From Candidatus Saccharibacteria bacterium RIFCSPHIGHO2_12_FULL_44_22 (GTDB lineage Bacteria; Patescibacteriota; Saccharimonadia; Saccharimonadales; Saccharimonadaceae): 64,000 nucleotides of DNA. The stretch spans positions 48,234 to 112,233 of the forward strand of contig MGCS01000002.1 of NCBI GenBank assembly GCA_001790515.1, given 5' to 3'. Every line of letters begins with the position of its first letter. Position 1 is the stretch's first letter. The notes under the pieces were generated by a model. The model was given only the letters and a program-made list of their open reading frames with translations, made no database searches and had not been told where the DNA came from. Below are positions 1 to 64,000 of this stretch, piece by piece. The position numbers were made by a program, and so were the translations under genes.

Positions 1-65
1 AAGTACGCCACTAGCATACTTAATGATGCGATAAGAATTATTGCTGCGATATCTGTATTTTTCAT
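1..65 (-). CDS. unassigned small membrane protein, 5' end only (gene runs off the window start)
   Basis: ATG at 65..63 overlaps the TGA of the upstream pilO-like ORF (ATGA). Hand translation MKNTDIAAIILIASLSMLVAY is a hydrophobic N-terminus. Only 21 codons are visible. Confidence 0.3.
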   Translation of the reverse strand, partial: MKNTDIAAIILIASLSMLVAY

Positions 66-742
66 GGCCGTACCACCTTATCTTTTAGCTCGATTGACTG
101 TGCCGGTTGATAGTACGCATAGCCCGAAGCCGACATTACCAGTCTCGCACCCTGTTGTTCAACCGTCAGCGACGTAAGATTGATCGCACGGATTGATCGC
201 TCAACTTGCTGCAGAACCTGCCGCAGACTTTCAGCGTTTCCACTTGCTGCTGAAATAGTAAAACTGAAATCGATTTGATTTGATCCACTACTCGATCCTG
301 AGCCTGATGATGTTTCCACACCCTTTACTGGCTCAACCTTGATTGCGTCGAGCGTAACACCGTTCACACCTGTTAAAAGCTTAGACTGAAGCGATGATCC
401 GAGCGCAGTCGAATTCGCATCTGCCGGCAGCGCATCCAATACAGATTGCACCGCTCTATCCGTATCTTTCAATCGAGTTGACTTAAGGCTATCATCGGTC
501 TCAAGCACACGAATATTATCTCGAAGCTTGGGAACGTTCTGGAGATTGCTTTCGATCGTCGCAAGCGTCTCATTCTTTTGCTGCAGTACCTTATCCCCAA
601 AATCGATCCGCTGCCATAAAAAGAGTGCAATAACCACCGAGAATCCAATCACAAGAGATGCACCAGCCACCCATAAAAACATAGTCCGGTTAGATTTTGT
701 TATTTGCTGCCGTTTTCGAATACCCGTTGTCTTACCGTCCAT
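62..742 (-). CDS. pilO: type IV pilus assembly protein, PilO-like
   Basis: 226 aa with a basic N-terminus, one TM helix (FLWVAGASLVIGFSVVIALFLW) and a coiled-coil-like segment. It lies directly downstream of the pilM/pilN-like genes. Assigned by architecture and context. Confidence 0.55.
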   Translation of the reverse strand: MDGKTTGIRKRQQITKSNRTMFLWVAGASLVIGFSVVIALFLWQRIDFGDKVLQQKNETLATIESNLQNVPKLRDNIRVLETDDSLKSTRLKDTDRAVQSVLDALPADANSTALGSSLQSKLLTGVNGVTLDAIKVEPVKGVETSSGSGSSSGSNQIDFSFTISAASGNAESLRQVLQQVERSIRAINLTSLTVEQQGARLVMSASGYAYYQPAQSIELKDKVVRP

Positions 743-744
743 GA

Positions 745-1473
745 TTACTGCTCCCCACCAACATTAGCTGCACGTTCGCTGAATAAACTTTGCGGAATGC
801 GAAGGAATGAATCCGTTACGTTTTTACTGTCAGGCCGAGCAATAATAAGATTCTTGGACGAGCGCGCAAATGTCGCACTGTCGTATTCAAAGCTCATTGT
901 AAATCGCAGTACTTTTTTTCCTGAGGCGTCTTCACCAAAACTAATATCCGACGTCGATACTTCACCTGTAAGTGGCACAGTCATCGATTTGTTATCTTCA
1001 TCCGTATACGACAACGTCGTACCAAGAATTGTCTTTTTAAACACCTCCGCGGCATCATATATATTATTTGCTTGTCCATCGATACTGATCGTATCTGTTT
1101 CTGAATCAATCTTTGCAGAAGATACTGAAATCTGGTTTGGCTGAGGCGGATTAATTGCCGCCAAAATATCAAACATACGTGAATCAATGTTTTTTGTATC
1201 ATGCATTTCTGATAAACTGCTTAGTTGATGCTGAATTGTAAGCATATTAGATAAATCATCAATACCACTCAGCTCAGCGCCTTTTGTTTCTATTGATCCA
1301 TCAACGCTTCGACCAAGCAATCCTTGTACCGCTACAAGATAAAATCCCATCAACACAACAACCGAGACAGCCACTATTCCAGCAATAACAGCACCACTGA
1401 TGACATACGTTTGTATTCGCTTTGCATTCAAAAGCTCTTGTTTTACATCAGGAATAAGGTTAATTTCTATCAT
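745..1473 (-). CDS. pilN: type IV pilus assembly protein, PilN-like
   Basis: Starts MIEINLIPD followed by one TM helix, the usual PilN N-terminus. Its start overlaps the pilM stop by 4 nt. Confidence 0.65.
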   Translation of the reverse strand: MIEINLIPDVKQELLNAKRIQTYVISGAVIAGIVAVSVVVLMGFYLVAVQGLLGRSVDGSIETKGAELSGIDDLSNMLTIQHQLSSLSEMHDTKNIDSRMFDILAAINPPQPNQISVSSAKIDSETDTISIDGQANNIYDAAEVFKKTILGTTLSYTDEDNKSMTVPLTGEVSTSDISFGEDASGKKVLRFTMSFEYDSATFARSSKNLIIARPDSKNVTDSFLRIPQSLFSERAANVGGEQ

Positions 1474-2516
1474 TTTTTGTTACTCCGTTGAGCCAATCCT
1501 ATTGCTATTGCCATTTCTGATGTCAGTGACTGCAGTTTTTGATCACCAGATGGAACTGCAACTTTTTTCCAAGGATCTCCCGCCACTGAATGGATACCAG
1601 TCTTTGCGCCCAAGTATTCACTCAAACCCGGGACGATACTAGCGTACCCGGACAATAGCGTCGTTCCAATAGAGATTGAAGGGTACCGTGTCTGAAAAAA
1701 CTTGATCGACTTCGTGATCTCTGATGCAAACCCATCGAGTGTACTCTCTAGTGCATGTGCAACTTGACCTTCTAGTTTATCTGGCGCAAGACCGAACTTA
1801 AGGATAAACTGGCGCGCTTGTTCGTCTTCGATGCTGAGATTCTGAACCGCCGCCCTTACTAATGTCGAAAGTCCATTCGGAATAGTACGCACGAGTCGGG
1901 GCATGTCGTTGTAGGCAATCGCCACATTCGTAGACAATTCACCGATGTCGATCACTACTTGCGCATCAGACTGACCAGGTACGATCAGTGATCGAATCAT
2001 GGCAAGAGAATCCGGCTCGGCTGCGATAACATCAAATCCTAAACTTTCGACCAGCTCGAGGCGCTCTTCTGAATATGATGCCGCAGTGCTTGCAAGCAAT
2101 ACCTCTTGTTGCGAAGGATCATGAAGCGACTGACCAAGTACCGCCCAATCAACCTTGGCGTCATCAAGAGACATGGGAATATATTGATCAATCTGATATT
2201 TGATCGTGCCCTTTAATTCAGCTTCGGAAAGCAGCGGCATATCAACTACCGTAATAAATGTCTTGTTTGACGGCAGTCCAATTGCAACATTCTTTGTTTT
2301 AATACCACTCTGCCCAACTACGGTCATAATCACTTCGCCCAGCCGACGACGTGCTTCAGACGAATCAGCTGTTGCCGTTTTGATATCTATCGGAGCATAT
2401 CCATAGTGTTTTAACGACCACTTATCTGGACCCGTCGCGGTCAACTGCACGACACGTATTGCAGTCGTACCTATATCTAGTCCGAAAAAGTCACCCACGC
2501 CTTTTATAATTGCCAT
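1470..2516 (-). CDS. pilM: type IV pilus assembly ATPase-fold protein PilM
   Basis: Actin/FtsA-like fold signature GLDIGTTAIRVVQL near the N-terminus, about 350 aa, upstream of pilN/pilO. I prefer the ATG at 2516 (GAAGGA 4 nt upstream) over the TTG at 2537. Confidence 0.8.
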   Translation of the reverse strand: MAIIKGVGDFFGLDIGTTAIRVVQLTATGPDKWSLKHYGYAPIDIKTATADSSEARRRLGEVIMTVVGQSGIKTKNVAIGLPSNKTFITVVDMPLLSEAELKGTIKYQIDQYIPMSLDDAKVDWAVLGQSLHDPSQQEVLLASTAASYSEERLELVESLGFDVIAAEPDSLAMIRSLIVPGQSDAQVVIDIGELSTNVAIAYNDMPRLVRTIPNGLSTLVRAAVQNLSIEDEQARQFILKFGLAPDKLEGQVAHALESTLDGFASEITKSIKFFQTRYPSISIGTTLLSGYASIVPGLSEYLGAKTGIHSVAGDPWKKVAVPSGDQKLQSLTSEMAIAIGLAQRSNKK

Positions 2517-2564
2517 ATTATCCTTCATTATACACAAGCGTTATGCTATCGCAAAGCCCTTTTA

Positions 2565-4862
2565 TTAAAAGCGTGGAGGCAATTCAACAGTTTGCGTTGT
2601 CTGCGCTCGAACAGAGCTATGCCCTTCACTGAATCCCCATAAATATGCATCGGCACGAAGATTGAATATCTCAGCAGCATCACCGCTTGCTCCTGCGATG
2701 CCAGAGCCGCCTGTGCGTCGCAGGTCAAGTCGTTTTGCGACAACCGGTCCATTGATCGTCAGAGGTGCATTACACACTTCGGATGTTAACGGTGGAGTTC
2801 GCTCACACGTTGCAATCGTACCACCACTTCCATCACCCGCCTGACCTATTAGCCACGCATCGATATTTGTTACAGAAGCATTAATAACAATATTTTTAGC
2901 AATAATAACAAATTGCGGTATCTCCGCTAACGACGCATAGCCCCCTGCAGCATATGTAATGTTACCGTTAATCGTCACTGTTCCATTGGGGACATTCACT
3001 ATAACCAGCTTACCCTTTTCAAGCGTACTTGCATCAAGTCGAATGTCGCCATCTAACTTTTGATACACGCCACTTACAACCGACCCACCGTTCATACTCA
3101 CTGTATTTGCGGTTTCCAAATTAGCCACGGGAGTACGACCCCGAAGAAAATAGCTTGGGAAATTCTGAACGGGCTTCATTCCATTTGCACCAGTAAAGTT
3201 GCCGAATTCATTATTGCTATTCGCAAATGTCAGTCGACTCCATAATAATTGGCTCGAACCAACAGATCCATCATACCCGCCTTCAAATCCCGCCCCAGAG
3301 GCAATACCACTCACTGAGCCTGGCGCAGTTATTGCGTACTCCGCCCAACTACCAAACGTCTTATTTATCGTACCCGTCTTAGTTGTAATACTACCCTTTG
3401 CACCCGGTAGCACGCCACTTACGATGTCGCCTGCAGAAAAATACGACCCTACAGTGACATCACCGCCAGTGACATGAACTGTTGGTCGCTTACCAACTAC
3501 AACACAAACGATGCGACTATACCTGTCTCGAGGAGTGTCATTTTCGGTCGGCTTTGCTATCGAAAATACATAGCATAATTTCGTACCAACTTGCCATCGA
3601 TCGTCTACAGCAGCACTGTTCGCAGAACCTAATTCCGCTGCCGTCATCGTGGTATCACCCTGTGAAAACACTTTTGTACCATTGGCAATTTGTGAACACT
3701 CTGTTCCAGAGCCTGCAAGAGATACTAGTTGATTACAACTATATCCATCTCGATAGTTCTCTCCAGCTGCATAGTTTAGTCGATCAGTTGATTGACCCCT
3801 TGGCACAACAAGTCGCGATACCGACCATGCCGTCTCTCCACTTGGCGTTAATGTACTGCTATTATTTACTTTATAGGTAAATGCCGCACTGTCAGACCCG
3901 GATATTATACCTCCACTCGTTGATGTAACGCTAGGAGTTAATGAATACGGTGAAGCCGGTGGTGGCACACAATCTGGACTAGTCTTTGGTATATTCGCAT
4001 TATATTCACATACTTCAGGAGGGAAAATAGTATTACATGATTTTCTAATTTCGGTTTCAAGCGTGAGAGCAAGGTCATTATAATTTTCACTCACGACAAA
4101 TGTGTCCGCGCTATTGTTGTAATCTCCCGACACGACATAATTGATTGTGCGACGCTGAGCTGGATCAGCACCAATACTCCCGCCTATAACTTTGATACCA
4201 GCATTCTGATGTTTTCCGGCTGCGATTCGCCCGGCTTCGGTTGGGCCAACAGTCCATCCACCACCGGAGTTTGGCTGTCCATCTGTCATGAAGACGATTA
4301 TATCTGTCTGATTAAAAACATTATTCAAGGCGGGATTTCGTACATTGCCGTTATAGCCAAATCCTTGCTCATAATTCGTATTACCAGATGACACAATTGA
4401 ATTCAGCATTGTGTTGAATGTCGACGGAGTCTCGCCTCTCGAACTTACATAGCTATGATACGGTGCATTAAAGTTTCGACCGTTATAGTTCGGATCAGGG
4501 TTAGATCCAGGAGGAACGGTACCAATCCAGAGAGATCCATTGCCATTACCCGTTGAATCATCTACGCCAAGTGCCGATGAAAACGTCCAAAAAGCCAGCT
4601 CAATCCTACTATCATAAAGTCCTGTCGGCTGAAATAACCTCCTAATTTGATTACGTATAGTCTCGACATTACGAGCACCGACTGATAACGAACGATCGAT
4701 CACCATTGCTGCTCGACAAATCTTATCCGAATTAGGAACACCTTGTGCATGAACAACCGATACTGTCGTTAACCCCCATACGCTCATACTAAACAAAAAA
4801 ACAAGGATAGCAAAAGGAAGTGCCCCGATAATCTTTTTGCGCAAATGCATAAATCGATACAT
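2565..4862 (-). CDS. secreted von Willebrand factor A (vWA) domain protein in the pilus operon
   Basis: N-terminal signal/TM segment (ALPFAILVFLFSMSVWGLTTVSVVHA) and a MIDAS-type DxSxS motif (VIDRSLSVG) near residue 57, followed by a large Gly/Ser/Thr-rich C-terminal region. The ATG at 4862 lies 3 nt after the upstream stop. Confidence 0.7.
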   Translation of the reverse strand: MYRFMHLRKKIIGALPFAILVFLFSMSVWGLTTVSVVHAQGVPNSDKICRAAMVIDRSLSVGARNVETIRNQIRRLFQPTGLYDSRIELAFWTFSSALGVDDSTGNGNGSLWIGTVPPGSNPDPNYNGRNFNAPYHSYVSSRGETPSTFNTMLNSIVSSGNTNYEQGFGYNGNVRNPALNNVFNQTDIIVFMTDGQPNSGGGWTVGPTEAGRIAAGKHQNAGIKVIGGSIGADPAQRRTINYVVSGDYNNSADTFVVSENYNDLALTLETEIRKSCNTIFPPEVCEYNANIPKTSPDCVPPPASPYSLTPSVTSTSGGIISGSDSAAFTYKVNNSSTLTPSGETAWSVSRLVVPRGQSTDRLNYAAGENYRDGYSCNQLVSLAGSGTECSQIANGTKVFSQGDTTMTAAELGSANSAAVDDRWQVGTKLCYVFSIAKPTENDTPRDRYSRIVCVVVGKRPTVHVTGGDVTVGSYFSAGDIVSGVLPGAKGSITTKTGTINKTFGSWAEYAITAPGSVSGIASGAGFEGGYDGSVGSSQLLWSRLTFANSNNEFGNFTGANGMKPVQNFPSYFLRGRTPVANLETANTVSMNGGSVVSGVYQKLDGDIRLDASTLEKGKLVIVNVPNGTVTINGNITYAAGGYASLAEIPQFVIIAKNIVINASVTNIDAWLIGQAGDGSGGTIATCERTPPLTSEVCNAPLTINGPVVAKRLDLRRTGGSGIAGASGDAAEIFNLRADAYLWGFSEGHSSVRAQTTQTVELPPRF

Positions 4863-4864
4863 AA

Positions 4865-5473
4865 TCAAACACCACCCAGCTTTGATACTCGATCAGCCTC
4901 AGCATCATAAAAACTTTTCTCAATACCAGTCTTGTTTTGAGGACTTTTTGCCCATTCACCAGCTAGTCGATAATATTTAGCTGCATTTGAGTAGTCTTTT
5001 TGATCTTCATATAGTCTTGATAGCCAGTCTGCCACCAAGAACTTGTCTGGATTGGAGACCTCGACTTCTTTCATTGCAGCAAACGCTTTATCGTACTGAC
5101 CGGCAGCATAGTAGACGCCCGACAAATCGATTGCCAGCTCAGTCTTTCGCTCTTGCGACGTCTCTGCAGCAATAGCCTGCTGATACACTTTGTTAGCGGC
5201 ATCGGTATCATTATTTCCAACTTCTTCGAAAGCTTTTTGACGAAGATCTCCGTCATCGCGCGATTGCTTAAATGATTCGCGTGCTCTAGCAATATCAGCA
5301 TCGCTCGGAGCACCAGATTCGTCATCTGTTCCATTTTGCGCCGCCTGATATGAACGCCATACGAAAAACCCACCGATACTCAAGCCAACTACTAAAAGTA
5401 CAGCGATTATAGTTATAATCACTTTCGTCCGAGTCTGCCGTTCGCGTCGTTCTCGTTTTATCTTTTTACTCAT
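4865..5473 (-). CDS. membrane-anchored TPR-like repeat protein
   Basis: Highly basic N-terminus, one TM helix (IITIIAVLLVVGLSIGGFFVW), then repeats with the TPR-like pattern (AANKVYQQAI, GQYDKAFAAMKE, YSNAAKYYRLAG). Confidence 0.55.
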   Translation of the reverse strand: MSKKIKRERRERQTRTKVIITIIAVLLVVGLSIGGFFVWRSYQAAQNGTDDESGAPSDADIARARESFKQSRDDGDLRQKAFEEVGNNDTDAANKVYQQAIAAETSQERKTELAIDLSGVYYAAGQYDKAFAAMKEVEVSNPDKFLVADWLSRLYEDQKDYSNAAKYYRLAGEWAKSPQNKTGIEKSFYDAEADRVSKLGGV

Positions 5474-5794
5474 AGCCCACTATATTGCTTATTGTTAAGC
5501 ATAGTATAGACGATAGCCGACCATTCAACAAGTTATTTCTGCCCACTTCCCATCAGTAGACATAAGCTTTACAAAACTTTAGCTAAAACGAGATTGAGTG
5601 CTTATTTCCGAGGTGCCGATCAATAACACTGCGATATGTATACTAAGTAAGAGTTGCACGTGAAGCATTTGCCGACTGCTTTGCCTACGTAGTTTACAAT
5701 GTGCGCCAACCAGCGACAAACTAGCCGAGGCTGTTTCGTAAAGCCATCAAAGTAAAGTTAGCTGGACAACCCCTGTAAATGATATAGTAGACAC

Positions 5795-6874
5795 ATGAGT
5801 TTATCTATCGGCATCGTCGGCCTTCCAAACGTCGGCAAATCAACACTGTTCAATGCACTAACCAATGCAGAAATTTTGGCTGCGAACTACCCTTTTGCGA
5901 CGATCGAGCCAAATACTGGTATTGTCCCCGTTCCTGACCCACGACTCACTGAACTACAAAAAATGTATTCAGCCGATAAAGTCATTCCGGCAACGGTGAC
6001 CTTTGTCGACATCGCGGGGCTCGTCGCAGGTGCGAGCCAAGGCGAGGGTCTGGGTAATAAGTTCCTCGCAAATATTCGCCAGTGCGATGCGATCGTTCAT
6101 ATTGTTCGGGCATTCGAAAACGACAGCGTGCTGCGACATGACGAGAGCGCAGTCAATCCTAAAAATGATATTGAAATCATCAACACCGAACTTATCCTCG
6201 CTGATATCCAGACGATCGAAACCCGCGCAGCCAAGCTTCACAAAGAAGCCAAGTCGAAACCCGCCGCTCGTGCGCAGCTCGACTATATTCAAACACTTCT
6301 TGCCAAGCTCCAGGAGGGCACGCCGCTCTCTCGCATTGCAGACCTCGACACCGAGCTTATCCAGGATCTTCATCTTCTGACTGCAAAACCAGTCATTTAT
6401 ACATTTAATGTCGACGAAGACACGCTCAGCAACGATGCAAAGAAAACCGAACTCACATCGCTCGTCGCCCCTGCACGAACAATTTTTGTATGCGCCCAAC
6501 TCGAAGATGAAATCAAAGCACTCACACCAGAAGACGCCGCTGAACTACTTGAAAGTTACGGCGTTAAAGAAACAGGCCTACAACAGATGATCCACGCCGC
6601 CTATGACACGCTCGGTTTGCAAAGTTATCTCACTGCCGGACCAAAAGAAGTCCGTGCATGGACAATCAAACAAGGTGCAACCGCCCCGCAAGCCGCAGGC
6701 GTCATTCACACTGACTTTGAACGTGGATTTATTGCCGCACAGATCGTTGATTATGATGATTTAATAGCTGCCGGATCAGAAACAGCAGCAAAAGCATCTG
6801 GTAAAGTCCGAACTGAAGGTAAAACGTACGTCATGCAGCCTGGCGATATCGTTGAATTCCGATTCAACGTCTAA
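5795..6874 (+). CDS. ychF: ribosome-binding ATPase YchF
   Basis: [19 protein letters not shown]-loop at the N-terminus, 359 aa, and a C-terminal TGS-like end ([14 protein letters not shown]) typical of YchF/Obg-like ATPases. Confidence 0.95.
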
Positions 6875-7597
6875 TTATTTCGTACGCTTCAATAAATAAA
6901 ACCGTTCTTGGTTGCCTTTTGCGCCCGCGACATCACTATCTCTTTTGTCTTGTATCACAAAATGCTGCTTCGCCCACGTCTCGAAATCTCGTAGAATCTG
7001 ACGGCGAACTGAATCATTTTTGATAACACCTTTGTTCACCTGTTCCCGACCTGCTTCAAATTGTGGTTTAAGCATCGCAACAATTTGGGTATCAGCGCCA
7101 CTCAGTTCTTTGGCTATGTGCGGCAATATTTCACGAAGACTAATAAACGATACGTCCATGACAACAATATCTGGCTTATCATCGAGATAAAAATCACGGA
7201 TATCTGTTTTTTCATGGAGCTCGATCTTTGGATGTTTTCGAAGTGATGGATGTAACTGATCCGTTCCGACATCAACTGCATATACTTTTGCGGCGCCATT
7301 CTGTAGTGAGTAATCGGTAAACCCGCCCGTACTGCTACCGACATCAAGAACCTTTTTGCCGCGGAAATCGAGTTTTAATAATTTAGCCACAGATGCTAGT
7401 TTCAACCCTGCACGCCCAACATAGCGCTCGTCACTTGTCACGGATATCTGGCTATCTTCACGGACAAACACACCAGATTTGTTGGCAATTTTGCCATCGA
7501 CTAATACTTTGCCGAGTTTTATCCAGCTTTCAGCCTGAGACCGACTCGTCACCAGACCTCGTTTTGTTAATTCTATATCAAGTCGTTGTTTTGTCAT
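6875..7597 (-). CDS. tlyA: TlyA-family rRNA 2'-O-methyltransferase
   Basis: S4-like N-terminus (RLDIELTKRGLVTSRSQAESWIKLGKVLVDG) plus an FtsJ-type SAM motif (VLDVGSSTGGFTDY). Confidence 0.9.
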   Translation of the reverse strand: MTKQRLDIELTKRGLVTSRSQAESWIKLGKVLVDGKIANKSGVFVREDSQISVTSDERYVGRAGLKLASVAKLLKLDFRGKKVLDVGSSTGGFTDYSLQNGAAKVYAVDVGTDQLHPSLRKHPKIELHEKTDIRDFYLDDKPDIVVMDVSFISLREILPHIAKELSGADTQIVAMLKPQFEAGREQVNKGVIKNDSVRRQILRDFETWAKQHFVIQDKRDSDVAGAKGNQERFYLLKRTK

Positions 7598-7729
7598 TTA
7601 CCCTATTCTACCTCTGTTAGAGCTATTTGTCGAATTTGCATTAAACGAGAAGAGGCCTCGGTATACGCGGTGTCGAGGGGTCGCCTCTACACGCACGTAC
7701 ACCGAGACCATCAACTCAGAACAACGGAC

Positions 7730-9199
7730 TCAGCACTCATTCGGCGCCGGGACCCCCTTCAGTCGCTGATCCAGCCACGAAAGGAGTTCCGGAAATGCCG
7801 TGAGCGTCGCAATTGCGTGCTCCCCGAACGGCAGTCGCAACACCGAAGGTACCCCGAGCGAACATTGCTCTGCGTACAGCTCGTCGGCCATCACCTTGGG
7901 TATCCAGAACTCCTCGTTCCCATTATAGACAAACAGGGGGGTTCCATAAGCGACGCCCTGCAGCTTATTGTCGGCATAAATCTGTTGCGCCAACTCTGAC
8001 TGGAAGGGATTCTCTAGTGGCGTCAGGACTTGTAGATCGACCGGCAGTAACCCGAGCAGCGCCATTCCGACGATGCACTGATCTCGAAGTGCTGGGCCAA
8101 CCTGCAGTGCGACGTTCCCTAGCTGCGACAATATCTCGGGATATTCCCTCGATACACCCATGCCAGCGGCGACCTCCACGCCCTTCGCGGCATTGAACGT
8201 GCCGTTGAGGCTCTGAGTAAGCACGGCCATATCAATTGGCGTTCCGCCAACCGCTGCGCCGACGATAATCGGATCGCTACCGCCCAGTTCAGGTGCATAC
8301 GAATCGATTAACTTCGCGGCACCATTAGTGGCAATTGCCCCACCAGAGTAGCCTTGCATGGCCACCTTGCTGGATCCAAACTGGTCAGGCAGCAGATTCT
8401 GCATCGCCCGAATCGAATCGAGGATGATATGTCCTGCTACCTTGGTAACAGCATACGCCATCCGCGGACCTTCATGATCCGGGATCAATACGGCATAGCC
8501 TTGATTTGCAGCCCACGCGGTCACTGGTGGGATGTAATCGGTGACGCCCGTTTTCAGCGACACGCCATTTGCCATTGTGTAGCCAGGCGTACAGTCTCGC
8601 CCCAACCCGTTTATCGGCAAGTTGTTCACCAATACCGGCCTACTGCCAACGCCCGACCATGGTATCGCTGGGATCACCAGCGACGCCGTACCGAATGAGG
8701 GCTGATTCGAAGCATCATTGCTACGAAACTTCACCTGCACCACTCGTTCGACCGGTGCACCAACAAACGGTGCCGCTGTCGCCGTAATGTCACGATGCTC
8801 AATGATCTGCCCGTTGGCAAAACCCGCCAAATTGACCGGATAGTCATTGAAAAAAGCATCACGAACGTCGGACGGCATCATTGCCGCCCTAGCCCCTTGA
8901 ATGGCCACCAGATCATCGTTCTGCTGATCATCCGGTGATAGTGCAGCAACCGGCGGGATTTCTCCTGGCGGCAGGTGAAATTCCGGCTCTGGGATCACTT
9001 GATCCAGCGCCTCCGGAATTGTCGGTACTTGGTCGAGCATGCCATCGATCTGACCCTGGATTTGACTTTGAATCTGCCCCAGGTCGATCGGCGGTACAAA
9101 CGGCTGAGCGTTCGCCGAACTAGCGAACAATACACCAACCATGGCGCAACTAAATAGAACAGTACAAGCCCTGCGAACGAACGTCGTTGTTCGATGCAT
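7730..9199 (-). CDS. secreted lipase, LIP (secretory lipase) family alpha/beta hydrolase
   Basis: Signal peptide (VLFSCAMVGVLFASSANAQP), nucleophile elbow GYSGG, and overall resemblance to LIP-family lipases of high-GC Gram-positives. The gene is visibly more GC-rich than its flanks. Confidence 0.7.
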   Translation of the reverse strand: MHRTTTFVRRACTVLFSCAMVGVLFASSANAQPFVPPIDLGQIQSQIQGQIDGMLDQVPTIPEALDQVIPEPEFHLPPGEIPPVAALSPDDQQNDDLVAIQGARAAMMPSDVRDAFFNDYPVNLAGFANGQIIEHRDITATAAPFVGAPVERVVQVKFRSNDASNQPSFGTASLVIPAIPWSGVGSRPVLVNNLPINGLGRDCTPGYTMANGVSLKTGVTDYIPPVTAWAANQGYAVLIPDHEGPRMAYAVTKVAGHIILDSIRAMQNLLPDQFGSSKVAMQGYSGGAIATNGAAKLIDSYAPELGGSDPIIVGAAVGGTPIDMAVLTQSLNGTFNAAKGVEVAAGMGVSREYPEILSQLGNVALQVGPALRDQCIVGMALLGLLPVDLQVLTPLENPFQSELAQQIYADNKLQGVAYGTPLFVYNGNEEFWIPKVMADELYAEQCSLGVPSVLRLPFGEHAIATLTAFPELLSWLDQRLKGVPAPNEC

Positions 9200-9382
9200 A
9201 ACTTATCCTTCCAAAGAAGTAGTGTTCTGAGTTGTTAGTCTGCAACGCGGCCGCTACAAACTAATTATAGATCGCAGCACTGCAGACGAAAGAACTCGCC
9301 AGCAGCACTACCTTGACAGCTGTCGCTGTCGGCGTGTCGTTAGTATACGCCTACTATGATACCTAAGTAAACCTTAAGTAGT

Positions 9383-9943
9383 TTATTTCTTGCGCTCGCG
9401 ATATTCACCACTTGTCGTATCGACAGACACTATGTCACCGGTTTTAATAAATGCAGGCACTTTAATCACCAGCCCAGTCTCAAGCGTTGCATCCTTGAGG
9501 ACACTACTCGTTGTGTCACCCTTAACAACATCTTCGCTATATGTCACTTCTAGATACAGATTTTTTGGCAATTCTACGTTAATAACACGATCATCGAAAA
9601 ACTGAAGACTCAGCTCATCACCCTCTTTTAGATACTGTTGGGCAGCGTCAACAATATCTTCACTCAGTTGAAATTGCTCAAAACTCTCTGGATCCATAAA
9701 ATGAAAGTCAGTGCCGTCTTTATACAGATACTGGACTGTTTTGTTTGTCACCTCTGCACGCTCAATCTTATCCTGTCCCTTGAATGTTTTTGGAATAACA
9801 CTTCCGTCAATTAGATTCTTCAGTTTGACATTCACAATACTTCCACCGCGACCCATCACTTTTTGATTGTAATCTGTCACTCGGTATGGCTTGCCTTCAA
9901 TTTGGCAAACAACACCTTTTTTTAGTTCAGTCGGTTGGTACAT
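9383..9943 (-). CDS. efp: translation elongation factor P
   Basis: 186 aa with the typical EF-P layout, and the loop region GRGGSIVNVKLKNL matches the conserved KPGKG-type loop context. Confidence 0.95.
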   Translation of the reverse strand: MYQPTELKKGVVCQIEGKPYRVTDYNQKVMGRGGSIVNVKLKNLIDGSVIPKTFKGQDKIERAEVTNKTVQYLYKDGTDFHFMDPESFEQFQLSEDIVDAAQQYLKEGDELSLQFFDDRVINVELPKNLYLEVTYSEDVVKGDTTSSVLKDATLETGLVIKVPAFIKTGDIVSVDTTSGEYRERKK

Positions 9944-10040
9944 TATGAATTCTCCTTCGATGAATTAACCAATACGTTTTGTATTTGGAAATACGACACA
10001 GCGCACAGATATACTCTATGCGCTGAAACGTTTTCTAAAA

Positions 10041-10247
10041 TTAATTAGATGTGACAAAAGGCATCAATGCCAAATGTCGTGCACGTTTAATAGCAACAGC
10101 TAGCTGTCGTTGCTGCTTCGCGCTTAAACCAGTCTTTGCGATTGGTTCAATTTGTCCATATACATTGATAAAACGCTGCAATGTTTTGACGTCTTTGTAG
10201 TCAAAATATGCAGGTGTGTCTTTTTTGAATCGTTTCATTAGTGCCAT
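10041..10247 (-). CDS. rpsR: 30S ribosomal protein S18
   Basis: 68 aa with [14 protein letters not shown] and [22 protein letters not shown], in the S6-SSB-S18 operon order. Confidence 0.95.
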
Positions 10248-10258
10248 AATTTAATCTC

Positions 10259-10702
10259 CTAGAAAGGTATTTCACTGAGGTCGATAGGCTTGTCGTCGAT
10301 ATCTTCGATAACAACATCCTCAGATTTTTTATTACTTGATTGTGAATTGTTTGATCCGCCAGCATTACCGCCATTTTCACCACTTGGTCCATCCAAAAAC
10401 GTCACGTCAGTTGCCACAACTTCTACCTTGCTGCGCTTTTTGCCAGTTTCTTTGTCATCCCAGCTATCCTGTCGCAAACGACCCTGCACTAGGCAGCGAC
10501 GACCTTTTGACAGATATTGACTAACGAGTTCACCGAGCTTTTCCCATGCCGTAACATCGAAAAAATCAGCTGCATCTTCTTGACCGCCACGATCAACGGC
10601 GATACTAAAACTTGTGATAGTCTTGCCAGTTGTTGTCGTGCGGACTTCTGGATCGCGCGTCAAACGCCCCATCAGAATCACTTGGTTAATACTTTTTGCC
10701 AT
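10259..10702 (-). CDS. ssb: single-stranded DNA-binding protein
   Basis: OB-fold N-terminus (INQVILMGRLTRDPEVR), a Gly/Asn/Ser-rich linker and an acidic tip ending DLSEIPF. Confidence 0.95.
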   Translation of the reverse strand: MAKSINQVILMGRLTRDPEVRTTTTGKTITSFSIAVDRGGQEDAADFFDVTAWEKLGELVSQYLSKGRRCLVQGRLRQDSWDDKETGKKRSKVEVVATDVTFLDGPSGENGGNAGGSNNSQSSNKKSEDVVIEDIDDKPIDLSEIPF

Positions 10703-10727
10703 ATCCCTCTACTCCCCTCAGTTATTC

Positions 10728-11126
10728 TTATTCTTCGTCACGATTATCACGGCTGTCGCGACTATCGCGGAAATCGCGAACTTCGCCAGATTCGTTACGC
10801 TTTTTTTCGCGTTCCTTATCTTCCTGAATTGCCTTGCGGCCTTTTTCGTTGACACTTACTAGTAGGTAACGAAGTACTTCGTCAGTAATGTTTAGCGTGT
10901 TGCTAATCTTTAATGGCGCAGTTGCTGGAAGTGTTACATCCATGTATACATATACTGCAAAGTCTTCACGGTTGATTTTGTACGCAAGTTTCTTCTTACC
11001 CCAGTTATCTTCTGTGGTAATCTCACCGCCAGCGTTTTTGATAATGTCACGGACTTTTGTCAGTGGCGTCTCGATGTCTGCTTCGAGATCAGGGTGAATT
11101 AGAACGGTTAGTTCGTATTCTTTCAT
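10728..11126 (-). CDS. rpsF: 30S ribosomal protein S6 with an Arg/Asp-rich C-terminal tail
   Basis: MKEYELTVLIHPDLE start typical of S6. The tail reads VRDFRDSRDSRDNRDEE. Confidence 0.9.
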   Translation of the reverse strand: MKEYELTVLIHPDLEADIETPLTKVRDIIKNAGGEITTEDNWGKKKLAYKINREDFAVYVYMDVTLPATAPLKISNTLNITDEVLRYLLVSVNEKGRKAIQEDKEREKKRNESGEVRDFRDSRDSRDNRDEE

Positions 11127-11238
11127 AGATTTCCTCCTCTGGAATCCTTATGGATGCTCATTTCGAGAATGAGCCGAGTTGATAACAATAGTATTATAAC
11201 CCACCTCTGTAGTTTTGTCTAGTTACACCTGGTAGATG

Positions 11239-13497
11239 CTAGACTTCGTCAGAGCTGTTTAGTTCATCCATACTACGGATCAATACATCGCGCGGTTTGC
11301 TGTTACCGCTCGCTCCACCAACAATTCCTTGATCTTCCATTGTATCGATGTATCGTGCCGCTTTAGCATAGCCAATACCCAATCGTCGCTGCAGCAGACT
11401 AGCGCTCGCCTTGCCACTGTCGATCACTATTCGGAGTGCTTCTTGGTACGTCTGATCACCGCTCGTGTCAGTTGCAAAGTCCATTACGACACCACCCTTG
11501 CCGTTCAGTTGTACTGGCTGACTAACAATTTCATCATTGTACTGTGGCGCAGACTGCATACGCAGATGATCAGTGATCTTGATCACTTCTTCGTCCATGA
11601 CCCAGGCGCCCTGAATACGCTTTGGCTTGCTCATACTTGGTGTCAACATTAGCATGTCACCCTGACCAAGTAATTTTTCTGCACCCGTTTGATCTAGGAT
11701 AGTACGACTATCAATTTGTGATGCAACGGTAAAGGCGATACGGGCAGGAACGTTTGCTTTGATCAGACCAGTAATGACATCTACTGACGGACGCTGGGTT
11801 GCAAGCACCAGGTGAATACCAACCGCACGTGCTTTTTGTGCCAAACGAACAATCAGCCCTTCTACGTCGCGGGCAGCAACCATCATCAGGTCAGCCAACT
11901 CATCAATTACAATCACGATATATGGCATCGCACCGTCTTCGTGTTGTTGCGGGATACCATCTTCGTCATCAACGGATATCTTTTTGCTACCATTCGCCAG
12001 TTTCTGATTGTACGATTTGATATCACGTAATTTTTCATCAGCAAGCAATTTATAGCGTCGTTCCATTTCGTTGACCGCCCATTTCAATGCGCTAATTGTC
12101 TTTTCAGGTTCGGTAATGACAGGTGTCAACAGATGTGGAATGTCCTCGTACGGAGCCATTTCTACTTGTTTTGGATCGACAAGGATAAGCTTCATTTCGC
12201 TTGGACTATTGCGGTACAGTAAACTCGTCAGCAACGTATTGATCATTACTGACTTACCACTGCCCGTTTGTCCAGCAATCAGCAGGTGGGGCATTTTATT
12301 TAGTTCACCGACAACAGCTTCTCCGGAAATATCTTTACCAATCGCAAAACTCAATGGTTCGCGATTATTTTTCCACTGTTTTGCAGATAGAATACCATAC
12401 AGCCGAACATCTGCTGCGCGGCGATTCGGCACCTCAATACCGACTGCACGCTGGCCTGGAATTGGTGCTTCGATACGAAGCGATTGCGCCGCTAGATTGA
12501 GTGCAATATTTGTTTCAAGCGCAGTAATACGCGTCAGTTTGACGCCACTTGGCGGTTTTAACGTGTACTGTGTTACTTTCGGGCCGATATTTGCGCCTTC
12601 CATCTCTACATCAATGTTAAATTCACTCAATGTGTCTTTGATAGTTTGCGCATTTTGTTGCACATCACCCGCATCCGCTGGCGACTGCTTCTTTTCTAGT
12701 AGCTCAACACTTGGTGCTTTCCAATTAGGGTCATTGACAGACACTAGTGCTGCCTGCTCTTCCGCTGCCTTATCTTGCTTTACGCTACCCCGAAGACTCG
12801 ATAATTTCGACGGCTTTTTATCTTCGTTTAGCTTCGCAAGATCGTCTGCATTCAGCGTTGGCACGCCTTCATTCATCTTGAAATCAGTGATAGGCGTCGA
12901 CTTCTTTTGATCAGCTACTTCGCTAGCAACGGCCGCTTTGCGCATCACTGCGACATTTTCATTATCAAACTTTTCGGTCTGTAGCATTGCCCAGATTTTT
13001 TTGATTATCGAGATTGGTGATACGCGAATAACAAACAAAACTGTTATCACAATAAGGAGTATATAGATAAATGCCGCGATTGGTGGCTCGACAAGTTTTA
13101 ATGTTGCACTGTTTACCATTTCACCAACAAACCCACCATGTGCTATTCCGTCTGTATCTTTCAGTAATCCAAAAACACCTGCAAACCAAATAATCAACAT
13201 CGCCGTGGCAAACTTCATAACAAGTGGCAGTTTGTTGTGCTCGGCACGAAATATCTCGACAGCCACATACGTGAATAGTACGGGAATAACATAAACACCA
13301 TACCCGATTGTGTTCATCGCAGTCTCTTGTATCCACTCAAGAATAGGTCCGCCAGCCCCAAACCATGCGACGACGAGCAATATTGATATTGCGATAAGTG
13401 TCAGTGCTACTACTTGTTGCCAGAATCCAGCCGGCAAGCTATGTTTTGGCCCTGACGATGCAGCTTTCTTTTTAGAGACTTTTTTCTTTTTTGCCAT
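11239..13497 (-). CDS. ftsK: DNA translocase FtsK/SpoIIIE
   Basis: N-terminal TM helices, Walker A IAGQTGSGKSV, Walker B IVIVIDELADLMM, and a C-terminal winged-helix gamma domain (LLQRRLGIGYAKAARYIDTMEDQGIVG). Confidence 0.9.
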   Translation of the reverse strand: MAKKKKVSKKKAASSGPKHSLPAGFWQQVVALTLIAISILLVVAWFGAGGPILEWIQETAMNTIGYGVYVIPVLFTYVAVEIFRAEHNKLPLVMKFATAMLIIWFAGVFGLLKDTDGIAHGGFVGEMVNSATLKLVEPPIAAFIYILLIVITVLFVIRVSPISIIKKIWAMLQTEKFDNENVAVMRKAAVASEVADQKKSTPITDFKMNEGVPTLNADDLAKLNEDKKPSKLSSLRGSVKQDKAAEEQAALVSVNDPNWKAPSVELLEKKQSPADAGDVQQNAQTIKDTLSEFNIDVEMEGANIGPKVTQYTLKPPSGVKLTRITALETNIALNLAAQSLRIEAPIPGQRAVGIEVPNRRAADVRLYGILSAKQWKNNREPLSFAIGKDISGEAVVGELNKMPHLLIAGQTGSGKSVMINTLLTSLLYRNSPSEMKLILVDPKQVEMAPYEDIPHLLTPVITEPEKTISALKWAVNEMERRYKLLADEKLRDIKSYNQKLANGSKKISVDDEDGIPQQHEDGAMPYIVIVIDELADLMMVAARDVEGLIVRLAQKARAVGIHLVLATQRPSVDVITGLIKANVPARIAFTVASQIDSRTILDQTGAEKLLGQGDMLMLTPSMSKPKRIQGAWVMDEEVIKITDHLRMQSAPQYNDEIVSQPVQLNGKGGVVMDFATDTSGDQTYQEALRIVIDSGKASASLLQRRLGIGYAKAARYIDTMEDQGIVGGASGNSKPRDVLIRSMDELNSSDEV

Positions 13498-13652
13498 AAC
13501 TGTTTTCTATTATATACTGTTTCCTGCACTATATTATAGCAAATTTTACTACGATTTGCAATAGCATAAGCATATTATGCATTAGTATTGCTTTTTTAGC
13601 ATAAGTATGTTAATATAAACTTAAAGTTACTATCAAAAATAAACAGTACATC

Positions 13653-14831
13653 ATGAACAAACTACTCCTTATTCAGCACCAAAAATCAGTCCTTGTAGCA
13701 ACTATGGCTATCATTTTGCTGTCCTCGGTGACCGCATCGGCCTACATTAATACGGCTCTACGCCATGATACCGAGACAAAAATTGCAAAATCGACAGAGG
13801 CTGCCAAGAAATCAACGTTAAATACTCAACCCAACACCAATGATGGTATTGCCGGACAAGGTGAAAATGGTAATCAAACGCCAGGTAGTAAAGAACAGGC
13901 TAATACAGCCCCAAATAGCACGTCATCTCCATCAACGGCAGGACAAGGTTCTCAGGGATCTACTCCGTCTTCTTCTGGTTCAAGCACAAAACCGAGTGGA
14001 TCAAGCGGCGGTGGAACTAGCGGCGGGTCTAGTACATCACCAACCCCTCCAACAACTCCTACGACCCCAACCTGCCCTGTTGGTCAAACAGGAACTCCAC
14101 CGAATTGCGTCACGCCTGCCCCAAAACCATTAGGAGTTGCCGGTAGCTGGACGTTAAAATTTCAAGATGAATTCAACGGAACTAGCCTAAACACATCGAT
14201 ATGGGCAACACAACGCGGCGAAGCAAATGGAGCCTATGGGAATCCTTATAATCCACAATATGAAGATGCATTTTACCTCGCAAATAATCCAAAAGTAACG
14301 AATGGTAACTTAGTATTAACATTAAACAAAGGCACGACAAACGGCTATCCCTACAGTTCTGGTATGGTTCAAAACGGTCGGAGTTTCAGTTACAAATATG
14401 GCTACACCGAAGCTCGTGTCAAAGTTCCAGGCAATGCCGGTGTCTGGCCTGCCTATTGGACGCTTGCATCACCTATCGATAAATATTGGCCACCAGAGAT
14501 TGATATTTTCGAATTTGGCATGGAAGGTAACAACACACACCCATGGTTTAATTACCATTACGGTGCATATCCAAATAACGGCCAGTTTGGAGTAAAAAGA
14601 TACGGAAACGCTGCAATCAATTACTCGCAAGATTTTCACACCTATGGCATGCTATGGCGCTCAAATATCATTCAGGTATACATAGATGGCCAGCCAGGAC
14701 CAAGCTATACCACTAGCGGTAATATCACCAGCTTACCTCAATATCTTATTTTTAACCTCGGTCTGAAAAAAGGCGCAAACGTCCCATCTGGCACTACCAT
14801 GCAAGTCGATTATGTTCGTGTTTGGCAGTAA
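13653..14831 (+). CDS. secreted glycoside hydrolase family 16 (beta-glucanase/laminarinase-like) with a long S/T/P/G-rich linker
   Basis: N-terminal TM/signal anchor, a low-complexity linker (residues ~60-160), the GH16 catalytic motif EIDIFE, and the jelly-roll end VDYVRVWQ. Confidence 0.8.
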   Translation: MNKLLLIQHQKSVLVATMAIILLSSVTASAYINTALRHDTETKIAKSTEAAKKSTLNTQPNTNDGIAGQGENGNQTPGSKEQANTAPNSTSSPSTAGQGSQGSTPSSSGSSTKPSGSSGGGTSGGSSTSPTPPTTPTTPTCPVGQTGTPPNCVTPAPKPLGVAGSWTLKFQDEFNGTSLNTSIWATQRGEANGAYGNPYNPQYEDAFYLANNPKVTNGNLVLTLNKGTTNGYPYSSGMVQNGRSFSYKYGYTEARVKVPGNAGVWPAYWTLASPIDKYWPPEIDIFEFGMEGNNTHPWFNYHYGAYPNNGQFGVKRYGNAAINYSQDFHTYGMLWRSNIIQVYIDGQPGPSYTTSGNITSLPQYLIFNLGLKKGANVPSGTTMQVDYVRVWQ

Positions 14832-14845
14832 TACTCATACATAAT

Positions 14846-14873
14846 AAAACACCCTACGTACATAGGGTGTTTT
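14846..14873. terminator. bidirectional intrinsic terminator between the GH16 gene and rnj
   Basis: Perfect 11-bp stem AAAACACCCTA / TAGGGTGTTTT with a 6-nt loop. The A-run and T-run flanks let it work on either strand. Confidence 0.7.
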
Positions 14874-14887
14874 ATTATGTACTACTG

Positions 14888-17086
14888 TTAGTACGCGCGA
14901 AGGTCTGTTTTTGGCCGAAGACTAGGATCCGTCACTTCTGTGTCGGGCATTTGCTTTGGAGGAAGATCATCACGAGGTGGTTTTGGAACAATGCCGCCTA
15001 CCGCTATCGGTGCACCCGTTGCATTTGAATTTGACGAAGGACGGTTGCCACCACGATTATCACGAGAGTCACGCTGTTCGCGGTTATCGTTGCGATTGTC
15101 GCGGTTTTGGCCACCACCACCAATTTCATTAATGACAGGAATAACGATTGGCGTTCGACGTGTCTGATCATACAAAATGTGTGTAATCTCGTCTTTCAAC
15201 TCTTTTTTGATCTGATCAAGATCGATGCGTTTACCGCTAAAACTGCGGGCAACTTTTTGCTTTAGATACTGACGGATCATGCCCATCAACTCTTCACTGT
15301 CACGGAGATAAATAAATCCACGACTGATGATGTCAGGACTTGTCATTAATCGCCCGTTACCGCGGGCAACTGTTAGTACGACGACGAACATACCCTCTGT
15401 CGCCATGTGGATACGGTCTTTGAGCACGACTTCGCTAACGATTGCACCACTATCGTCATACATTGTGCCACCGACAGGAATACGGCCGTTCTTTTTTGCG
15501 CCTTCGGGCGTCACCTCGATAACATCGCCACTGTCACATACAAAGATGTTCTTGCGTGGAATTGCCGCTTCTTTTTCTGCAAGTTCTGCGTTATGAACCA
15601 ACATATGGAATTCACCGTGGATCGGCATGTAATAGGTTGGGTTCAGTGCGTTAATCAGCTTAACATGATCATCATAGTAGCCATGACCAGATAAGTGGAG
15701 TGGACCAATATCGGTCAGGTGCGTTTTGCCATTTTGAATAACTGCGCTACCTTCTCGCATAAGTCCGTCTACGGTACGCGTCACATACTTTTCATTGCCT
15801 GGAATTGCATTTGAGCTAAAGACGATAACGTCACTATTTTTGATCTTGATAAATTTGTGTGAGCCTGTCGCCATCCTATTGAGCACTGCGTTGAACTCAC
15901 CCTGTGAGCCAGTACAAACAATTGTTACTTTACCGTCAGGAAACTTCACGACGTCTTCCATCTTTACGACAACATCTTTAGGTATCTTGATCGCACCAGC
16001 GCGGAGTGCGACTTCCAGGTTTTGGATCATACTGTAGCCGGCAAATGCGACTTTACGATCATGTTTTTTTGCTTCTTCAAGAATGATCTGCATACGGTGA
16101 ATCTGGCTACTAAAACAGCTGAGGATCAGACGTGAGTTCGGATATTTATCCATTACCTGTCCCATTGATACCTGGATATCAAACTCACCGTGGCCGTGCG
16201 TACCCTCTGATTCACAGTTGGTCGATTCATTCATGAGCATCAAAATGCCTTCTTTTGCAGCAATTTCAGTTAGCCGTTCGAGATCGAATTTGCGACCATC
16301 GACAGGATTGTCTTCGAAACGCCAGTCTCCTGTGTCAATCAGTACGCCAAGCGGCGTGCGAATCACGACTGCCGTCGCATCTGGGATTGAGTGGTTGACG
16401 CGAACAAGTTCGATACTGAAGTTGTCACTGACCTGAACGCGTTCGTGCGCTTCTGGATCCATTTCGTGGTACTCAGGCTCGTATCCACTGGTCGCCTCTT
16501 CCATTGTTCGCTGAATCATACCGAGTGTAAATTTACTAGCATATACGGGCGCTGGGATCTTGTCAGCGACATGTCGATATGCACCAATATGATCAAGGTG
16601 ACCGTGCGTAAAGACCTGTGCGCGAATCTTGTGCTTGTTTTCAAGAAGATACGTAATATCTGGAGTAATGTAGTTTATACCTGGATAATCAGCACCAGGG
16701 AACAAGAACCCGCAGTCAATCACAATGATGTCATCTTCATATTCGATCGCCATCATGTTTTTACCGATACCCATTTCACCCAAACCGCCAACTGGCATGA
16801 TCTTTAGGACTGGACCTTTGGTCTTTGGTTGACGTTTTGCATCTGCCAGACTGAATTGACGACCGTCGTAGCCGTTGAACAATGATTTATTCACTGGAAT
16901 GTTAATCATGTGCTGACTGGCTCGCAAATTGACGTTTTCGCTCGTTCGCCGCTGTGCTCGAAATACCTCGCCCTTGCGGGTGTTCGTGCTATTAAGAACG
17001 GTGTTGTTTGATTTCTGGCGTTGTTGACCCTGTGGCCGTTTGCTCTGATCGTCAGGTGTTGTGTTAGAGAGTCTTCGTTGACCCAT
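14888..17086 (-). CDS. rnj: ribonuclease J (paralogue 1) with extended basic N-terminus and Arg/Asp/Asn-rich C-terminal tail
   Basis: Metallo-beta-lactamase motif THGHLDHIGA in the beta-CASP RNase J layout. The tail reads NRDNRNDNREQRDSRDNRGGNR. Confidence 0.9.
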   Translation of the reverse strand: MGQRRLSNTTPDDQSKRPQGQQRQKSNNTVLNSTNTRKGEVFRAQRRTSENVNLRASQHMINIPVNKSLFNGYDGRQFSLADAKRQPKTKGPVLKIMPVGGLGEMGIGKNMMAIEYEDDIIVIDCGFLFPGADYPGINYITPDITYLLENKHKIRAQVFTHGHLDHIGAYRHVADKIPAPVYASKFTLGMIQRTMEEATSGYEPEYHEMDPEAHERVQVSDNFSIELVRVNHSIPDATAVVIRTPLGVLIDTGDWRFEDNPVDGRKFDLERLTEIAAKEGILMLMNESTNCESEGTHGHGEFDIQVSMGQVMDKYPNSRLILSCFSSQIHRMQIILEEAKKHDRKVAFAGYSMIQNLEVALRAGAIKIPKDVVVKMEDVVKFPDGKVTIVCTGSQGEFNAVLNRMATGSHKFIKIKNSDVIVFSSNAIPGNEKYVTRTVDGLMREGSAVIQNGKTHLTDIGPLHLSGHGYYDDHVKLINALNPTYYMPIHGEFHMLVHNAELAEKEAAIPRKNIFVCDSGDVIEVTPEGAKKNGRIPVGGTMYDDSGAIVSEVVLKDRIHMATEGMFVVVLTVARGNGRLMTSPDIISRGFIYLRDSEELMGMIRQYLKQKVARSFSGKRIDLDQIKKELKDEITHILYDQTRRTPIVIPVINEIGGGGQNRDNRNDNREQRDSRDNRGGNRPSSNSNATGAPIAVGGIVPKPPRDDLPPKQMPDTEVTDPSLRPKTDLRAY

Positions 17087-17239
17087 AGTGCGTTTTCTCC
17101 TTTTGTTATCGGAATGAATTGTAATATTGCTAAATAAATACGAGTCGAGGGATGAAGGTAGATGACTTTATCTGGTTTTCCCTCTTTGTAAGTAATACCA
17201 TTATACCAAACCAGTTCTTACATAGCAACTTTAGTATCA

Positions 17240-18043
17240 TTATCGGAAGGTGGCGGCTATTAACGCGATGAATACAAACAAATCAACAATTGCATGGATT
17301 ACCAAATTAATTAGTAAGTTATTCGTCTTTGAATAGATATACCCCTGATATAGTGTATAGAGCAATAATGGAATGATAATCCATCCCTGAAATCCTACTT
17401 GGTACAAAAACGTCGTAAATAACAGAGCCTGCAGTAGATTTGCCCACCCTACATGTAAATATCGACGCAAAATACCATATATTGCCGCAATAAAGAAAAA
17501 TTCCTCCCACATGCCTATCGCCATGATTGCACCAAATACAAGTGCTATATCCCAGGCTGTAGAGATTGGCCAATGATGAGCAGCGTCGGTCGTGAAAAAA
17601 TAGACAAATAGCGTCACCGGAACTATCGTCGATGCAAAAATCACATATCCAAACTCGATAGGTTTCCACTTCTGCAGGTCGATATGCAAATGAATAATAT
17701 CTGTTTTAAATACATATTTACCAATAATAATTGGCAGCGCAACCGCCACGGCCATACCCAGCAACATAAATACCGGCAGCCAGCCCGTTGTAGCAGTTTG
17801 GACGGGAGTTATACTCATTACAATGATCATTGCCGCCATAATCATCAGATACTTACGTTGCGAGGCAGGAACCCATCTCCACACGACAAAAGCGGCAACA
17901 AACCATGCAGCACAACTAACGACCGGCGCAGCATACATAACTGCAGATGCGTAGGCTAGCACGACTAATAGTCCAAACAAAATAAACGGATATTGTTTTC
18001 TAGTGGCCTGCGATTGAGACTGAAGTATATGCATAGCCGACAC
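17240..18043 (-). CDS. CPBP (CAAX/Abi) family intramembrane metalloprotease
   Basis: Polytopic membrane protein with the EExxxR motif (WEEFFFIAAIYGILRR) and a distal His motif (NLVIHAIVD). Confidence 0.75.
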   Translation of the reverse strand: MSAMHILQSQSQATRKQYPFILFGLLVVLAYASAVMYAAPVVSCAAWFVAAFVVWRWVPASQRKYLMIMAAMIIVMSITPVQTATTGWLPVFMLLGMAVAVALPIIIGKYVFKTDIIHLHIDLQKWKPIEFGYVIFASTIVPVTLFVYFFTTDAAHHWPISTAWDIALVFGAIMAIGMWEEFFFIAAIYGILRRYLHVGWANLLQALLFTTFLYQVGFQGWIIIPLLLYTLYQGYIYSKTNNLLINLVIHAIVDLFVFIALIAATFR

Positions 18044-18044
18044 T

Positions 18045-18836
18045 TTATCTCGTTATAAATATATTGAGCACATCAGGATAATGAGCATTGATGAGCGCTA
18101 GATAGAGTACAAAATCAATCGTAAGATGAATGGCAATAATATAGACCAAGTTTTGCGTGCGCCGAAACACCTCACCCTGTAGCAACGCAAAAGGATAGAT
18201 CAGAAATGGTGCCCATCCTCGAAAACCTAGCTCGTAAAGGAATGCAGTAAACAACACGGCCTGTATAAGGTTTGCGACCCAAAACGGCACGTGTTTCCGC
18301 AATAACGCCAAGCACGTAATGATAAAGAACAACTCATCCCATATACCAAGTCCATTCGTACCAATAAACAGTACGCCCAGTTGTCCAGGAGACAGCTCGA
18401 CCGACCAGTTTTGATATGCACCAGTCGACTGCATCCAAAATGGGAGTAGCAGATAGCTTAATACAGCAGCGAGTACCAAATACCCAATATGAGCTCGTGT
18501 CCACGTGTGCCTAGCGATTGGAAATTCGATTATTTTCTCTTTATAAATATAGCGGGTAACGTAGAATGGCAATCCAACAGCAGCGGCTAATATCAAACCC
18601 ATGATTGTCATATGTTGCAGATCGATATCTGTATTAATAGGAGCAAGTGCTAAAATTGCAAGAGACCCGAATAATAAAAGGATGTGTTTTCGGAATGATT
18701 TTTCCGCGTATAATGTCACTAACGATCCAAACGCCAGAACACTGTATCCAGCTAACTGCTGCTCCAACGGAATGGCAAGTACAGCACCAATCATCAATGC
18801 ACCCAAACTGATACTTTTTGCAATCATATGCCTCAT
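18045..18836 (-). CDS. CPBP (CAAX/Abi) family intramembrane metalloprotease, tandem paralogue
   Basis: WDELFFIITCLALLRK and IIAIHLTIDF motifs. It sits 1 nt from the neighbouring paralogue. Confidence 0.75.
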   Translation of the reverse strand: MRHMIAKSISLGALMIGAVLAIPLEQQLAGYSVLAFGSLVTLYAEKSFRKHILLLFGSLAILALAPINTDIDLQHMTIMGLILAAAVGLPFYVTRYIYKEKIIEFPIARHTWTRAHIGYLVLAAVLSYLLLPFWMQSTGAYQNWSVELSPGQLGVLFIGTNGLGIWDELFFIITCLALLRKHVPFWVANLIQAVLFTAFLYELGFRGWAPFLIYPFALLQGEVFRRTQNLVYIIAIHLTIDFVLYLALINAHYPDVLNIFITR

Positions 18837-18889
18837 AACTTGCCTTATTTTAGCATAGTCATAGTGTATTGAATGTCGCTACTGAGAAA

Positions 18890-19462
18890 TTATAATTTCT
18901 TGATAATCATAGGAACGTTCAAAAAATCGTCTATCAATGTTTGTCGAAGAGATCCGTTATACAATGCAGCTGCGGGATGATAAAGCGGTACGATGACTAA
19001 ATAATCATCACCAAATTTGATTCGTTTTGGTTGGCCATGGATTTGACTGATTTTCATGTCTGGCAAAAAATACTCCATACTATGACGGCCGAGTGTTATG
19101 ACAACCTTCGGCTGAATAATCTGAAGCTGTTTAAGCAAATACGGCCAAAAGGCTTTCTTTTCGTCGGGCGTCGGGTCGCGGTTCTCGGGCGGACGGTATT
19201 TGACGATGTTCGTTATGTACACATCCGTCCGCTTCATTTCGGCGGCGGCTAGCATTTCGTTCAAAAACTTACCAGCCGCACCAACGAATGGCAATCCTTG
19301 CTCGTCTTCGTTTTTGCCTGGTGCTTCACCGATAAACACAATATCGGTGTTAAGATTGCCATCGCCAATAACCAGATGTGTGGCTGTCTTGGCTAATTCC
19401 AGACAAACGCCTTTGTCGATAATAGTGTCAGCTAATTGCTGCATAAGAACCGCTTTATTCAT
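18890..19462 (-). CDS. udg: uracil-DNA glycosylase, family 4
   Basis: GEAPG motif (FIGEAPGKNEDEQGLPFVGAAGKFL) and a distal HPAAALYN motif. I prefer the ATG at 19462, which has a TATACT box 6 nt upstream. Confidence 0.85.
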   Translation of the reverse strand: MNKAVLMQQLADTIIDKGVCLELAKTATHLVIGDGNLNTDIVFIGEAPGKNEDEQGLPFVGAAGKFLNEMLAAAEMKRTDVYITNIVKYRPPENRDPTPDEKKAFWPYLLKQLQIIQPKVVITLGRHSMEYFLPDMKISQIHGQPKRIKFGDDYLVIVPLYHPAAALYNGSLRQTLIDDFLNVPMIIKKL

Positions 19463-19492
19463 ATGACCAGTATACCGCATAGCAATGTACGA

Positions 19493-21337
19493 CTATTGGA
19501 GACAGGTGTCTGCGATAGGTTTTGGAACATGATTCGTCGCACCACTTGGCGAAATAATCGTAATAACAGGAATGACAATTGGCGTCAGCCCCGTTTGCTT
19601 GGTAATATGTTTTTCAACTACTTGCTTTAGCTGAGCCTTAGCATTGTCAACAGTCAGGCTATTAACAGCGCGACCACGAAATATCGCTTTGATCTGCAAA
19701 CGCAACTGATCCATCAGTTCACCGTTGTCACGAATGGCAATCGTACCTCTGGTAATGATGTCGGGGCTAGACGCAAGCCTACCGGTCTTTCGATAAACAA
19801 CCGCCATACATGTGACGAATCCGTCGTCCCGGAGTGACAATCGATCTTTGACGACAAGTTCCGAAACGATCGATCCTGTCTGATCTACTAGCACAGATCC
19901 TGCGGTGACACGTCCGGTGATTCGTGCAGCTTTGCGTGCGGATAGCTCAACAACCTGGCCATTTTCAGCCATTAGAATGTTATCCGACGGAATACCATTC
20001 TCTAACCCAATATCACGATGATACGCACGGTTCAATGCACCACCATAGATTGGCATCAAATACCGTGGCCGCGTCAACAGAATCATTTCAGCATGTTCAT
20101 CGCGGTTACCATGACCAGATACGTGCAGCGGTCCACAGCCATCAATCTGATGCGTTGGGTGACGGAATTGTTTGACACCGATTCGCGCCAAATCGTCACC
20201 AATCGTCTGATAGCTGCGTTCATTACCGACAATCGGCGTGCTACTAATAACAACACTATCGCCAGGCTTTAGCTTGAGATATTGATGCGTACCGGCTGCC
20301 ATGCGTGTCATTGCCGCACCGGGCTCACCTTGCCCGCCAGTGCAGATAACAATTAGCTTGTCATCGGAAATAGTGGCCGCTTCACGGATTGGAATCAATG
20401 TGCCTTTTGGCACTTCCAAGGTTCCCAACCTCACCGCCAATTCTGCCGTCGCCATCATACTGCGACCATCCAGCGCAACCTTGCGGCCACTTGCGTGCGC
20501 GGCATTAATAATCATTTGCACTCTGTTCATATTCGTCGAAAAGACCGCAATGAACAAACGTCCCGTCACCGAATCGATTAATTCATAAAAGCTATCTTGG
20601 AGGGTATGTTCGGTTGGCGTTCGGCCAAGCTTTGTCGCATTGGTACTTTCGCTCATAAGTAGCAACACCCCGTCATCACCCATTTGTCTCAGTCTTTCAA
20701 CGTCGCTTGGACGTGAGTCGAGCGGTTCTGGATCGAGGCGAAAATCTCCCGTATTAATAATCCGTCCGACTGGCGTCTGTACGGATATTGCTGATGATTC
20801 CGGAATAGCATGCGTCACACGGATTAGTTCGATCGTGAACACACCTAGCCGTAGTGTCTGATGCGCGTCCATGTCTAGGACGATTTGTTCGGGCTGATAC
20901 GTCATACCGTTATCAGTGGCCTTTTCAAACTGCACGTTTACCATCCCTATCGTAAAACGACTACCAATGATTGGCGCAGGGTTATTCGGGACTGTGTGGA
21001 TGAGTGCACCGATGTGATCCATGTGTCCATGACTGATGACATAGCCACGCAGTTTATGGCGAATAGATTCCAGATACTGCACAGCAGGAATCGCGTAGTT
21101 CACGCCAGGTAAATCAATCCCCAGTGCAAATCCACAATCGAGCACGATTGCATCGTCGTTGTATTCAACAACGATCATATTCTTTTCACCGATGCCGTTT
21201 TGACCACCAAGCGGAATAATACGAAGCGTGTCTTTCGGAATGGGTTTTAGTGTTGATTTTGCTGTTCGGTGCGGCGCAACCACACCTTCAATTCGTTCAT
21301 TTTTACGGCGAACGGCCGGTGAAATCGTTTGTTTCAT
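19493..21337 (-). CDS. rnj: ribonuclease J (paralogue 2)
   Basis: SHGHMDHIGA motif in the beta-CASP layout. It is co-linear with paralogue 1 but lacks the low-complexity tails. Confidence 0.9.
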   Translation of the reverse strand: MKQTISPAVRRKNERIEGVVAPHRTAKSTLKPIPKDTLRIIPLGGQNGIGEKNMIVVEYNDDAIVLDCGFALGIDLPGVNYAIPAVQYLESIRHKLRGYVISHGHMDHIGALIHTVPNNPAPIIGSRFTIGMVNVQFEKATDNGMTYQPEQIVLDMDAHQTLRLGVFTIELIRVTHAIPESSAISVQTPVGRIINTGDFRLDPEPLDSRPSDVERLRQMGDDGVLLLMSESTNATKLGRTPTEHTLQDSFYELIDSVTGRLFIAVFSTNMNRVQMIINAAHASGRKVALDGRSMMATAELAVRLGTLEVPKGTLIPIREAATISDDKLIVICTGGQGEPGAAMTRMAAGTHQYLKLKPGDSVVISSTPIVGNERSYQTIGDDLARIGVKQFRHPTHQIDGCGPLHVSGHGNRDEHAEMILLTRPRYLMPIYGGALNRAYHRDIGLENGIPSDNILMAENGQVVELSARKAARITGRVTAGSVLVDQTGSIVSELVVKDRLSLRDDGFVTCMAVVYRKTGRLASSPDIITRGTIAIRDNGELMDQLRLQIKAIFRGRAVNSLTVDNAKAQLKQVVEKHITKQTGLTPIVIPVITIISPSGATNHVPKPIADTCLQ

Positions 21338-21601
21338 TTTGTTTCTCCTACCCTAAAGCATCTGTAGTCTGACCGTCATATGTGCATGTAAATATACATT
21401 TCAGAACATGCCTGAAATAGCCAAACATGAGATTGAGATCCTCAGGTATATGTTAATAGTTAAGATTGAACAAGATTGTTCTTGTGCAAATGTAAACAAC
21501 ATTTGTCGTTGCTATGATTTGATCAAGAAATGCTTGGTTGACAAGCCAATATAATTATATTATAGCACTATATAGATTATATTGCAACAGTCTCGTCGTT
21601 T

Positions 21602-22180
21602 TTAGTCGATTTTTTCAATTATCATATCTAGCTGAGTGGTAAACGATTGATACTGCAGCTCAAAATCTTGCCTGCCATCTATTTGAATAATGAACTCAGA
21701 AGTAGTCGGCTCTTCGATCTGTTTGCTATAGTGCCCTACAGCAGCGGTCGCCGATTCAAACGAATGGTTCGTTTGCCCATCTGCAGCGTCACGACCAGCT
21801 AACCGTTGCACTGCAACATCTACCGGCGTTTGAATGCGAACTACTATTCCCCTGCCGCCAAATCGTGATACAACATCAGCCATCTTTCTTCGTTCTTCAC
21901 GCGTGTTTGCATTACAGTCGTACACTACATCATTGCCAGATTTTATTATCTGGCCAGCAGTATAGTCCAGCGCCCCAAAAGTAAGTTGATTATTGTAGGA
22001 TCGTTCTATTGCGTCAGTGTGATGCTCTCTAATAGCAGGCAAACTACCCCACATCGAGAATCGCAGTGAATCGCTATTTAGTAAGACTGCATGTAGCGCT
22101 TCAGCAATTTGCGATGCGAAAGTAGTCTTACCCGAACCCGGCACTCCAACGAATATAACCAGAATCGGGCGTCTACTCAT
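21602..22180 (-). CDS. P-loop kinase/AAA-type ATP-binding protein
   Basis: Walker A VGVPGSGKTT at the N-terminus of a 192-aa small nucleotide-kinase-like fold. Specific function is unknown. Confidence 0.55.
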   Translation of the reverse strand: MSRRPILVIFVGVPGSGKTTFASQIAEALHAVLLNSDSLRFSMWGSLPAIREHHTDAIERSYNNQLTFGALDYTAGQIIKSGNDVVYDCNANTREERRKMADVVSRFGGRGIVVRIQTPVDVAVQRLAGRDAADGQTNHSFESATAAVGHYSKQIEEPTTSEFIIQIDGRQDFELQYQSFTTQLDMIIEKID

Positions 22181-22184
22181 ACTG

Positions 22185-24296
22185 CTATTCGACGTCTTTG
22201 ACGCTCAAACTAAGGCGTCCACGCTCATCAATCCCTGTTAGCTTCACCTTGATGATCTCGCCTTCAGTCAATACGTCTTCGACCCGCTCGACACGTTCGT
22301 CAGATAGCTGGCTGATGTGCACCATACCGTCGATACCAGGAAGAATGTTTATAAATGCGCCGAAGTCTTTGATACTTACAACCTTGCCTTCGTAGACACG
22401 GCCAACCTCTGGCTCTTCGGTAAGCCCTTTTATCCACTCGATAGCCTTGGCGATGCCCGCAGCGTCTTTACCAGCAACGGTGATCAAACCATCTTCTTTG
22501 ATGTCGATCATCGCACCCGTTTCAGCGGTAATCTTATTGATAACTTCTCCACCTTTACCAATAACTGCACCGATCTTATCTGGGTTGATTTTGATCTTTT
22601 CGATGCGTGGTGCAAATTCGCTCAGATGTGTTCGTGGTGCGGCAAGCGTCGTTAACATATGCGCTAAGATATGTGCGCGACCTGGCTTTGATTTTGCGAG
22701 TGCTTCGCGAAGAATTTCAACAGGCAGGCCATGAACTTTCATGTCCATCTGAATTGCAGTGATTCCTTCGGACGTACCCGTCACCTTGAAGTCCATATCT
22801 CCCGCGAAATCTTCAGCGTCGGCAATATCACTCAGTACATATGGCGTACCATTGTCCATCATCAATCCCATGGCAATGCCCGACACAGGTCGTTTGAGTG
22901 GCACACCGGCATCCATCAATGCCAAAACCGAGCTACATGTTGCCGCCATCGACGTACTACCATTTTGACTCATAATTTCTGTGACGCTACGGATAGCATA
23001 CGGGAATTCTTCTTCGGTTGGCAACATCGGTAGAACAGCGCGCTCCGCAAGGTATCCGTGACCGATTTCTCGACGACCAGCACCACCTAGTCGACGGACT
23101 TCACCAACGGTATAACCTGGCGCATTGTAGTGATGCATGTATCGGCGTTCGTAGTCGTCTTGTTCCATTGTGTCGACCATTTGCGCATAACTAAGTGGCG
23201 CTAATGTCACGATATTCAGGCCTTGCGTCACACCACGCGTAAAGATACTCGATCCGTGTGTTCGTGGCAGCACGCCTACTTCGCTTGAAAGCGTACGAAT
23301 CTCGTCGAGCTTACGACCATCAGGACGTGTGCCGCTATCGACAATACCGTTACGGACATCTTTATGAAGCGCCATGGTAAATGCTTCATCGTATTCATCA
23401 TGAAGTGCTTCGTAGTCGTCGCCAAACTTCTCGCGAAGATCGGCGTGGAATGCCCAACGAAGATTGTTGACCATTTCGTTACGTTCCGGGTACGGATGAT
23501 GGAGCGCATCGCCTAGTTTTCCTTCAACCCACGAATCAACAGTCTGTTGAATTTCTTCATTCGGTAGAACTAATGTGAATTCTTGTTCGACAGGCGCAAC
23601 CTTTTCTGCTAATTCTTTTTGCAGTGCGATTGCTGGCTGATATTGTGCGTATGCCCATTCCAATGCATCGCCTACTAATTCTTCGCTGACTTCATTTGCT
23701 CCAGCTTCGACCATAGTAATACCACTTTCGATACCAGCAACGACCAAGTCCAGGTCGCTTTCGTTGCGTTCTTCTGGTGATAAGAAAGCTTTAAATTCAC
23801 CGTTGACACGACCGATACGAAGCCCTGCAACAGGTCCATCAAATGGCGTGCCAGTTAGCGACAGTGCTGCACTCGCTGCGATCATCGCAATCATGTCAGG
23901 ACGAAAGTTTGGATCCATCGACAAGACGCTCGTCACTACCTGAACCTCTTGGCGATAACCTTTTGGAAATAGGGGGCGAATTGGACGATCAATTAATCGG
24001 CCGATCAAAATCGCCTCGTCGCTCGGGCGACCTTCGCGTTTGATGAATCGACTGCCGCTGATTTTGCCAGCTGCATAAAACTTTTCTTCGTAATCGATAG
24101 ACAGCGGGAAATAATCGAGTACGACAGGACGCGATCCAACCATTGCCGTGCCCAAAACGACCGTATCGCCATAGCGAACCATGACGCTGGCGGTAGTGCG
24201 AAAGCCGAGTCGGTTTACTTCTAGTGTTAGTGTTTTGCCGGCAAGCTCAGTACTGACGCTAATAATTTCTTTGCCATGAGGGTTGATAGTAGACAT
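22185..24296 (-). CDS. pnp: polyribonucleotide nucleotidyltransferase (PNPase)
   Basis: Two RNase PH-like halves followed by C-terminal KH (IGAVIGKGGEVINKI) and S1 (GRVYEGKVVSIKDFGAFI) domains. I prefer the ATG at 24296, preceded by GGAGAG. Confidence 0.95.
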   Translation of the reverse strand: MSTINPHGKEIISVSTELAGKTLTLEVNRLGFRTTASVMVRYGDTVVLGTAMVGSRPVVLDYFPLSIDYEEKFYAAGKISGSRFIKREGRPSDEAILIGRLIDRPIRPLFPKGYRQEVQVVTSVLSMDPNFRPDMIAMIAASAALSLTGTPFDGPVAGLRIGRVNGEFKAFLSPEERNESDLDLVVAGIESGITMVEAGANEVSEELVGDALEWAYAQYQPAIALQKELAEKVAPVEQEFTLVLPNEEIQQTVDSWVEGKLGDALHHPYPERNEMVNNLRWAFHADLREKFGDDYEALHDEYDEAFTMALHKDVRNGIVDSGTRPDGRKLDEIRTLSSEVGVLPRTHGSSIFTRGVTQGLNIVTLAPLSYAQMVDTMEQDDYERRYMHHYNAPGYTVGEVRRLGGAGRREIGHGYLAERAVLPMLPTEEEFPYAIRSVTEIMSQNGSTSMAATCSSVLALMDAGVPLKRPVSGIAMGLMMDNGTPYVLSDIADAEDFAGDMDFKVTGTSEGITAIQMDMKVHGLPVEILREALAKSKPGRAHILAHMLTTLAAPRTHLSEFAPRIEKIKINPDKIGAVIGKGGEVINKITAETGAMIDIKEDGLITVAGKDAAGIAKAIEWIKGLTEEPEVGRVYEGKVVSIKDFGAFINILPGIDGMVHISQLSDERVERVEDVLTEGEIIKVKLTGIDERGRLSLSVKDVE

Positions 24297-24495
24297 ATAT
24301 GTCTCTCCTTTTTGTTCACTCGCCCTAGTAATATAAATGCGATAAGTAACGGGTACAGAAATGTGTTCAGTCTCTACAGCTGCGAACATATAACTCTATC
24401 CACCACTTACGTCGCCTGTTAGCGAGTGATACTACCATTATACCACCGAACCAAGCATTACACTTAACAGATAATTGTCGTGTACACTTAAGGGT

Positions 24496-25167
24496 ATGAA
24501 GCTACATATACACACATCGACAGTTCATGATGGGTCAATGAAATACGATGATCAGATTACATCTGACGGTCGGCCTAATGCACGCGATACATTTCTGTTG
24601 AAAAACGGCATTCAACCAGCAGATACGACGCTTGTCTATTTGGCATACGATGGCGATGACTATCGTCGCTATTATACGTTATCTGAATCAGATAAAGGCA
24701 TCGGTATCACTGGCTCTCGGACATTAAAAAGCGATGCACTAGTCACGACAAACCCTGGACATGCCTTGTTCCTGCCACTCGCAGACTGTATAGCTGCAGT
24801 TATCCATGACCCTGTAACAAATACATTGATGCTATCTCATCTGGGTCGCCATAACATCAAACAGATCGGTGGAACAGCCTGTATACAGTATTTAATCGAT
24901 ACTCATCATGTTAATCCTGCCGATCTACAAATCTGGTTAAGTCCTGCAGCTGGGTCAGGAAATTATCCACTATATGATTTCGATAACCGCGGACTTCATG
25001 ATGTTGCAGCAGAACAACTGACCGCAGCTGGCGTACTAGCAGCGAATATCAAAGCATCGTCAATCGATACAACAACCGATCAAAGCTATTATTCGCACAG
25101 TGAGTTTAAAAAAGGCAATCGCCCTAGCGATGGACGGTTTGCAGTCGTCACCTATCTCAGTGAATAG
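24496..25167 (+). CDS. pgeF: YfiH/PgeF (DUF152, laccase-domain) family protein
   Basis: Conserved LADCIAAVIHD and SHLGRHN segments match the Cys/His motifs of the family. The ATG at 24496 is preceded by TAAGGG. Confidence 0.75.
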   Translation: MKLHIHTSTVHDGSMKYDDQITSDGRPNARDTFLLKNGIQPADTTLVYLAYDGDDYRRYYTLSESDKGIGITGSRTLKSDALVTTNPGHALFLPLADCIAAVIHDPVTNTLMLSHLGRHNIKQIGGTACIQYLIDTHHVNPADLQIWLSPAAGSGNYPLYDFDNRGLHDVAAEQLTAAGVLAANIKASSIDTTTDQSYYSHSEFKKGNRPSDGRFAVVTYLSE

Positions 25168-25328
25168 TATTAGTAAAACATTATTCTTACTGATCGTACG
25201 ATTTCTGCGCCGATTCCCAATTCATCAATTGCCGCAATAATAACTGTCAGTAGCGCTACTATACAAATACCAATGAAGGTCTGCTTTGCCATGAATCCCG
25301 GAGGTTTTGAGGAATACGCCATACAAAT

Positions 25329-25770
25329 CTATCCAATATCGCGACGACGAAAATTGAGCCATGAAATAAGTAATGCGAGTAATGTAATAGTACTCAGTAC
25401 CGCAATATCTTCCCAGCGAGCACCGGTCTTTGCAATATCGACTGCCGGGAAATAGTAGAATAGTGACGCCATTTCGTAATTTTGCAACCAATCGACTCCT
25501 GCACTAAATGTCGTCAGTATGAAACTTCCGACGACAACTAATATACCTAGTCCCGTTGCGACTGCGCGATTACCTATGCCAATCGCCAGACTGAACACGA
25601 TTGTCCCAAGCGTCACTAACAGCAACCAGGTCATTGCAATAAGCCGCCACAGTACTGCATTGTCAATTGATTCGTCGATAGTTATTTGCATCACATAAAT
25701 TGAACCGGCACAGGCAACAACGGTAGTCGTAATGACCGTCACCATCGCTAACCATTTTTGAATAAATAAT
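25329..25770 (-). pseudogene. ABC-2 type transporter permease, C-terminal half (gene split by the 25771..37207 insertion)
   Basis: Hydrophobic polytopic ORF whose frame continues the N-terminal half at 37208..37568. Removing the element and one copy of the 8-bp duplication restores ...SRTKLFIQKWLAM... Confidence 0.8.
25763..25770. repeat. 8-bp target-site duplication, left copy (TAAATAAT)
   Basis: Identical octamer at 37208..37215, immediately outside the two terminal inverted repeats. Confidence 0.8.
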
Positions 25771-25795
25771 GGCACTTATATACTTTATAAACCCA
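25771..25795. repeat. left terminal inverted repeat (GGCACTTATATACTTTATAAACCCA)
   Basis: Its first 15 nt are identical to the reverse complement of 37193..37207. There are two mismatches in the next 10 nt. Confidence 0.8.
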
Positions 25796-25837
25796 ACTAG
25801 ATAAACAGAAGTATGTGGAGATAAAAAAATAGCTGAA

Positions 25838-25999
25838 CTACTTGGTCTTTTTCTTCAGCCTTTTACTACGAGCTACGATTTCTTTATTACTAATTGGTGG
25901 TGTGTTTACCATAGCCTTAATAACCCGAGCAAACTCCGGATTGTCACGCTCAAACTTCTTTAGATGTTCAACCACTGGCTTCGGTTTCTTATTCGTCAT
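25838..25999 (-). CDS. small basic protein (53 aa), unknown function
   Basis: Hand-translated ORF below the track cutoff: MTNKKPKPVVEHLKKFERDNPEFARVIKAMVNTPPISNKEIVARSKRLKKKTK. A TATACT box lies 6 nt upstream of the ATG. I recognise no family. Confidence 0.3.
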   Translation of the reverse strand: MTNKKPKPVVEHLKKFERDNPEFARVIKAMVNTPPISNKEIVARSKRLKKKTK

Positions 26000-26119
26000 A
26001 GTCCAAGTATAGCAAAAACAAATGTTCCTTTACATCACGCTATTGCTTGCCTTTTTTAGAGCGAGATGGTTACATCACATCAGAGGTGACTCACGAGGTA
26101 GTCACCGTGGGGAATAGCT

Positions 26120-28753
26120 ATGGACTCAGACAACGCCTATATAACCGTCCTCAATGCCTTACCACAGGTATACATCAGCGTGTTCGTAGCTCTGGTCGGT
26201 ACCATCATTGTCATTGCCGTTATCTACCCAATTCTTGCGCTATTGCCGTTTTTGCGAGCTCGCTCCCAAGACACTGTGTATCTTGCCGTCACACCACCCT
26301 CATTTAGTCACAAAACGCCCCTCGCCACAGAACAACTCAGCCGTATGCTTCAGAGCCTGCTTGCCAGCCGCACTCTCAAAGAGCGCTTGCTGCTCCGTCA
26401 CCGCATCGCCTCACTTGAACTCATCTCCACCCGTGCGGACGGTATTCGCTACATCTTTTGTCTGCCACGAGAAGACGCACCGATCTTCACCCAACAACTC
26501 ACCGCGTACTTGCCAGATGTTACCGTCACGGAAGTACCTGACCCACTGGAAAAACTGCACCATAGTCCGCAGCTGTTCGTCAAAGAGTTCAAACAAGCTC
26601 GCCACTATGCCTATCCGTTAGCAGCGAATGAAACCTTATCCCAGCACGATCCTATTGCCTACATTAGCAGCGCCATGACCCGCCCCTTACCTGGAGAGCA
26701 GGTTGTCTACCAACTGGTACTGTCGGCAACGCAGCCACGTTCGGTCAACAGGATCCGGAACAAACTGGCACTCGGGCAAGATCCGAACCTCTACAGCGCG
26801 GCACTACCACTCCCAGTGCGCATCTTGTTTTGGCTCATCCGCCTGCCATTCGCCATCTTTACGTTTGTCTTTGGTGTGGTCGGTGAAATGCTTTCACCCA
26901 GCTACCGTTCACCAAAGTACCAACAGGCCCAGTACCAAAAGCAGCCACCCGCCTACCTGCAAACTCCTGCCACCCAAGATCTGTTCTCCAAGTTCAGTGA
27001 CAAACTCGCTCAACCACTGTTTCGGGTAAGTATCCGGGCAGTGGTGGCCAGTGATGACACCCATACCGCTAAACAGACCATGCTCGGAATCTCGTCGGCT
27101 ATGGCGTCGTACCATGTCCCGGGTTACCAGGCACTCGTCAGGAAACGCACACTACCTGGTGGGCTGCACGCAAGGTACCGAATCTTCTGTCTGACACACC
27201 GGTTGCCGTCACCATTCCGGTCGCACGACTCGGTCCTGTCAGTCTCCGAAGTGGCCAGTCTCTACCACTTTCCATATGGCCAGACGAACAGAACGGAGGG
27301 CGTAGCCCAGTCACTCAGCAGCACCTTACCCGCACCGCTGGCCCTCAAGCAGCACGCCGATGCAGCTGACTTTGACGTTGTCCTTGGCGTCAACAAACAC
27401 CATGGGCAGAACACGCCCATTGGTCTGACCGAATCCGAACGCCAACGTCACCTCTACCTTATTGGTGGGACCGGTAACGGCAAGACCACACTGCTGGAAT
27501 ATGGCCTTATCCAGGACATCCAGGCCGGGAAAGGTGTTGCCCTGATCGATCCTCACGGTGACTCGGCTCAAAAGCTCCTGCGGTATATTCCAAAGAACCG
27601 CATGAAGGATGTTATCTATCTTAATCCCCGTGATTTGGATTACCCAATTGGCCTCAACTTACTGGAAATACCGAAGAACCTCACCGGTACCGATCTTAAA
27701 CACGAAAAAGACCTTATCGCTGAAGCCGTGGTGTCGGTACTACGGAAGATCTTTGACGACGCCAGCGGTGCTAATGCCTACCGGATTGAACGGGTACTAC
27801 GAAATGCTATCTACACGGCCTTTACCGTACCAGATGCCACCCTGTTTACGGTCTTACGCCTGCTAGCGGATAACACCTACCGCAAGCAGGTGACCAGAAG
27901 CCTGGACGATGAAAGCCTGAAGCGCTTCTGGAAAGAGGAACTCGGTAAAGCTGGTGACTTCCAACGGGTGAAAATGAGCAGCGGGCCAATCTCCCGGATA
28001 GAGCGGTTTGAACGCAGTGAGTCAGCCCGACGGATGCTGGGGCAAACAACATCCACCATTTCTTTTGATGACATCGTCAATACCAACAAGATCCTTATTT
28101 GCAACTTCAGCAAAGGACGCTTAGGTGAAGATACCTCCACGCTATTTGGGACAACCGTCCTGGCGAAGCTGCAGCTGGCTGCCTGGCGGCGCGACAACAT
28201 ACCCGAAGCCGAGCGCACGCCATTTTACTTGTACGTCGATGAATTCCAGAACTTTGCCAGTGACCATTTCATGAGTCTGTTCTCTGAAGCTCGGAAGTAC
28301 AAGCTGTTTCTGACGATGGCACAGCAGTCGGTCGCGCAGCTCAAAGAGCAGGGTATGGTGACGAACATCTTAGATAACGTTGGTACCCTGATTGTCTTCC
28401 GCTCTAAGAGTCCGGATACCGAACGCTTGGTGCTGCACCAGCTCAAACCTTATGTCGAACCAGGCCAGATTACTAATTTACCGGCTTACCATTTTTATAT
28501 GAAGGTGGCAGCTGTCGAGCCGCAGGAGCCGCTGACGGGTGAGACGTTACTCCCTGACACGAATGGCAATGAGCTGATGGCGAAGAAAGTGATTGCGTTG
28601 TCGCGGGAGTTGTGGGGGCGGGAGTATGTTGAGGAGGAAGAACCGAAAGAAAGACCCCAACAACAAACACAGAAAAAGAGGCCAAAGTCTACTACGGCGA
28701 AAAGGACAGCAACAAAGACTAAGCCGGTCAACAGCAAAGGGCTGCCGAAATAG
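26120..28753 (+). CDS. type IV secretion coupling protein-like ATPase (TraD/TraG/VirD4-like), membrane anchored
   Basis: N-terminal TM hairpin, Walker A LIGGTGNGKTT, DPHGD segment, Walker B-like FYLYVDEFQNF, and a basic C-terminal tail. Confidence 0.7.
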   Translation: MDSDNAYITVLNALPQVYISVFVALVGTIIVIAVIYPILALLPFLRARSQDTVYLAVTPPSFSHKTPLATEQLSRMLQSLLASRTLKERLLLRHRIASLELISTRADGIRYIFCLPREDAPIFTQQLTAYLPDVTVTEVPDPLEKLHHSPQLFVKEFKQARHYAYPLAANETLSQHDPIAYISSAMTRPLPGEQVVYQLVLSATQPRSVNRIRNKLALGQDPNLYSAALPLPVRILFWLIRLPFAIFTFVFGVVGEMLSPSYRSPKYQQAQYQKQPPAYLQTPATQDLFSKFSDKLAQPLFRVSIRAVVASDDTHTAKQTMLGISSAMASYHVPGYQALVRKRTLPGGLHARYRIFCLTHRLPSPFRSHDSVLSVSEVASLYHFPYGQTNRTEGVAQSLSSTLPAPLALKQHADAADFDVVLGVNKHHGQNTPIGLTESERQRHLYLIGGTGNGKTTLLEYGLIQDIQAGKGVALIDPHGDSAQKLLRYIPKNRMKDVIYLNPRDLDYPIGLNLLEIPKNLTGTDLKHEKDLIAEAVVSVLRKIFDDASGANAYRIERVLRNAIYTAFTVPDATLFTVLRLLADNTYRKQVTRSLDDESLKRFWKEELGKAGDFQRVKMSSGPISRIERFERSESARRMLGQTTSTISFDDIVNTNKILICNFSKGRLGEDTSTLFGTTVLAKLQLAAWRRDNIPEAERTPFYLYVDEFQNFASDHFMSLFSEARKYKLFLTMAQQSVAQLKEQGMVTNILDNVGTLIVFRSKSPDTERLVLHQLKPYVEPGQITNLPAYHFYMKVAAVEPQEPLTGETLLPDTNGNELMAKKVIALSRELWGREYVEEEEPKERPQQQTQKKRPKSTTAKRTATKTKPVNSKGLPK

Positions 28754-28809
28754 CCAAGTATGCAGATATATCAGCTAGTTTAAATTCTACTTTCGTGCGA
28801 GTTTTCACT

Positions 28810-28845
28810 CTACCGCTCGCCCTACCGTTCGCTCTACCAATAGCC
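28810..28845. repeat. three tandem 12-bp iteron-like repeats
   Basis: CTACCGCTCGCC / CTACCGTTCGCT / CTACCAATAGCC, head to tail, 57 nt after the T4CP-like gene. Confidence 0.5.
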
Positions 28846-29163
28846 GGTATATCAGTCAGTCACTTTCACCCCTGTTCTTGGCGTCTCACCCGAACCCGAC
28901 TCTTTACGTGTGTCACTATCATTTTTACATACTGCCATTGCGCCCTGTTGGGTTGCTACTTCAGGGACGTTGTTCGTGTAGGTGAGTAGATAAAGCAACT
29001 ACCTCACCCAATATTGTTGCTCAGTTTACCCCACAGTTACAGCACCGTAAATTTGCTACGTGCTTTTCCCTGCAACATCTGGCTCCATGGGAATCTATTC
29101 GTTACTGCCTTTTAAGAGTGGGTCTGACTGTTCTTGGGGTACGTGTTTTATGTCGTTCCTAGT

Positions 29164-30081
29164 TCATCCCACCGCCAAGTAGGCAGCCAGCGTGTGGTTG
29201 GCATGGCGGTCGAGATTCTTGCGAGCCAGGTCATAGCGGTAGGTCGTACGGGGGTCTTCGTGACGGGCACCAGCCTGGACGTCACGCAGTGGCACACCGG
29301 CATCGAGACTGTTCGTGACGTAGGAGTTGCGCAGCAAGTGCGGGTGGACATGCTTGGTGATCCCGGCTCGCTTGGCGAGGGCTTTGACCCAGCGGGCGGC
29401 TGTACGACGGTCGAGTTGTTCTCCACTGGCTCGGCGCAGCAATGAACCACGAGTACGGCCATCGGCAGCATCCCTGAGTGCCAGGTAGACCGACGGGGGC
29501 AATGGTAGGGTTGCGGGCTTGTCGCCCTTCCCCATGATCGACAGCGTCCGGTGGCCTTGAATCTGGCGGTCATGGAAGTCCTCAATCTGGACGTTGCAGG
29601 CCTCTGACACCCGCAGTCCGCACATCGCCATGAGCACGACTAGAGCGTAGCGGGTGGGGTCGGTAGCCCGAGCCTGCTGCAACAGTGCCCCGACTTCATA
29701 CCGATCGAGACCGATCTTCTTCATGTCGTCGACCCATACCTTAGGTAGGCGGACGTGACGAGCCGGGTTGCGGGTAATGAGTTCATCGATCTCGCAGTAG
29801 TCATAGAATGTCTTTACAACATTAAGCCGATGGGCCACTGTCGAGGGGCCGTTGTGGCGGATCTCTTCGAGGTGTCGGCCAAACAACTCAACGTGCACCC
29901 GCTTCACGTCGACCAAGGGGCGTAACTGGTGGTCAAGACACCACCGAACAAAGATCCGCAGGTCGATCTCATACAGGGTGCGGGTGTTGAGATTGCCGTA
30001 GCGAGACAAGAATCCCGCGACCGCCAGGTAGGTGGCATCGTGAGGTGCGACTAGCGTGGAGTCTCCGAAAGGAGTATGCAT
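29164..30081 (-). CDS. tyrosine-type site-specific recombinase/integrase (high GC)
   Basis: Catalytic signature R (GLRVSEA), HxxR (HPHLLRNS), H (ARHEDPRT) and Y (TYRY). I prefer the ATG at 30081 because GC content falls sharply upstream of it. Confidence 0.9.
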   Translation of the reverse strand: MHTPFGDSTLVAPHDATYLAVAGFLSRYGNLNTRTLYEIDLRIFVRWCLDHQLRPLVDVKRVHVELFGRHLEEIRHNGPSTVAHRLNVVKTFYDYCEIDELITRNPARHVRLPKVWVDDMKKIGLDRYEVGALLQQARATDPTRYALVVLMAMCGLRVSEACNVQIEDFHDRQIQGHRTLSIMGKGDKPATLPLPPSVYLALRDAADGRTRGSLLRRASGEQLDRRTAARWVKALAKRAGITKHVHPHLLRNSYVTNSLDAGVPLRDVQAGARHEDPRTTYRYDLARKNLDRHANHTLAAYLAVG

Positions 30082-30318
30082 GAGGGCTTTAAGCCTCCTC
30101 AGTGAGAATCCGGTAATAGTGAATAGAGCCAGCAAGACTCTGTTTTTAAAAAGTGCTCTTTGAATACCTCTCTCTGTATCTACCCACTTCACATAGGCCC
30201 CTCTCTAGGGGTTTGAGGTAGGTACTTAAGTCAAGATACTAGCAGAGGTGGAGCGATCTGCGCTACAGGCTTTCCACACGAAGGTGTAGCGACTGTGGTG
30301 CTTACCGTGCGGAGTGGG

Positions 30319-31773
30319 TCAGAGCCCAGCGGCGGTGAGGTTGGTGACGGTGACCTGCCCGATGCCCTGCTTGGTGCCGACGCCCCCGCCGACCATGAGC
30401 ATCTGCATCCGGTAGACGTAGTCCGCCTGCACGGGGCACACGAACTCGTGAACGATGGTTCCGAGCGGCACGGACTGCTGGGTGTTGAGGTAGCAGAAGG
30501 TGGGGGGGCCGCCGTCCGTCTGTCCGAGCCGCACGACCGCTTGAGTGGGAGCCGTGCCCACGACGGTGAGGAAGTACTTGCATTCCACGCGGTACCGGTT
30601 CCCGGGGATGAATGCCTCTGTGAGCGGCACGACTCCGCTTGTGCTCACCCCGCCGTCCACGGTCTGCGTGACCGTGAACATCTTCCCGACCACGCCAGCC
30701 ACGGTCTCGACGGCGGTGCTCGCAGAGCCGTAGCCGAGCGAGGTCCAGTCCTCGGGCACGAAGCCGCTCTTGACCAGCAGGAGCGGCTTATTGATGAGGT
30801 CGGCCGGAGAGGGCTGCGCGACGGCGAGCGTAGACACGTCAGGCCAGACGGCGGACACCGCGGCGCCGAACGCGAGGCCGACTGCGCGCGCCCCGGCCGC
30901 ATTCCAGTGGGTGCCGTCGCTGTTGAAGGCGGCAGCAATGTAGCCGGTGGCAGGATCGACCACGGCGGCGTAGTTGTCCACGAACAGGTAGCCGCGCTCG
31001 CGGGCCGTGATGCGCTTCCACCGATTGAGGCGCTGGACGTCGGCCGTCGAGGCGGTCGAGGGCGGGATGGAGCAGACGATGACCTTGATCCCGGCGTCGT
31101 CGAAGGCGTCGTACATCGCGGTCAGGGCGGCGATCTGCTGGGCGAGGTTGCCCACGTTGTTCGTGCCGAGCGCGTCCACGGCGGCGTAGGGCGCGGCGGC
31201 GATCACCCCGGCGAGGAAGTTCGTGTTCCACTGCGCGGGCGTGATGGAGGGCGTCGCAGCATGTACGGCGATGTGGTACCGCCCGCCGGCGGCGAGCGTG
31301 GCCCAGCCGACCCAAGAGTGGTTCTCGCAGGGGATGAGCGGGGCGGTCAGGAGGTTGTAGACCCCGACGCCGCCCGCGCCAGTGACGCCGGCCGCGCTGT
31401 TGGAGTCGCCACAGATCGCGAGGCCGCGACTTCCGGCCGGGGACAGGAGGGCGAGTGGGGCGGCTGTCGCAGTCTCGACCCCCTCGGCAATCGTGGCCGA
31501 AAGGGCACCTGCCGTAGCACTAGTATTGTCGTTTATTTTTGCGGCAGTCTGGGTATCCAGGTCAGTGGTATTAAGTTTGGCAGTGAGTGCAGAGGCATCG
31601 GCCTTAGTGGTAAGGGTGTTTTGGATTGAGGTGAGGTCACTTGTAAGGTTTGTTATCTTAGCTTGAGGTATGTCTTTAAGAGTGCCATCGGTTTCGTGAG
31701 CTTGCGATAGGTAGTCATTGAGGATATCTCCCCAATTGCCGTTGTCTCCTCCTGGTTTTGGTAATCTAGCCAT
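30319..31773 (-). CDS. fibre-family protein: conserved MARLP N-terminal module fused to an SGNH/GDSL hydrolase and a C-terminal beta-sandwich-like domain
   Basis: N-terminus MARLPKPGGDNGNWGDILNDYLSQ is shared with four other ORFs. SGNH blocks are CGDSNS, DALGTNN and SDGTHWN. A sharp GC shift lies near 31500 inside the ORF. Confidence 0.75.
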   Translation of the reverse strand: MARLPKPGGDNGNWGDILNDYLSQAHETDGTLKDIPQAKITNLTSDLTSIQNTLTTKADASALTAKLNTTDLDTQTAAKINDNTSATAGALSATIAEGVETATAAPLALLSPAGSRGLAICGDSNSAAGVTGAGGVGVYNLLTAPLIPCENHSWVGWATLAAGGRYHIAVHAATPSITPAQWNTNFLAGVIAAAPYAAVDALGTNNVGNLAQQIAALTAMYDAFDDAGIKVIVCSIPPSTASTADVQRLNRWKRITARERGYLFVDNYAAVVDPATGYIAAAFNSDGTHWNAAGARAVGLAFGAAVSAVWPDVSTLAVAQPSPADLINKPLLLVKSGFVPEDWTSLGYGSASTAVETVAGVVGKMFTVTQTVDGGVSTSGVVPLTEAFIPGNRYRVECKYFLTVVGTAPTQAVVRLGQTDGGPPTFCYLNTQQSVPLGTIVHEFVCPVQADYVYRMQMLMVGGGVGTKQGIGQVTVTNLTAAGL

Positions 31774-31856
31774 GTCTTTGTTTAAACTCTACAATACTCT
31801 CACGTATGTGTGTTATATAAGTGCTTATGTATACGAGTATTAGGGATGTGGGTTTA

Positions 31857-31880
31857 ATTGTCAAGGGAAAGTTTGACAAT
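31857..31880. promoter_or_regulatory. palindromic operator-like site upstream of the island fibre gene
   Basis: ATTGTCAA-N8-TTGACAAT, perfect 8-bp arms, about 85-105 nt upstream of the ATG at 31773. Confidence 0.35.
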
Positions 31881-32217
31881 CAAGAGAGATAAAGTCGTAA
31901 AAGCGTTATACGTACGTTTCATTCGCAGAAAAACAGCCTTCTTGTCAAGATAAACTGGCTAGAAAGCTAGGATGAACGACGGACAGAACGGGCAGGTTCA
32001 TTACGTTGTCATACTGCTTCGGGCTGCTTCGGATGAGTACGCACGCGGTAGTTAGTGTAACAGTAAGAGGTAATAAAATAAAAAGAGCATATCTCAAAAC
32101 AAGGATAATCCAATCCCCTCTACTTCCACTATACGCCTTACGCTTACATAGCGGTAGATGCCGTAGTGCCAGGCTGGGTAGATCACTATAATTTGTATAG
32201 GAAGGGAGGGAAAATAT

Positions 32218-34401
32218 ATGAAGTGGAATAGTAACATAACGCAGGAGGTGTATTGGCAACAAATACACTGGCCTAGCAAAGTGGAGCCAGACGATGCTCT
32301 GCAACTGTTTCGGCATATCGCCGCTGACCACCGTGACCGGGTGGTCGTGTTTGAGGTTCGCAGTGGTACTGACGGTCTTGTCAATTTTTTGGTCGGATGT
32401 GCACGCGGATACATGCCGTATATAAAGCAGCTTATTGAAAGCCATGTCGATGGCACCTTTGTGACATCGCCAACCATCCGTCGCCGTCCCGTTACAACAG
32501 CGCATACGCTGAAGCTAACCAATAAGACGAGGCCGCTGCGCGTGGCCCACTCCAAACTAACCGCTAAATCAATATTGGCAGCCATCGCAGGGGTGAATCC
32601 TCCCGAGCACGCTACACTGCAACTTGTACTCGGTGGCCGGATTCGGCCTGTGGCCGTCCCGACTAGGACGCAGGAAAGTGCCCTCATGCCCTGGTGGCAG
32701 CGAGTACTGTCGACGGATGGCGCGCTTCGGGTTGACCGTGAAAAACGAACGGCCTACCGGGTAAAAGTAGCGGCACCCGGGTTTCGCTGTGCGCTGCGTA
32801 TTGGGATCAGTACGCCGGATAAAGCTCGCCAGACTGACCTGTGCTTGGATCTCGTGGCGGGTGCCAGAACGGCTGAGACCCGCAGTGCCTATGTGAGCGT
32901 CCGGCGGCTCCTTCGGAACAAACGCTTCGATAGTCCGTCGCGGCTACCATACCTAGGCTCCATGCAGCTGAATATTAACGAGCTGCTTGGCTTGTCAGCC
33001 TGGCCACTTGGCAGTGACACCATGCCGGGCCTTAATCGGCGCGGCTTTCGCCTCTTGTACGCTGATCAGACGATCGAGTCGTCGACACGGATTATTGCCC
33101 GCTCCACCGCACCGGGCGATAAGCGTCTACTCGGGCTGAACATCGAAGACGCGCTTCACCACCTCCATGTCCTCGGCCCGACTGGTGTTGGCAAAAGCAC
33201 GCTGCTGCTTAACCTCGCCTGCCAGGACATTGTGGCTGGACACGGGGTCGTTGTGATTGACCCCAAAGGTGATCTGGTCAAAGATATTCTGCGCCGAATT
33301 CCGTCTGAGCGACGTGACGATGTTATTGTGATCGATCCCGCTGATATGACAGCGCCCGTTGGCCTGAACCCGCTGCGGGGGACGGCGGCTGATGAGAAAG
33401 CGGATGTTATTGCTGATCACCTCCTGGCTGTATTCCATGGCTTATATAAGGATGCCTGGGGGCCGCGGACGCAGGATATTCTGCATGCCAGTTTACTGAC
33501 CCTTGCCCTGCAGGAGCATAGTAGCTTGGTGATGTTGCCAGCGCTGCTTACCGACCCCTATTTTCGTCGCAGCTTTGTCGACGAACTGCATGACCCGATT
33601 GCTCTCGAACCATTCTGGCGCTGGTACGAACAGTTGTCACCAGGCGAGCAGCAACAAGCGATTGCTCCGGTGATGAATAAGCTCCGGGCTTTTCTGCTAC
33701 GGCCCCAAGTTCGGGGCGTGATTGGACAAGTACAGCCTCGTTTTACACTCGACGAAGTTTTTAACGGCCAGAAAATTCTGCTCGTCTCCCTCGCCAAAGG
33801 ACTCATCGGTAGCGAGGCGGCGGCCTTACTTGGGTCACTGGTCGTGGCTCAGATTCGTCAGGCTACCCTGGCGCGGGCAGCCCTGCCGAGTGAGGCTCGA
33901 CGTCCGATCACGGTTTTTATTGATGAGTTCCAAGATTATATGCACTAGCCGGATGACCTCGCCGATGTATTAGCCCAAGCTCGCGGCCTTGGTGTGGCGA
34001 TGACGCTCGCCCACCAGCACCTTGACCAACTGACGCCTGCCATGCGGATGGCTGTGTTGGCGAATGCTCGCTCGCGGGTGTGTTTCCAGCTGTCGGCAGC
34101 CGATGCCAGCGTCATCGCTCATACCAGTGACTTACTCCAGCCAGAAGATTTTATAAAGCTGGGCCGCTACGAGGTCTATGCCAGTTTGGTCGGCAACGGT
34201 CAAGTCAGGCCATTTGCCTCTGGCAAAACTTTGGCCTCGCCACCAGTGCTAGGAAGTCACCGACAACTACGCCTCGCTAGCCGGGAGCGCTACGGGCAAT
34301 CCATGGCAGACAGCGAGCTGCGCCTCCTTGAACAGATACAGCCACAACCAACCTATGAGCTCCTTGGGCGTCGCTTACGCTCGACGAAGGAGGCAGCATG
34401 A
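32218..34401 (+). pseudogene. type IV secretion coupling protein-like ATPase interrupted by an in-frame TAG (33946..33948)
   Basis: ORFs 32218..33948 and 33994..34401 are in the same frame. Walker A is LGPTGVGKST, with DPKGD and Walker B-like VFIDEFQDY just before the TAG. The continuation PDDLADVLAQARGLGVAMTLAHQH aligns with the paralogue at 26120. Confidence 0.75.
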
Positions 34402-35243
34402 AACATGATGTCGTGCATCGAACGGAGGCCTCCTTTTCTGCGCGCGATCAGGCGATACTGAGGCGACTGGCCGAGCATCGCTACCTCACCTCTCGGCAGA
34501 TTGAGCGCTTCTTCTTTACTCGCCACCATAGTCCAGCCTCGGCCGCACGGTCGTGTCGCCGCGTCCTGGCACGTTTATATGAGCAACATCTTGTGACGCG
34601 CCTGTCAGTCCGGGCTATTGGCGGCTGGGCAGCGGGTTCAACCGGCTATACCTACCGTCTAGCCCGCCCGGGCTACGAAGCCCTGACGCTGCGGCCAAAT
34701 AATACCGTCACTCGCTCGCCGCTGTTTTTAGAACATACCTTAGCGATTGCAGATGTCAGGCTGGCACTGGAGCAGCTGGCTCGGGCGCAGCGGCTCCAGT
34801 TAGTGGGCGTCGATACGGAACCGAATAACTGGGTATACTATGGCAGTTTCGGGGTGCGCGAAGTCCTGAAGCCCGATCTGTTTGTGGTGACTGCCACCTC
34901 ACCAGAGAGTGACTATGAGGACACCTGGTTTATTGAGCTTGACCGAGCCACCAGTAGCCTGAACGCTGTCCTCCAGAAATGTCGACAATACATTTCGTAT
35001 CGCTTGAGCAGCGAGGCCCGGGCTCGTCCTGGTGGTTTCCCAATTGTTGTCTGGCTGGTGCCAACGAGACGCAGGCAGCGTGAAGTGCAACAGATAACTC
35101 AAAAGTTGCCCCTCTCTCAGCGCGATATTTTTCGAGTTGTACTGAGGCAACAGTTCGCGGCCTACCTGTCTGCGTACTATTCTCTCGGACAGGTTGCGCT
35201 GCAAGCTTCGAACCATCCGAGCATAGCTCGAAGGAGAGTTTGA
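34398..35243 (+). CDS. replication-relaxation family protein
   Basis: Family-typical N-terminus (RDQAILRRLAEHRYLTSRQIERFFF), a central HTLAIADVRLAL, and the KPDLFVV...WFIELDRATSS block. Its start overlaps the upstream stop (ATGA). Confidence 0.7.
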   Translation: MKHDVVHRTEASFSARDQAILRRLAEHRYLTSRQIERFFFTRHHSPASAARSCRRVLARLYEQHLVTRLSVRAIGGWAAGSTGYTYRLARPGYEALTLRPNNTVTRSPLFLEHTLAIADVRLALEQLARAQRLQLVGVDTEPNNWVYYGSFGVREVLKPDLFVVTATSPESDYEDTWFIELDRATSSLNAVLQKCRQYISYRLSSEARARPGGFPIVVWLVPTRRRQREVQQITQKLPLSQRDIFRVVLRQQFAAYLSAYYSLGQVALQASNHPSIARRRV

Positions 35244-35244
35244 A

Positions 35245-35262
35245 TTTTCCTTTAGAGGAAAA
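35245..35262. terminator. short bidirectional hairpin between convergent replication-relaxation genes
   Basis: TTTTCCT-TTAG-AGGAAAA, a 7-bp stem flanked by A/T runs. Confidence 0.4.
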
Positions 35263-35279
35263 ATCAAACTACGGATAGG

Positions 35280-36014
35280 TTATTTAGGAAGCAGGGTTTT
35301 AAACTGGACATCATCACTCCAGGCGTCATCCAGTATTTTTGTGACCCACTTGTCTACTTTTGCCTTCAGTCGCTCATCACGACATAGTAGCAGTACTGTT
35401 GGGTAGAGTGCCTCAGTCGTCCAATTGTCGTTATCGTACCAATCTACATGTTTCGTAATAGTCTTTCTCATGACCGAATCTGGCATCGTCCCATCAAAGC
35501 ATTCCACGAAGTAATGGGTGCGTTCTTTCGTCTTAGCATTTTCAGTAAAGGCATAGCCGTCAGGCAGCGCCTGAGGAAATAACTCATTACCAGCATAGTC
35601 ACTCCTGGTTCTAAACTGGAGTTGTGTGTGTTCTGTACCATAGAGCCCACTCAGCTGCACACTGGCTGCGAGAACACTTAAGCAATGCCGAATAAATCTG
35701 TCGCTGGCATTGCTGTCTTTCGCGAGCAGCTTTAATAGCTTGGTATCATAAACATTGTCCGTCTTTAGCGCATCAATACCTTTAGGAAGTAGATGGTAGG
35801 CGGCTGGTTTGCCAAGTAACTTATAGCTACTGTCATAGCGTTTCCCTATATATTCCTGTTCAGTAAGTATCCGTAATCTTTCATGAATATAGCGACGACT
35901 AGTAGTGCCTGTAGATTGAGTAAAAAGAGCTGTAGTACCGAACCGAAAGCGAGCAAGAAGTCTGAGTATGTCAAGTTGGTGATGGTTGAGTTGTTTGCGA
36001 TTGCTAGAGTGCAT
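35280..36014 (-). CDS. replication-relaxation family protein (second, AT-richer copy)
   Basis: Same layout as 34398..35243: HHQLDILRLLARFRFGTTALF, IRHCLSVLAASVQL, and LPDGYAF...HYFVECFDGTMP. Confidence 0.6.
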   Translation of the reverse strand: MHSSNRKQLNHHQLDILRLLARFRFGTTALFTQSTGTTSRRYIHERLRILTEQEYIGKRYDSSYKLLGKPAAYHLLPKGIDALKTDNVYDTKLLKLLAKDSNASDRFIRHCLSVLAASVQLSGLYGTEHTQLQFRTRSDYAGNELFPQALPDGYAFTENAKTKERTHYFVECFDGTMPDSVMRKTITKHVDWYDNDNWTTEALYPTVLLLCRDERLKAKVDKWVTKILDDAWSDDVQFKTLLPK

Positions 36015-36141
36015 AGAGAAGAGAAAAGTAAGAGTTAAGAGTAGTATTAGTATGTATTATATAGTAAAGCGACTAAATACAATACATGTAACAGATTGAA
36101 TGAAGCTTGTTAACATTCCAACCGGTAGGAATACTAGCTAT

Positions 36142-37158
36142 CTAACTAATCTCAGGAAACAAATCATCACCAGGCAACATAATCCGCTTAAATTGCGGCT
36201 TACTTGGCTTCAGTTTGACGATTTTCTTAGGTCGTTTCTTACCCTCAATGAGGGTTTTGTAGGTAATGTGCCCCGTTGAATACTGGAACCAGTCAGTAAA
36301 GCGCTGCCCATCGTCTTGATCACGGTGATTGTACCTGAACGCAAACTCGGCACAGTATTTTTGTAAATGCTTTTTACTGACGCCAACGTAGATAGCGGAG
36401 AGCGATAGCTTGAAGTGTGCCCAGCTACCTTCTAAGGCATTAGTGCTGATATTGTCGCGAACATACTCACCGCCCGCGTGGTCAACACGCTGACTATCGT
36501 AACCGAGTCTATCTATACTACGATATGGTTGGTAGTTGTCACTCATGACAGTGCTGCCTGGCGTAATATTTTCAGTGATAAGTTTGTGCATAGTTACAGT
36601 ATCTGTGTAGTTCGTGGTGACAAGACGGAGATCACCTTTGCGCTCTAACATACCCACAACCGGTGCTTTGGTGTACATACTACCGCGACCTTGCGTCCCC
36701 TCACTGCGTTTGTTGGCGTGTTTGTTCTTTTCTTTGCCACCAATATACGTTTCATCTATTTCAACGATTGCTGCGAGTAATCCTTTATTACTCGATACTT
36801 CAATACCGTTACGAATACGCTGCAGCATGAACCAAGCGGTCTTTTGAGTAATCTCGAGGTATTTTGCGAGCTGAATGGAGCTAATACCTTTCTTGAGCGA
36901 GGTATTCAGGAATACGGCCCAGAACCATTTGTACAGCGGAACATGACTACCCTCGAAGATTGTGCCAACCGTAGCTGTGAACTGCTTACGGCACGCTGCA
37001 CATTTATACAGTTTCTTATTAGCGAATTGATACGTCTTCATATTACCGCAATGTGGACAGGCGCGTCGTTCGTAATTCTCACCCCAGCGTTGTAGCTCCA
37101 AGAAGGCAATACATACCTCGTCGTTCGGAAACTGTTGCTGTATGGTGAAGATGTTCAT
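36142..37158 (-). CDS. IS1595-family (ISXO2-like) transposase
   Basis: N-terminal zinc ribbon (CPHCGN...CAACRKQF) and a catalytic core with EIDETYIGG, MSDNYQPY and TNALEGSW. The ATG lies 35 nt inside the right inverted repeat. Confidence 0.9.
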   Translation of the reverse strand: MNIFTIQQQFPNDEVCIAFLELQRWGENYERRACPHCGNMKTYQFANKKLYKCAACRKQFTATVGTIFEGSHVPLYKWFWAVFLNTSLKKGISSIQLAKYLEITQKTAWFMLQRIRNGIEVSSNKGLLAAIVEIDETYIGGKEKNKHANKRSEGTQGRGSMYTKAPVVGMLERKGDLRLVTTNYTDTVTMHKLITENITPGSTVMSDNYQPYRSIDRLGYDSQRVDHAGGEYVRDNISTNALEGSWAHFKLSLSAIYVGVSKKHLQKYCAEFAFRYNHRDQDDGQRFTDWFQYSTGHITYKTLIEGKKRPKKIVKLKPSKPQFKRIMLPGDDLFPEIS

Positions 37159-37182
37159 ACTTACAGTATACTACCCCTGTTA

Positions 37183-37207
37183 TGGGTTTGTCAAGTATAT
37201 AAGTGCC
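37183..37207. repeat. right terminal inverted repeat
   Basis: TGGGTTTGTCAAGTATATAAGTGCC is the reverse complement of the left repeat with two mismatches. Confidence 0.8.
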
Positions 37208-37215
37208 TAAATAAT
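37208..37215. repeat. 8-bp target-site duplication, right copy (TAAATAAT)
   Basis: Identical to 25763..25770. Confidence 0.8.
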
Positions 37216-37568
37216 TTAGTTCGACTGATCGGGAGCGACAGGAGTGTTCGTGTTTGTCCTGCCTCTTCTTCGGCGGCTGTCAGACCTAACGCCAAAATAA
37301 TCACCATAACACTACCAATTATCGTAACGCGAATATCGAATAGCTGCGACGCAAGATACGTCGAAAACTGTTGTAGATTCGACAGATCTCCCACTAATCC
37401 CTGAAACGCTGGCGGCATTGTTTTTACTAATTGATCCAGCGATCCGTCTTGATGCATTGCTGGATAAAATGTCACCATCAGCGCAGCCAAAGCTGCGAAT
37501 CCAATCATCCAGCCAAGTATAAACCATCGTTTGTCGTTGATTGTTTTCGAAAACACGCTCGTCATCAT
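37208..37568 (-). pseudogene. ABC-2 type transporter permease, N-terminal half (gene split by the insertion)
   Basis: Its start overlaps the stop of the ABC ATPase gene. The ORF reads into the inverted repeat and stops 5 codons later (RHLYT*). Confidence 0.8.
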
Positions 37569-38479
37569 GATCGCTTCTCCGTCTCGTCATACAGACTTCT
37601 GAATTCAGCTTCGAGTGTTCGTTCGCTAATATCAATATCTTTGACACCTTTCAATTCGGCAATCCATTTCTGTAAGCCAGTCATCGGGCCATCGTAGATA
37701 AATGTCGTTACTAGCCCATGTTTCGGATGCTCATGCGTGACGCTTTTTACATACTTCGTTGGAACGGTAATAACGCCAGATGATACGATCTTTACGACTT
37801 TGCCGCCAGTTTGTGCCAGTTGTTCGGCAGATAAATCTTCAACAAGACGACCGTTTTTCATCAACAATACACGATTACATACTTCTGCGACTTCTTGTAG
37901 ATAGTGTGACGACATAAATATTGTCGTTCCTTTAGTCTGCTCTTCTCGAACAAGCTCTAGAAATGCATCCTGCATAATCGGATCAAGCCCACTCGTGGGT
38001 TCGTCTAACACGACAAGTTCTGGTTCGACAACAAAAGCTGCAAGAAGGGCGATTTTTTGTTTGTTACCACGAGATAGTGTGCCTATTTTTTTATCTAATT
38101 GCGGTTTGAACACTTTTTGTAGTTCACCTAATCGTTTCGTGTGATTCGCCTTTGATTGCCCCAGTACGAAAGCAATGTACTGCCGCCCAGTCATCTTATC
38201 TGGTAGCTCCATGTCCCCCGCAGCATACCCTATTCGCCTGTGTGATTCATACGCTGACGCTAGTGTAATTTTATTGCCAAAAACCATCACCGATCCTTTT
38301 GTTGGCGATGTAAATCCAAGAATCATATTGATTGTTGTCGTTTTGCCGGCGCCGTTGACACCCACAAACCCCACAACCTCACCTGCAGTTACAGATAGCG
38401 TTGCATCATCTACCGCAACAAATGTACCAAATGATTTTATTACATGATCAAGTCGTACTATTTCGGATGCATTCACCAT
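37565..38479 (-). CDS. ABC transporter ATP-binding protein
   Basis: Walker A GVNGAGKTT, signature LSRGNKQK and Walker B LVVLDEPTSGLD. I prefer the ATG at 38479. Confidence 0.9.
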   Translation of the reverse strand: MVNASEIVRLDHVIKSFGTFVAVDDATLSVTAGEVVGFVGVNGAGKTTTINMILGFTSPTKGSVMVFGNKITLASAYESHRRIGYAAGDMELPDKMTGRQYIAFVLGQSKANHTKRLGELQKVFKPQLDKKIGTLSRGNKQKIALLAAFVVEPELVVLDEPTSGLDPIMQDAFLELVREEQTKGTTIFMSSHYLQEVAEVCNRVLLMKNGRLVEDLSAEQLAQTGGKVVKIVSSGVITVPTKYVKSVTHEHPKHGLVTTFIYDGPMTGLQKWIAELKGVKDIDISERTLEAEFRSLYDETEKRS

Positions 38480-38667
38480 AATGCTTATAGTATAGCACTC
38501 ACTTAAGGACAAAAAACCTCACTCTTTAATAAAATGCGGCAAACAGTAGGACGACGAATGATACACTGGTAGTACTATGATCTGCATAGGATCTTCTGTA
38601 TGTACTATGTTTAACCATATCTAAACCGCTAGTTTGACAATTACTACATAATACAAAGGAGACTTCC

Positions 38668-39153
38668 ATGGACAAGCGTCGCGTAAATGTACGTGCTATT
38701 ATATGGCATAATGACAAATTACTTGCAGTAAAACACAAATCGAAAAATGGCGGTGAATCAAGCTACTGGGCACTACCTGGCGGAGGACTTGACCCGCTAG
38801 AATCGATCACTGACGGAGTAAAGCGAGAGCTCCTTGAAGAAACGGGCGTCGCAGCAAATATCGGAAAACTGCTATACATCCAACAGCTCAAATCAAGTCG
38901 TCGGCACCGCGACGAAGAACTAGAACTCTTTTTCCACGTCACCAACCCAGAATCATTTACAGCTATTGATTTGACGAAAACAACTCATGGCACGCAAGAA
39001 TTAGCCCGATGCGAGTTCATTGATCCGACAACAGAATACATCCTGCCTGATTTTTTGCAGACAGCTGATATCCAAAAACAAATCGAATCAGATCAACCGG
39101 TCTCGATTGCAAACTATCTTAAATCAATGTCAGTATCACGTGCAGTAAAGTAA
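38668..39153 (+). CDS. NUDIX hydrolase
   Basis: Nudix box GGGLDPLESITDGVKRELLEETGV. Confidence 0.85.
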   Translation: MDKRRVNVRAIIWHNDKLLAVKHKSKNGGESSYWALPGGGLDPLESITDGVKRELLEETGVAANIGKLLYIQQLKSSRRHRDEELELFFHVTNPESFTAIDLTKTTHGTQELARCEFIDPTTEYILPDFLQTADIQKQIESDQPVSIANYLKSMSVSRAVK

Positions 39154-39178
39154 AGGATATACCTGTCGACAGCCTATG

Positions 39179-39547
39179 TCAGACTTTGATTTCAAGCGCC
39201 AAGACGCCATATTTAGTCTGATCTGCAGTGGGATAGTATTTGTTATACTCGTCCGCTGCAGATTGGGCATCGGCTGCCGATGGAATAACACTTCGATATC
39301 CTTCAATCGTCACCATTTCGATGAATGATGTATAGTGACGAATTGCCGTTATGATAACTTTAGCTGCATGCGGGTGTCCGTCCTGTAGATCACCGTTTTC
39401 GTCTCTGAAATCACGGCGCAATAACACCGTGTCACCGACGGCGTAATCAGCAAACTTACCACGGTTCAACCGACCTTCAATCGTCTTTCGTCCCGCAATA
39501 ATATCATCTAACAGCTCTGATTCGCGTCCGGATTCCCAAACGGTCAT
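39179..39547 (-). CDS. ASCH (PUA-like) domain protein
   Basis: 122 aa. IIAGRKTIEGRLNRGKFADYAVGDTVLL resembles the ASCH beta-barrel N-terminal motif. Weak assignment. Confidence 0.55.
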   Translation of the reverse strand: MTVWESGRESELLDDIIAGRKTIEGRLNRGKFADYAVGDTVLLRRDFRDENGDLQDGHPHAAKVIITAIRHYTSFIEMVTIEGYRSVIPSAADAQSAADEYNKYYPTADQTKYGVLALEIKV

Positions 39548-40032
39548 AGCCCCAGTTCGTACACCATGTTTTGATACGTTGGGCGATCATAGGCGACATA
39601 ATTACGGACTTTTGCGCCGTCTTGATCAACACGGACAAGCGTTGTTTGTAGTGTCACATCATACTTCTTGCGCAGCTCTGTTGCAGTATCATAATCTACT
39701 TTGAATATCGTGACATCCTGAGCTAGTTCGGCCTGTTCAACTATGTCTTTATCTAACGCTCGACACTGAGAACACCACGGAGCATGAAAAAATAGTACAC
39801 GCGTGCCTTTTGCTTCGGCGTATGCAGCATCACTATACGTCTGGTATACTCCTGCCTTTAGCGGACTGGGACTTGAAGCGACAGGTGCCTGTTTTGACTC
39901 CGTAGCGGGCGCCCCCTGACTGGACGTTGAACCATCTTCTTGCACGGCATCGTCTTTTGCGATCATAAACAAATAGATACTCGCGGATGCGACTACAGTA
40001 GCTATAGCAGCGCCTATATATAAAATCTTCAT
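39544..40032 (-). CDS. membrane-anchored thioredoxin-fold protein
   Basis: N-terminal TM helix and a CxxC active site in thioredoxin context (FFHAPWCSQCRALD). Confidence 0.75.
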   Translation of the reverse strand: MKILYIGAAIATVVASASIYLFMIAKDDAVQEDGSTSSQGAPATESKQAPVASSPSPLKAGVYQTYSDAAYAEAKGTRVLFFHAPWCSQCRALDKDIVEQAELAQDVTIFKVDYDTATELRKKYDVTLQTTLVRVDQDGAKVRNYVAYDRPTYQNMVYELGL

Positions 40033-40077
40033 ACTTCTAGTATAGACTTATTTAGGGTTTAAGAAAAATTTGGTCGC

Positions 40078-41886
40078 TCAACCTTCTTTAGCAACGTCCA
40101 CTATTGTAGCAGTCTCGCCTTCAGATTCTCGGGTCGATCTAACATAGTCAAAGAACCGTTCCATATCCGCCTTTTTATGGAGATCCCCGACATATCCGCT
40201 CTGCGTATTTTGCCAGTAGTCGCCCACGGCAACCAATCCCTTTAATGCGATCTTTTGTACGATTCTCATCTGCTCAGCAGGCATGCGTGGTCGTTCGAGC
40301 AATTCTGCCCAATGTCTTTCTAGCAATATCGGCATTCTTTTTAGTGACTTCATAATCTCTGGATCATTACTGACTATCTCCGCCATCATTGGTGCGTATG
40401 CGTCGTTATTTGGCGTATATTCACCATCCGAATATTCACTCAAACGACATATTCTACCATCAATATTCATAACAGGATCAATACTTCGCTTTTTGCGCTG
40501 AGGAAGATCGATCGTATACTCTGTTGATGTCTCATTTAGCGCCATAAAATGAAACCCAATCGCTCGCCCCTCCTGTATTTCAATTTTCTGCGCTGATTCC
40601 AATAGAGAACGGTCTTGCACCTGTGCATTCGGGTTTATTTCATGTGCATCAACTGAGCGAGTAAACTCCGCCACTTCTGCTTGGCGTTCGTTGTTATTGT
40701 ACGAGCTAGCTAATTGAGATAATGACCGCATAATATAATCGTAATCAAGGATCGTCTTCATTATCTCATCTGCACCTTGTTCGCGCTCGATATTCATGCT
40801 CTGTACTGAATGGATACGTGTCATGGTATCCGCAATCACACTTTCGGCGTACATCAGTATGTCTCGTGGATGTCGCTCAGATTCGTACATCCAGGTACTG
40901 TCATCATATCCGTATGGAGGTAGTTCTATCCTACTTACAGTAGTCGGCGAGATTCCATTTCCTATACTGACCAGCATTAATTTCAACATATCTGTATAGA
41001 GCGAAGTTTGTAATCGTTGCATAGGTTCGGACCAATCTTCTTTTGGCAATAGTTCGTATGTTTTTGCAAACAACAGCGCTCTCGAAGGATCTGTCATGAC
41101 CAGTTGTAGTACATCATTTTCGTCTTTGATTAGTTCAAAATCATCAATCGTAAACTTCTTTGAAGGGTCATCGAAGTATCGGTTCGTTCTATGAATCTCT
41201 CGTGTCGCATAATCAACTCGATCAATACATAAATAGGGTGACGACCGTTCAACAAAATCATCCTCATCTACTTCAGTAAGAATAACTTCCCGTAGCTGTA
41301 TTCCGTATTGTTCAATAATATCGGCGATACCATTATCTTGGATATATTCCAACAGTTGCTCGTCATGCTCTTTTTCGTCAGCATCATTCATAATCCAGTC
41401 GCCCACATGCGATCCAACTGTATGACCAACGTCAGATAACATCGTTCGCAGTATGTATATCACTTTTTGCCTGTTATCCACTGCGTCGTCACTATGTTGC
41501 AGATTCCACTTGTCGACAAGCTGCTTGACCAAAATAGCGCTACCCGTAATATGTTCCCATCTGCTAAATTGTGCAGCATTTTCGATTGTTGCATATTGCT
41601 TTGGTAACGTTAATTGCTCAATACCTATCATGCGCGTTATTGCTGGGTGTAAAAGTAGCTGACGAAACATGGCTGGATAATTGGGGTCGTCTTCGGATCT
41701 ATCGATGCTACCCCATGACTCATCAATCTCAGCGCGACCCCAGACAGGGTCAGTCCACTCGTAACTATCAAAATCAAAGTAGACATCAGGAAGAAATCGC
41801 GCTATGTGTCCCGCAGGTAACGAGTCAAAGAATTCATTAATTGATTCGAATTCTATTGAACTTCCAATTTTGCGGAACTCACTCAT
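40078..41886 (-). CDS. large HD-domain-like protein with a degenerate metal motif
   Basis: SRWEHITGSAILV ... LSDVGHTVGSHVGDW resembles the SAMHD1/dGTPase-type RxEHSLGV ... HDIGHxPFSH pattern, but with SD in place of HD. The rest is unassigned. Confidence 0.4.
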   Translation of the reverse strand: MSEFRKIGSSIEFESINEFFDSLPAGHIARFLPDVYFDFDSYEWTDPVWGRAEIDESWGSIDRSEDDPNYPAMFRQLLLHPAITRMIGIEQLTLPKQYATIENAAQFSRWEHITGSAILVKQLVDKWNLQHSDDAVDNRQKVIYILRTMLSDVGHTVGSHVGDWIMNDADEKEHDEQLLEYIQDNGIADIIEQYGIQLREVILTEVDEDDFVERSSPYLCIDRVDYATREIHRTNRYFDDPSKKFTIDDFELIKDENDVLQLVMTDPSRALLFAKTYELLPKEDWSEPMQRLQTSLYTDMLKLMLVSIGNGISPTTVSRIELPPYGYDDSTWMYESERHPRDILMYAESVIADTMTRIHSVQSMNIEREQGADEIMKTILDYDYIMRSLSQLASSYNNNERQAEVAEFTRSVDAHEINPNAQVQDRSLLESAQKIEIQEGRAIGFHFMALNETSTEYTIDLPQRKKRSIDPVMNIDGRICRLSEYSDGEYTPNNDAYAPMMAEIVSNDPEIMKSLKRMPILLERHWAELLERPRMPAEQMRIVQKIALKGLVAVGDYWQNTQSGYVGDLHKKADMERFFDYVRSTRESEGETATIVDVAKEG

Positions 41887-41988
41887 TGGTCAGTATTATA
41901 CAGGAGTAACTGAACGTCACAAGCATAAACATTTTAACATCGCTACCTCAATCTACAGCTCAAACATTGAAGTGGCTTTTGTAGCCAT

Positions 41989-44220
41989 TTATATATACTC
42001 CGCCGTTAGTGATTCTTTTGATTGTTTCAAATCAGCCGGTATACCTTCGAATAATACACGCCCACCACGTTTGCCACCCTCGGGGCCAATGTCAATTATC
42101 CAGTCAGCTTGGCGGATAACATCCAGATTATGCTCGATGACAACGACAGTATTACCAGTGTCAACTAAACGATTGATGATGTCTAATAAGTTTTGAATGT
42201 CAGAAGTATGTAGGCCAGTCGTCGGTTCGTCCATGACATAGATACTTCCTTTTTTATGGAGTTCACCCGCCAGTTTGATGCGCTGACATTCACCACCCGA
42301 AAGTGTACTCAGCGGCTGACCAAGCGTCAAGTAACTTAAACCGACATCATTCATCGCCTGCAACTTTTTACTGATTTCTTTATCTTCAAAAAACTCTAAT
42401 GATTCGGCGATCGTCATCGCAAGAACATCGGTGATACTTTTGCCATTTAGCGTATACGCGAGCACTTCTTCTTTGAATCGCTTGCCTTCGCAGATTTCGC
42501 ACATTTGTTTTTGTTCGTCTAGAAATGCGAGGTCTGTCGTAACATATCCCGTACCTTGGCAGTTTTCACAGCCACCTTTTGAGTTGAAGCTAAATAGCGA
42601 CGCTTCAACTTTGTTTGCGGCTGCGAAGTTTTTGCGCACAACATCCATAATGCCCGTATATGTTGCTGGGTTGGAGCGACTATTCACGCCGATCGCAGAC
42701 TGATCTATCACAATAGAATCAGGATATTGCCGTACGAATGTTTGGTTGATCAATGAACTTTTACCGGACCCTGCAACACCAGTCACAACATTCAAAATTC
42801 CTTTTTGAATAGCAACACTGACATCTTGCAAATTGTTGACCGTCGCATGTTCAATCGCAAGTAACCCTGTCGCCTTTCGCGGCTCAGCTTTGATAGGCAA
42901 AGTCTGACTCAAAAACCTGCCAGTCAAAGTATCTGCTTTTAATAGATCCTTGTAGCTACCTTCAAACACAATATTGCCACCCTTTGACCCGGCATGTGGG
43001 CCGACATCGACAATATAATCCGCCACTTTGATCACATCAGGATCGTGTTCGACAACGATAACCGTATTGCCATTATCACGAAGCTGTTTGAGTAAATCAT
43101 TTAACCTGTGAACGTCGCGCGGGTGAAGTCCGACACTTGGTTCGTCAAATATATACATGACATCATTGAGTGTGCCGTTGAGGTATTTTACTAGTTTGAC
43201 ACGCTGAGATTCACCACCCGAAAGCGTATCGGTGACGCGGTCGAGGCTCAAATAGTCCAGTCCGATGTCTATCAGATGCTGCAGACGAATCCTGAGCATG
43301 TCTATGACAGGCTTTACTGACGTTTCGGTAATGTCATCAAGCACTTCGATCAGCTCATCGATCTGCATGGCAGATAACTCCGCGATAGTACGGCCATGAA
43401 TAGTACTCACCAGTGCTTGCTGCGAAAGTCGTGATCCATGACACGATTCGCATGGCCCGTTGTTCATAAACGGTTCTATCGTTTTCTGGGTTCGTTCGGA
43501 TAGTGATTTCAGATCGCGCTTGATATACTTGCGACTAAATTCATCGATCACACCAGTAAATTTGATATTCAGTCCGCCGCCAACATCCACTTTGAATGGT
43601 GCGGCATGATTGAGATCATGCATTTCTTTGTCGGTAAAATCAGACAATTTCTTGTCATTGTCGAACAGGCCAGATTTTACGACAACTTTCCAACCCCACC
43701 CGCCTACTTTGTAATCAGGCAATTGAATCGCTCCGTCGTTAAGCGAAGCGTCGTAATCATAAGCTTTATCCAGATCAAGCGCCATCATCTGCCCTAGCCC
43801 ATCGCAGGTTTGACACATGCCCGCCGGATTATTGAACGAGAACATATAGCCATGTCCGAGATTTGGCTGGCCTGCTTTGGCAAATAATGTCCGCACTATC
43901 GGCGCGATATCCGTCGCCGTTCCTACCGTCGAACTTGACCCACCGCCCAGCCGTTTTTGGTCGACAATCACCGCCATATTGAGGTTAGCGATAGCATCAG
44001 CATCTGGCTGCGACACTTTGGGTAAAAATCCCCGAATAAACGCACTGAACGTTTCATTCAGCAATCGCTGTGCCTCGGCCGCAACGGTATCAAATACAAT
44101 CGATGACTTCCCAGACCCTGATACCCCTGTAAAAATAGTAATCTGACGCTTCGGAATGCGCAAACTCACATTTTTGAGGTTATTCTCACGGGCGCCCTGT
44201 ATCTCGATGTATTCTTGCAT
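41989..44220 (-). CDS. UvrA-like ABC ATPase lacking the UvrB-binding domain (UvrA2/class II type)
   Basis: Two ABC modules (GVSGSGKSS, GVAGSGKSS; LSGGESQR, LSGGECQR) and zinc motifs CQTCDGLG and CENCQGTG. At 743 aa, the sequence runs from the RTLFAKAG region straight into FSFNNPAGMC, where E. coli UvrA has about 140 extra residues. Confidence 0.85.
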   Translation of the reverse strand: MQEYIEIQGARENNLKNVSLRIPKRQITIFTGVSGSGKSSIVFDTVAAEAQRLLNETFSAFIRGFLPKVSQPDADAIANLNMAVIVDQKRLGGGSSSTVGTATDIAPIVRTLFAKAGQPNLGHGYMFSFNNPAGMCQTCDGLGQMMALDLDKAYDYDASLNDGAIQLPDYKVGGWGWKVVVKSGLFDNDKKLSDFTDKEMHDLNHAAPFKVDVGGGLNIKFTGVIDEFSRKYIKRDLKSLSERTQKTIEPFMNNGPCESCHGSRLSQQALVSTIHGRTIAELSAMQIDELIEVLDDITETSVKPVIDMLRIRLQHLIDIGLDYLSLDRVTDTLSGGESQRVKLVKYLNGTLNDVMYIFDEPSVGLHPRDVHRLNDLLKQLRDNGNTVIVVEHDPDVIKVADYIVDVGPHAGSKGGNIVFEGSYKDLLKADTLTGRFLSQTLPIKAEPRKATGLLAIEHATVNNLQDVSVAIQKGILNVVTGVAGSGKSSLINQTFVRQYPDSIVIDQSAIGVNSRSNPATYTGIMDVVRKNFAAANKVEASLFSFNSKGGCENCQGTGYVTTDLAFLDEQKQMCEICEGKRFKEEVLAYTLNGKSITDVLAMTIAESLEFFEDKEISKKLQAMNDVGLSYLTLGQPLSTLSGGECQRIKLAGELHKKGSIYVMDEPTTGLHTSDIQNLLDIINRLVDTGNTVVVIEHNLDVIRQADWIIDIGPEGGKRGGRVLFEGIPADLKQSKESLTAEYI

Positions 44221-44290
44221 ACATCTATCATAACAAATTGTATTCGCGTAGCGTGTCGAATAGCGAGAGGCTGGCTACTGTTGTATAACG

Positions 44291-45862
44291 TTAATTTCCA
44301 CCGACGATAAACCACGATCCTGATGCGGTTGTGCTAATAAGCGTGACGTACTTGTACTGAGTAGCGAGGGTGTAGTTGGTCGCTCCGTCGATAGTACCCG
44401 CAATTGTCACCGCATTTGCAGATGAATCAACTTTTTTGATCGTAAATCGATACCCCGCCGTCGTTGTCGTAGGAAGTGTTATTGTATACGCCCCTGCCGT
44501 TGCATTGCATAGTTGGTATTCGACCGAACCGGTCGTGAGCGTCGCGGTCGTTGTTGTTGATGCAGAGGCCGACCGTACACTTCCCGCCGATGCAAATGAA
44601 CCCGATAATGCAAGTGAATATCCCGTTCCAGATACACGTAGTCCTAGATTTGAAAGGACAGTACCAAGATCTGTCGTTGCAGCCGGCTGTACGATTGGTG
44701 TTGCGTTAAAAAATCCAATTTTCTGCGTTGTTGCAGTGCCAATTTTTGAGCCTGTTGTCGTGCCGAGATCGATATTGACACTATCTGCGAGGTTCAGCGA
44801 TGCATTCGTTATTTGTATCGATGAGGTGTTGCCGCTGGTAAACGTCATCCTGTTTACATCAGCAGTGCCAGCCGTATCGCGTGTTCGGAGCACGATAGTA
44901 CCACCCGTCCCCGACTGGTCAATGTATGATGCCGCCGTACGATTAAATTGTAGATTATTTGAAGTGAGCGTTGTCGTGAGTGTGCCGTTCGTTGCCGTGT
45001 GCTGGAGCGACTGAGTAGTGCCCGTGGTAGTCATAGACGTAGGCGCAATCGCGCCCAGTCCGATAGTAATAGCGGGTGTCGTTGTCGCATTGGTCACACT
45101 CGCCGTTACTCCTTGATTACTTGAAACAGACACAGATGTCACCGATGTCGCCACGGCAGTTGCAACAAAAGCCGTCGTCGCAAGCTGCGTCGTTGTCGTG
45201 CCTGCTGTCGCAGTTGGCGCCGTAGGTGTACCTGTGAGTGCAGGTGACGCAAGCGGAGCAAGGAGCGCGTCGGCGGCATCGACATATTGTTTGTTTGTAA
45301 TATGAGTTGCAGCCGTTGGTGTATTGATTGAACTGACGCCGCCCGTCGTACGGTACATGATTGTCGAAGCACCAGTCCCCGAACTAAAGCCAACGGAAAT
45401 GTCGGTACCGCCGCTTCCGCGAGCATACACAATGTTCGTCCCCGTCACGACCGATACTTTTGCGTCAAGCGCAGTTTGTGTTGCGACACTAATCGGCTTG
45501 TCTCCATCGCTGACATTATCAACGCTACCAAGCCCGATGTCACTTTTCGTCAGTATGACGTCACCAGTCATATCGTTTACTTTCGTGACAGGTGCGGATT
45601 GCAGTGCGCTATCGGCTTTAGAAAGCGATGTCTGAACCGTGCTGCTTAGTTTGGCGAGCGCAACGCTGCTATCAGCAATAATCGAAGCGTTGGCTGAATC
45701 ATCCGCAAGAGCGGCATTCGTGACAGAATTTGGCGCAAGCACATTTGCTGTCACTGCATTGTCCTTTAGCTGTCCGTCTGCTTTTAAGGCCTGCGACAAA
45801 TAATCATTGAGTATGTCTCCCCAATTACCTGAGTCTCCACCGGGCTGTGGTAAGCGTGCCAT
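44291..45862 (-). CDS. fibre-family protein: MARLP N-terminal module plus T/S-rich tail-fibre-like body
   Basis: MARLPQPGGDSGNWGDILNDYLSQ start. Phage-fibre-type motifs are PTAPTATAGTTTTQLATTAFV and KIGFFNATPIVQ, with a C-terminal YTITLP...FTIKKVDSSANAVTI...SGSWFIV knob-like pattern. Confidence 0.7.
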   Translation of the reverse strand: MARLPQPGGDSGNWGDILNDYLSQALKADGQLKDNAVTANVLAPNSVTNAALADDSANASIIADSSVALAKLSSTVQTSLSKADSALQSAPVTKVNDMTGDVILTKSDIGLGSVDNVSDGDKPISVATQTALDAKVSVVTGTNIVYARGSGGTDISVGFSSGTGASTIMYRTTGGVSSINTPTAATHITNKQYVDAADALLAPLASPALTGTPTAPTATAGTTTTQLATTAFVATAVATSVTSVSVSSNQGVTASVTNATTTPAITIGLGAIAPTSMTTTGTTQSLQHTATNGTLTTTLTSNNLQFNRTAASYIDQSGTGGTIVLRTRDTAGTADVNRMTFTSGNTSSIQITNASLNLADSVNIDLGTTTGSKIGTATTQKIGFFNATPIVQPAATTDLGTVLSNLGLRVSGTGYSLALSGSFASAGSVRSASASTTTTATLTTGSVEYQLCNATAGAYTITLPTTTTAGYRFTIKKVDSSANAVTIAGTIDGATNYTLATQYKYVTLISTTASGSWFIVGGN

Positions 45863-45870
45863 GTACTGTC

Positions 45871-45900
45871 ATTATACCCTATTGTGCTTGTGGTAAGAAA
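45871..45900 (-). promoter_or_regulatory. promoter block shared with the 49950 fibre gene; -10 TATAAT 8 nt from the ATG
   Basis: Minus-strand TTTCTTACCACAAGCA-N8-TATAAT-N8-ATG. The same TTTCTTACCACAAGCA-N8-TATACT lies upstream of 49950. Confidence 0.45.
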
Positions 45901-46031
45901 CGCTGCGCAAACAAGACAAGAAGTTCGACAGTGTCGAGGCTATCATATGAAATATAGGTAGTTATTTTCTGAGGATTCGGGACTCAAGATAGGAACCTAG
46001 CGGTAGAGCCACAGTACATCAGACATATCAA

Positions 46032-48122
46032 TTACGACCAGCGATGCCGAATGTCTTCTTCAATGACTTCGTCTACAATACCTTTGCCGTGCAGATAGTC
46101 GAGCGTGTGAACGCCAGACGCGGTAATTGATTTTTTAGCCAGGAATCCTAAGTACGGCGCTAGTTCTTGGCCGTGTTTTTCTAGCAAACTATCGACCTTA
46201 TCGGCACATTGCGAGCGGAAATTTGTATACCGTTCAATCACTTTGGTGTATGACACGTCGCTGAAAACAGGCGTATCGTATTGAGTTTGCATCTGCTCAA
46301 TCGTCGACACAACCTTGCGCGCCATAATCATCTGACCTCTATAGTACTGTAGTTTTTCATCAAGAGTGATCTCGCTACCTTTGCGATCAAATACAGTTTG
46401 CATAAAATTAACGAGTCTATCAAAAATATCTTTACGATCAATATGCGAGGTCGGATCAATCTCGTCATGACGAGCATATTCGATCTTTTCGGTCTGAAGA
46501 TTTAATTTACCATTAATCTTGCGAAGCATACGTTCGCTGATTTCACCATTAACATATAGCTGTTTTAGCACGGAACCTTCAATATGGATTGCCATCAGAT
46601 GGAGTGATTGGTCAAAGAGTTTTTGTCCATACTGTTCGCGTAGTTTATCTCGTTCCGACTGCGCAGTCACAATCTGCTGATCAAGCGTTACGGATAACGT
46701 TTTATAATGCTCATCACGTATGAACCCACGGGTTTTATGCGTTTGGAAGCGTGATTTTTCTGTCAGGAGATAATACACGCTCAAGTCGGCTTCGTGCGCC
46801 AATTTAAGCGGCTCTGGCGCGTCGATCTTTAGTCTTCGTATGATAACACCTATCAGTGGAGCTTTAATGAATAGTGTCGCTAAAATACAGCCGATAGTAA
46901 TAGCTAGCAAAAATTCTCTCGGAGTAAACGCATACGCCCAATCAGCTACGATAAAATCTTCCGGTATCAGCAATATAATGATAATCGCGAGCGCACCCCG
47001 AAGACTCCCCCACGCCAGTAATGCTTGCCATGCTGCTGGAATTTTACCTTCAATTTTTGACATGTTAAGCGGAATAACAACACTGTAAACTGCGATGACA
47101 CGTACGACGGCTACCACTACTACAGTAATCAATATTGGTAGCCACAGCACCCTGAAATCAACACCCGAACTGGCAAACAACAATCCCGCCAAAATAAAGA
47201 CGAGTGAGTTTGCTATAAACGCCATATGCTCGATAAACTTGCCGAGATACTCATCGGTCTTTGGCGATAAAGTATGACGCGAGTAGTTACCCAAATACAG
47301 CGCAGCTACTGTTGTTGCGATGATCGATGAAATATGAATCGGCAGCCCAAACAGGCCATGCTCATTAACGATTTCGCCCAAAAGAAAGACGATATGTGCT
47401 GAAATAATGAGCAGGGTCACTGTCACAAATTCATTGCTACGCGTAAAACGCAATGCGCGAGAAAATACCGCCGCCATAAACAATCCCAGTACAATTCCAA
47501 AACCAACCATACCGGCAAACATCAACACACCTTCTGTTACCGTAGCCACGCCGTGGAATCCACCGGTCGCGACTGCCAATATGACCATAAATAACGCCAC
47601 GGCGGTACCGTCGTTAAATAAACTTTCGCCTTCGAATATCATTGTTAAGCGTTTTGGTGCACCGTATTCTTTGAATAACGCCAATACAGCCACAGGGTCA
47701 GTCGATGATATGATCGCAGCAAATAGCAATGCGACGATGAATGGTATATGTAATCCTATGAGAGGCAAAATGAAATACAGCGCTGTTGAAATAAGTGCTG
47801 TTGAAATAAGCAACCCAACGACTGCAAGCAGAGATATCGCCCAAGCGCTATCAAGCATCTTGCGGATATTCATATTAAACGCTGATTCAAATATCAGGAT
47901 CGGCAAGAATATGTAAAACAGCAGTTCTGGGGTTAACTGTACATCGTCAAGAAACCCAAACACCGTTTCTAGCCCAGGTAGTTTCGTTATAGGCACCAGA
48001 ATAATACCGACTAGCACCAACAAAACTGTGTAGGGAACCTTGAACCGCTTGGCCACGAAGAACACTGCCGTCGATAGCGCAAGCAAAGTAAATAATGATA
48101 AAACTGAAGTAATTGTAAGCAT
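46032..48122 (-). CDS. Na+/H+ antiporter (CPA1/NhaP-type) with a long cytoplasmic C-terminal domain
   Basis: About 12 predicted TM helices with cation/proton exchanger-like segments (FESAFNM, ISSTDPVAVLALFKE), followed by a soluble tail of about 280 aa. Confidence 0.8.
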   Translation of the reverse strand: MLTITSVLSLFTLLALSTAVFFVAKRFKVPYTVLLVLVGIILVPITKLPGLETVFGFLDDVQLTPELLFYIFLPILIFESAFNMNIRKMLDSAWAISLLAVVGLLISTALISTALYFILPLIGLHIPFIVALLFAAIISSTDPVAVLALFKEYGAPKRLTMIFEGESLFNDGTAVALFMVILAVATGGFHGVATVTEGVLMFAGMVGFGIVLGLFMAAVFSRALRFTRSNEFVTVTLLIISAHIVFLLGEIVNEHGLFGLPIHISSIIATTVAALYLGNYSRHTLSPKTDEYLGKFIEHMAFIANSLVFILAGLLFASSGVDFRVLWLPILITVVVVAVVRVIAVYSVVIPLNMSKIEGKIPAAWQALLAWGSLRGALAIIIILLIPEDFIVADWAYAFTPREFLLAITIGCILATLFIKAPLIGVIIRRLKIDAPEPLKLAHEADLSVYYLLTEKSRFQTHKTRGFIRDEHYKTLSVTLDQQIVTAQSERDKLREQYGQKLFDQSLHLMAIHIEGSVLKQLYVNGEISERMLRKINGKLNLQTEKIEYARHDEIDPTSHIDRKDIFDRLVNFMQTVFDRKGSEITLDEKLQYYRGQMIMARKVVSTIEQMQTQYDTPVFSDVSYTKVIERYTNFRSQCADKVDSLLEKHGQELAPYLGFLAKKSITASGVHTLDYLHGKGIVDEVIEEDIRHRWS

Positions 48123-48195
48123 ACGTATTCCCTAAAGATGTTTCTAACTTGTATAACTATACGCCTATCACAATGAATAGAAAAGCTACATCAGC

Positions 48196-49950
48196 CTAAA
48201 CTGCGAGTAAAGCAGCATCATTCATAGCAAAGCGTACCGTCGTACCTGCGGAAACTGATACCGGAGACGATGCAGTTGGAGCTGTAAGATTGAGCGTCTG
48301 AGCCGTGCTATTGCGAATCAAGTACGTACGCCGAGCACGTGGAAAAGTGATAGTCCTAGTGGCCGTAAGTGTACCGATAAAATCAATAAACGATGCGTCG
48401 CCTTGCCGAACAGCCAGCGTCGTATCAGCATCAGTTAGTGTAATAGTCGAAAATGGCTGGTGTGTTGAACTGTTGATCTCACAGCCCCATAATTCATTGC
48501 CAAATGCTCCGCTCGCCTGATCGACTTCTGTTCCGGATGTACCTTTTACAATACGGCTATTACGAAGTTGGTTTGCCATACATGCACCGCCAACAAAGCG
48601 AACGACGGATAGAGAGGTCGTCGATGATAACGTTCTGAAATCAGATTGATCCCAAGTATTTTTTTCACATGGCGGAGACGTGGCGCTCTCTAAATAAAGC
48701 GCATACGATCCCGTAGAGTCATACAGTTCGCCTTGTGCTCGAGTGCGGCGTGAGCGTCGAATGTCCATCGTTATGCCAACCGTAATAAACACGTTATCGC
48801 TAAATCGCGCATCGTTCAGAAAGTCAAACCCGCTCCCAAACCCTGAACGATCGAGTGATTTATTCTGCGTCACAGTCGGTGCTATGTTCACGGAAGTGTT
48901 GGCGTTGTTTGACATGCTGATTAACTTGCATGTACTACCCAGATTGGTAAATGTATTACCTGTAACGATCGCATACTGGTGATCACGAGCATATTCGATT
49001 GCAATGGTTGCCGAATCATCAAAATGACAGTGTAATGTTTTGCAACCTAACATCTTGCCGCTGTACGAAAGCGCGATGCCCGTCGTAACGTTACCACAAG
49101 ACAAGAACTGGCATGATTCGGTGCGAACATTACGCACGCGCACCGTCGTATCGGTGTCACCAGTGTGATCCTGAATCTCGACACCCATACGACCACACCT
49201 ATCAAATACGCAGGTATCAAACAAAATATCGTCGACCGCCAAAGCAGCAAGTCCGTCAGCAATTATCTTTGCGCCATTCGTCGCGCGATTGATAGCACGA
49301 AATGTACAACTGCGAAACTTCACACGTTTTAGCGTTTTTGAAAGCGATCGCACCAGTCCGCCTGATGCGTTGTTTGTCGCATCAATTACAGTCGTTTCAA
49401 AAATAATATTCTCAAACGTCACATCTTCACAGTTAATAAGATTGATCAGATTCGTCAATGTATCCGAAAAGATACGAGTGCCGCTCTGCCCCACTACCGT
49501 TACGCCACTGACAGAACCAGCGATCGAAGTTGCCAGATAATAATTTCCGCTCGGGAGAATGAGGTTCTTGCCGAGTGCAAACGCAGCAGCAAGAGCCGCT
49601 GAGTCATTCGTCGTACCGTCACCAACTACCCCTACCTCTCGGACATTCACTAAATCACCAAGTAATCGTGACGTGGCATTAAGTTTTGTCTGCACAGCAC
49701 CACCAAGAAGCACTTCGGTAATCGTTCCGTCGGCAATGATCGAAGCATTGACCGAATCATCCGCAAGCGCTGCATTTGTCACACTGTCCGGAGCAATAGC
49801 TGCTGAAGTCACCGAATTATTCTGTAGCTGGGCAGCACCGATAGTGTTATCTTTTATCGTCCCGTCACTTTTATGAGATTGTGACAAATAATCATTGAGG
49901 ATGTCTCCCCAATTGCCGTTATCTCCTCCTGGTTGTGGTAAGCGTGCCAT
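48196..49950 (-). CDS. fibre-family protein: MARLP N-terminal module plus pectate-lyase-3/parallel beta-helix (tailspike depolymerase-like) domain
   Basis: MARLPQPGGDNGNWGDILNDYLSQ start. VREVGVVGDGTTNDSAALAAAF is the Pectate_lyase_3-type entry motif, followed by repeated beta-helix turns (CTFRAIN, CVFDRCG, CQFLSCG, CHFDDS). Confidence 0.75.
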   Translation of the reverse strand: MARLPQPGGDNGNWGDILNDYLSQSHKSDGTIKDNTIGAAQLQNNSVTSAAIAPDSVTNAALADDSVNASIIADGTITEVLLGGAVQTKLNATSRLLGDLVNVREVGVVGDGTTNDSAALAAAFALGKNLILPSGNYYLATSIAGSVSGVTVVGQSGTRIFSDTLTNLINLINCEDVTFENIIFETTVIDATNNASGGLVRSLSKTLKRVKFRSCTFRAINRATNGAKIIADGLAALAVDDILFDTCVFDRCGRMGVEIQDHTGDTDTTVRVRNVRTESCQFLSCGNVTTGIALSYSGKMLGCKTLHCHFDDSATIAIEYARDHQYAIVTGNTFTNLGSTCKLISMSNNANTSVNIAPTVTQNKSLDRSGFGSGFDFLNDARFSDNVFITVGITMDIRRSRRTRAQGELYDSTGSYALYLESATSPPCEKNTWDQSDFRTLSSTTSLSVVRFVGGACMANQLRNSRIVKGTSGTEVDQASGAFGNELWGCEINSSTHQPFSTITLTDADTTLAVRQGDASFIDFIGTLTATRTITFPRARRTYLIRNSTAQTLNLTAPTASSPVSVSAGTTVRFAMNDAALLAV

Positions 49951-49960
49951 AATAGTGTTC

Positions 49961-49990
49961 AGTATACTACATTATGCTTGTGGTAAGAAA
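49961..49990 (-). promoter_or_regulatory. promoter block shared with the 45862 fibre gene; -10 TATACT 10 nt from the ATG
   Basis: See 45871..45900. The spacing between the conserved block and the -10 box is identical (8 nt). Confidence 0.45.
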
Positions 49991-50146
49991 GGAGGTTGCT
50001 TGGCTACTGCGCGATAGGCATGTATTACGCAACGTACGCATGTATCGCATGATACTCAGCCAACAGAACAACATAATACCAGCAACAATCTTTTTCCAGT
50101 GACGCTTCAGCGTGTCGTCACTATAGATAGTCAAGCTGAGAAACAC

Positions 50147-50875
50147 ATGAGCGAGTATACTAAGTGTATGAACATTCCATTATTTTTGAAGCAGCATCGA
50201 CTAAAAATTGGTGGCATCGCAGGAATCGTCGGAATGCAATACTTTATAGCTGAGTTTATTGCGGCCAATGCCTGGACTGCTACCCCCTATAGCTGGTCGC
50301 GCAATTACATTAGTGATCTGGGCGTGCCAGAATGTCTGGACGCCGGACAATTAGATCGCACAGTGTGTTCACCGCTCTACGGCGTCATGAATGCCGGTTT
50401 TATCACTCAAGCAGTCATCGTGACAATTGTGACAATCTGCCTGATCCACATAGTGTCCAAGCATTGGCGTTATCCAGTAGCATTCATTGCGGCCGTGTAC
50501 TGCACAGGGCTACTGCTCGTTGGACTGTTCCCGGGGTCAGTTGCCGAGAACCTGGGCGGTGATGATATGCGTATGGCAATGCATGGCATTGGTGCACTTA
50601 TGGCAATTCTAGGTGGAAACATCCTCGTTATTACTACCGCGCTTAGTTTGCGCACAAAATTTCCAGACTACGCGATCGTATCGCTACTATTAGGCATCAT
50701 TGGACTTCTTGCATCATTGATGTTTGCCGCGCAGATAGATTTTGGGTTTGGTATTGGCACAATTGAACGCGTCGCAGTTAACCCAATTGTTATATGGACG
50801 GTACTGACCGGTGCAGTTATACTAGCCGCGATATTTGGTCGATCACGAACGCCAGAACGATTTTTGCCACAGTAG
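50147..50875 (+). CDS. DUF998-like integral membrane protein
   Basis: Six to seven TM helices and the YSWSRNYISDLG motif common in DUF998 proteins. The start is uncertain (GTG 50099, ATG 50147 or 50168). Confidence 0.55.
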   Translation: MSEYTKCMNIPLFLKQHRLKIGGIAGIVGMQYFIAEFIAANAWTATPYSWSRNYISDLGVPECLDAGQLDRTVCSPLYGVMNAGFITQAVIVTIVTICLIHIVSKHWRYPVAFIAAVYCTGLLLVGLFPGSVAENLGGDDMRMAMHGIGALMAILGGNILVITTALSLRTKFPDYAIVSLLLGIIGLLASLMFAAQIDFGFGIGTIERVAVNPIVIWTVLTGAVILAAIFGRSRTPERFLPQ

Positions 50876-50887
50876 CTGCAAGACTCA

Positions 50888-51661
50888 TTACGAACGCGAC
50901 ACGCTGACATCATCAATCCAAATACTACCAGTCGTTCCGTCATTACCTACAGATATACTTACTGATGTGTTGGTATCTGTCAGAGTATAGCTACAACTTA
51001 TTTGCGTCCAGTCAGCTTTGACGCCGCCGTATCCACAGGCTTGTAGTAACGTTCCGCCAGATGTTGCGCCGAATCTAATTTTTGAATTGTTGTTCACACC
51101 GTTCCATGTGCTAGCAGATTTAACCCACAAACTAACCGTGTATGTCTGCCCCGCTGTTCCAGAATATGGCCCGCCGTTCAATGTCCTGCCGACACTCCCT
51201 GCATCCAAACGCATCGATGCGGGTGCCGATCGAAATTGTGCTGTATCCGACGTTGCACCAGATATAACCGGCGCTCCAGATTCGTTCCAGACAAGAAGAT
51301 TATAGTTAGTGCATACACCTTGCTGTACGCCGCCACTTGCCTGTGACACATAATACGTCATCGTACCACTCGTTGCTGTCAGACAATATTCCTCAGCAGA
51401 GGCGCTTGAATATTGATACGCAACGCCATCTCCATCTTTGATGTCAGCCTCGCTCAATGATGCGGGATAATTACCATTTGTTGTGTGGTAAACACCTACT
51501 TTTTTAGAATATTGGGTCAGTCCACTTGTTATTGATGCGATTTTTGCCCTATTATTCACACCTTGGTACGCAACGATAACGATAGCCGCCAAAATACCGA
51601 TTACCACGATAACTATCAATAGTTCTACAATTGTGAATCCCCGCCTACCCGAACTGTACAT
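50888..51661 (-). CDS. type IV pilin-like protein with a C-terminal carbohydrate-binding-module-like domain
   Basis: Prepilin leader and cleavage/methylation motif MYSSGRRG|FTIVELLIVIVVIGILAAI. The C-terminal ~130 aa is a beta-sandwich-like region ending GSIWIDDVSVSRS (CBM4/9-like). A TATACT box lies 6 nt upstream of the ATG at 51661. Confidence 0.75.
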   Translation of the reverse strand: MYSSGRRGFTIVELLIVIVVIGILAAIVIVAYQGVNNRAKIASITSGLTQYSKKVGVYHTTNGNYPASLSEADIKDGDGVAYQYSSASAEEYCLTATSGTMTYYVSQASGGVQQGVCTNYNLLVWNESGAPVISGATSDTAQFRSAPASMRLDAGSVGRTLNGGPYSGTAGQTYTVSLWVKSASTWNGVNNNSKIRFGATSGGTLLQACGYGGVKADWTQISCSYTLTDTNTSVSISVGNDGTTGSIWIDDVSVSRS

Positions 51662-51717
51662 AGATTTAGTATACCCTATATTGGTCACGATTAAAATGCG
51701 GCAAAAAAAGAACCCCG

Positions 51718-51984
51718 CTATTTGCGGAGTCCTAGTTTTGCGACAGTTGCTTTGTATTGTTCAAAGTCTTTACGCTCGAGATATTTCAAAAGGCGCTTTC
51801 GCTTCCCAACCATTTGGATAAGTCCGCGACGAGCCATATGGTCGTGCTTGTTAGCCTTGAGATGCTCTGTCACCTCTTTGATACGAGCCGTCAAAACTGA
51901 TGCCTGAGCTTGTGGGCTCCCGACGTCCGTTTTTGAAACCTGAGTCAAAGCAATTGCCTGTGATTTGTTCTCTTTAGTAATCAT
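51718..51984 (-). CDS. rpsO: 30S ribosomal protein S15
   Basis: 88 aa with HLKANKHDHMARRGLIQMVGKRKRLLKYL. Confidence 0.95.
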   Translation of the reverse strand: MITKENKSQAIALTQVSKTDVGSPQAQASVLTARIKEVTEHLKANKHDHMARRGLIQMVGKRKRLLKYLERKDFEQYKATVAKLGLRK

Positions 51985-52029
51985 CAGTTGTGTATTGTAT
52001 CAGAATTATAGAGGTAGCGCAACTAATAG

Positions 52030-52551
52030 CTACTCTTCATCATGATGAGGATTAATCGCACCTGCATCAATCAACGCAGAGCTCAAAACAAGTTCAAGTT
52101 CTGATGCCTCTTCTAGTGTCATAGGGTGATCAATATCACTGATTTCGTCGTCGTCATCTTGCTCAGCAAAAAGCCTCGTAATTGCCTCCATACGAACAGA
52201 CTCATCTGCCGTCTCACCATACGAGGAGGTAGTCCATTCAGGAGCGCCATGACGTGGAATTTTGAAACGGAATGTCGTATCCCCATCGCCATTTTCTTTC
52301 AGTGGCGTCACTGAATAAATCTCATCCGAGTCTCCAGACATCGGCATTTCATATTCAAGATGTAAAGCCTCATACCCTATGGCGCCCATACCCTGGTCAG
52401 TTGCATGAATTTCGGCACGTACAAAGGTAGCGCCGTCTTCTTCAACCCCCATTTCTGCATGCTCTGTTAATAGAATCCGCTTAACATGATCCAGAGATTC
52501 TGTATTAAGAAAATTGATCTGTCTACCATCATTATTAGGTTCATTGTCCAT
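52030..52551 (-). CDS. highly acidic hypothetical protein
   Basis: 173-aa ORF rich in Asp/Glu with no motif I recognise. It lies downstream of the SGNH ORF. Confidence 0.4.
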   Translation of the reverse strand: MDNEPNNDGRQINFLNTESLDHVKRILLTEHAEMGVEEDGATFVRAEIHATDQGMGAIGYEALHLEYEMPMSGDSDEIYSVTPLKENGDGDTTFRFKIPRHGAPEWTTSSYGETADESVRMEAITRLFAEQDDDDEISDIDHPMTLEEASELELVLSSALIDAGAINPHHDEE

Positions 52552-52723
52552 AAATCTATATTAGCATAAAAACTATAAAAAGTCAATTAGCAGACAAATT
52601 AAAACATCGAGCAGAATGTTCTACAAATCAGATCGTTAAAAATATATAAATTGCGTTATTTTAACGAATAGTGCTGTTGTCTCACTTGTGTCTTTTCGAT
52701 AATAAAGCTTGGGATCCATTCGA

Positions 52724-53380
52724 CTATATACGACCGGGGATCGCCTTGTCCATGATCTGCGAACCAATTGTCTTCATGTGCACACCATCGCCGCAATCAA
52801 CATCAGTTGATAGTGCATTCGCATCAGATACAGATGCGAGTCCTTGGTCGAGCCTAAAGCAACCATTCAGACCAAACGGAAGGGATTGAATCCATAAATT
52901 GAACCCATTGCGAATGACATGCTTCCCTGTGTTGTCGGTGGAGTAAATACGTGGCGGAATCGTTCCTGCATAGATTCTAGCATCTGGGTATGCCGACCGC
53001 ACCGCGGCAACAGTAGCGGCGTACTTAGTTTTAATTGTCGATAAGCTATCACCATTATCTATATTATTTGTTCCGAGCTCCACAACCACATAGTCCCATG
53101 CTATAAAACTCCATCGAGACATCCTGTAGGAAGCGGCATTTGACCATATATCGAGCGTCGCACCTGATAATGCAATATTCGTATTTAGCGACCTCGTTCG
53201 ATTTGCATGCGCCACCGACCAAGATGAAAGCATTCCGATACCAGCGTCTCCGGTAGCTCGTCTACCGACAGACAAAGAATCGCCGATTATTAACCCGAGG
53301 GGTGCATCTGTATTAGATTGATACTCTATCCATATGTCAAAAATACTGCCCTCATATGCCACCCTCGTGACGCTCTGCAA
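52724..53380 (-). CDS. SGNH/GDSL hydrolase domain ORF, probably the detached head of the 53431..54174 fibre gene
   Basis: SGNH blocks are IIGDSLSVG, VELGTNN and GDGVHM. The only start is a TTG without an SD. Its frame stays open for another 31 codons upstream and overlaps the end of the preceding ORF in the -1 frame. Confidence 0.6.
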   Translation of the reverse strand: MQSVTRVAYEGSIFDIWIEYQSNTDAPLGLIIGDSLSVGRRATGDAGIGMLSSWSVAHANRTRSLNTNIALSGATLDIWSNAASYRMSRWSFIAWDYVVVELGTNNIDNGDSLSTIKTKYAATVAAVRSAYPDARIYAGTIPPRIYSTDNTGKHVIRNGFNLWIQSLPFGLNGCFRLDQGLASVSDANALSTDVDCGDGVHMKTIGSQIMDKAIPGRI

Positions 53381-53430
53381 AGGTGCATCTGCAGCATTTG
53401 CAACGTAAAAGCATCCACCATAACCTCTTC

Positions 53431-54174
53431 CTATTTGAGTGCCTGCTGTGCAGTGTAACCAAAAGATAAGTTATAGCCTACATGCTTCTGAAATTGCTGG
53501 TTTGAAGCTGTAATCCATGGTGAAGTATATTCCGTCGAGAGATCCGAGGCAGTCCAGCCCGATAAGACTTGAATAGGAACTGTTTTAGATTTAGCATCCC
53601 ACCCACTCTCAATATCGGTAAACGGAGAAAGCCATACCCCATTAAAGACAACCTGACCTGGGTAGGAAACCGCGTCACGAGTATTATAATTTCGTATGTG
53701 CAGCCTCCACTGTTTTGTCGCAACAGGCAGACGTACGGAATTGACAATATTGACGCCAGGTCCGCCTACACCAAGTGAACTCGATGGCGTATTCCCTCCA
53801 CATGCCGAAACAATAAAAATACCTGTTTTGGCGCCTACTTCAGAAGGTTTCGCGTACATTTCATCAAAGTCAGTTTGATTTATATCCGTAAATGGAATTC
53901 CACTAGAGGGCTTAGTGTACTTTTCTGCTACATCTACAGCCTGCGCTGCAGTGTCCGCTCGAGCAAGTGAGTTCTGTATCGACATTGTAAGGCTACTGAC
54001 CATAACGCTGCCATCCAAAATAGCATCCTGTGTCACAGAACCAGTAGCTAGGTTGCTGGCCACAATAATACTGTCTTTGATTGTTCCGTCCGCCTTATGT
54101 GACGTAGCAAGATAGTCATTGAGAATACTTCCCCAATTGCCTGCGTCTCCTCCTGGTTGTGGTAGTCTAGCCAT
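53431..54174 (-). CDS. fibre-family protein: MARLP N-terminal module plus beta-sandwich-like domain (possibly truncated)
   Basis: MARLPQPGGDAGNWGSILNDYLATSHKADGTIKD start and a YTKPSSGIPFTDI fibre-type motif. It ends 50 nt before the SGNH ORF. Confidence 0.7.
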   Translation of the reverse strand: MARLPQPGGDAGNWGSILNDYLATSHKADGTIKDSIIVASNLATGSVTQDAILDGSVMVSSLTMSIQNSLARADTAAQAVDVAEKYTKPSSGIPFTDINQTDFDEMYAKPSEVGAKTGIFIVSACGGNTPSSSLGVGGPGVNIVNSVRLPVATKQWRLHIRNYNTRDAVSYPGQVVFNGVWLSPFTDIESGWDAKSKTVPIQVLSGWTASDLSTEYTSPWITASNQQFQKHVGYNLSFGYTAQQALK

Positions 54175-54313
54175 GATACCGTTTTATCCTTTGTACGCTC
54201 TCTTTATTATGCAGCTGTTGCGAACTAGTGCATGAATTTGTTATTAGTATACTACATCACGGTTATGGCTAGGGGGAGTTGTTGTGAATACGCAAAACTC
54301 ACTGCTAGGCGGA
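54175..54313 (-). promoter_or_regulatory. conserved promoter plus ~71-nt leader shared with the 56111 fibre gene
   Basis: Co-linear with 56112..56252. Shared plus-strand blocks are CTCTCTTT, ATGCAGC, GTGCATGAATTT and TTAGTATAC (-10 TATACT on the minus strand at 54246..54251), with a distal block (G/A)ATAC(G/A)CAAAAC..(C/G)C(T/C)GCTAGGC(G/A)GA. Confidence 0.5.
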
Positions 54314-54619
54314 GCCAAAGTCCCTATAGCGGCGGTCATGGGTACTGAAGGGTTCAATTAGGTTAACCCCGGCTCGCCTATACATTCATTTTAATATTGG
54401 GTAAATTGTAGGTTTTGGAGTATTTGACTGTTTAAAAACAGGCCAAAGCACTATGAAATATCGTGGTTTAGAGTTTAGGTAAAGATATTGTGTAGCGTTA
54501 GGGGTTTAACCCGCATATCTACAACACGAAGACTTTATCTGCGGAATGATATTATGAAATATATCTTCTATTTCCAAGAATGAAGCTTGGAATCAGGGGA
54601 ACTTGAATAGTCTATGGAG

Positions 54620-54820
54620 TTATTTATCTTTCTCATCTTTCTCAAGCTGGCTTTCTAATTTTTCTACTTCGGCAGGTAACCCTGCGAGCATTTCTCTCGC
54701 TTGAGATAGCGGAACGGAAACTGGCGACAGCTCCGGACCCGGCGAGAGTTCATCTTCGTCATCCCATACGAGTACGGGTTGGATTACTATGTGCGCGATT
54801 CTCAATCGTTTCTTTGTCAT
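54620..54820 (-). CDS. small acidic protein (66 aa) coupled to the upstream fibre gene
   Basis: The ATG at 54820 lies 14 nt after the fibre gene stop. Sequence is MTKKRLRIAHIVIQPVLVWDDEDELSPGPEL...EVEKLESQLEKDEKDK. I recognise no family. Confidence 0.4.
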   Translation of the reverse strand: MTKKRLRIAHIVIQPVLVWDDEDELSPGPELSPVSVPLSQAREMLAGLPAEVEKLESQLEKDEKDK

Positions 54821-54833
54821 AAGTTTTCTTTCA

Positions 54834-56111
54834 TTAACTTTGCAATAATCCGTATCCTGCGGTTGAATGAAGGTCATCCACGAGAGCTTTTACGACCCCC
54901 GCTAATTCTGTCAGCGTGACAGTACTCGTATCAAAGGTTGTGCGCTTAGAAGTTCCTGTTGCCACTGCCCACCCTGCACGCTTTGTTACTGGCGTTGCTC
55001 CAAAGAAAGCCAGACGTTTTGCTCCTGTGCCGCCATTGCCGATGGCTAATATTGTTTCGTATGATGCAGAGCCTAGCGCCGCGTTTGCGCTCGCTTCGAA
55101 TATTAGTGATGTTGACGATTGACGTATTCGTGACTGGTAGTAGATGTTTGCCGTACCAGAGTTACGCGCAAACTCGATGCCGTTCATATCTAAGTAAACA
55201 TGGCTACGGCTAGTAGCAGGTACTGTGGAATCATCTCTGGCGTCAATTCGAGCAGATGCGCCATTGAACTCAACATTAGTTCCGAATTCTAGTATTCCGT
55301 CTGCGCTTCGTACGGAGAATCCCTTAGCGTTCGCACCCTGTACCTTCAAGATTCGAGACGTCGATGCCGTTTCGTACGAAATAAGGTCGAGTAGAGATGC
55401 GGCACCACCGGTAGTGAGTTTCTGTTCAGCGTACACCGCAGGTGCAAGGTTCGATTTTTGATCGATATTCAAACCGTAGGCAGTGGCACTAGTGATGCTC
55501 GAAACCTGTTCGATTTTAAGGCCAATTCCTTTAGCCTTATTTCTAAAAATAAAGCCGTTACCTAATCCGGCGTCAATACCGACTCCGACAAGCCAGCTTC
55601 CATTTGATGTATTTTGTCCAGCCATTAAATGAAATAGATAGCCTGCCGTATCGTTATGGATATATTCCCATACGCCTGCACGTGCGTCACCGGTTGGCTT
55701 AATGACGACAGGTGATCCTACGGGGGTGCCCATATTAGAAACATAGCCAGTCGTGATATTTGATGCCGCAGCTTGCGAAAGTGCAGCATCAGCCTTATCC
55801 AGACTCGCTTGTACCGAACTTACGAGTTTTATTTTAGCCACACTCCCATCAACAATATTTGCTGGCGCATTTAGTTTTGTCTGCACTGCTGTAGCTAGGA
55901 GTGTTTCGGTTATCGAGCCATCGGCAATTGTACTTGCATCTACCGAATCGCTCGCAAGTGCAGCGCTGGTTACAGAGCTTGGAGCAAGTGCGCTTGCCGT
56001 CACGGCGTTATCTTTGATGGTTCCATCAGATTTATGACTCTGCACCAAATAATCATTGAGAATACTCCCCCAATTCCCTGCGTCACCTCCTGGTTGTGGT
56101 AAGCGTGCCAT
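54834..56111 (-). CDS. fibre-family protein: MARLP N-terminal module plus uncharacterised head
   Basis: MARLPQPGGDAGNWGSILNDYLVQSHKSDGTIKD start. The first ~85 aa are co-linear with the 49950 copy. The C-terminal region has the KRLAFFGATPVTK motif also seen in 44291..45862. Confidence 0.7.
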   Translation of the reverse strand: MARLPQPGGDAGNWGSILNDYLVQSHKSDGTIKDNAVTASALAPSSVTSAALASDSVDASTIADGSITETLLATAVQTKLNAPANIVDGSVAKIKLVSSVQASLDKADAALSQAAASNITTGYVSNMGTPVGSPVVIKPTGDARAGVWEYIHNDTAGYLFHLMAGQNTSNGSWLVGVGIDAGLGNGFIFRNKAKGIGLKIEQVSSITSATAYGLNIDQKSNLAPAVYAEQKLTTGGAASLLDLISYETASTSRILKVQGANAKGFSVRSADGILEFGTNVEFNGASARIDARDDSTVPATSRSHVYLDMNGIEFARNSGTANIYYQSRIRQSSTSLIFEASANAALGSASYETILAIGNGGTGAKRLAFFGATPVTKRAGWAVATGTSKRTTFDTSTVTLTELAGVVKALVDDLHSTAGYGLLQS

Positions 56112-56252
56112 GATTGTGTTTTAGCCCTTGAACCCTCTCTTTGTCATGCAGCAATACTATATGTGTGCATGAATTTAATCTTAGTATACATGATTATGCT
56201 AGTGCCTAGAAGTGGGGGTGTTTTGGATACACAAAACCCGCCGCTAGGCAGA
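56112..56252 (-). promoter_or_regulatory. conserved promoter plus ~71-nt leader shared with the 54174 fibre gene
   Basis: The -10 TATACT (minus strand) lies at 56183..56188, the same distance from the ATG as in the 54174 copy. Confidence 0.5.
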
Positions 56253-56285
56253 TTCTTTCGAACCTCATGCAAGTTTCCAGGCATG

Positions 56286-56333
56286 ACCTTGTAAGCATCC
56301 TAACGACGGGGTCAGTATGCTTACAAGGTTTTT
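56286..56333 (+). terminator. orphan intrinsic-terminator-like hairpin on the plus strand
   Basis: 13-bp perfect stem ACCTTGTAAGCAT / ATGCTTACAAGGT with an 18-nt loop, followed by TTTT. There is no plus-strand ORF upstream. Confidence 0.4.
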
Positions 56334-56481
56334 GCTACCGTACAAAAGCCGAAGCTTGAGCCTTAGGTAGGATCGCCGAATTGTAGGTGCGATTGATGCA
56401 ACGCAAATGTTGCTTGCGGTTATTGTAGCATATCGAGTAGTGGATATGGAATAATGCTACGGCTAATTATGATGAGCGTAG

Positions 56482-57195
56482 CTACCAACCTGTCGAAGCA
56501 CTAAATGTGCGTGACTGACCAGGTTGTAGTAGCTGATCATCGCTCGGGTCGTCCTGTAGGAATGCATACCCTGCGTACGTTGGTTCTAGGCAGACATAAT
56601 TACCTAGCTGGTCAGACCACGCTGCCCAGGTCGTTAGATCATCAGACGCCATCGTGATCGTTCGTTTTTGCAGCGCTAATCGTTTGGAAGTGCCTTCGGA
56701 AAACAGCGTGCCTTCTAGATCCTGCACATCGACCGTCTCGCCGTCGATACTCACCTGCCCTTCGCCATCTGCTACGGCAAAATATGGGTGAAACCCAGGT
56801 GCGATGCGCAATTCGCTCGTGCCATTGTTCACTACCTTTAGGGTGATCGTAATCGACGCCTCGTCGAGCGCATATGTCAGCTGTGACGACAAATCACGAT
56901 ACTCATCGTCACCATTCGGTAGTTCCAATGTCACTTCGCTCTGCGTCTGCCTGGCAACAGCCCACACCATCTGACGGCCAAAGCCGTGTTGCGCTTGGTC
57001 GCTCAGTCCACCTGGTCCAAAATTTGGCAGACAGACATGACAGCCGCCACGCTGTTTTTTGGATCCATCTGCAGCGGTCAATAGGCGCTTTGGAAACAAT
57101 ATATCACCGTTATCATCAGATAGATTCATTAACCACGCGCCGTCGATCGACACCAATGCTTTTGTCGATCCGTTCCATAGTTCAATAACATCCAT
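56482..57195 (-). CDS. aldose 1-epimerase family protein (hexose-6-phosphate mutarotase-like)
   Basis: 237 aa. GGCHVCLPNFGP resembles the GGIPxCxPxFG motif, and HGFGRQMVW and the distal FHPYF fit the mutarotase fold. Confidence 0.7.
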   Translation of the reverse strand: MDVIELWNGSTKALVSIDGAWLMNLSDDNGDILFPKRLLTAADGSKKQRGGCHVCLPNFGPGGLSDQAQHGFGRQMVWAVARQTQSEVTLELPNGDDEYRDLSSQLTYALDEASITITLKVVNNGTSELRIAPGFHPYFAVADGEGQVSIDGETVDVQDLEGTLFSEGTSKRLALQKRTITMASDDLTTWAAWSDQLGNYVCLEPTYAGYAFLQDDPSDDQLLQPGQSRTFSASTGW

Positions 57196-57205
57196 ATTTT
57201 GCCTC

Positions 57206-57940
57206 CTAATCTTTTATGCCAAAATCCGCCAATGTTTGCGCGTCTTCGATCTTCCATTTATTAATAGCTGTGCGTCGTAGCTGCGTACAATACGCACCAG
57301 TACCCAGGTGCGTTCCGATATCTGCTGCCAGGCTGCGAATATAGGTGCCGCTACTGACATGTGTGCGGATTTTTACTTCTGGATACGCATATTCCACAAG
57401 TTCAAGGCTGTGGATTGTTACCGTCCGTTCTGGTATTTCAACTTCTTCACCGTTTCGCGCCAGTTTATAGGCACGCTGGCCATTGATCTTGATGGCGCTG
57501 AAGATTGGTGGACGCTGTTGTATGTCGCCCGTGAATACACCCATTGCTTGCTCAATACTGTCGCGCAGCGGCTGATCGTTAGATATATCGGTAATTTCAC
57601 CCTCCGGATCCCCGGTACTGCTGGTTTGCCCTAGTCTGATTGTCGCTTCGTACACTTTGTCGAGTTTTGTGTAATGCCCGGAATTTTTACATTCTTTACC
57701 GATGACCAGGATCATCAGGCCAGTCGCGAACGGATCAAGTGTTCCAGTATGCCCCACTTTGACGCGCTGGCGCTTATGAGGGACAACCGATGGTTTTTCC
57801 TCATCGCTCCGGGCGCGGAGTGAATCCGCCGCTCGGGCTGCTCCTTTTCCTTGTTCGCTCAAGACGCGTCGAATTCGTGCTACTACACCGAAGCTAGTCA
57901 TTTCGGCTGGTTTGTCGATAAGGATTATTCCGTCTGTCAT
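57206..57940 (-). CDS. truB: tRNA pseudouridine(55) synthase TruB
   Basis: GIILIDKPAEMTSF and the catalytic GHTGTLDPFATGLMILVIG motif. Confidence 0.95.
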   Translation of the reverse strand: MTDGIILIDKPAEMTSFGVVARIRRVLSEQGKGAARAADSLRARSDEEKPSVVPHKRQRVKVGHTGTLDPFATGLMILVIGKECKNSGHYTKLDKVYEATIRLGQTSSTGDPEGEITDISNDQPLRDSIEQAMGVFTGDIQQRPPIFSAIKINGQRAYKLARNGEEVEIPERTVTIHSLELVEYAYPEVKIRTHVSSGTYIRSLAADIGTHLGTGAYCTQLRRTAINKWKIEDAQTLADFGIKD

Positions 57941-58046
57941 TAGGTGTTATTATACCTTTCTTTTTGAAAAGAGTTAAACCCTTACTTTTTAACAAAAAAG
58001 TAACAAAATGTCTTCTTTTGGCTGCCCAAAAGAAGCAAAAGGGGTT

Positions 58047-58416
58047 GTGACTGCTTCCTTCCGCCGAGACAAAGCAGGCAAAAAGAATGGGTGCTGCGGG
58101 ACTCCCTTCGGTCGGTCCATTTTTATTTCTCTAGTTATTTAAAATGGACTAATCCTCGCACATTATTCCATTCTCTTTGCCTGCTTTGTCTCGGGTCAGT
58201 CCAGATGTCACGAAGAGTTAATTCATATCGACGCAGTAGAACTGCGATTCATTCTTCACTCCGTGTTTCATTCGTTACTGAACGAAGTTCAGTAACAATA
58301 ACAATAGATAGCTTTTTCCGTGACATTCTGCACCGACCCGAGAGCTTCAAGGGCGCAGGGACGGTCGCTAAGTCCTCGCGAATTATTCCGTCCATGTGCC
58401 CTTGAAGCTCACGGTG
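58047..58416. other. densely structured intergenic region: two related stem-loop units plus smaller hairpins (candidate ncRNA or MITE-like repeat)
   Basis: Unit A pairs 58064..58090 with 58168..58194 (26/27). Unit B pairs 58342..58354 with 58398..58410 (13/13), with inner 58359..58364/58388..58393. Both units start CCGAGA and contain CTAA(G)TCCTCGC.(A/C)ATTATTCC. A perfect 10-bp hairpin lies at 58274..58296. Confidence 0.4.
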
Positions 58417-58564
58417 GAGGGAAGCTGTCACAGTTCTTTTGCTAAAGAACATACAGGAGTTTGGTTCTTTGCTGAAAAAACAATTATATGAATGAGTTGA
58501 ATGGATAACGATTGGATCCTGAATCGAGTTCAGAATGACAACAGCAAAGTGCTATACTAAAACC

Positions 58565-59248
58565 ATGCAAAAGATCATCATCGGCATATTCGCCCATCCA
58601 GATGACGAAGCCTTTGGCCCAAGTGGCACTTTATTGATGGAAACGCAGGCGGGCGCAGAGCTGCATCTGATCACCCTGACTGCTGGTGAAAATGGCATGA
58701 ACCCTGATAATCATGAGAATCTGCGCGAGATTCGCCTACAAGAATGGCGCCGAGCTGGTGAACTAATCGGCGCAAAACACATGCACCATTTGGGCTATAT
58801 GGACGGCGAACTAGGCAATAAAGACCACGTTGAAATCACCAGTCAAATCATGGCACTCGTCCAAGACATCACCGAAGATCGTGATGATGTTGAAATAGAG
58901 TTTATGAGTATTGATCTAAACGGCATTACAGGCCACATCGACCACATTGTAGCCGGCCGCAGTGCATGTTTGGCGTTTTATCGTCTAAAAGAGATGGGTC
59001 TACCGGTCACTCGTATTCGCCTGGCCTGCGTGTCGTGTGATCACTTTTGCGATATAAACACTGACTTTGTGTTTATGGAACCTGGCCATCAGCCAGAAGA
59101 GATCGATGAGATCATCGACGCCCGACATTTAGCTGACAAGGTATTCGAAATTGTTCGCTGTCATCACACTCAGCGAAGCGATGGCGAAACGCACATTGCA
59201 CACAGAGGCAAAGACGTCGCGCTCAATCATTTTATCGTTCGTACATAA
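58565..59248 (+). CDS. PIG-L/LmbE family deacetylase
   Basis: AHPDDE motif (IIGIFAHPDDEAFGPSG) and a downstream GHIDHI. I prefer the ATG at 58565. Confidence 0.8.
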   Translation: MQKIIIGIFAHPDDEAFGPSGTLLMETQAGAELHLITLTAGENGMNPDNHENLREIRLQEWRRAGELIGAKHMHHLGYMDGELGNKDHVEITSQIMALVQDITEDRDDVEIEFMSIDLNGITGHIDHIVAGRSACLAFYRLKEMGLPVTRIRLACVSCDHFCDINTDFVFMEPGHQPEEIDEIIDARHLADKVFEIVRCHHTQRSDGETHIAHRGKDVALNHFIVRT

Positions 59249-59249
59249 T

Positions 59250-59279
59250 AAATACACCGCATGTGGCTGCGGTGTATTT
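59250..59279. terminator. bidirectional intrinsic terminator
   Basis: 11-bp perfect stem AAATACACCGC / GCGGTGTATTT with an 8-nt loop, between convergent genes. Confidence 0.7.
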
Positions 59280-59303
59280 ATTATGTAGTTCTGTTTTACT
59301 AGC

Positions 59304-61292
59304 CTACTGACCAGGTATTTTGAATTGTCCTGGAGGAGTCGGCGCTGACGACGCAGCGGGCTGATCGACTGGGAGCGCTGGCGCATCACCAAAGATATCG
59401 CCTAATTTGTCTGCTGATATACCACCAGACGGTGCAGTGGGCTGATCAAATGATGGAGGTGTTGGCAATGGCGGCAAGGTCGAGAAATCTGGCAGCGGAG
59501 GAAGCGATGGCATATCCATAGCAGGCATTTGCGGTGGCATAGCGGCAATCTGGTCGAAAGCAGGTGTAGCTGGCAATGCTTGATCAGATACGACATTGGC
59601 CGTTTCGGGCGTCACAGGGTTAAGCGGCTCTAGTGGCGCAGCAATTGCTTGGTTAACTGGTGTTACTGGATCAGCGCTAAGATTTGGTAGCGGAGGTAAC
59701 GGTGAACTAAACGGGTCAATCGTCTTTTCGGCAGTATCTTCATCTGACACACCCTCACCGGCAATAATACCAGCAGATGGCGTATCAAAGGATGATTTGG
59801 CGTCACTGCTAATGTAATCACTGCCCGATCGCGTCGTAATAAAGTCGGATGCTGGAGGTAAGGTCAACTCAGGGACTTGCGCATCGTCCAGTTGAGGAGT
59901 GGCCGGTGACGGACTAAATTGCTGATCAGCAGCTGGCGCTGGAGCAGCCGCGGACATAGGAACGTCAAGTGATTCAAACCCTGGCATTGCAGAGTCAATA
60001 GTTGAAAGTGGCGGTACTGGATCAGCGGAAACGGGTTCTGGCTGAAGCTGAGGTTGTGGTGGCAACATGTTTTCGCTTGCCTCACTCAACTGCGCCTCTA
60101 GGTCGGCGACAATAGGGGCGGTCTGAGGCAATTCCCCTACTTCGGCCAACTGGTCAGATAGTTCTTTTTCAACGTCCTTTGCGGGCTCGGCTTGGTCGAG
60201 TGCAGCTTCAACAGCGACAGCTTCATCCTGAGCAGGAGCGTCGCTGATGGCGTCGGTCGTAGAATTGGTCTGTACATCATCAGTATCGGTAGACGCAGTG
60301 ACATCGCCTACGTCATTTGTCACCACATCGTCAACAATAACCGCTGCTGCAGTCGCGCCATCTACGACAGGCGTCGTGTCTTTTTTGTCACGATCAATGG
60401 TAAGCGAACTATCATCACGTCGAGGTTTTTTATCTCTTTTTCGATCCTTGCGATCTTTGCCGCCGTCTTTTGGCTGATTATTGCTAGGTGAATCATCAGA
60501 TTTGTCCGAGGCTTGGCTACCTGGACCAATATCGTGCGCTTCTTGCAGTTTTGCTGCGATCAGTTGCTGATTCGCCCCAGCAGCCATCAGCTGAGCGGCC
60601 ATTGTCATGACGCGCGAAGATGTACGATCGTTGCTAAACCTGTCTGTTGCCGATACGATACCTGTTAGCAACGCTGTCGCGACTTGTTCGTCCAAGATTG
60701 GGCGATCATCTTTGAGCGCTTCAGATAGGCTAACAAGCATTTCGCAGAGGCTACTTGCCCCTGCTTCACGCCAATCAACATTACCGAGGCTGCTTGGGTC
60801 TGACCCAGAGCTGATTGTCATCACCGCAGCATCATGAAGTATGCGACCGTGCGCAGATAATGCTTTGTCTAAGTGATCTTGAGTAGCGACATTGAGTGCG
60901 ATCACCATTTCAACATTGTAATCGCCCTGGCTAAAATCAAGATCTTTGTCGCTTAGCACCGTACGGTACGGGGTAATAAAAATCTTAACGACATCACCAT
61001 CGACTTTGTACCGCAAATGGTCTGCCTTTTCTTTGTCGAGCGCAATAATAAAATCACGAAGGCTATCAACGGTACTTTCAAAAGTTTTTGCAGGATCAAG
61101 AAACGTAATTGCAGGAGGAATTGCACCACTGAATATAGACGTGGCGCGTTTTTCGAGTTTGTTCAAGATAAGTGTCAAACCCAATGCCGCAGACAATTCG
61201 TCAACACTCGGGCTATCGTTCACAGTGACGAGAATATTGCTATTCGCCTTGATTCCTTCGACTATTTGCTGCTTAGCATTGCCTTCGTTCAT
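59304..61292 (-). CDS. DHH/NrnA-like domain protein with degenerate catalytic motifs and a long Pro/Ala/Asp-rich C-terminal half
   Basis: N-terminal ~300 aa are co-linear with NrnA-type DHH proteins (LLTGIVSATDRFSN versus the DTGxF motif). The DxD and DHH metal motifs are replaced (NDSPSVDELSA). The C-terminal ~350 aa are low complexity. Confidence 0.5.
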   Translation of the reverse strand: MNEGNAKQQIVEGIKANSNILVTVNDSPSVDELSAALGLTLILNKLEKRATSIFSGAIPPAITFLDPAKTFESTVDSLRDFIIALDKEKADHLRYKVDGDVVKIFITPYRTVLSDKDLDFSQGDYNVEMVIALNVATQDHLDKALSAHGRILHDAAVMTISSGSDPSSLGNVDWREAGASSLCEMLVSLSEALKDDRPILDEQVATALLTGIVSATDRFSNDRTSSRVMTMAAQLMAAGANQQLIAAKLQEAHDIGPGSQASDKSDDSPSNNQPKDGGKDRKDRKRDKKPRRDDSSLTIDRDKKDTTPVVDGATAAAVIVDDVVTNDVGDVTASTDTDDVQTNSTTDAISDAPAQDEAVAVEAALDQAEPAKDVEKELSDQLAEVGELPQTAPIVADLEAQLSEASENMLPPQPQLQPEPVSADPVPPLSTIDSAMPGFESLDVPMSAAAPAPAADQQFSPSPATPQLDDAQVPELTLPPASDFITTRSGSDYISSDAKSSFDTPSAGIIAGEGVSDEDTAEKTIDPFSSPLPPLPNLSADPVTPVNQAIAAPLEPLNPVTPETANVVSDQALPATPAFDQIAAMPPQMPAMDMPSLPPLPDFSTLPPLPTPPSFDQPTAPSGGISADKLGDIFGDAPALPVDQPAASSAPTPPGQFKIPGQ

Positions 61293-61460
61293 TGTTTTTC
61301 CTACTTTTTTGGTTTTTCTTGAGTTTGGATTTACTATACCATAAGCATCGTTTGATCGTCAACAAAACCGCCCGTCTATTCACAGCACTTTACATTTCCC
61401 CTGTTTTCCTCTATAATCTCACTTTGATTGTATCTATAACTTATAAGGTAAAGGAACACT

Positions 61461-61865
61461 ATGCCAATTATCAAATCAGCTATCAAACGAATGAAACAGA
61501 CGATCAAGCGTAACACGCGTAACGTCGGTATCAAGAAAGACATCAAGACTGCAACAAAAGCATTTGTCGCTGCTCCTGCAGCAGATACATTGTCAAAAGC
61601 ACAGAGTGAACTTGATAAAGCCGTCAAAAAAGGCTTGATCAAAAAGAACACTGCAGCACGTCGCAAAGCGGGGCTTTCAAAAGCTGCAAAAACTGCTGGC
61701 GTAAAACTAGCGACAACAAAGAAACCTGCCGCAAAGCCAGCGACAGCAAAAAAGACCGCTGCTCCAGCTAAAGCGGCTGCGGCAAAGAAACCTGCAGTGA
61801 AAAAAGCTCCAACTACAAAAGCTACTGCAGCTAAAAAACCAGCTGCAAAGAAGACGACGAAGTAG
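61461..61865 (+). CDS. rpsT: 30S ribosomal protein S20 with a Lys/Ala-rich C-terminal extension
   Basis: MPIIKSAIKRMKQTIKRNTRN start typical of S20. The tail of about 50 aa is of the AKKPAAK type. Confidence 0.9.
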   Translation: MPIIKSAIKRMKQTIKRNTRNVGIKKDIKTATKAFVAAPAADTLSKAQSELDKAVKKGLIKKNTAARRKAGLSKAAKTAGVKLATTKKPAAKPATAKKTAAPAKAAAAKKPAVKKAPTTKATAAKKPAAKKTTK

Positions 61866-61883
61866 TCCTCATCCCATAACAAA

Positions 61884-61910
61884 ATAACCCGGAATATTCC
61901 GGGTTATTTT
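61884..61910. terminator. bidirectional intrinsic terminator between rpsT and holA
   Basis: ATAACCCGG-AATATT-CCGGGTTAT followed by TTTT. It overlaps the holA stop codon. Confidence 0.7.
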
Positions 61911-62815
61911 ATGTTACTTACCTTTATGAGCGTCCGCTCAACGAGCAGCCATGGGTCTGCGGCTGTTGATTTCATGGCAGTATCGGTATCTGCGAACGTC
62001 GCTATCATCTTTTTTGCGCCACGCTTGCCAATACGACTCGCGTACGGAGCCAACTTTGACAATGCGAACGGATGCGCACCAATCAGTTTCGCAACATCAC
62101 CGCTTGACTCATCTGTGCTTGCCAATGCTGCCAACTGAAATGCCTGACTAGAGAGTAGTCCAAACACCATATACGGATCGTCCGTTTGTTTAAGAGTGGC
62201 GACCATTTCATGAACGCGCTCACGATTACCGCGTAACGCCGCATCAAATAAATTGAATACATTTTCGGCTGGATTCGCCTCTATTACATCCTTAATGATA
62301 TCTGGTGTTATGTGATCGAGCGCAGATAGTTTCTGAATTGCATGATACAACTGCCATTGGTCAACTCCGACTCTAGCAACGAGTGCTTGAGCACTTTTTT
62401 TATCACATTGCACACCCTGCTTTGTGGCTTGTTCAACAACCCATTGTTCGACTTTGTTTGTGTCACGCTCTGTCCAAACGGGAAATTCCGACACTTTAGC
62501 AACTTTCATGAGTTCTTTGTACGTTTTGGTGCGTTTATCTAATTTAGAATCGACCAATACAAGATGCACGTCGTCGCTCACTCGTGGAATCCATTCTCCC
62601 AGATCATTCCAGACTGATTTGTTTTCAGAAAGATTTTTGACAATTACGAGACGATTCGATGCAAACAGCGTTGCACCCATCAACAGATCAGGTAATTGCA
62701 CCGTCTCGATAACACTGCCATCAATCGTCTCGGCGTCACCATCAAACGTAGCAATAATCCCTGCGAGCGCCTGGGATGATTCAAATGTGTTTTCTCCGTG
62801 TAACAACGTGATCAT
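61904..62815 (-). CDS. holA: DNA polymerase III delta subunit
   Basis: About 300 aa. It starts MITLLHGENTF, with LFASNRLVIVKN and a helical C-terminal domain typical of HolA. I prefer the ATG at 62815. Confidence 0.75.
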   Translation of the reverse strand: MITLLHGENTFESSQALAGIIATFDGDAETIDGSVIETVQLPDLLMGATLFASNRLVIVKNLSENKSVWNDLGEWIPRVSDDVHLVLVDSKLDKRTKTYKELMKVAKVSEFPVWTERDTNKVEQWVVEQATKQGVQCDKKSAQALVARVGVDQWQLYHAIQKLSALDHITPDIIKDVIEANPAENVFNLFDAALRGNRERVHEMVATLKQTDDPYMVFGLLSSQAFQLAALASTDESSGDVAKLIGAHPFALSKLAPYASRIGKRGAKKMIATFADTDTAMKSTAADPWLLVERTLIKVSNIK

Positions 62816-62837
62816 GTATGTAGTATACAATTAATCG

Positions 62838-63704
62838 TTACAGAACTTGGCAATGCGGACAGATGTGCGTCCCACGACCGGCTGCTTTGAATTTGATTAT
62901 TTCGGTTTCACAGCGAGGACATGCCAGACCTTCGCGTCGAAACACACGAGCAAAATCCATATAACTGCCGCGTTTTCCTTCTGCGTTGACGTAGTTCTTA
63001 TCAGTGCTTCCACCCTTTTGTATTGCCAGGTTCATAACGGCACGTAGTTCAGTGTATAGTGTTTCAAACTCATTGGGCGTGATTGTGTTCACTAATCGTT
63101 TTGGATGGATTTTTGCAGCCCACAACGATTCATCGGCATAAATATTACCGACACCCGCAATAACTGTCTGATCAAGAATCGCTGCCTTGATACTCGTTTT
63201 TGCCCGTCGCGCAAATCGCGCGGCAAATTCATTTGCAGTGAACTCAGCTTCGAGCGGTTCTGGGCCAACTTTTTTCATAAAATCGATATTCGGAACTTCC
63301 AGTGTCGGCATGAGTTTCATCCAACCAAATTTACGTTGATCGTTAAAAAACAATCTAGATCCATCGGCAAACTCCAGCGTCACACGTGTCGACCGATCGG
63401 GTAATTCACCAGTCAGTGATTCGTTCGGGTGCCCCGCCCCAAAAACCGACTCACCTCGATAGACCAACTGGCCTGTCATTTTGAGGTGAATCACTACTGT
63501 ATACGCAGTTGAAAGATCAATCATCAGTACTTTAGCGCGACGACGCACATCGGTAATTGATGCGCCAATCAAAAATTCCTGTACGTCTGCTACTGCATTT
63601 GGAAACGATTTTGGTGTATCGTGATGAACACTTTTGATAGCGCGGTCAATGATTAATTCGTGAAGTCCACGGCGGACGGTTTCAACTTCGGGTAGTTCGG
63701 GCAT
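62838..63704 (-). CDS. mutM: formamidopyrimidine-DNA glycosylase
   Basis: MPELPEVETVRRGL N-terminus, an H2TH segment and a C-terminal zinc finger CPRCETEIIKFKAAGRGTHICPHCQ. Confidence 0.95.
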   Translation of the reverse strand: MPELPEVETVRRGLHELIIDRAIKSVHHDTPKSFPNAVADVQEFLIGASITDVRRRAKVLMIDLSTAYTVVIHLKMTGQLVYRGESVFGAGHPNESLTGELPDRSTRVTLEFADGSRLFFNDQRKFGWMKLMPTLEVPNIDFMKKVGPEPLEAEFTANEFAARFARRAKTSIKAAILDQTVIAGVGNIYADESLWAAKIHPKRLVNTITPNEFETLYTELRAVMNLAIQKGGSTDKNYVNAEGKRGSYMDFARVFRREGLACPRCETEIIKFKAAGRGTHICPHCQVL

Positions 63705-63722
63705 GCAATCTATTATACTCTC

Positions 63723-64000
63723 TTAGCGAGAAGGAAGTTCATACTGAAGCCGAAGATAGTCAACATAGATCGTTCTCGACGTCATTCCGGTTGTTTTTCT
63801 GATACCACTCAGTATGGATTGTCCGACTGTTGTCGTTATATTTGAAGTAATAGGCGCAGGACATGTATAGGTATTCGTATCATCACTGGCGACAAATGTT
63901 GCCGCAGTACCAGCACTATTTACCGCCATTTGCAGGTTGTACCATTTATCGCTATCGACAGTCACACCCAGATCACACGTCGTCTCTGCTCCAGCTGACG
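63723..64000 (-). CDS. 3' end of a larger gene (partial); beta-sandwich/lectin-like C-terminus
   Basis: The frame is open to the window edge. It ends RTIYVDYLRLQYELPSR, similar in style to the GH16 end VDYVRVWQ. Confidence 0.45.
   Translation of the reverse strand, partial: SAGAETTCDLGVTVDSDKWYNLQMAVNSAGTAATFVASDDTNTYTCPAPITSNITTTVGQSILSGIRKTTGMTSRTIYVDYLRLQYELPSR

Follow-up and report, generated by a model that had tools for sequence, protein, structure and literature searches.

An IS1595-family unit transposon of Saccharibacteria carrying coupling-protein and relaxase-like genes: a candidate integrative mobilizable element

Passenger-carrying IS1595 elements (tIS) were reportedly described by Siguier, Gagnevin and Chandler in 2009. 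In such elements, which stand at the border of insertion sequence and transposon, an IS1595 transposase and its repeats mobilize extra genes; the passengers described comprise one or a few accessory genes, and the elements span a few kilobases. Conjugation-related genes, integration by a DDE transposase and a VirD4-type coupling protein also occur together in integrative conjugative elements (ICEs) such as TnGBS, which, however, is self-transmissible, has a full secretion system and uses a transposase of a different family. Two IS1595-family DDE integrative mobilizable elements (IMEs) are given in a 2017 review, MTnSag1 (tISSag10) from Streptococcus agalactiae and tISCpe8 from Clostridium perfringens, both with an IS1595 transposase, 25-bp repeats, an 8-bp duplication, AT-rich targets and passenger DNA, and a circular form with subsequent mobilization by a conjugative system has been proposed for them (PMC5704250). 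They are 1.7–2.0 kb long, with a lincosamide resistance gene as their sole passenger; relaxase and coupling-protein genes are absent, and the oriT they use is considered fortuitous. IMEs of streptococci, in turn, combine a PF13814/MobC-type relaxase with a VirD4-type coupling protein, without VirB4 (PMC5357655, PMC12479173).

The type IV secretion system (T4SS) of Patescibacteria has been argued to serve non-conjugative purposes, and its chromosomal clusters are considered immobile and unlikely to support conjugation; canonical relaxases are very rare in CPR genomes, and the t4cp gene was non-essential in the single strain tested (PMC12102498). A survey of Patescibacteria genomes counted 5,713 coupling-protein genes and only 109 relaxases. 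Here, we describe an element from a 64-kb stretch of Saccharibacteria DNA (hereafter, the window) that is best read as an IS1595-family unit transposon ("transporter IS") of an undescribed lineage in Saccharibacteria/Patescibacteria. We consider it probable that this cargo-carrying transposon works as an IME. It shares with MTnSag1 and tISCpe8 the transposase family, repeats, duplication, targets and passenger DNA, but at 11.4 kb it is several genes richer, with its own relaxase-like and coupling proteins, the small gene orf53, a swappable slot and a Patescibacteria host. In the literature searched, there was no report of a tIS that combines a modular slot with a coupling protein and a relaxase-like gene conserved across the family. 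The features of the locus are collected in Table 1.

Table 1. Features of the element and of the interrupted permease gene, in window coordinates.
Feature	Coordinates	Strand	Remarks
C-terminal half of split ABC-2 permease	25329..25770	-	Last 8 nt are the left duplication copy
Left target-site duplication TAAATAAT, 8 bp, perfect	25763..25770	.	Recount on sequence
Distal terminal inverted repeat GGCACTTATATACTTTATAAACCCA	25771..25795	+	Recount; TTTATA variant
orf53, 53 aa, lysine-rich, adjoins distal repeat	25838..25999	-	Conserved across family
T4CP-A, 877 aa, VirD4/TrwB-type type IV coupling protein, intact	26120..28753	+	Pfam, profile
Cargo slot, 6,457-bp segment	28754..35210	.	Between convergent T4CP-A and RR-A genes
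Tyrosine recombinase, XerC/D-like, 342 aa	29164..30192	-	Phage_integrase 1.8e-22
SGNH/GDSL hydrolase, 484 aa, 65% GC	30319..31773	-	Lipase_GDSL_2 7e-10
T4CP-B, second coupling-protein gene, broken by in-frame TAG	32218..34401	+	Frame same on either side
RR-B, 281-aa Replic_Relax, candidate MOB_C-type relaxase	34398..35243	+	PF13814 4.3e-33; phrog_9381 2.6e-17
Conserved 3' region of RR-A with hairpin AGTTTGAATTTTCC...GGAAAAATCAAACT	35211..35279	.	Right edge of cargo slot
RR-A, 244-aa Replic_Relax, family core gene, candidate MOB_C-type relaxase	35280..36014	-	Pfam
Conserved palindrome ATTCCAACCGGTAGGAAT	36115..36132	.	Between transposase stop and RR-A start
IS1595-family DDE transposase, 338 aa	36142..37158	-	Pfam, NCBIfam, dN/dS
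Promoter-like site of transposase, TTGACA-18-TATACT	37165..37194	-	11/12 matches; -35 box within repeat
Transposase-proximal terminal inverted repeat GGCACTTATATACTTGACAAACCCA	37183..37207	-	Recount; right end is its reverse complement
Right target-site duplication TAAATAAT	37208..37215	.	Recount on sequence
N-terminal half of split ABC-2 permease	37208..37568	-	ORF enters repeat by 6 codons, to 37191

The insert (25771–37207; 11,437 bp) is bounded by two 25-nt repeats that are identical at 23 of 25 positions and contain no mismatch in their outer 15 nt. The 15-mer core of the repeat, searched with up to two mismatches, has just two sites in 64 kb (expected, 0.07). Excision of the insert together with one copy of the duplication yields a 795-nt ORF, reading SRTKLF/IQKWLAM across the junction, and thereby rebuilds an ABC-2 permease of 264 aa that matches Pfam ABC2_membrane_2 over residues 20–262 (profile positions 20–282 of 283; 45 bits); of the two halves taken singly, the N-terminal one reaches 27 bits and the C-terminal one has no match. 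The duplication, the near-identical repeats, the distance between the permease halves and the restored frame had been put forward in a sequence-only reading of this DNA, and recounting bore it out in all details except for a small offset. The gene that it had assigned to an IS1595-family transposase is indeed one, but the stated 35 nt inside the right end were counted from the 15-nt perfect part of the repeat; the ATG lies 24 nt inward of the 25-nt repeat, which places it 49 nt from the end of the element. The ORF caller prolongs the C-terminal half of the permease to 25775, the repeat tip GTGCC offering a GTG start.

An uninterrupted, syntenic permease allele, looked for in related genomes, is present there: genes of equal length occur in the order ABC ATPase, permease, PNPase, with 54% identity over residues 1–263 in L141 and further matches in L142 and L143. 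For the strain itself, exact-protein look-ups of the neighbouring ATPase in search of an empty site returned only contigs that carry the insertion, and it is present, at 99.8–100% identity to the window, in 12 of 12 contigs with identical neighbouring genes. The intact permease halves had been taken as a sign of a recent event; they give no date, because all copies of the site stem from one near-clonal population, while recency does fit the existence of two identical copies of the element.

The second of these copies is found in contig L156 (Logan SRR22387915_135190), where the whole 11,437 bp, with no mismatch, follows another left flank; this second site rests on 30 nt of flank in a k=31 assembly. 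The flank terminates in TTTATAAT, whereas on the other side the contig breaks off precisely at the right repeat tip. Sibling elements with both end variants as here carry duplications of their own. They include an element of 13,609 bp (L013/L139; perfect 8-bp duplication TAAATATA) and two elements of 5,942 bp (L017; AAAAAATA) and 5,934 bp (L090; TGTATATA), which are 99.3% identical to each other and occupy different sites. L013-type and L147-type elements were likewise seen at two sites each (99.7–99.9% identity). In silico, therefore, one element is observed at different sites both for the present copy (L156) and for the L017/L090 pair. Seven non-transposase genes lie within the repeats and the entire unit is also present at a second site, as expected of a unit transposon. 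This supports the conclusion that all 11.4 kb transpose as one unit, and hence the first of two readings offered from the sequence alone, a passenger-carrying IS1595 derivative. The 8-bp targets of family elements (TAAATAAT, TAAATATA, TATAAATA, AAAAAATA, TGTATATA, TTTATAAT) are all AT-rich, and the transposase acts on the 25-nt repeats and inserts the whole 11,437-bp unit into such targets.

A scan of genome contigs with the 15-nt repeat core, too short a query for 596 Gb, gave 119 hits, nearly all of them random; re-screening them with the 25-mer retained only L062, L070, L075, L090, L125, and L134. The siblings range from 5.9 to 13.6 kb. A further candidate, L019, was rejected as an intact unit: its repeats, 6.6 kb apart, are of the family type, but the flanks do not form a duplication (TATTCATA vs. 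AACGCGTA). Among viral contigs, an exact search for the 25-nt repeat found nothing; transposase relatives there have at most 62% identity, and one of them (L160) is without a recognisable far repeat.

The family shares a core in the order transposase, Replic_Relax (RR) gene, cargo, and orf53; a subgroup adds a VirD4/TrwB-type coupling protein that faces the RR gene, with a swappable slot between the two. Assignment of the transposase to the IS1595 family follows from the catalytic domain (DDE_Tnp_IS1595, PF12762; 9.3e-38, 130 bits, cutoff 27), the N-terminal zinc ribbon (Zn_ribbon_IS1595, PF12760; residues 11–59, 7.5e-13), and short inverted repeats with an 8-bp duplication, the latter also found in three siblings. 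The NCBIfam model transpos_IS1595 (NF033547) scores 177 bits (cutoff 75), and the candidate catalytic residues are D135, D207, E243, and K250. The two mismatches between the terminal repeats (TTGACA vs. TTTATA) arise because the proximal repeat holds the -35 box of the transposase promoter-like site; L017, L090, L019, and L139 likewise carry the TTTATA variant in their distal repeat. A repeat search of the window detected no second left end beyond the transposase stop, in agreement with the sequence-only reading, and this is because the far end carries the conserved orf53 and not a bare repeat. The palindrome ATTCCAACCGGTAGGAAT upstream of RR-A is identical in L139 and L013, and L147 keeps the pairing through an ATTCT...AGAAT change; it is a candidate oriT or operator and could be a terminator.

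Purifying selection acts across the core proteins and T4CP-A, with dN/dS of 0.06 for the transposase (compared with P0001, 97% identical), 0.10 for RR-A, 0.05 for T4CP-A (compared with a sibling), and 0.19 for orf53. The latter retains 92% identity in L139, 65% in L017 and L090, and 52% in L019, and has no match in Pfam, NCBIfam, or PHROG. An RR gene comes after the transposase in L013, L147, L017, and L090. RR-A matches PF13814 (1.2e-09, 39 bits, cutoff 25.3) and phrog_9381; both RR-A and RR-B exceed the PF13814 cutoff and match a PHROG annotated as replication initiation by nicking. PF13814 is listed as a MobC relaxase superfamily (PMC5357655, PMC12479173). For RR-A, structure prediction from the single sequence with AlphaFold2 gave no usable model (pLDDT 47.8). 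T4CP-A has a Walker A motif (GGTGNGKT, residue 449) and a Walker B motif (DEFQ, 707–710) and matches TraG-D_C (1e-07) and TrwB_AAD_bind (3.5e-07). A profile of the coupling-protein family retrieved TrwB (1e9r; 3.9e-10) and also DotL (6sz9) from the PDB; searching the PDB with T4CP-A or RR-B as single sequences gave nothing significant. The protein is 47–50% identical to many Saccharimonadales coupling proteins.

These genes fit an IME. The element has its own integration enzyme, an intact transposase under purifying selection that has left insertion footprints; it encodes a coupling protein, optional in IMEs, recognised by domains, Walker motifs and the TrwB match; and it lacks genes for VirB4 and for a mating pore (VirB4 models reach 27 bits vs. 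a cutoff of 643). No T4SS was found within the 64-kb window. In the Saccharimonadales locus L170, a coupling protein 49% identical to T4CP-A adjoins VirB2, VirB6, VirB3, and VirB4, and an RR gene lies approximately 9 kb downstream; the layout of coupling protein, cargo, and convergent RR gene is that of the present element, whereas such Patescibacteria clusters possess the VirB2, VirB3, VirB4, and VirB6 genes and lack a transposase and terminal repeats. In each of the eight Patescibacteria coupling-protein modules examined, a small and non-random sample, an RR gene occurs no more than 10 kb from the coupling-protein gene; of 119 unrelated loci, only 1 has an RR gene.

Homology and gene order thus suggest that the element may be transferred by conjugation. 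The transposase would yield a circular copy, as proposed for IS1595 relatives, e.g., MTnSag1; the Replic_Relax protein (PD-(D/E)XK fold, MOB_C relaxase class) would nick this copy at an oriT, perhaps the conserved palindrome upstream of the RR-A gene; T4CP-A would hand the DNA to the resident Patescibacteria T4SS; and the transposase would insert the element in the recipient.

The same true unit transposon could be explained without conjugation if the RR protein started replication of a circular copy or aided transposition, and the coupling-like ATPase were a plain passenger with a role in the uptake of DNA or macromolecules that has been proposed for the Patescibacteria T4SS. We regard this as rather unlikely. 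It draws on the position of the RR gene after the transposase even in L017, L090, and L019, which have RR as a core gene although they are devoid of a coupling protein, on the PHROG and Pfam names that mention replication initiation, and on the few canonical CPR relaxases and the non-conjugative role proposed for the T4SS (PMC12102498). However, a coupling protein with PF13814 is a recognised mobilization module of streptococcal IMEs, and the pair occurs twice in this element and again beside the full VirB cluster of L170; moreover, most mobilizable elements have a relaxase but lack a coupling protein, and siblings of that kind therefore fit mobilization too.

The second copy of the pair belongs to the cargo slot, whose history bears on another alternative, i.e., that a plain IS1595 of about 1.4 kb came first and was later split by some 10 kb of foreign DNA, which separated its transposase gene from its left repeat. 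As regards the central 6,457 bp, they do look foreign. Their GC content is 57%, as compared with 46% in the host and 44% in the right arm; they are missing from the siblings, which have other cargo in that position; and they contain their own integrase. Homology to the sibling L139 ends at 28752 and resumes at 35211, and the region at the right edge of the slot is common to L139, L145, and L149 despite differing DNA leftward of it, the homology in L149 extending to 35268. Yet the full 11,437 bp, central segment included, stand beside another flank without a mismatch; T4CP-A, RR-A, and orf53 are kept within the repeats of siblings elsewhere; and no cargo-free copy of the lineage was seen. The later-landing scenario, the second of the two readings offered earlier, therefore holds for the history of the central segment and is improbable for the element as a whole: the segment was already inside when the element last moved.

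Within this segment, the tyrosine recombinase scores 115 bits with the XerD model, which is below that model's cutoff, and matches the integrase family phrog_1 (4e-37), and the SGNH hydrolase resembles Gordonia phage "hydrolase" genes (31% identity, 2e-19) and the lipase family phrog_6102. T4CP-B, 28% identical to T4CP-A, is split by a single TAG (33946–33948) into ORFs of 576 and 135 aa and is inactivated by this one stop codon; a 96% identical homologue (P0246) is intact at 727 aa. A tblastn search of plasmids with RR-B gave no match. With its integrase, T4CP-B, and RR-B, the segment is nearer to the streptococcal PF13814 IMEs than the backbone is. As a tyrosine-recombinase IME, it has the integrase but neither intact mobilization genes nor att-like direct repeats, since its edges have no common core of at least 9 nt; a 14/17 match at the edges was treated as chance. 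Siblings carry, among other cargo, a diversity-generating retroelement and a Fic gene that is a defence candidate; the Fic gene is the one strong PADLOC match (PDC-S04) on sibling cargo, next to weak similarities to a helicase and to Lon.

Large size, conjugation-type genes, and terminal inverted repeats might also indicate a self-transmissible ICE or a composite transposon of two IS copies. Both are very improbable: a complete T4SS is absent, with no VirB4 or channel gene among the eight genes, and there is a single transposase gene, the distal end consisting of a 25-nt repeat with orf53. An assembly artefact, in which a chimeric contig of this metagenome-derived genome would join a mobile element to the chromosome, is hardly credible given that both junctions recur in more than 12 contigs from different samples (ENA, JGI, NCBI, Logan) at 99.8–100% identity and that neither a perfect duplication nor a restored frame is expected from a chimera.

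Locally, the insertion has deprived the strain of a functional ABC-2 exporter. For the IS1595 family, the element extends mobilizable members from 2-kb resistance carriers to units of 6–14 kb with a core and a swappable slot, and a natural, active Saccharibacteria transposon with room for over 10 kb of cargo is a possible genetic tool for a group that has few. It has moved recently and encodes both a coupling protein and a nuclease of the relaxase class, the latter under strong purifying selection; for bacteria whose ability to conjugate is in doubt, it thereby offers a concrete and testable candidate for DNA transfer. We tentatively raise the wider possibility, itself doubtful at present, that Saccharibacteria and other Patescibacteria do conjugate, with the divergent Replic_Relax (PF13814) proteins found alongside their coupling proteins as the missing, very different relaxases (PMC12102498) and IS1595-type transposons as vehicles on the conserved T4SS. 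If so, the cargo that such transposons ferry from cell to cell would include metabolic operons, defence candidates, and diversity-generating retroelements.

The sequence-only reading had an insert of 11,437 bp splitting one ABC-2 permease gene, and each of the claims on which this rested was confirmed. The octamer TAAATAAT is present on both sides of the insert, and its copies are abutted on the inside by the terminal repeats, GGCACTTATATACTTTATAAACCCA at the far end (the side of the small orf53) and GGCACTTATATACTTGACAAACCCA at the near, transposase end. The former agrees with the reverse complement of the latter at 23 of 25 positions, the outer 15 nt being perfectly matched; at up to two mismatches, no further occurrence of the repeat 15-mer was found in the window (0.07 expected). 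Deletion of the insert and one octamer copy restores an ORF of 795 nt. The rejoined protein of 264 aa matches Pfam ABC2_membrane_2 from end to end (45 bits), compared with 27 bits for the N-terminal half by itself and no match at all for the C-terminal half. Unbroken permease genes of the same length exist in related metagenome contigs, in the same order as at the split locus (ABC ATPase, permease, PNPase), e.g., in contig L141 (permease 54% identical, PNPase 81%). The rejoined ORF and these uninterrupted loci therefore argue against two unrelated permease fragments, and the repeats withstood recounting. At its outer tip (25771–25775), the far repeat reads GTGCC on the minus strand and thereby gives the C-terminal permease half an in-frame GTG start, which is why this half appears as an "intact" ORF of 148 aa; the ORF is no evidence of the fragment's expression.

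The host is a Candidatus Saccharibacteria bacterium from groundwater (GCA_001790435.1 is among the matching assemblies), and the genes around the element are ordinary chromosomal ones, encoding PilM, FtsK, YchF, RNase J, PNPase, and DNA polymerase III delta. A secretory lipase gene (Pfam LIP, 5e-38), situated in a local patch of 56% GC in a genome of about 46% GC, may be another horizontal acquisition.

Coordinates of the element and of features discussed in the text (window positions).
Feature	Position	Strand	Remark
Secretory lipase gene	7730–9199		outside the element
Target duplication copies	25763–25770, 37208–37215
Far terminal repeat	25771–25795
orf53	25838–25999	-	far end
T4CP-A, 877-aa VirD4/TrwB-type coupling protein	26120–28753	+
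Cargo slot (central segment)	28754–35210
Tyrosine recombinase	29164–30192	-
SGNH/GDSL hydrolase	30319–31773	-
T4CP-B, coupling protein	32218–34401	+	in-frame TAG at 33946–33948
RR-B	34398–35243	+	Replic_Relax 4e-33
Hairpin region, 58 nt	35211–35268
RR-A	35280–36014	-	Replic_Relax 1e-09, above cutoff
IS1595 transposase	36142–37158	-	near end
Near terminal repeat	37183–37207

The proposal that the whole 11.4 kb transposed as a unit is supported by a complete copy beside another flank and by siblings sharing its ends at other sites. In the copy (contig L156, sample SRR22387915; 11,467 bp), a 30-nt flank (...GGTTCTATTTATAAT) is joined to the full 11,437-bp element without a single mismatch. The contig breaks off precisely where the near repeat ends, as expected of a de Bruijn assembler at a repeat boundary, and its flank, unrelated to the permease, is the only flank sequence supporting the second site. 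A sibling of 13,609 bp (contigs L013 and L139, GCA_020049755.1; transposase 97% identical) has perfect TAAATATA on both sides, and its transposase end occurs also at a second site (99.85% identity). A remoter one (L147 and L148), with the repeat variant GGCAATTATGCGCTTAACACACCCA and 80% identity in the coupling protein, lies beside two differing flanks at 99.7% identity. Two 5.9-kb relatives from different genomes, L017 and L090, match each other from end to end at 99.3% identity and have different perfect duplications, AAAAAATA and TGTATATA. In every case, repeat positions 14–19 read TTGACA at the near end and TTTATA at the far end; the former forms the -35 box in a strong promoter-like sequence of the transposase gene (TTGACA-18-TATACT), which accounts for the two "mismatches" between the repeats. 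Judging by these comparisons, the 11.4-kb element moves as a whole.

Family-type repeats are also situated 6.6 kb apart in contig L019 (9953–16598), enclosing genes for a transposase (75% identical), ornithine carbamoyltransferase, a nitroreductase, a radical SAM enzyme, an ATP-grasp enzyme, and a Replic_Relax (PF13814; RR) protein. The flanking octamers are unmatched (TATTCATA vs. AACGCGTA), suggesting a rearranged structure or one from two events.

In all family members orf53 is kept beside the far repeat; in the window, L013, L147, L017, and L090 the transposase is followed by an RR gene. An RR-sequence profile matched the untrained genes of the latter two at 1e-53 to 1e-79, but only 1 of 119 unrelated loci. 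This conservation points to a core order of repeat, transposase, RR, cargo, orf53, repeat. Two independent insertions of the family (L139, 9619–9672; L090, 1461–1559) are each localized just upstream of a resident RR gene that is not part of the element, at distances of 29 and 74 nt, respectively, to the start codon; given the rarity of RR genes, this suggests a preference for targets upstream of them, or for other mobile elements.

An additional coupling protein facing RR, with a variable segment between, is found in the window, L013, L147, and the decayed L145. The window and L139 are homologous up to the T4CP-A stop codon (28752) and again from 35211, about 70 nt past the RR-A stop. The slot so delimited holds 6,457 bp in the window (integrase, hydrolase, T4CP-B, and RR-B), 8.6 kb in L139 (a DEAD-box helicase among the genes), 8.4 kb in L147 (a Lon-like ATPase and a Fic protein among them), and 4.2 kb of small metabolic genes in L145. 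The Fic-domain protein of L147 (20232–20831) matches the PADLOC defence candidate PDC-S04 (4.6e-61), and the adjoining Lon-like AAA protein has weak similarity to BrxL; the slot may carry anti-phage genes. The 5.9-kb siblings (L017, 9953–15894; L090, 1535–7468) carry a diversity-generating retroelement (element coordinates ~3700–3877 and ~5328–5504), in which the 3' terminus of a gene for 461/476 aa has a 177-nt repeat, with a downstream copy near a reverse-transcriptase gene. All mismatches fall at adenines of the template copy (16/16 in L017, 24/24 in L090), and the variable copies are unlike between the two, which suggests that the retroelement was still active once the elements had transposed.

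The backbone (window 25771–28753 and 35211–37207) is a mosaic. Synonymous divergence between the window and L013/L139 is 0.17–0.19 for the transposase and orf53 vs. 1.1 for T4CP-A and RR-A; exchange or sharing of the end modules is therefore much younger than that of the transfer genes. This implies recombination that swaps end modules or transfer genes between elements. The dN/dS values of these four genes (0.05–0.19, window vs. L013) show that selection maintains the function of all of them.

With its integrase, coupling protein, and PF13814 protein, the central segment resembles a classic mobilizable module, which would be the element's second; no att-type repeats were found at its edges. 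T4CP-A and T4CP-B are only 28% identical, and RR-A and RR-B give no BLAST alignment, though PF13814 includes both. The central coupling-protein and RR genes have 90% DNA identity to those of contig L149, which also end at a convergent RR gene, and the hairpin region is common to both. Remoter homologues of this coupling protein (48–50%) are named from genomes of Mycobacteriales, Frankiaceae, and Jatrophihabitantaceae, and the hydrolase resembles those of Gordonia and Rhodococcus phages (31% identity). The segment was already present at the element's last transposition, as the L156 copy includes it. The in-frame TAG, found in every contig of this strain, divides T4CP-B into ORFs of 576 and 135 aa; a homologue elsewhere is intact (727 aa, 96% identical), and T4CP-B is dead. 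GC makes up 45.8% of the sequence outside the element, 43.8% of the element's right arm, 53.2% of T4CP-A, and 57.2% of the central segment. It reaches 65% in the hydrolase gene, hence the long ORFs on both strands at 30295–31773. Public gene calls place here a plus-strand ORF of 443/444 aa (30295–31629) without a Pfam domain; the overlapping minus-strand ORF, with its GDSL/SGNH domain and phage hydrolase homologues, is more likely to be the gene.

The footprints show insertion by DDE transposition; beyond this, we infer the mechanism from established families. A review of integrative and mobilizable elements (IMEs) from 2017 describes exactly two of IS1595 type, MTnSag1 and tISCpe8, with 25-bp repeats, 8-bp duplications, AT-rich targets, a circular form, and excision thought to be replicative (PMC5704250). 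The present family has every structural trait in common with them. PF13814 is assigned to the PD-(D/E)XK fold and catalogued as the MobC superfamily of relaxases; streptococcal IMEs whose relaxase belongs to it also encode a coupling protein of VirD4 type (PMC5357655, PMC12479173). The coupling-protein family profile matches TrwB and DotL. In a Saccharimonadales locus (L170, DASTXH010000031.1; 2476–12625, 21914–22625), VirB2, VirB6, PrgI, VirB4, and CHAP genes are directly followed by a coupling protein 49% identical to T4CP-A, with a convergent RR gene about 9 kb downstream, the same layout as in the element. The arrangement is ICE-like, and its RR gene matches PF13814 weakly; this relaxase candidate might be overlooked by standard relaxase scans. 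In 3 of 9 distantly related loci (L175, L178, and L179 from IMG/VR; 25–28% identity) an RR-profile match lies directly downstream of the coupling-protein gene, and thus the pair is a widespread module beyond Patescibacteria. No channel genes were found inside the element. An 18-nt palindrome is conserved in the gap that separates the transposase stop from the start of RR-A and is retained in L147 through a paired change; it may be an oriT or an operator.

From the traits common to IS1595-type IMEs, the PF13814/VirD4 pairing, the L170 layout, the absent channel genes, and the palindrome, we propose a four-step transfer. The transposase would produce a circular copy of the element, RR-A would nick it, T4CP-A would pass the nicked copy to a resident secretion system, and the transposase would insert the element into an AT-rich 8-mer of the recipient. 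The main rival, which we consider rather unlikely, retains the transposon but assigns RR to replication or transposition and regards the coupling protein as cargo.

Passenger-carrying IS1595 elements, IS1595-type IMEs, and the PF13814 and VirD4 module are already known. In the searchable literature, we found no DDE-transposon IME in which relaxase-like and coupling proteins of its own are combined with a conserved orf53 and a modular slot for cargo, and no such elements in the 6–14 kb size range or in this host group. The element is relevant to the debate on whether the type IV system widespread in Patescibacteria ever mediates conjugation (PMC12102498).

Follow-up and report, generated by a model that had tools for sequence, protein, structure and literature searches.

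A gene with a step in composition

We analyzed a stretch of 64,000 nucleotides from a Candidatus Saccharibacteria genome (hereafter, the window). At 30319..31773 on the minus strand, the window contains a single open reading frame of 484 codons, which runs from ATG to TGA without interruption and encodes a protein of 484 amino acids. This gene (locus tag A2707_05005) is on a contig of ~1.04 Mb from a metagenome-assembled genome (MAG). We found no predicted signal peptide or transmembrane segment in the protein.

An earlier reading of this DNA, made from the sequence alone (the sequence-only reading), described one open reading frame whose GC content switches abruptly near 31500. Its hand counts are exact on recount: GC content is 38.3% for 31621-31680, 50.0% for 31561-31620, and 71.7% for 31441-31500. 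Across the gene, GC content is 46.9% for 31501-31773 and 69.4% for 30319-31500. For GC content at third codon positions (GC3), the maximum-likelihood change point is at codon 91 (nucleotide 31500), where GC3 rises from 0.42 in the upstream part to 0.90 in the downstream part. The log-likelihood ratio for this step is 48.0, as compared to a mean of 2.5 and a maximum of 8.3 across 2,000 shuffles of the order of the codons in this reading frame. None of the other 22 reading frames that we scanned (300 amino acids or more) had a change point with a ratio above 6.9. A smooth profile would have refuted the idea of a switch, but both GC and GC3, as computed, have a sharp step at codon 91.

The codon usage of the downstream part, which we will call the head, is also unusual. 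For background genes in the window, GC3 is about 0.32-0.51. Using a model of synonymous codon choice from the background genes, codons 92-484 of our gene score -1.485 per codon, versus -1.154 +/- 0.049 for the background genes themselves. Thus, the codon usage of the head is an outlier that lies far beyond the background range. The head is also rich in alanine and glycine.

The front end is related to Saccharibacterial proteins

The gene is preceded by an AT-rich leader. A consensus scan identified a promoter-like site in the leader at 31836..31864 on the minus strand (TTGACA-17 nt-AATACT; 10 of 12 positions match), and in an alignment with the orthologous leader of a related locus (L021), both hexamers are conserved. 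Closer to the gene, 19-39 nucleotides 5' of the ATG, is the motif CACACATA-N6-AGTATTG (31792..31812, minus strand). The sequence-only reading had noted that this stretch is shared with the leader of another gene, which starts at 56111. This is literally true: the pattern CACACATA..AGTATTG has exactly two matches in the window, at 31792-31812 and at 56152-56167, and none would be expected from shuffled sequences. Both copies are upstream of related fiber-like genes, and the second copy precedes the gene that starts at 56111. But the meaning of the shared motif is uncertain, as the leaders align poorly otherwise: when we aligned the leaders of the five related genes in the window, we saw no convincing conservation apart from the short motif. 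Also, a search of Rfam with the leader upstream of 31773 found no family.

The first 34 codons (31672..31773, minus strand; GC3 of about 0.4) encode an N-terminal adaptor, MARLPKPGGDNGNWGDILNDYL...DG.LKD, which characterizes a fiber-like family from Saccharimonadia. The adaptor begins at the first residue and matches the family's pattern, MARLPQPGGDxGNWGxILNDYL. It is shared by at least five genes in the window: our gene and four paralogs, all on the minus strand. The paralogs are at 44291..45862; at 48196..49950, with a head that resembles the beta-helix of pectate lyases; at 53431..54174, which is short (247 amino acids); and at 54834..56111. The adaptor of our protein is 73-82% identical to those of the four paralogs, nucleotide identity among the paralogs is 73-88%, and 22 columns within residues 1-34 are invariant in the alignment. 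The paralogs match families of minor tail proteins and tail fibers in PHROG, with E values down to 9e-18; this best value is for 44291..45862, which has strong matches to families of minor tail proteins from actinophages (PHROG 8780). Our protein matches phrog_6102 ("lipase", E = 1e-10) and, weakly, a tail protein family (E = 9e-4). In a scan of GTDB, residues 1-34 had matches only in Saccharimonadia MAGs (n = 7, 70-85% identity). The adaptor is also 35-48% identical to the N-termini of fiber proteins from Streptomyces phages.

Codons 35-91 (31501..31671, minus strand) encode a stalk of ~57 amino acids that ends with ...LDTQTAAKINDNTSATAGAL and that is probably helical. In an AlphaFold2 (AF2) model of the monomer, residues 14-100 are modeled as helices, but the confidence is low. 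The stalk is 64-80% identical to the proteins P0010, P0011, and P0012, and residues 1-100 match P0010 to P0013, which are all CPR-type proteins. The proteins of the window itself were deposited as Candidatus Saccharibacteria. These similarities support the view that the promoter, the 5' untranslated region, and codons 1-91 are Saccharibacterial and resident. The sequence-only reading had already assigned the AT-rich part to a promoter and leader followed by ~90 codons of a family adaptor and stalk, and both the boundary at codon 91 and the Saccharimonadia-type relatives agree with that assignment.

The head is related to esterases from phages of Actinobacteria

The high-GC head comprises codons 92-484 and the stop codon (30319..31500, minus strand). 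We predict that it contains two domains: an SGNH/GDSL esterase domain at amino acids 117-319 (30817..31425, minus strand) and a beta-sandwich that resembles carbohydrate-binding modules (CBMs) at amino acids 352-478 (30340..30720, minus strand). Both domains had been suggested by the sequence-only reading, and they are borne out by Pfam, AF2, and Foldseek. Amino acids 122-297 match Lipase_GDSL_2 (PF13472) with 40.1 bits, which is above the gathering cutoff of 32.9 bits. The SGNH motifs are present as GDSN (residues 122-125), GTNN (203-206), and DGTHW (286-290), and they are conserved in the homologs P0002 to P0008. In other words, we identified blocks I (GDS), III (GxN), and V (DxxH), with the nucleophilic serine, the oxyanion asparagine, and the Asp/His pair; we did not individually assign the glycine of block II. 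In the AF2 model, the domain has a three-layer alpha/beta/alpha, flavodoxin-like fold, with pLDDT of 73-96 over residues 151-310 (means of 10-residue blocks). Foldseek hits for this domain include the GDSL acylhydrolases 4iyj and 3p94 (E = 8e-8, with TM scores normalized by the target of 0.67-0.81), as well as sialate O-acetylesterases and acetyl-xylan esterase. By sequence alone, the best hit in PDB was a GDSL lipase at E = 0.007, with none closer. By profile, motifs, and predicted fold, then, the head meets the definition of the SGNH/GDSL hydrolase superfamily; we have no activity data. The beta-sandwich is modeled with nine strands (pLDDT of about 57-86, again as means of 10-residue blocks), and its Foldseek hits include CBM4, CBM16, and CBM22 modules and a C-terminal domain of the tailspike of Klebsiella phage K2-2.

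Residues ~97-484 match the proteins P0002 to P0009. The close relatives of the head (55-76% identity) are from uncultured phage or prophage contigs, and for the best of them, identity is ~75% in DNA and 73-76% in protein. When we compared the DNA to P0002 to P0006, we found 70-75% identity, but only across 30321-31503 of the window. The genes for P0002, P0004, and P0005 are in tail modules, after tape-measure, Dit, or Sipho_Gp37 genes, or else at one end of a prophage from Pseudarthrobacter. The contigs that encode relatives of the head are akin to Arthrobacter and Microbacterium phages, with the tail modules of siphophages. In a neighbor-joining tree, the head is sister to P0003 and is nested within a clade of phage or prophage type. 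More distantly, esterases from Gordonia phages (Clark and MoiGyank) and from a Microbacterium phage (Shocker) match 52-78% of the head with 28-31% identity. In the wider family of the head, just 3 of 148 representatives have the Saccharibacterial adaptor. A scan of IMG/VR with the full protein found no relative.

The two parts of the protein therefore have separate relatives, as expected from the sequence-only reading: Saccharimonadia or CPR-type proteins for the front end, and Arthrobacter/Microbacterium-type phage genes for the head. The same reading had proposed a high-GC Gram-positive donor. This holds for the Actinobacteria, and it can be refined to tail genes from phages or prophages of the Micrococcales type, but the actual donor is absent from the databases. 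From these homologs, the view that the head derives from minor tail or tail fiber proteins of phages or prophages of Micrococcales-type, high-GC Actinobacteria is supported. Because the actual donor has not been sampled, a link to a phage of the epibiont's own host is only an extrapolation from the context of the family.

The end of the stalk as a probable recurrent exchange point

We considered whether the junction could be an artifact of assembly. A 14-kb region that includes the junction is 100% identical in a second assembly (L018), and 11.4 kb of the region is identical in a third (L019); one of these is from a separate sequencing run. Because the junction is identical in these two further assemblies, a chimera at this point seems unlikely, with the caveat that related samples may be the source of these assemblies. 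Two NCBI assemblies have the identical protein, and SRR3989338 has a 99% variant (P0001), for which there is no gene record. Contigs from two near-identical strains (L020 and L023) stop a short way past the head, at 30141 and 30193.

The crossover interval can be narrowed to 31500..31503 (minus strand). The GC3 change point is at 31500; homology to L021, which shares the front end, runs to 31501; and homology to L016, which belongs to the head family, extends from 31503 to the stop codon. In an alignment of five stalk paralogs, all of them diverge at 31500..31503. The join is in the last turns of the stalk, where SATAGAL is followed by SATIA, and a similar motif (AL-x-[AS]-T-[YI]-A) is found there in the donor family as well as in the recipient family. 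We could not detect any similarity between the stalk DNA of the donor and recipient families, so there is no demonstration that the shared motif served for homologous recombination. Alternatively, selection for in-frame joins at the boundary between domains could have led to a common junction.

In L021 and L022, the same promoter and codons 1-91 (80% nucleotide identity) are followed by a different tail of 44 amino acids, with GC3 of 0.80, while the backbone of the surrounding element is 90% identical to the window. The product of this allele has 135 amino acids, and both contigs end shortly after the stalk. This fulfills another expectation of the sequence-only reading, that related genomes would have other heads at the junction. 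Three more stalk paralogs, from another Saccharibacterium, lead into different GC-rich heads at the junction: P0010 and P0012 have the same step in GC3 near codon 90, with different heads, and a third paralog at L007 splits at the same point into DNA with 66-68% GC (this is windowed GC content, not GC3). The head of P0012 is 40% identical to gp36, a deacetylase, of Arthrobacter phage Gorpy over 92% of its length and is also similar to minor tail proteins of Gordonia phages. We found no match for the head of P0010 in phage genomes. Because related genomes have the same stalk with other GC-rich C-termini, the end of the stalk acts as a recurrent exchange point.

A census of the heads that follow the stalk, made in a metagenome collection with an exact DNA pattern, found three loci: L007 and L021, which we already knew of, and a chance match in an unrelated contig with 57% GC. 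For proteins without DNA sequences, amino acid composition (GARP minus FYMINK) was not discriminating as a proxy for the step in GC.

The gene lies within a mobile-element-like segment

Just 126 nucleotides downstream of the head, and on the same strand, is a tyrosine recombinase (29164..30192, minus strand; Phage_integrase in Pfam). The true start of this integrase is probably at 30081, for a protein of 305 amino acids. Its GC3 is 0.67, and its named relatives are from Actinobacteria (Nocardioides at 59-69% identity and Pseudarthrobacter at 54%). We did not find a terminator between the head and the integrase. What role the adjoining integrase had in the capture of the head, if any, is unresolved by the present data.

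On the other side of the gene is a divergent gene similar to type IV coupling proteins (32218..34401, plus strand; TrwB_AAD_bind and T4SS-DNA_transf in Pfam). In the window it is split into pieces of 576 and 135 amino acids, while L021 and L022 encode an intact protein of 727 amino acids; its DNA is 90% identical to that of L021. The same block of 90% identity includes a relaxase-like gene (34398..35243, plus strand; Replic_Relax, PF13814, E = 4e-33). A second coupling-protein-like gene (26120..28753, plus strand; 877 amino acids; TraG-D_C and TrwB_AAD_bind in Pfam) flanks the integrase. This gene has GC3 of 0.61, and its relatives are from Saccharimonadales (47-83% identity). In PLSDB, we found no match for the relaxase-like protein, and the coupling protein has only distant matches in plasmids. 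We searched for attachment sites and found a weak direct repeat of 34 nucleotides (74% identity) at 25374 and 36772, but no empty site was recovered.

We took an integrase, a Replic_Relax protein, and TrwB/TraG-like ATPases in a cluster as the mark of an integrative element that is mobilizable or conjugative, and the integrase, the Replic_Relax gene, and both ATPases lie within 26-35 kb of the window. The "resident" part of our gene belongs to the backbone of a segment that resembles a mobile element, and is not ordinary chromosome. The segment as a whole is not actinobacterial, given the Saccharimonadales relatives of the 877-amino-acid coupling protein. Neither our gene nor its paralogs in the window have phage structural genes around them, so the locus does not qualify as a phage tail module; in particular, there are no capsid, tape-measure, baseplate, or terminase genes around the five genes or at L004 or L007.

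Several known ways of exchanging gene segments were rejected. A shufflon or invertible switch (Rci or Gin/Cin/Min) does not fit: the only inverted pairs that we found within 25-37 kb are weak (14-29 nucleotides, 76-93% complementary) and have no relation to the junction, and we saw no second cassette for a head. For a diversity-generating retroelement, we found neither a direct repeat of the head within 25-37 kb nor a reverse transcriptase domain among the neighbors that we scanned. Integron-like capture is not supported because there are no repeated sites at the ends of the head, and because no recombinase gene is close to the stalk loci with GC-rich heads at L007 and L008. Transfer of the head and the integrase as one fragment is disfavored by their differing GC3 (0.90 versus 0.67) and by the homology of the head, which ends at its stop codon; we keep it as a minority rival.

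Explanations for a probable recombinant gene

We think that this is probably a recombinant gene of the phage-tail-fiber type, with a Saccharibacterial front end and a captured SGNH/CBM-like head from an actinobacterial phage-type gene. The sequence-only reading had inferred that a head was replaced by recombination behind a resident adaptor, and that inference is supported by the composition, the ancestry of each part, the junction, the alternative alleles, and the identical assemblies. In the event, ~1.18 kb of foreign DNA, from codon 92 to the stop codon, would have taken the place of an earlier C-terminus. Because the head has not been ameliorated (GC3 of 0.90 versus 0.42), the capture is inferred to be recent. 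The DNA may have entered by natural transformation with DNA of the host or of a host's phage, and short-homology or illegitimate recombination could have fixed it; both steps are inferred. The epibiont would then display a fiber-like protein that is anchored through its adaptor, but no docking partner or secretion route has been shown. By analogy to the SGNH tail spikes of phages, the head might bind and deacetylate an acetylated glycopolymer in the cell wall of an actinobacterial host, and such a head might set or widen the specificity for hosts. Without data on expression, localization, or enzymatic activity, a receptor-binding or catalytic role for the head is an inference and has not been shown.

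It is also possible that the front end, not the head, was replaced: a whole fiber gene from an actinobacterium or its phage might have arrived, perhaps with the integrase, and a resident paralog might then have replaced its 5' end and promoter through gene conversion. The head and the adjoining integrase are contiguous (29164-31500) and both have actinobacterial relatives. In temperate actinophages, the integrase often comes directly after the minor tail genes, and the high similarity of the adaptors among the paralogs (73-88% nucleotide identity) fits gene conversion. But in L021 and L022, which have a different C-terminus, the promoter and codons 1-91 are linked to the conserved backbone with the coupling protein, so it is the 5' part that is stable and the 3' part that is variable. 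The integrase's GC3 is far from that of the head, and other stalk loci have GC-rich heads with no integrase nearby. We consider replacement of the adaptor unlikely. Nor do we favor the idea, which seems quite unlikely to us, that the fiber is an accessory of the mobile element, that is, an adhesin for mating pairs or for recognizing recipients, as is PilV of IncI plasmids, with a head that sets the range of transfer, and is not what attaches the epibiont to its host. The gene is flanked by two coupling-protein-like genes, a relaxase-like gene, and the integrase; its 5' half is part of the backbone that is shared with L021 and L022; and a tyrosine recombinase next to a variable C-terminus recalls Rci and the shufflon. 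Yet 25-37 kb has no inverted repeats or silent cassettes, and the four adaptor paralogs and the genes for P0010, P0011, and P0012 are in ordinary chromosomal settings without transfer genes. Also, because the 727-amino-acid coupling protein is split in the window, the element may be decaying.

Given the PHROG matches of the paralogs to tail fibers and minor tail proteins, and the resemblance of the adaptor to the N-termini of Streptomyces phage fibers (35-48% identity), the protein could instead be the fiber of a virion, tailocin, or gene transfer agent, from a phage-like particle that infects Saccharibacteria, with the paralogs as prophage remnants. This is highly improbable: the structural genes of a particle are missing near all five genes and at L004 and L007, the five genes are scattered among housekeeping genes, and the specificity of the head is from phages of Actinobacteria, not of Saccharibacteria. 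An artifact, either a chimeric assembly or a native gene whose GC content shifted with its amino acid content, is barely credible. MAG contigs can be chimeric, the contigs of L020 and L023 do end just beyond the head (at 30141 and 30193), and alanine and glycine are abundant in the head, but L018 and L019 (one of which was sequenced in a separate run) and two NCBI assemblies have the identical sequence. Furthermore, the reading frame is kept at the join and the protein homology continues across it without a break, the shift is largest at synonymous third positions (0.42 to 0.90), and paralogs from other metagenomes have the same step.

Comparison to known systems

In the receptor-binding proteins of phages, SGNH esterase domains deacetylate surface polysaccharides (PMC9569702, PMC8471582, PMC13123978). 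The closest parallels to our gene are the mosaic tail fibers and tailspikes of phages, whose receptor-binding heads can be exchanged, and in particular SGNH proteins of this kind, such as those from Pectobacterium phage Possum, Acinetobacter phage Aristophanes, and temperate phages of Klebsiella. As in our gene, a conserved N-terminus for docking is followed by a fibrous stalk and then by an enzymatic or binding head, with exchange at the boundary between stalk and head. The head of our gene is an SGNH fold with intact motifs plus a beta-sandwich of a sugar-binding type, and its nearest relatives are encoded in phage tail modules. Unlike these fibers, our gene belongs to a cell, an epibiotic CPR bacterium, and is not surrounded by virion genes; the exchange is also between phyla, across a gap of 25 points in GC content. 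Isolated phages match the head only distantly, through minor tail proteins of actinobacteriophages that are annotated as hydrolases, esterases, or glucosaminyl deacetylases and whose N-terminal parts have no relation to ours.

Saccharibacteria are naturally competent, and their epibiotic growth requires adhesins and polysaccharide-binding proteins (PMC10633639). Genes have been transferred from hosts to Saccharibacteria; for instance, the arginine deiminase system was acquired (PMC8764695). Our gene resembles these cases in that foreign DNA entered a reduced genome, the source taxa are hosts of cultivated Saccharibacteria, and competence offers a route. But in contrast to the arginine deiminase system, a domain-sized, in-frame fragment was acquired instead of a whole gene or operon; this occurred repeatedly at one junction; and the apparent source is phages of the hosts. 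As for PilV from the shufflon of IncI plasmids, an adhesin whose C-termini are switched by the tyrosine recombinase Rci, it shares with our gene a variable C-terminal adhesin segment beside a tyrosine recombinase on a transfer-related element. Unlike in the shufflon, there are no inverted, sfx-like repeats or silent cassettes, and the variation is between genomes, by foreign DNA and not by inversion.

What is new here is the swapping of tail-fiber heads in a cellular epibiont. We tentatively suggest, as a conjecture that could well be wrong, that Saccharibacteria maintain the adaptor and stalk as a platform, and that receptor-binding or glycan-esterase heads from phages of actinobacterial hosts are repeatedly swapped in at its distal end, probably via natural competence, to track the surface of the host and to evolve host range. 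How ultrasmall CPR epibionts recognize and bind their hosts is stated to be largely unknown (PMC11623550). This locus is a concrete and testable candidate for host recognition: a modular fiber whose head is of the kind that phages use on Actinobacteria. If the conjecture is correct, then hosts could be predicted from the head sequences in MAGs, by matching them to phage receptor-binding proteins whose host is known. It would also provide a mechanism for rapid shifts in host range, it would document gene flow at the level of domains from the phages of hosts to epibionts, and the 34-amino-acid adaptor would point to a docking structure on the epibiont's surface that is still unidentified.

There is also a consequence for annotation. 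Some pipelines call a spurious antisense reading frame of 444 amino acids over the head in place of the real gene.

A composition step within one gene

The ORF at 30319..31773 (-) is a single unbroken frame of 484 codons, from ATG to TGA, and it is a recent recombinant in which a Saccharibacterial adaptor and stalk are joined to an esterase and CBM-like head. The sequence-only reading had claimed an abrupt GC break within this ORF, and its three hand counts of GC content were exact on recount (38.3%, 50.0%, and 71.7%). The computed GC at third codon positions (GC3) changes abruptly instead of gradually: 20-codon windows have values of 0.35-0.55 as far as about codon 90, and of 0.8-1.0 between about codon 110 and the stop. 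The likelihood change point is codon 91 (nucleotide 31500), where GC3 goes from 0.42 to 0.90. The log-likelihood ratio for this change point is 48, as compared to a maximum of 8.3 in 2000 shuffles of codon order and to 6.9 or less in all of the other ORFs that we scanned (n = 22, at least 300 aa). GC3 is ~0.32-0.51 in background genes of the window and 0.59-0.67 in genes of the surrounding 26-35 kb segment, so the head is a third, more extreme class. Synonymous codon choice in the head is also far beyond the range of background genes.

Residues 1-34 of the protein (MARLPKPGGDNGNWGDILNDYL...DG.LKD) are an adaptor with 73-82% identity to four further genes of the window, which start at 49950, 45862, 56111, and 54174, are all on the (-) strand, and have unrelated C-termini. 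Residues 35 to ~100 are a stalk that is predicted to be helical. The sequence-only reading had these parts followed by an SGNH esterase and a beta-sandwich, which is correct according to the domain, motif, and predicted-fold data. Residues 117-319 match SGNH/GDSL (Pfam PF13472, above the gathering threshold) and contain the motifs GDSN (122-125), GTNN (203-206), and DGTHW (286-290); the predicted fold resembles GDSL acylhydrolases, sialate O-acetylesterases, and one acetyl-xylan esterase. Residues 352-478 form a nine-stranded beta-sandwich that is similar to CBM4, CBM16, and CBM22 modules and to the C-terminal domain of a Klebsiella phage tailspike. We found no signal peptide or hydrophobic segment in the 484-aa protein.

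A 444-aa antisense ORF (30295-31629, +) inside the GC-rich head replaces the real gene in the gene tables of other assemblies of this region (L018 and L019). This ORF is a high-GC artifact.

Relatives of the two halves

The protein is OGL22644.1 / OGL32672.1 (locus tag A2707_05005), from a Candidatus Saccharibacteria MAG with a 1.04-Mb contig. Across one representative genome per GTDB species, relatives were found only for the first 33-69 residues, and all were from Saccharimonadia MAGs. In a collection of 5.8 billion proteins, the hits split cleanly, which agrees with the claim that the two halves have different relatives. P0010, P0011, and P0012 share residues 1-~100 with the query (64-80% identity) and then have other heads, while P0002 to P0009 share residues ~100-484 (55-73% identity) and have different N-termini.

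The contig with the P0004 gene is related to Arthrobacter phages, and this gene comes after tape-measure, Sipho_Gp37, and other tail genes. On a contig related to Microbacterium phages, the gene for P0002 has M23 peptidase and lectin tail genes around it. The gene for P0005 lies at a prophage end in the chromosome of Pseudarthrobacter sp. NIBRBAC000502772. The genes of the phage-side relatives have 63-67% GC and GC3 of 0.75-0.86. In a neighbor-joining tree of heads, rooted with P0013 (a distant Saccharibacterial homolog), the query is nested in the phage/prophage clade as the sister to P0003. By lineage, the head belongs to the tail proteins of actinobacterial phages and prophages. Its close family is tiny, as judged by a full HMMER scan of 1.84 billion representatives, and the Saccharibacterial adaptor is present in just 3/148 members of the wider head family (25-37% identity). 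Isolated phages match the head only distantly (31% identity for the "hydrolase" of Gordonia phages Clark and MoiGyank).

Another adaptor-family protein, P0070, was deposited as Streptomyces caniscabiei; its source may be an epibiont contig that was included in a Streptomyces assembly.

The junction

Three independent lines of evidence place the junction within 3 nt: the GC3 change point, the end of nucleotide homology (at 31501) to L021/L022, which are contigs of a related Saccharibacterial element, and the start (at 31503) of nucleotide homology to the head family (L016, L003, L002, and L001). Homology to these four head-family loci ends at the stop codon, and we found nothing past it. Given these converging boundaries, the foreign piece is ~1.18 kb, or almost exactly the segment that encodes the head. 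At the protein level, the join reads ...SATAGAL / SATIAEGVE..., and a comparable motif is found at the stalk ends of phage-side proteins: LSATIA (P0004), LTATYA (P0005), and LNATYA (P0006). Also, LDTATAAKINDTASAS of P0006 resembles LDTQTAAKINDNTSAT of the query. No DNA similarity was detectable between the donor-type and recipient stalks.

If the junction were an assembly chimera, the sequence-only reading would be refuted. Some contigs do break on either side of the head: those of two strains that are 99.96-99.98% identical (L020 and L023) stop at 30141 and 30193 of the window, and L021 and L022 stop just beyond the stalk. These breaks might come from strains that differ in the head or only from difficulty in assembly. 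Without read mapping, and from sequence comparisons alone, an artifact seems unlikely, because the region is identical in further assemblies, because the identical protein has been deposited from two NCBI assemblies (with a 99% variant from SRR3989338), and because the join is in frame, with continuous protein homology across it. Specifically, the 14 kb at 24000-38000 are 100% identical in L018, a 110-kb ENA contig, and 11.4 kb of this region are identical in L019, a Logan assembly of a separate run (SRR22387915). The integrase is present on twelve contigs, and for the L018 contig, seven further places with mostly the same neighboring genes were reported.

Other C-termini at the same junction

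The junction in the query gene has been used repeatedly. L021/L022 have a coupling-protein and relaxase block that is 90% identical to 32080-35268 of the window, and their promoter, leader, and codons 1-91 match 31501-31871 at 80% identity. The sequence-only reading had proposed to look for alternative heads at the junction, and there is an alternative C-terminus: after codon 91, the L021/L022 gene has a different tail of 44 residues, and its product ends at 135 aa. GC3 of this gene also rises at the junction, from 0.46 to 0.80. In an alignment of five stalk genes (the window gene, L021, P0010 twice, and P0012), conservation is good up to ...AGTGCNACGGCNGGNGCNCT, and the sequences diverge completely beyond it. 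In P0010 and P0012, GC3 steps from 0.4-0.6 to 0.8-0.97 at about codon 90, and their heads are unrelated to the window's head. The head of P0012 is a polysaccharide deacetylase (40% identity over 92% of its length to gp36 of Arthrobacter phage Gorpy) and is also similar to minor tail proteins of Gordonia phages; the head of P0010 had no phage match. A third stalk paralog, from contig L007 of another Saccharibacterium, has an FN3-containing head from the same point, in DNA of 66-68% GC. Given these alternatives in L021/L022, P0010, P0012, and L007, the window gene is one case of a repeated pattern, with the same stalk end and different GC-rich C-termini. In P0011, the stalk is followed by a GDSL head without a GC step, which fits an older or native head.

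In an 8-kb stretch of L007 (Ga0172380_10004321, 6379-14449), three stalk paralogs surround tatA/tatC and a Fic gene. All three run into GC-rich DNA, with P0010-like, polysaccharide deacetylase, and FN3-containing heads. A phage-database record named "TM7" phage matches the deacetylase head of P0012.

Possible origin and role

Head swapping in tail fibers and esterase tailspikes are textbook phage biology. The query gene shares this class of mechanism, but its setting is unfamiliar: the swap is found in a cellular epibiont, crosses phyla, recurs at one junction, and has inferred host-phage donors. It is directly relevant to how CPR epibionts recognize their hosts, which is still an open question. 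Whole-gene transfer into Saccharibacteria has been reported (PMC8764695). In the searchable literature, we found no description of Saccharibacterial fiber-like proteins that capture phage-type heads; the sole related mention is of a "tail fibre-like protein" that is co-localized with a CPR pilus operon (bioRxiv 10.64898/2026.03.03.709456).

As naturally competent bacteria that live attached to Actinobacteria (PMC10633639), Saccharibacteria would have access to DNA from hosts or host phages. We infer that such DNA could enter via natural competence and integrate by short-homology or illegitimate recombination, and that selection would retain those joins at the domain boundary that keep the reading frame. 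When phages adsorb, their SGNH esterase heads bind surface polysaccharides and deacetylate them (PMC9569702, PMC8471582, PMC13123978). By analogy, the query protein might recognize an acetylated glycopolymer in the cell wall of a high-GC Gram-positive host and deacetylate it; the adaptor's partner and the export route are unknown.

Genomic context

The query gene is inside the 26-35 kb stretch of raised GC, which also encodes two coupling-protein-like ATPases, a Replic_Relax protein, and a tyrosine recombinase that directly follows the head and is encoded on its strand. Just past the high-GC end are an IS1595 transposase and a second Replic_Relax-like gene (35280-36014). Judging from their relatives, these neighbors have mixed origins: among named relatives, those of the 877-aa ATPase are from Saccharimonadales (47-49% identity), and those of the recombinase are from Actinobacteria (69% for Nocardioides campestrisoli and 52-61% for others). 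The 727-aa coupling-protein-like ATPase that is intact in L021/L022 is split in the window into 576 and 135 aa (32218-33948 and 33994-34401, +), which suggests that this mobile-like element may be decaying. We considered a shufflon, DGR, or integron-like mechanism and rejected it, as we found no inverted repeats, silent cassettes, or repeated sites indicative of one in a search of 25-37 kb. We found no recombinase near the other capture loci. A 34-nt direct repeat with 74% identity (25374-25407 and 36772-36805) flanks the raised-GC segment plus the IS1595 copy and is a weak candidate for the element's ends.

The resident AT-rich leader contains a promoter-like TTGACA-17-AATACT (31864..31836) that is conserved in L021. 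At 44291-56111, four fiber-like paralogs cluster with a type IV pilin-like protein with a CBM_4_9 domain (50888-51688) and a GDSL lipase (52724-53380), which fits a host-interaction role, and this may be a host-interaction neighborhood. A LOOT RNA (Rfam RF03000; 61 bits versus a gathering score of 46) is at 56250-56369 (-), ~140 nt upstream of the paralog at 56111; no equivalent was detectable upstream of the 31773 gene. Elsewhere in the window, a secretory lipase (PF03583 LIP, 489 aa) at 7730-9199 (-) has GC of 0.56 and GC3 of 0.60, versus a background of 45% GC, and is a candidate for another foreign gene.

What the first reader, a model, noticed from the sequence alone, without database searches (positions are those of the whole stretch)
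44291..56111. Polymorphic tail-fibre-like gene family sharing one N-terminal adaptor module, with no phage context
Five minus-strand ORFs share an N-terminus: 44291..45862, 48196..49950, 53431..54174, 54834..56111, and 30319..31773 inside the mobile element. All begin MARLP(Q/K)PGGD(S/N/A)GNWG(D/S)ILNDYL...DG(T/Q)(L/I)KD. They continue with short SVT.AAL..DSV.AS.IADGSIT-type repeats and a (I/V)Q.SL.KAD.A segment, and then diverge completely. The 44291 copy is a T/S-rich fibre with TQLATTAFV, KIGFFNATP and a knob-like end. The 48196 copy has a Pectate_lyase_3/parallel beta-helix depolymerase-like head. SGNH esterase heads occur in 30319 and next to 53431. The 54834 copy has an unassigned head with KRLAFFGATP. 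Conservation extends to the DNA level: the first 66 nt of the 49950 and 56111 copies differ at 11 positions in my hand alignment. The motifs are those of phage tail fibres and tailspikes. However, I see no capsid, terminase, portal, tube, tape-measure or baseplate ORF in 64 kb. The genes are interleaved with housekeeping genes (rpsO, an NhaP antiporter, UvrA2). None has a signal peptide. My working model is a modular set of (probably trimeric) surface fibres that dock through one common N-terminal adaptor. They would present interchangeable glycan-binding or glycan-degrading heads, acting as a host-envelope recognition/attack arsenal for an epibiont. The export and anchoring route is unknown.
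Basis: partly seen in the sequence, partly recalled or inferred. Interest (0 to 1): 0.9.

Follow-up and report, generated by a model that had tools for sequence, protein, structure and literature searches.

The report
Phage-like fibre family of Saccharibacteria
A tiny parasitic bacterium (Saccharibacteria) carries at least ten chromosomal genes that join one conserved 35-residue start module to interchangeable "heads" copied from the tail fibres of viruses that infect Actinobacteria, which probably lets it recognise or digest its host's surface and may reveal who that host is.

Summary
Exactly five minus-strand genes in the window start with MARLP(Q/K)PGGDxGNWGxILNDYL..DGxxKD and then diverge. 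The genome (Ca. Saccharibacteria RIFCSPHIGHO2_01_FULL_45, about 1.04 Mb) holds at least ten such genes.

The 35-residue module matches nothing in Pfam, NCBIfam or PDB, yet it heads 6,461 protein clusters. It occurs in three settings:
- real phage tail gene blocks;
- an actinobacterial conjugative-element-like island;
- Saccharibacteria chromosomes, massively. There the genes occupy conserved housekeeping loci (truB-rpsO-pnp, ftsH-hrcA-dnaK) with no phage structural genes nearby.

Heads are receptor-binding or glycan-active modules:
- E is 42% identical to a Gordonia phage tail spike.
- B's knob is 55% identical to a Gordonia phage tail protein.
- A paralogue's head is 52% identical over 480 residues to a Rhodococcus phage minor tail protein.
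- Copy A is a compositional chimera. A native low-GC module (GC3 0.40) is fused to a head with GC3 0.91 that is 69% identical to a Pseudarthrobacter prophage protein.

Best reading: a cell-encoded, phage-derived modular fibre arsenal for the host envelope, analogous but not homologous to Bdellovibrio MAT fibres. Export, docking partner and surface location remain untested.

The parts
54834..56111 (-). Family member E (425 aa). It has the N-terminal module, a repeat/coiled-coil stalk, and a head (res 129-380) homologous to the Gordonia phage Yikes gp4 'tail spike protein'. The C-terminal part carries the GFFGATP motif.
   Evidence: This is A2707_04890 in Ca. Saccharibacteria RIFCSPHIGHO2_01_FULL_45.
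56007..56111 (-). The 35-residue N-terminal module of E (MARLPQPGGDAGNWGSILNDYLVQSHKSDGTIKDN). The equivalent modules lie at 54070-54174 (D), 49846-49950 (C), 45758-45862 (B) and 31669-31773 (A).
   Evidence: AF2 predicts a helix at residues 13-25 with pLDDT 73-91.
53431..54174 (-). Family member D (247 aa). It is the N-terminal half of a gene split by a frameshift.
   Evidence: The same split is seen in four independent assemblies.
52724..53380 (-). SGNH esterase ORF F. It is the displaced head of D. D plus F are collinear with intact relatives P0092 (529 aa) and P0239 (505 aa).
48196..49950 (-). Family member C (584 aa). It has the module, stalk repeats and a right-handed beta-helix/pectate-lyase-like head. 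No homologue was found among cultured phages.
44291..45862 (-). Family member B (523 aa). It has the module, a 'GDVxLTKxDxGLGxVDN' tail-fibre repeat and a T/S-rich shaft. Its GFFNATP region plus knob (res 380-520) is 55% identical to Gordonia phage Stormageddon gp26.
30319..31773 (-). Family member A (484 aa), a chimera. The native low-GC module and stalk cover codons 1 to about 85 (GC3 0.35-0.55). The foreign SGNH plus jelly-roll head has GC3 0.91.
   Evidence: An independent 99%-identical sequence, P0265, spans the junction.
30319..31437 (-). The captured head of A (residues 113-484). It is 69% identical (E 6e-177) to a Pseudarthrobacter protein encoded at the end of a prophage tail/lysis block.
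26120..36014 (.). Higher-GC mobile-element-like island that holds copy A. It carries two VirD4/TraG-like coupling-protein genes (one of them split), a tyrosine integrase and two Replic_Relax genes.
   Evidence: A homologous element carrying a family member occurs in Microbacterium sp. CnD16-F.

Best explanation
These genes belong to a large family of cell-encoded, phage-derived modular fibre proteins. The family is resident in Saccharibacteria chromosomes, and some positions are conserved across species.

**Architecture.** Each protein has three parts:
1. An invariant 35-residue N-terminal module: a strand/loop, then a helix at residues 13-25, then a DG-x-x-K turn.
2. A short repeat or coiled-coil stalk.
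3. A variable head that binds or modifies cell-envelope glycans. Heads include SGNH esterases, beta-helix lyase-like domains, GH172, deacetylases, knobs and collagen.

**Shown.**
- The module is the same one that starts tailspike-like proteins in real phage tail gene blocks.
- Heads are exchanged with the receptor-binding-protein pool of phages and prophages of Actinobacteria.
- In this genome the matches are mainly to Gordonia and Rhodococcus phages.
- One copy (A) has been caught immediately after a foreign head was grafted onto the native module.

**Inferred.**
- The proteins form trimeric fibres.
- The common module mounts them on one shared partner structure of the Saccharibacterium, or at least nucleates trimerisation.
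- The heads recognise and locally degrade or de-esterify the envelope of the actinobacterial host, probably a mycolic-acid actinobacterium.
- The head repertoire therefore helps set host range.

Export must be Sec-independent and is unknown.
For: **Family and module.**. There are 6,461 cluster representatives at 50% identity, and the module sits at residue 1. No Pfam, NCBIfam, PDB or fold match was found.

**Use in phages.**
- L089: major head, major tail, tape measure, then the family member immediately after.
- L094: major head, the member, then a tail fibre.
- L100: tape measure, then the member.
- Streptomyces phages BRock, GiJojo and LuckySocke also carry it.

**Chromosomal residence.**
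- At least 558 stretches were found in GTDB species representatives. The best 80 are almost all Saccharibacteria, with up to 7 copies per assembly.
- The window genome has at least 10 copies.
- Recurrent neighbours are hrcA, grpE, dnaK, ftsH, tilS, murJ, lepA, truB, rpsO and pnp.
- The truB locus is conserved across species but holds different heads.
- No capsid, terminase, portal or tape-measure homologues occur in the window. None showed up in 1.1 Mb of flanks either, when tested against the proteins of the fetched phage loci, or in a PHROG scan of the two nearest neighbours.

**Head census.** Among 78 members: DUF5907 24, collagen 9, BppL_N 8, SGNH 7, pectate-lyase 6, GH172 5, beta-helix 5, PTR 4, CBM5/12 2, alpha-1,3-glucanase 1, GH5 1.

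**Head homology to actinophage receptor-binding proteins.**
- E versus Gordonia phage Yikes gp4: 42% identity, E 1e-58. Nine of 10 phage records hit are Gordonia phages.
- B versus Stormageddon gp26: 55% identity. All 31 phage records hit are Gordonia phages.
- Paralogue P0065 versus Rhodococcus phage Tonitrus gp36: 52% over 480 aa, E 7e-161.
- A versus Gordonia phage Clark hydrolase: 31%.
- A versus the Pseudarthrobacter protein encoded at the end of a prophage tail/lysis block: 69%.
- The phage homologues carry other N-termini.

**Head capture.** In A, the module has GC3 0.40 and the head 0.91. That difference (0.51) compares with at most 0.25 in other members. The junction is confirmed by an independent sequence.

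**Purifying selection on the module.**

**Precedent.** Bdellovibrio MAT fibres (PMC10769870). An uncharacterised 'tail fibre-like protein' is conserved next to the pam pilus operon in CPR genomes (bioRxiv 10.64898/2026.03.03.709456).
Against: - No signal peptide, TM segment or sortase motif is present in 78 members, so surface exposure needs an unidentified route.
- No docking partner was identified, and no gene is consistently adjacent.
- The module is only 35 residues and could be a mere trimerisation or folding nucleus.
- The AF2 models are monomeric. Confidence is moderate to low in the head (pLDDT 67.6) and no fold match was significant.
- Trimer state, expression and localisation are all untested.
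- One copy (D/F) is frameshifted, so not every copy is necessarily functional.
- C's head has no phage homologue.
- The host inference rests on cultured-phage databases that are rich in SEA-PHAGES actinophages. However, the hits go to Gordonia and Rhodococcus phages, and none of the hits to the E, B, A and paralogue heads were to Mycobacterium phages (the short B stalk repeat did hit 27 Mycobacterium phage records).
- The family could not be checked in the cultivated oral Saccharibacteria for which Tn-seq data exist.
Confidence: 0.6

Rival explanations
1. The proteins are components of a phage-derived particle or machine (prophage, tailocin, GTA-like agent or contractile system). Its structural genes would lie elsewhere in the genome. 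The module would plug the fibres into that particle's baseplate, and release would be by lysis, so no signal peptide is needed.
For: - The same module starts tail proteins inside real phage tail blocks.
- There is no export signal.
- Fibre-like genes without the module, and 'tail assembly'-like genes, occur right next to some members.
Against: - No capsid, terminase, portal, tube or tape-measure genes occur in the 64 kb window.
- None occur in two further 20-kb regions of the same genome.
- None showed up in 1.1 Mb of flanks in 76 loci when tested against the proteins of the fetched phage loci and, for the two nearest neighbours, PHROGs.
- The genes sit at conserved housekeeping loci across species.
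- There are at least 10 copies in a genome of about 1 Mb.
Confidence: 0.1
2. The module is linked to type IV secretion or conjugation. It would act as a recognition or docking element for the monoderm-type T4SS. The proteins would be T4SS-associated cell-wall remodelling or adhesion factors, first evolved on actinobacterial conjugative elements.
For: - Copy A lies between VirD4/TraG-like genes and Replic_Relax genes.
- A homologous element in Microbacterium sp. CnD16-F carries a module+SGNH protein 3.6 kb from its coupling protein.
- VirD4-like genes occur near members in three other loci.
- T4SS substrates lack Sec signals (established knowledge).
Against: - Most members are nowhere near T4SS genes.
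- The module also occurs in phage tail blocks, where a T4SS is irrelevant.
- T4SS signals are usually C-terminal.
- The 5' part and promoter region of A are native low-GC DNA rather than element-derived.
- There is no hit in 72,556 plasmids.
Confidence: 0.1
3. The proteins are soluble, released glycan-active enzymes or lectins rather than anchored fibres. The N-terminal module would be only a trimerisation or folding cap inherited from phage fibres, with no docking partner.
For: - The module is very short and is followed directly by collagen or coiled-coil segments that need a trimerisation nucleus.
- It is conserved across phages with unrelated tail proteins and 34-70% GC, which is hard to square with one specific partner.
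- No conserved neighbour was found.
Against: - Strict placement at residue 1 and near-invariance of 13 positions across thousands of proteins is typical of an interaction surface.
- Phage fibres use their N-termini for virion attachment (established knowledge).
- Release would still need an export route.
Confidence: 0.15
4. These are decaying prophage remnants or selfish morons with no current role for the cell.
For: - One copy is frameshifted.
- One copy sits in a mobile island next to an IS1595 transposase.
Against: - There is strong purifying selection on the module with many synonymous changes.
- The ORFs are intact.
- Syntenic positions are conserved across many species.
- There is lineage-wide expansion.
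Confidence: 0.04

Closest known systems
Bdellovibrio bacteriovorus MAT (mosaic adhesive trimer) fibres (Caulton et al. 2024, PMC10769870)
   Same: - A bacterium that lives off other bacteria encodes many (21) chromosomal, phage-fibre-like proteins.
- These have an invariant N-terminal domain and variable, swappable tips for prey-envelope recognition.
- In both cases the partner of the N-terminal domain is unknown.
   Different: - MAT proteins have a Sec signal peptide and a beta-rich N-terminal domain of about 130 aa. Thirteen of the 21 end in an S74 chaperone-protease.
- Here the module is 35 residues at the very N-terminus with a helix, and there is no signal peptide.
- No S74 domain appears among the 16 Pfam families that 78 members match.
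- No sequence or significant fold similarity was found.
- The phylum differs and the cell is a monoderm.
Phage receptor-binding proteins (tail fibres and tailspikes) with a conserved N-terminal anchor and exchangeable C-terminal heads. Examples are Gordonia phage Yikes gp4, Stormageddon gp26 and Rhodococcus phage Tonitrus gp36.
   Same: - Same modular logic.
- Directly homologous heads (42-55% identity).
- Same GFF(G/N)ATP motif.
- The MARLP-type module itself heads tailspike-like proteins in uncultured phages and in Streptomyces phages.
   Different: - The window genes are not in a phage or prophage.
- They are multi-copy and kept at housekeeping loci across Saccharibacteria species.
- The cultured actinophage homologues use other N-termini.
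Polymorphic toxin / effector systems (conserved N-terminal trafficking domain plus variable C-terminus)
   Same: One conserved N-terminal region combined with many alternative C-terminal modules. Diversification is by recombination and horizontal capture.
   Different: - Heads are glycan-binding or glycan-active and fibre modules, not toxins.
- There are no immunity genes.
- The N-terminus is not a known trafficking domain.
Bacillus exosporium collagen-like proteins (BclA family) with a short conserved N-terminal targeting motif (own knowledge)
   Same: - A short conserved N-terminal motif targets several otherwise different fibre proteins, some collagen-like, to one surface layer.
- No signal peptide is involved.
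   Different: - BclA assembles inside the mother cell, which explains the missing signal peptide.
- No such compartment is known in Saccharibacteria.
- There is no sequence similarity.

Membership tests
Phage tail fibre / tailspike (virion receptor-binding protein) | Encoded within a phage or prophage tail gene block | tested here: not met
   - The window is all housekeeping plus one ICE-like island.
- The 76 Saccharibacteria loci show no shared phage structural genes.
- The feature is met only for homologues on viral contigs.
Phage tail fibre / tailspike (virion receptor-binding protein) | Head homologous to annotated phage tail proteins | tested here: met
   - E versus Yikes gp4: 42%, E 1e-58.
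- B versus Stormageddon gp26: 55%.
- A versus the Pseudarthrobacter prophage protein: 69%.
- Paralogue versus Tonitrus gp36: 52% over 480 aa.
- C has no phage hit.
Phage tail fibre / tailspike (virion receptor-binding protein) | Conserved N-terminal attachment region plus a variable receptor-binding or enzymatic C-terminus | tested here: met
   This holds at the sequence level only.
Phage tail fibre / tailspike (virion receptor-binding protein) | Homotrimeric fibre or beta-helix that is part of a virion | not testable with these tools
   Only monomer AF2 models were available.
Bdellovibrio MAT fibres | Sec signal peptide followed by a conserved beta-rich N-terminal domain of about 130 aa | tested here: not met
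   - There is no hydrophobic N-terminus.
- The module is 35 aa with a helix at 13-25.
- The MAT description is from PMC10769870.
Bdellovibrio MAT fibres | S74 chaperone-protease C-terminus in a large subset | tested here: not met
   It is not among the 16 Pfam families matched by 78 members.
Bdellovibrio MAT fibres | Many paralogues per genome with mosaic variable tips | tested here: met
   At least 10 copies in this genome. Head census.
Prophage remnant / tailocin cluster | Flanking phage structural, lysis or integration genes, and patchy presence among relatives | tested here: not met
   - Positions are syntenic across species at truB-rpsO-pnp and ftsH-hrcA-dnaK.
- Only copy A is near an integrase, and that island is conjugative-element-like.
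Polymorphic toxin system | C-terminal toxin domain with a cognate immunity gene downstream | tested here: not met
   - Heads are glycan-active or fibre modules.
- No conserved small downstream gene is present in the window.
- The recurrent 158-aa downstream gene elsewhere is itself fibre-like.
DGR-diversified Mtd-type receptor-binding protein | Nearby reverse transcriptase and a template/variable repeat pair | tested here: not met
   The only repeats in the window are the shared 5' ends. No RT domain was found.
Type IV or Pam pilins | Class III (N_methyl) or Sec signal peptide at the N-terminus | tested here: not met

The most novel reading that the evidence does not exclude
The 35-residue module is a universal 'plug'. 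It is shared by phage tails, actinobacterial conjugative elements and Saccharibacteria. It lets the epibiont mount freshly captured actinophage receptor-binding heads on one cell-borne structure, such as a pilus, a T4SS-derived conduit or the 'lance' seen by cryo-ET in M. amalyticus. Export would go by a Sec-independent route. The head repertoire would then encode host range, so that the hosts of uncultured CPR bacteria can be read from head-phage homology. For this genome the prediction is Gordonia- or Rhodococcus-like mycolata.
Probability: 0.35. Interest if true: 0.9.

Novelty: new variant of a known kind. Interest (0 to 1): 0.78.

Why it matters
How CPR/Patescibacteria epibionts choose and attach to their hosts is a central open question. 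So far only type IV pili and the new Pam pili have been implicated.

This family offers a concrete set of candidate host-specificity determinants that is widespread in Saccharibacteria. It shows an evolutionary mechanism: receptor-binding heads are captured from the host's own phages and grafted onto a native adaptor.

It also suggests a practical use, namely predicting hosts of uncultured Saccharibacteria from head homology to phages of known host.

The module itself is a large uncurated family. It has 6,461 clusters at 50% identity and no Pfam, NCBIfam or PDB entry. It links phage tails, conjugative elements and cellular genes, and it poses a clear export puzzle.

Tried and rejected
**Searches on the N-terminal module that found nothing.**
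- Pfam, NCBIfam and PDB sequence searches gave no hit.
- AF2 models of E (pLDDT 67.6) and of residues 1-128 (pLDDT 77.4) gave no significant Foldseek match in PDB or BFVD. The only near-hit was the already known BRock protein at E 0.087. The non-significant fibre hits (Bd2133, Mu, HylP) were not used as evidence.
- The module has no hit in the PLSDB plasmids.

**Method limitation.** The search for homologous proteins with a 113-aa query returned only proteins under 200 aa. Full-length queries were needed.

**Hypotheses rejected or left open.**
- DGR hypothesis: there are no template/variable repeats and no RT.
- Gene conversion as the cause of the similar 5' ends: rejected, because synonymous differences are abundant.
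- Prophage-remnant hypothesis: rejected on synteny and neighbour content.
- Promoter/terminator scan: not above shuffled background, so uninformative.
- Link between the window island and the Mycolicibacterium agri loci: no homology beyond the module.
- Pilin adjacency: 5 of 16 pilin-like ORFs lie within 1 kb of a member, against about 1.6 expected if uniform. This is suggestive only.
- A small LPXTG-like protein as a universal partner: it is present in 6 loci and in the Microbacterium element but absent from the window.

**Literature.** Searches found no characterisation of the family. The supplement of the Pam-pilus preprint holds nothing on the 'tail fibre-like protein'.

**Database look-up.** The exact product of gene A is not on record in the contig index.

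Full report
**Observation.**

They are A 30319-31773, B 44291-45862, C 48196-49950, D 53431-54174 and E 54834-56111. All begin MARLP(Q/K)PGGDxGNWGxILNDYL..DGxxKD.

A profile of the module searched over all six frames finds exactly these five copies. The shared 5' ends are the only long repeats in the window.

In that pair 12 of 32 identical-residue codons differ. Across the ten pairs, a third to over half of such codons differ. So the conservation is purifying selection on the protein, not recent gene conversion.

E and D share a homologous upstream region, and so do C and B.

Pfam confirms an SGNH head in A and a beta-helix/pectate-lyase-like head in C. PHROGs places B among minor-tail and tail-fibre families. 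E matches nothing curated.

D and the adjacent SGNH ORF 52724-53380 are two halves of one gene split by a frameshift. Together they are collinear with intact relatives of 505-529 aa. The same split is seen in four independent assemblies.

None of 78 family members examined has a signal peptide, a consistent transmembrane segment or a sortase motif.

**Context.**

The window comes from Ca. Saccharibacteria bacterium RIFCSPHIGHO2_01_FULL_45, where E is A2707_04890. The longest contig is 1.04 Mb, and the same arrangement appears on 16 contigs.

Every other gene in the 64 kb is housekeeping or belongs to one mobile island:
- pilM with two upstream ORFs I read by eye as pilN/O-like (only PilM has a Pfam hit), YchF, Fpg, EF-P, S18, SSB, S6, FtsK, GH16, two RNase J, PNPase;
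- truB, aldose epimerase, rpsO, NhaP, a UvrA-like ABC protein, thioredoxin and NUDIX.

No capsid, terminase, portal, tube, tape-measure or baseplate gene is present.

Two further regions of the same genome hold five more members, so the genome has at least ten.

**The module elsewhere.**

An HMM of the first 52 residues finds 6,461 cluster representatives (at 50% identity) among 1.84 billion proteins. Nearly always the module is at residue 1. It has no Pfam, NCBIfam or PDB counterpart.

In one genome per GTDB species, at least 558 stretches encode it. The best 80 come from about 53 assemblies, almost all Saccharibacteria, with up to seven copies per assembly among just those hits.

Clustering all neighbours in 1.1 Mb of flanks shows two recurrent chromosomal homes:
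- murJ/ftsH/tilS-[member]-hrcA/grpE/dnaK;
- truB-[member]-rpsO-pnp, which is the window's own locus.

No phage structural genes turned up in these flanks. The test was comparison with the proteins of the fetched phage loci, plus a PHROG scan of the nearest gene on each side of each member.

At the truB locus the module is conserved (median 69% identity). The heads, however, differ between species, and none resembles the window's E, D or C heads.

**The module is genuinely phage-borne as well.**

Twenty-five IMG/VR contigs with 34-70% GC encode M(A/S)RLPx(V/I)GxDxxxWGxxLN(D/E)(F/Y)L proteins. Where annotated here, they sit in tail blocks:
- L089: major head, major tail, tape measure, then the member directly after.
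- L094: major head, the member, then a tail fibre.
- L100: tape measure, then the member.

Streptomyces phages BRock, GiJojo and LuckySocke also carry one.

A third setting is an actinobacterial conjugative-element-like island. In Microbacterium sp. CnD16-F a module+SGNH protein lies 3.6 kb from a VirD4-like coupling protein and Replic_Relax. Those genes are homologous and syntenic to the window's island.

**Heads.**

Among 78 Saccharibacteria members the heads are:

| Head domain | Members |
|---|---|
| DUF5907 repeats | 24 |
| Collagen | 9 |
| BppL_N | 8 |
| SGNH | 7 |
| Pectate-lyase-like | 6 |
| GH172/DUF2961 | 5 |
| Beta-helix | 5 |
| PTR | 4 |
| CBM5/12 | 2 |
| Alpha-1,3-glucanase | 1 |
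| GH5 | 1 |
| Phage_tail_C | 1 |

Precomputed domains of further relatives add polysaccharide deacetylase, SASA and polysaccharide lyase.

The window's heads point to phages of Actinobacteria:
- E residues 129-380 are 42% identical (E 1e-58) to Gordonia phage Yikes gp4, annotated 'tail spike protein'. The match includes the GFFGATP motif. Nine of the ten phage records hit are Gordonia phages.
- B residues 380-520 are 55% identical to Gordonia phage Stormageddon gp26. All 31 phage records hit are Gordonia phages.
- Paralogue A2707_00735 residues 141-620 are 52% identical over 480 residues (E 7e-161) to all but the first 45 residues of Rhodococcus equi phage Tonitrus gp36.
- A's head has its best cultured-phage hits in Gordonia phage hydrolases.
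- C has no phage hit.

In every case the phage protein has a different N-terminus. The head is shared and the adaptor is swapped.

**Head capture caught in the act.**

Gene A is a compositional chimera.
- Codons 1 to about 85 and the upstream flank are native-like. GC3 is 0.35-0.55 and the flank GC is 0.39.
- From about codon 90 onward GC3 is 0.75-1.0. Over the head GC is 0.69 and GC3 is 0.91.
- The GC3 jump of 0.51 compares with at most 0.25 in more than 60 other Saccharibacteria members.

Residues 113-484 are 69% identical (E 6e-177) to a Pseudarthrobacter protein. That protein is encoded at the end of a prophage tail/lysis block (tape measure, Dit, M23 peptidase, holin). It and other homologues carry at least four other N-termini.

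An independent 99%-identical sequence spans the junction, so this is not an assembly artefact.

**Structure.**

AF2 monomer models predict a helix at residues 13-25 within the module, short helices in the repeat stalk and a long helix at about 90-126 in E. The N-terminal region is predicted with pLDDT 73-91. E's head is predicted poorly. No significant fold match was obtained.

**Interpretation.**

Shown:
- This is a large, uncurated, modular family whose N-terminal module is used by phage tail proteins.
- It has been expanded and maintained at housekeeping loci, several of them conserved across species, in Saccharibacteria.
- Its heads are drawn from the receptor-binding and depolymerase pool of actinophages.

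Inferred:
- The proteins are trimeric fibres.
- They reach the cell surface and are mounted through the common module.
- They recognise or attack the envelope of the actinobacterial host. From the Gordonia and Rhodococcus phage homology, that host is probably a mycolic-acid actinobacterium. This fits the known Ca. Mycosynbacter amalyticus-Gordonia amarae pair (PMC11880426).

The missing signal peptide and the unknown partner are the main weaknesses. Rival readings are given with their weights: components of a particle encoded elsewhere, T4SS-linked factors, or soluble enzymes with a mere trimerisation cap.

**Comparison with what is known.**

The closest functional precedent is the Bdellovibrio MAT fibre family: 21 paralogues with an invariant N-terminal domain and mosaic tips. 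MAT proteins differ in having a signal peptide, a beta-rich N-terminal domain of about 130 aa and often an S74 domain, so this is an analogue, not a member.

The only literature trace of the present family found here is a 'tail fibre-like protein' noted as conserved near the pam pilus operon in CPR genomes. It was not characterised.

I therefore rate this a new variant of a known kind, of high interest.

Noticed in passing
window 26120-36014: A higher-GC island (0.50-0.71, against about 0.44 in the flanks). It holds two VirD4/TraG-like coupling-protein genes, a tyrosine integrase (29164-30192) and two Replic_Relax genes. One coupling-protein gene is split into 32218-33948 and 33994-34401. The coupling-protein and Replic_Relax pair is homologous and syntenic to an element in Microbacterium sp. 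CnD16-F (L109) that also carries a family member. This hints at cross-phylum element traffic between Saccharibacteria and Actinobacteria.
   Followed up: partly
window 36142-37158: An IS1595-family transposase (DDE_Tnp_IS1595 plus zinc ribbon) lies directly beside the island.
   Followed up: no
window 50888-51688; L110:14371-15598; L044:11708-12313: A type IV pilin-like gene (N_methyl motif) with what I read by eye as a lectin/CBM-like C-terminal domain lies between members C and D/F. In the same genome, three members are followed by a DUF348/G5 protein and two pilin genes. In L044 a pilin gene starts 4 nt after a member's stop. Five of 16 pilin-like ORFs in the surveyed loci lie within 1 kb of a member.
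   Followed up: partly
L022:4854-5330, L025:11691-12176, L026:11296-11790, L031:10973-11449, L038:11506-11982, L043:3796-4272, L053:11222-11698: A conserved 158-164 aa protein (MPFTGTGTGIQNAND...WYGSLVGTNF) is encoded 10-15 nt downstream of the family member in seven Saccharibacteria loci. In L050 it is fused to the module. Several immediate neighbours, probably these 158-aa proteins, hit PHROG 'tail fiber protein' families. Its position is that of a phage fibre tip or assembly protein. It is absent from the window.
   Followed up: partly
L025:7570-7803, L031:7774-8049, L038:8129-8347, L059:8011-8244, L068:9058-9306, L076:3871-4113; L109:9752-9997: Small proteins of 70-90 aa carry a Y(N/D)CxxYGxGxY motif, an LxxTG sortase-like motif, a TM helix and a basic tail. 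They lie 0.7-2.3 kb upstream of members in Saccharibacteria. One lies directly upstream of the member in the Microbacterium element. They could be an anchor, but none is present in the window.
   Followed up: partly
L002:1-3400 versus L001:1-3500 (upstream of gene E, about window 56200-59500): In one other assembly of the same species the DNA next to gene E is replaced. PadR, DUF1048, DUF305 and metal-repressor genes stand where truB, aldose epimerase and PIG-L normally are. This is a rearrangement breakpoint right beside a family member.
   Followed up: no
L018:778-1353 and L021:10001-10198 (Mycolicibacterium agri CCUG37673): Two truncated members (191 and 65 aa) lie on GC 0.58-0.61 contigs of a mycobacterial isolate. 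No similarity to the window island was found beyond the module.
   Followed up: partly
window 62-5473: A type IV pilus assembly cluster. It holds a PilM gene, two upstream ORFs that I read by eye as pilN/pilO-like (no Pfam hit), a 767-aa secreted protein without any Pfam hit (2565-4868), and a 202-aa membrane protein, also without a Pfam hit, that looks TPR-like by eye.
   Followed up: no
L005:11600-12337, L107:11956-13398, L108:8001-9398: In Streptomyces phages BRock, GiJojo and LuckySocke the module-bearing gene is not in the main tail block. It sits inside the large tRNA array and is followed by a small 'peptidase' gene.
   Followed up: partly
window 14888-17086 and 19493-21337: Two RNase J paralogues lie 4.4 kb apart and share a 55-nt stretch at 75% identity (15653-15707 and 20081-20135).
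   Followed up: no
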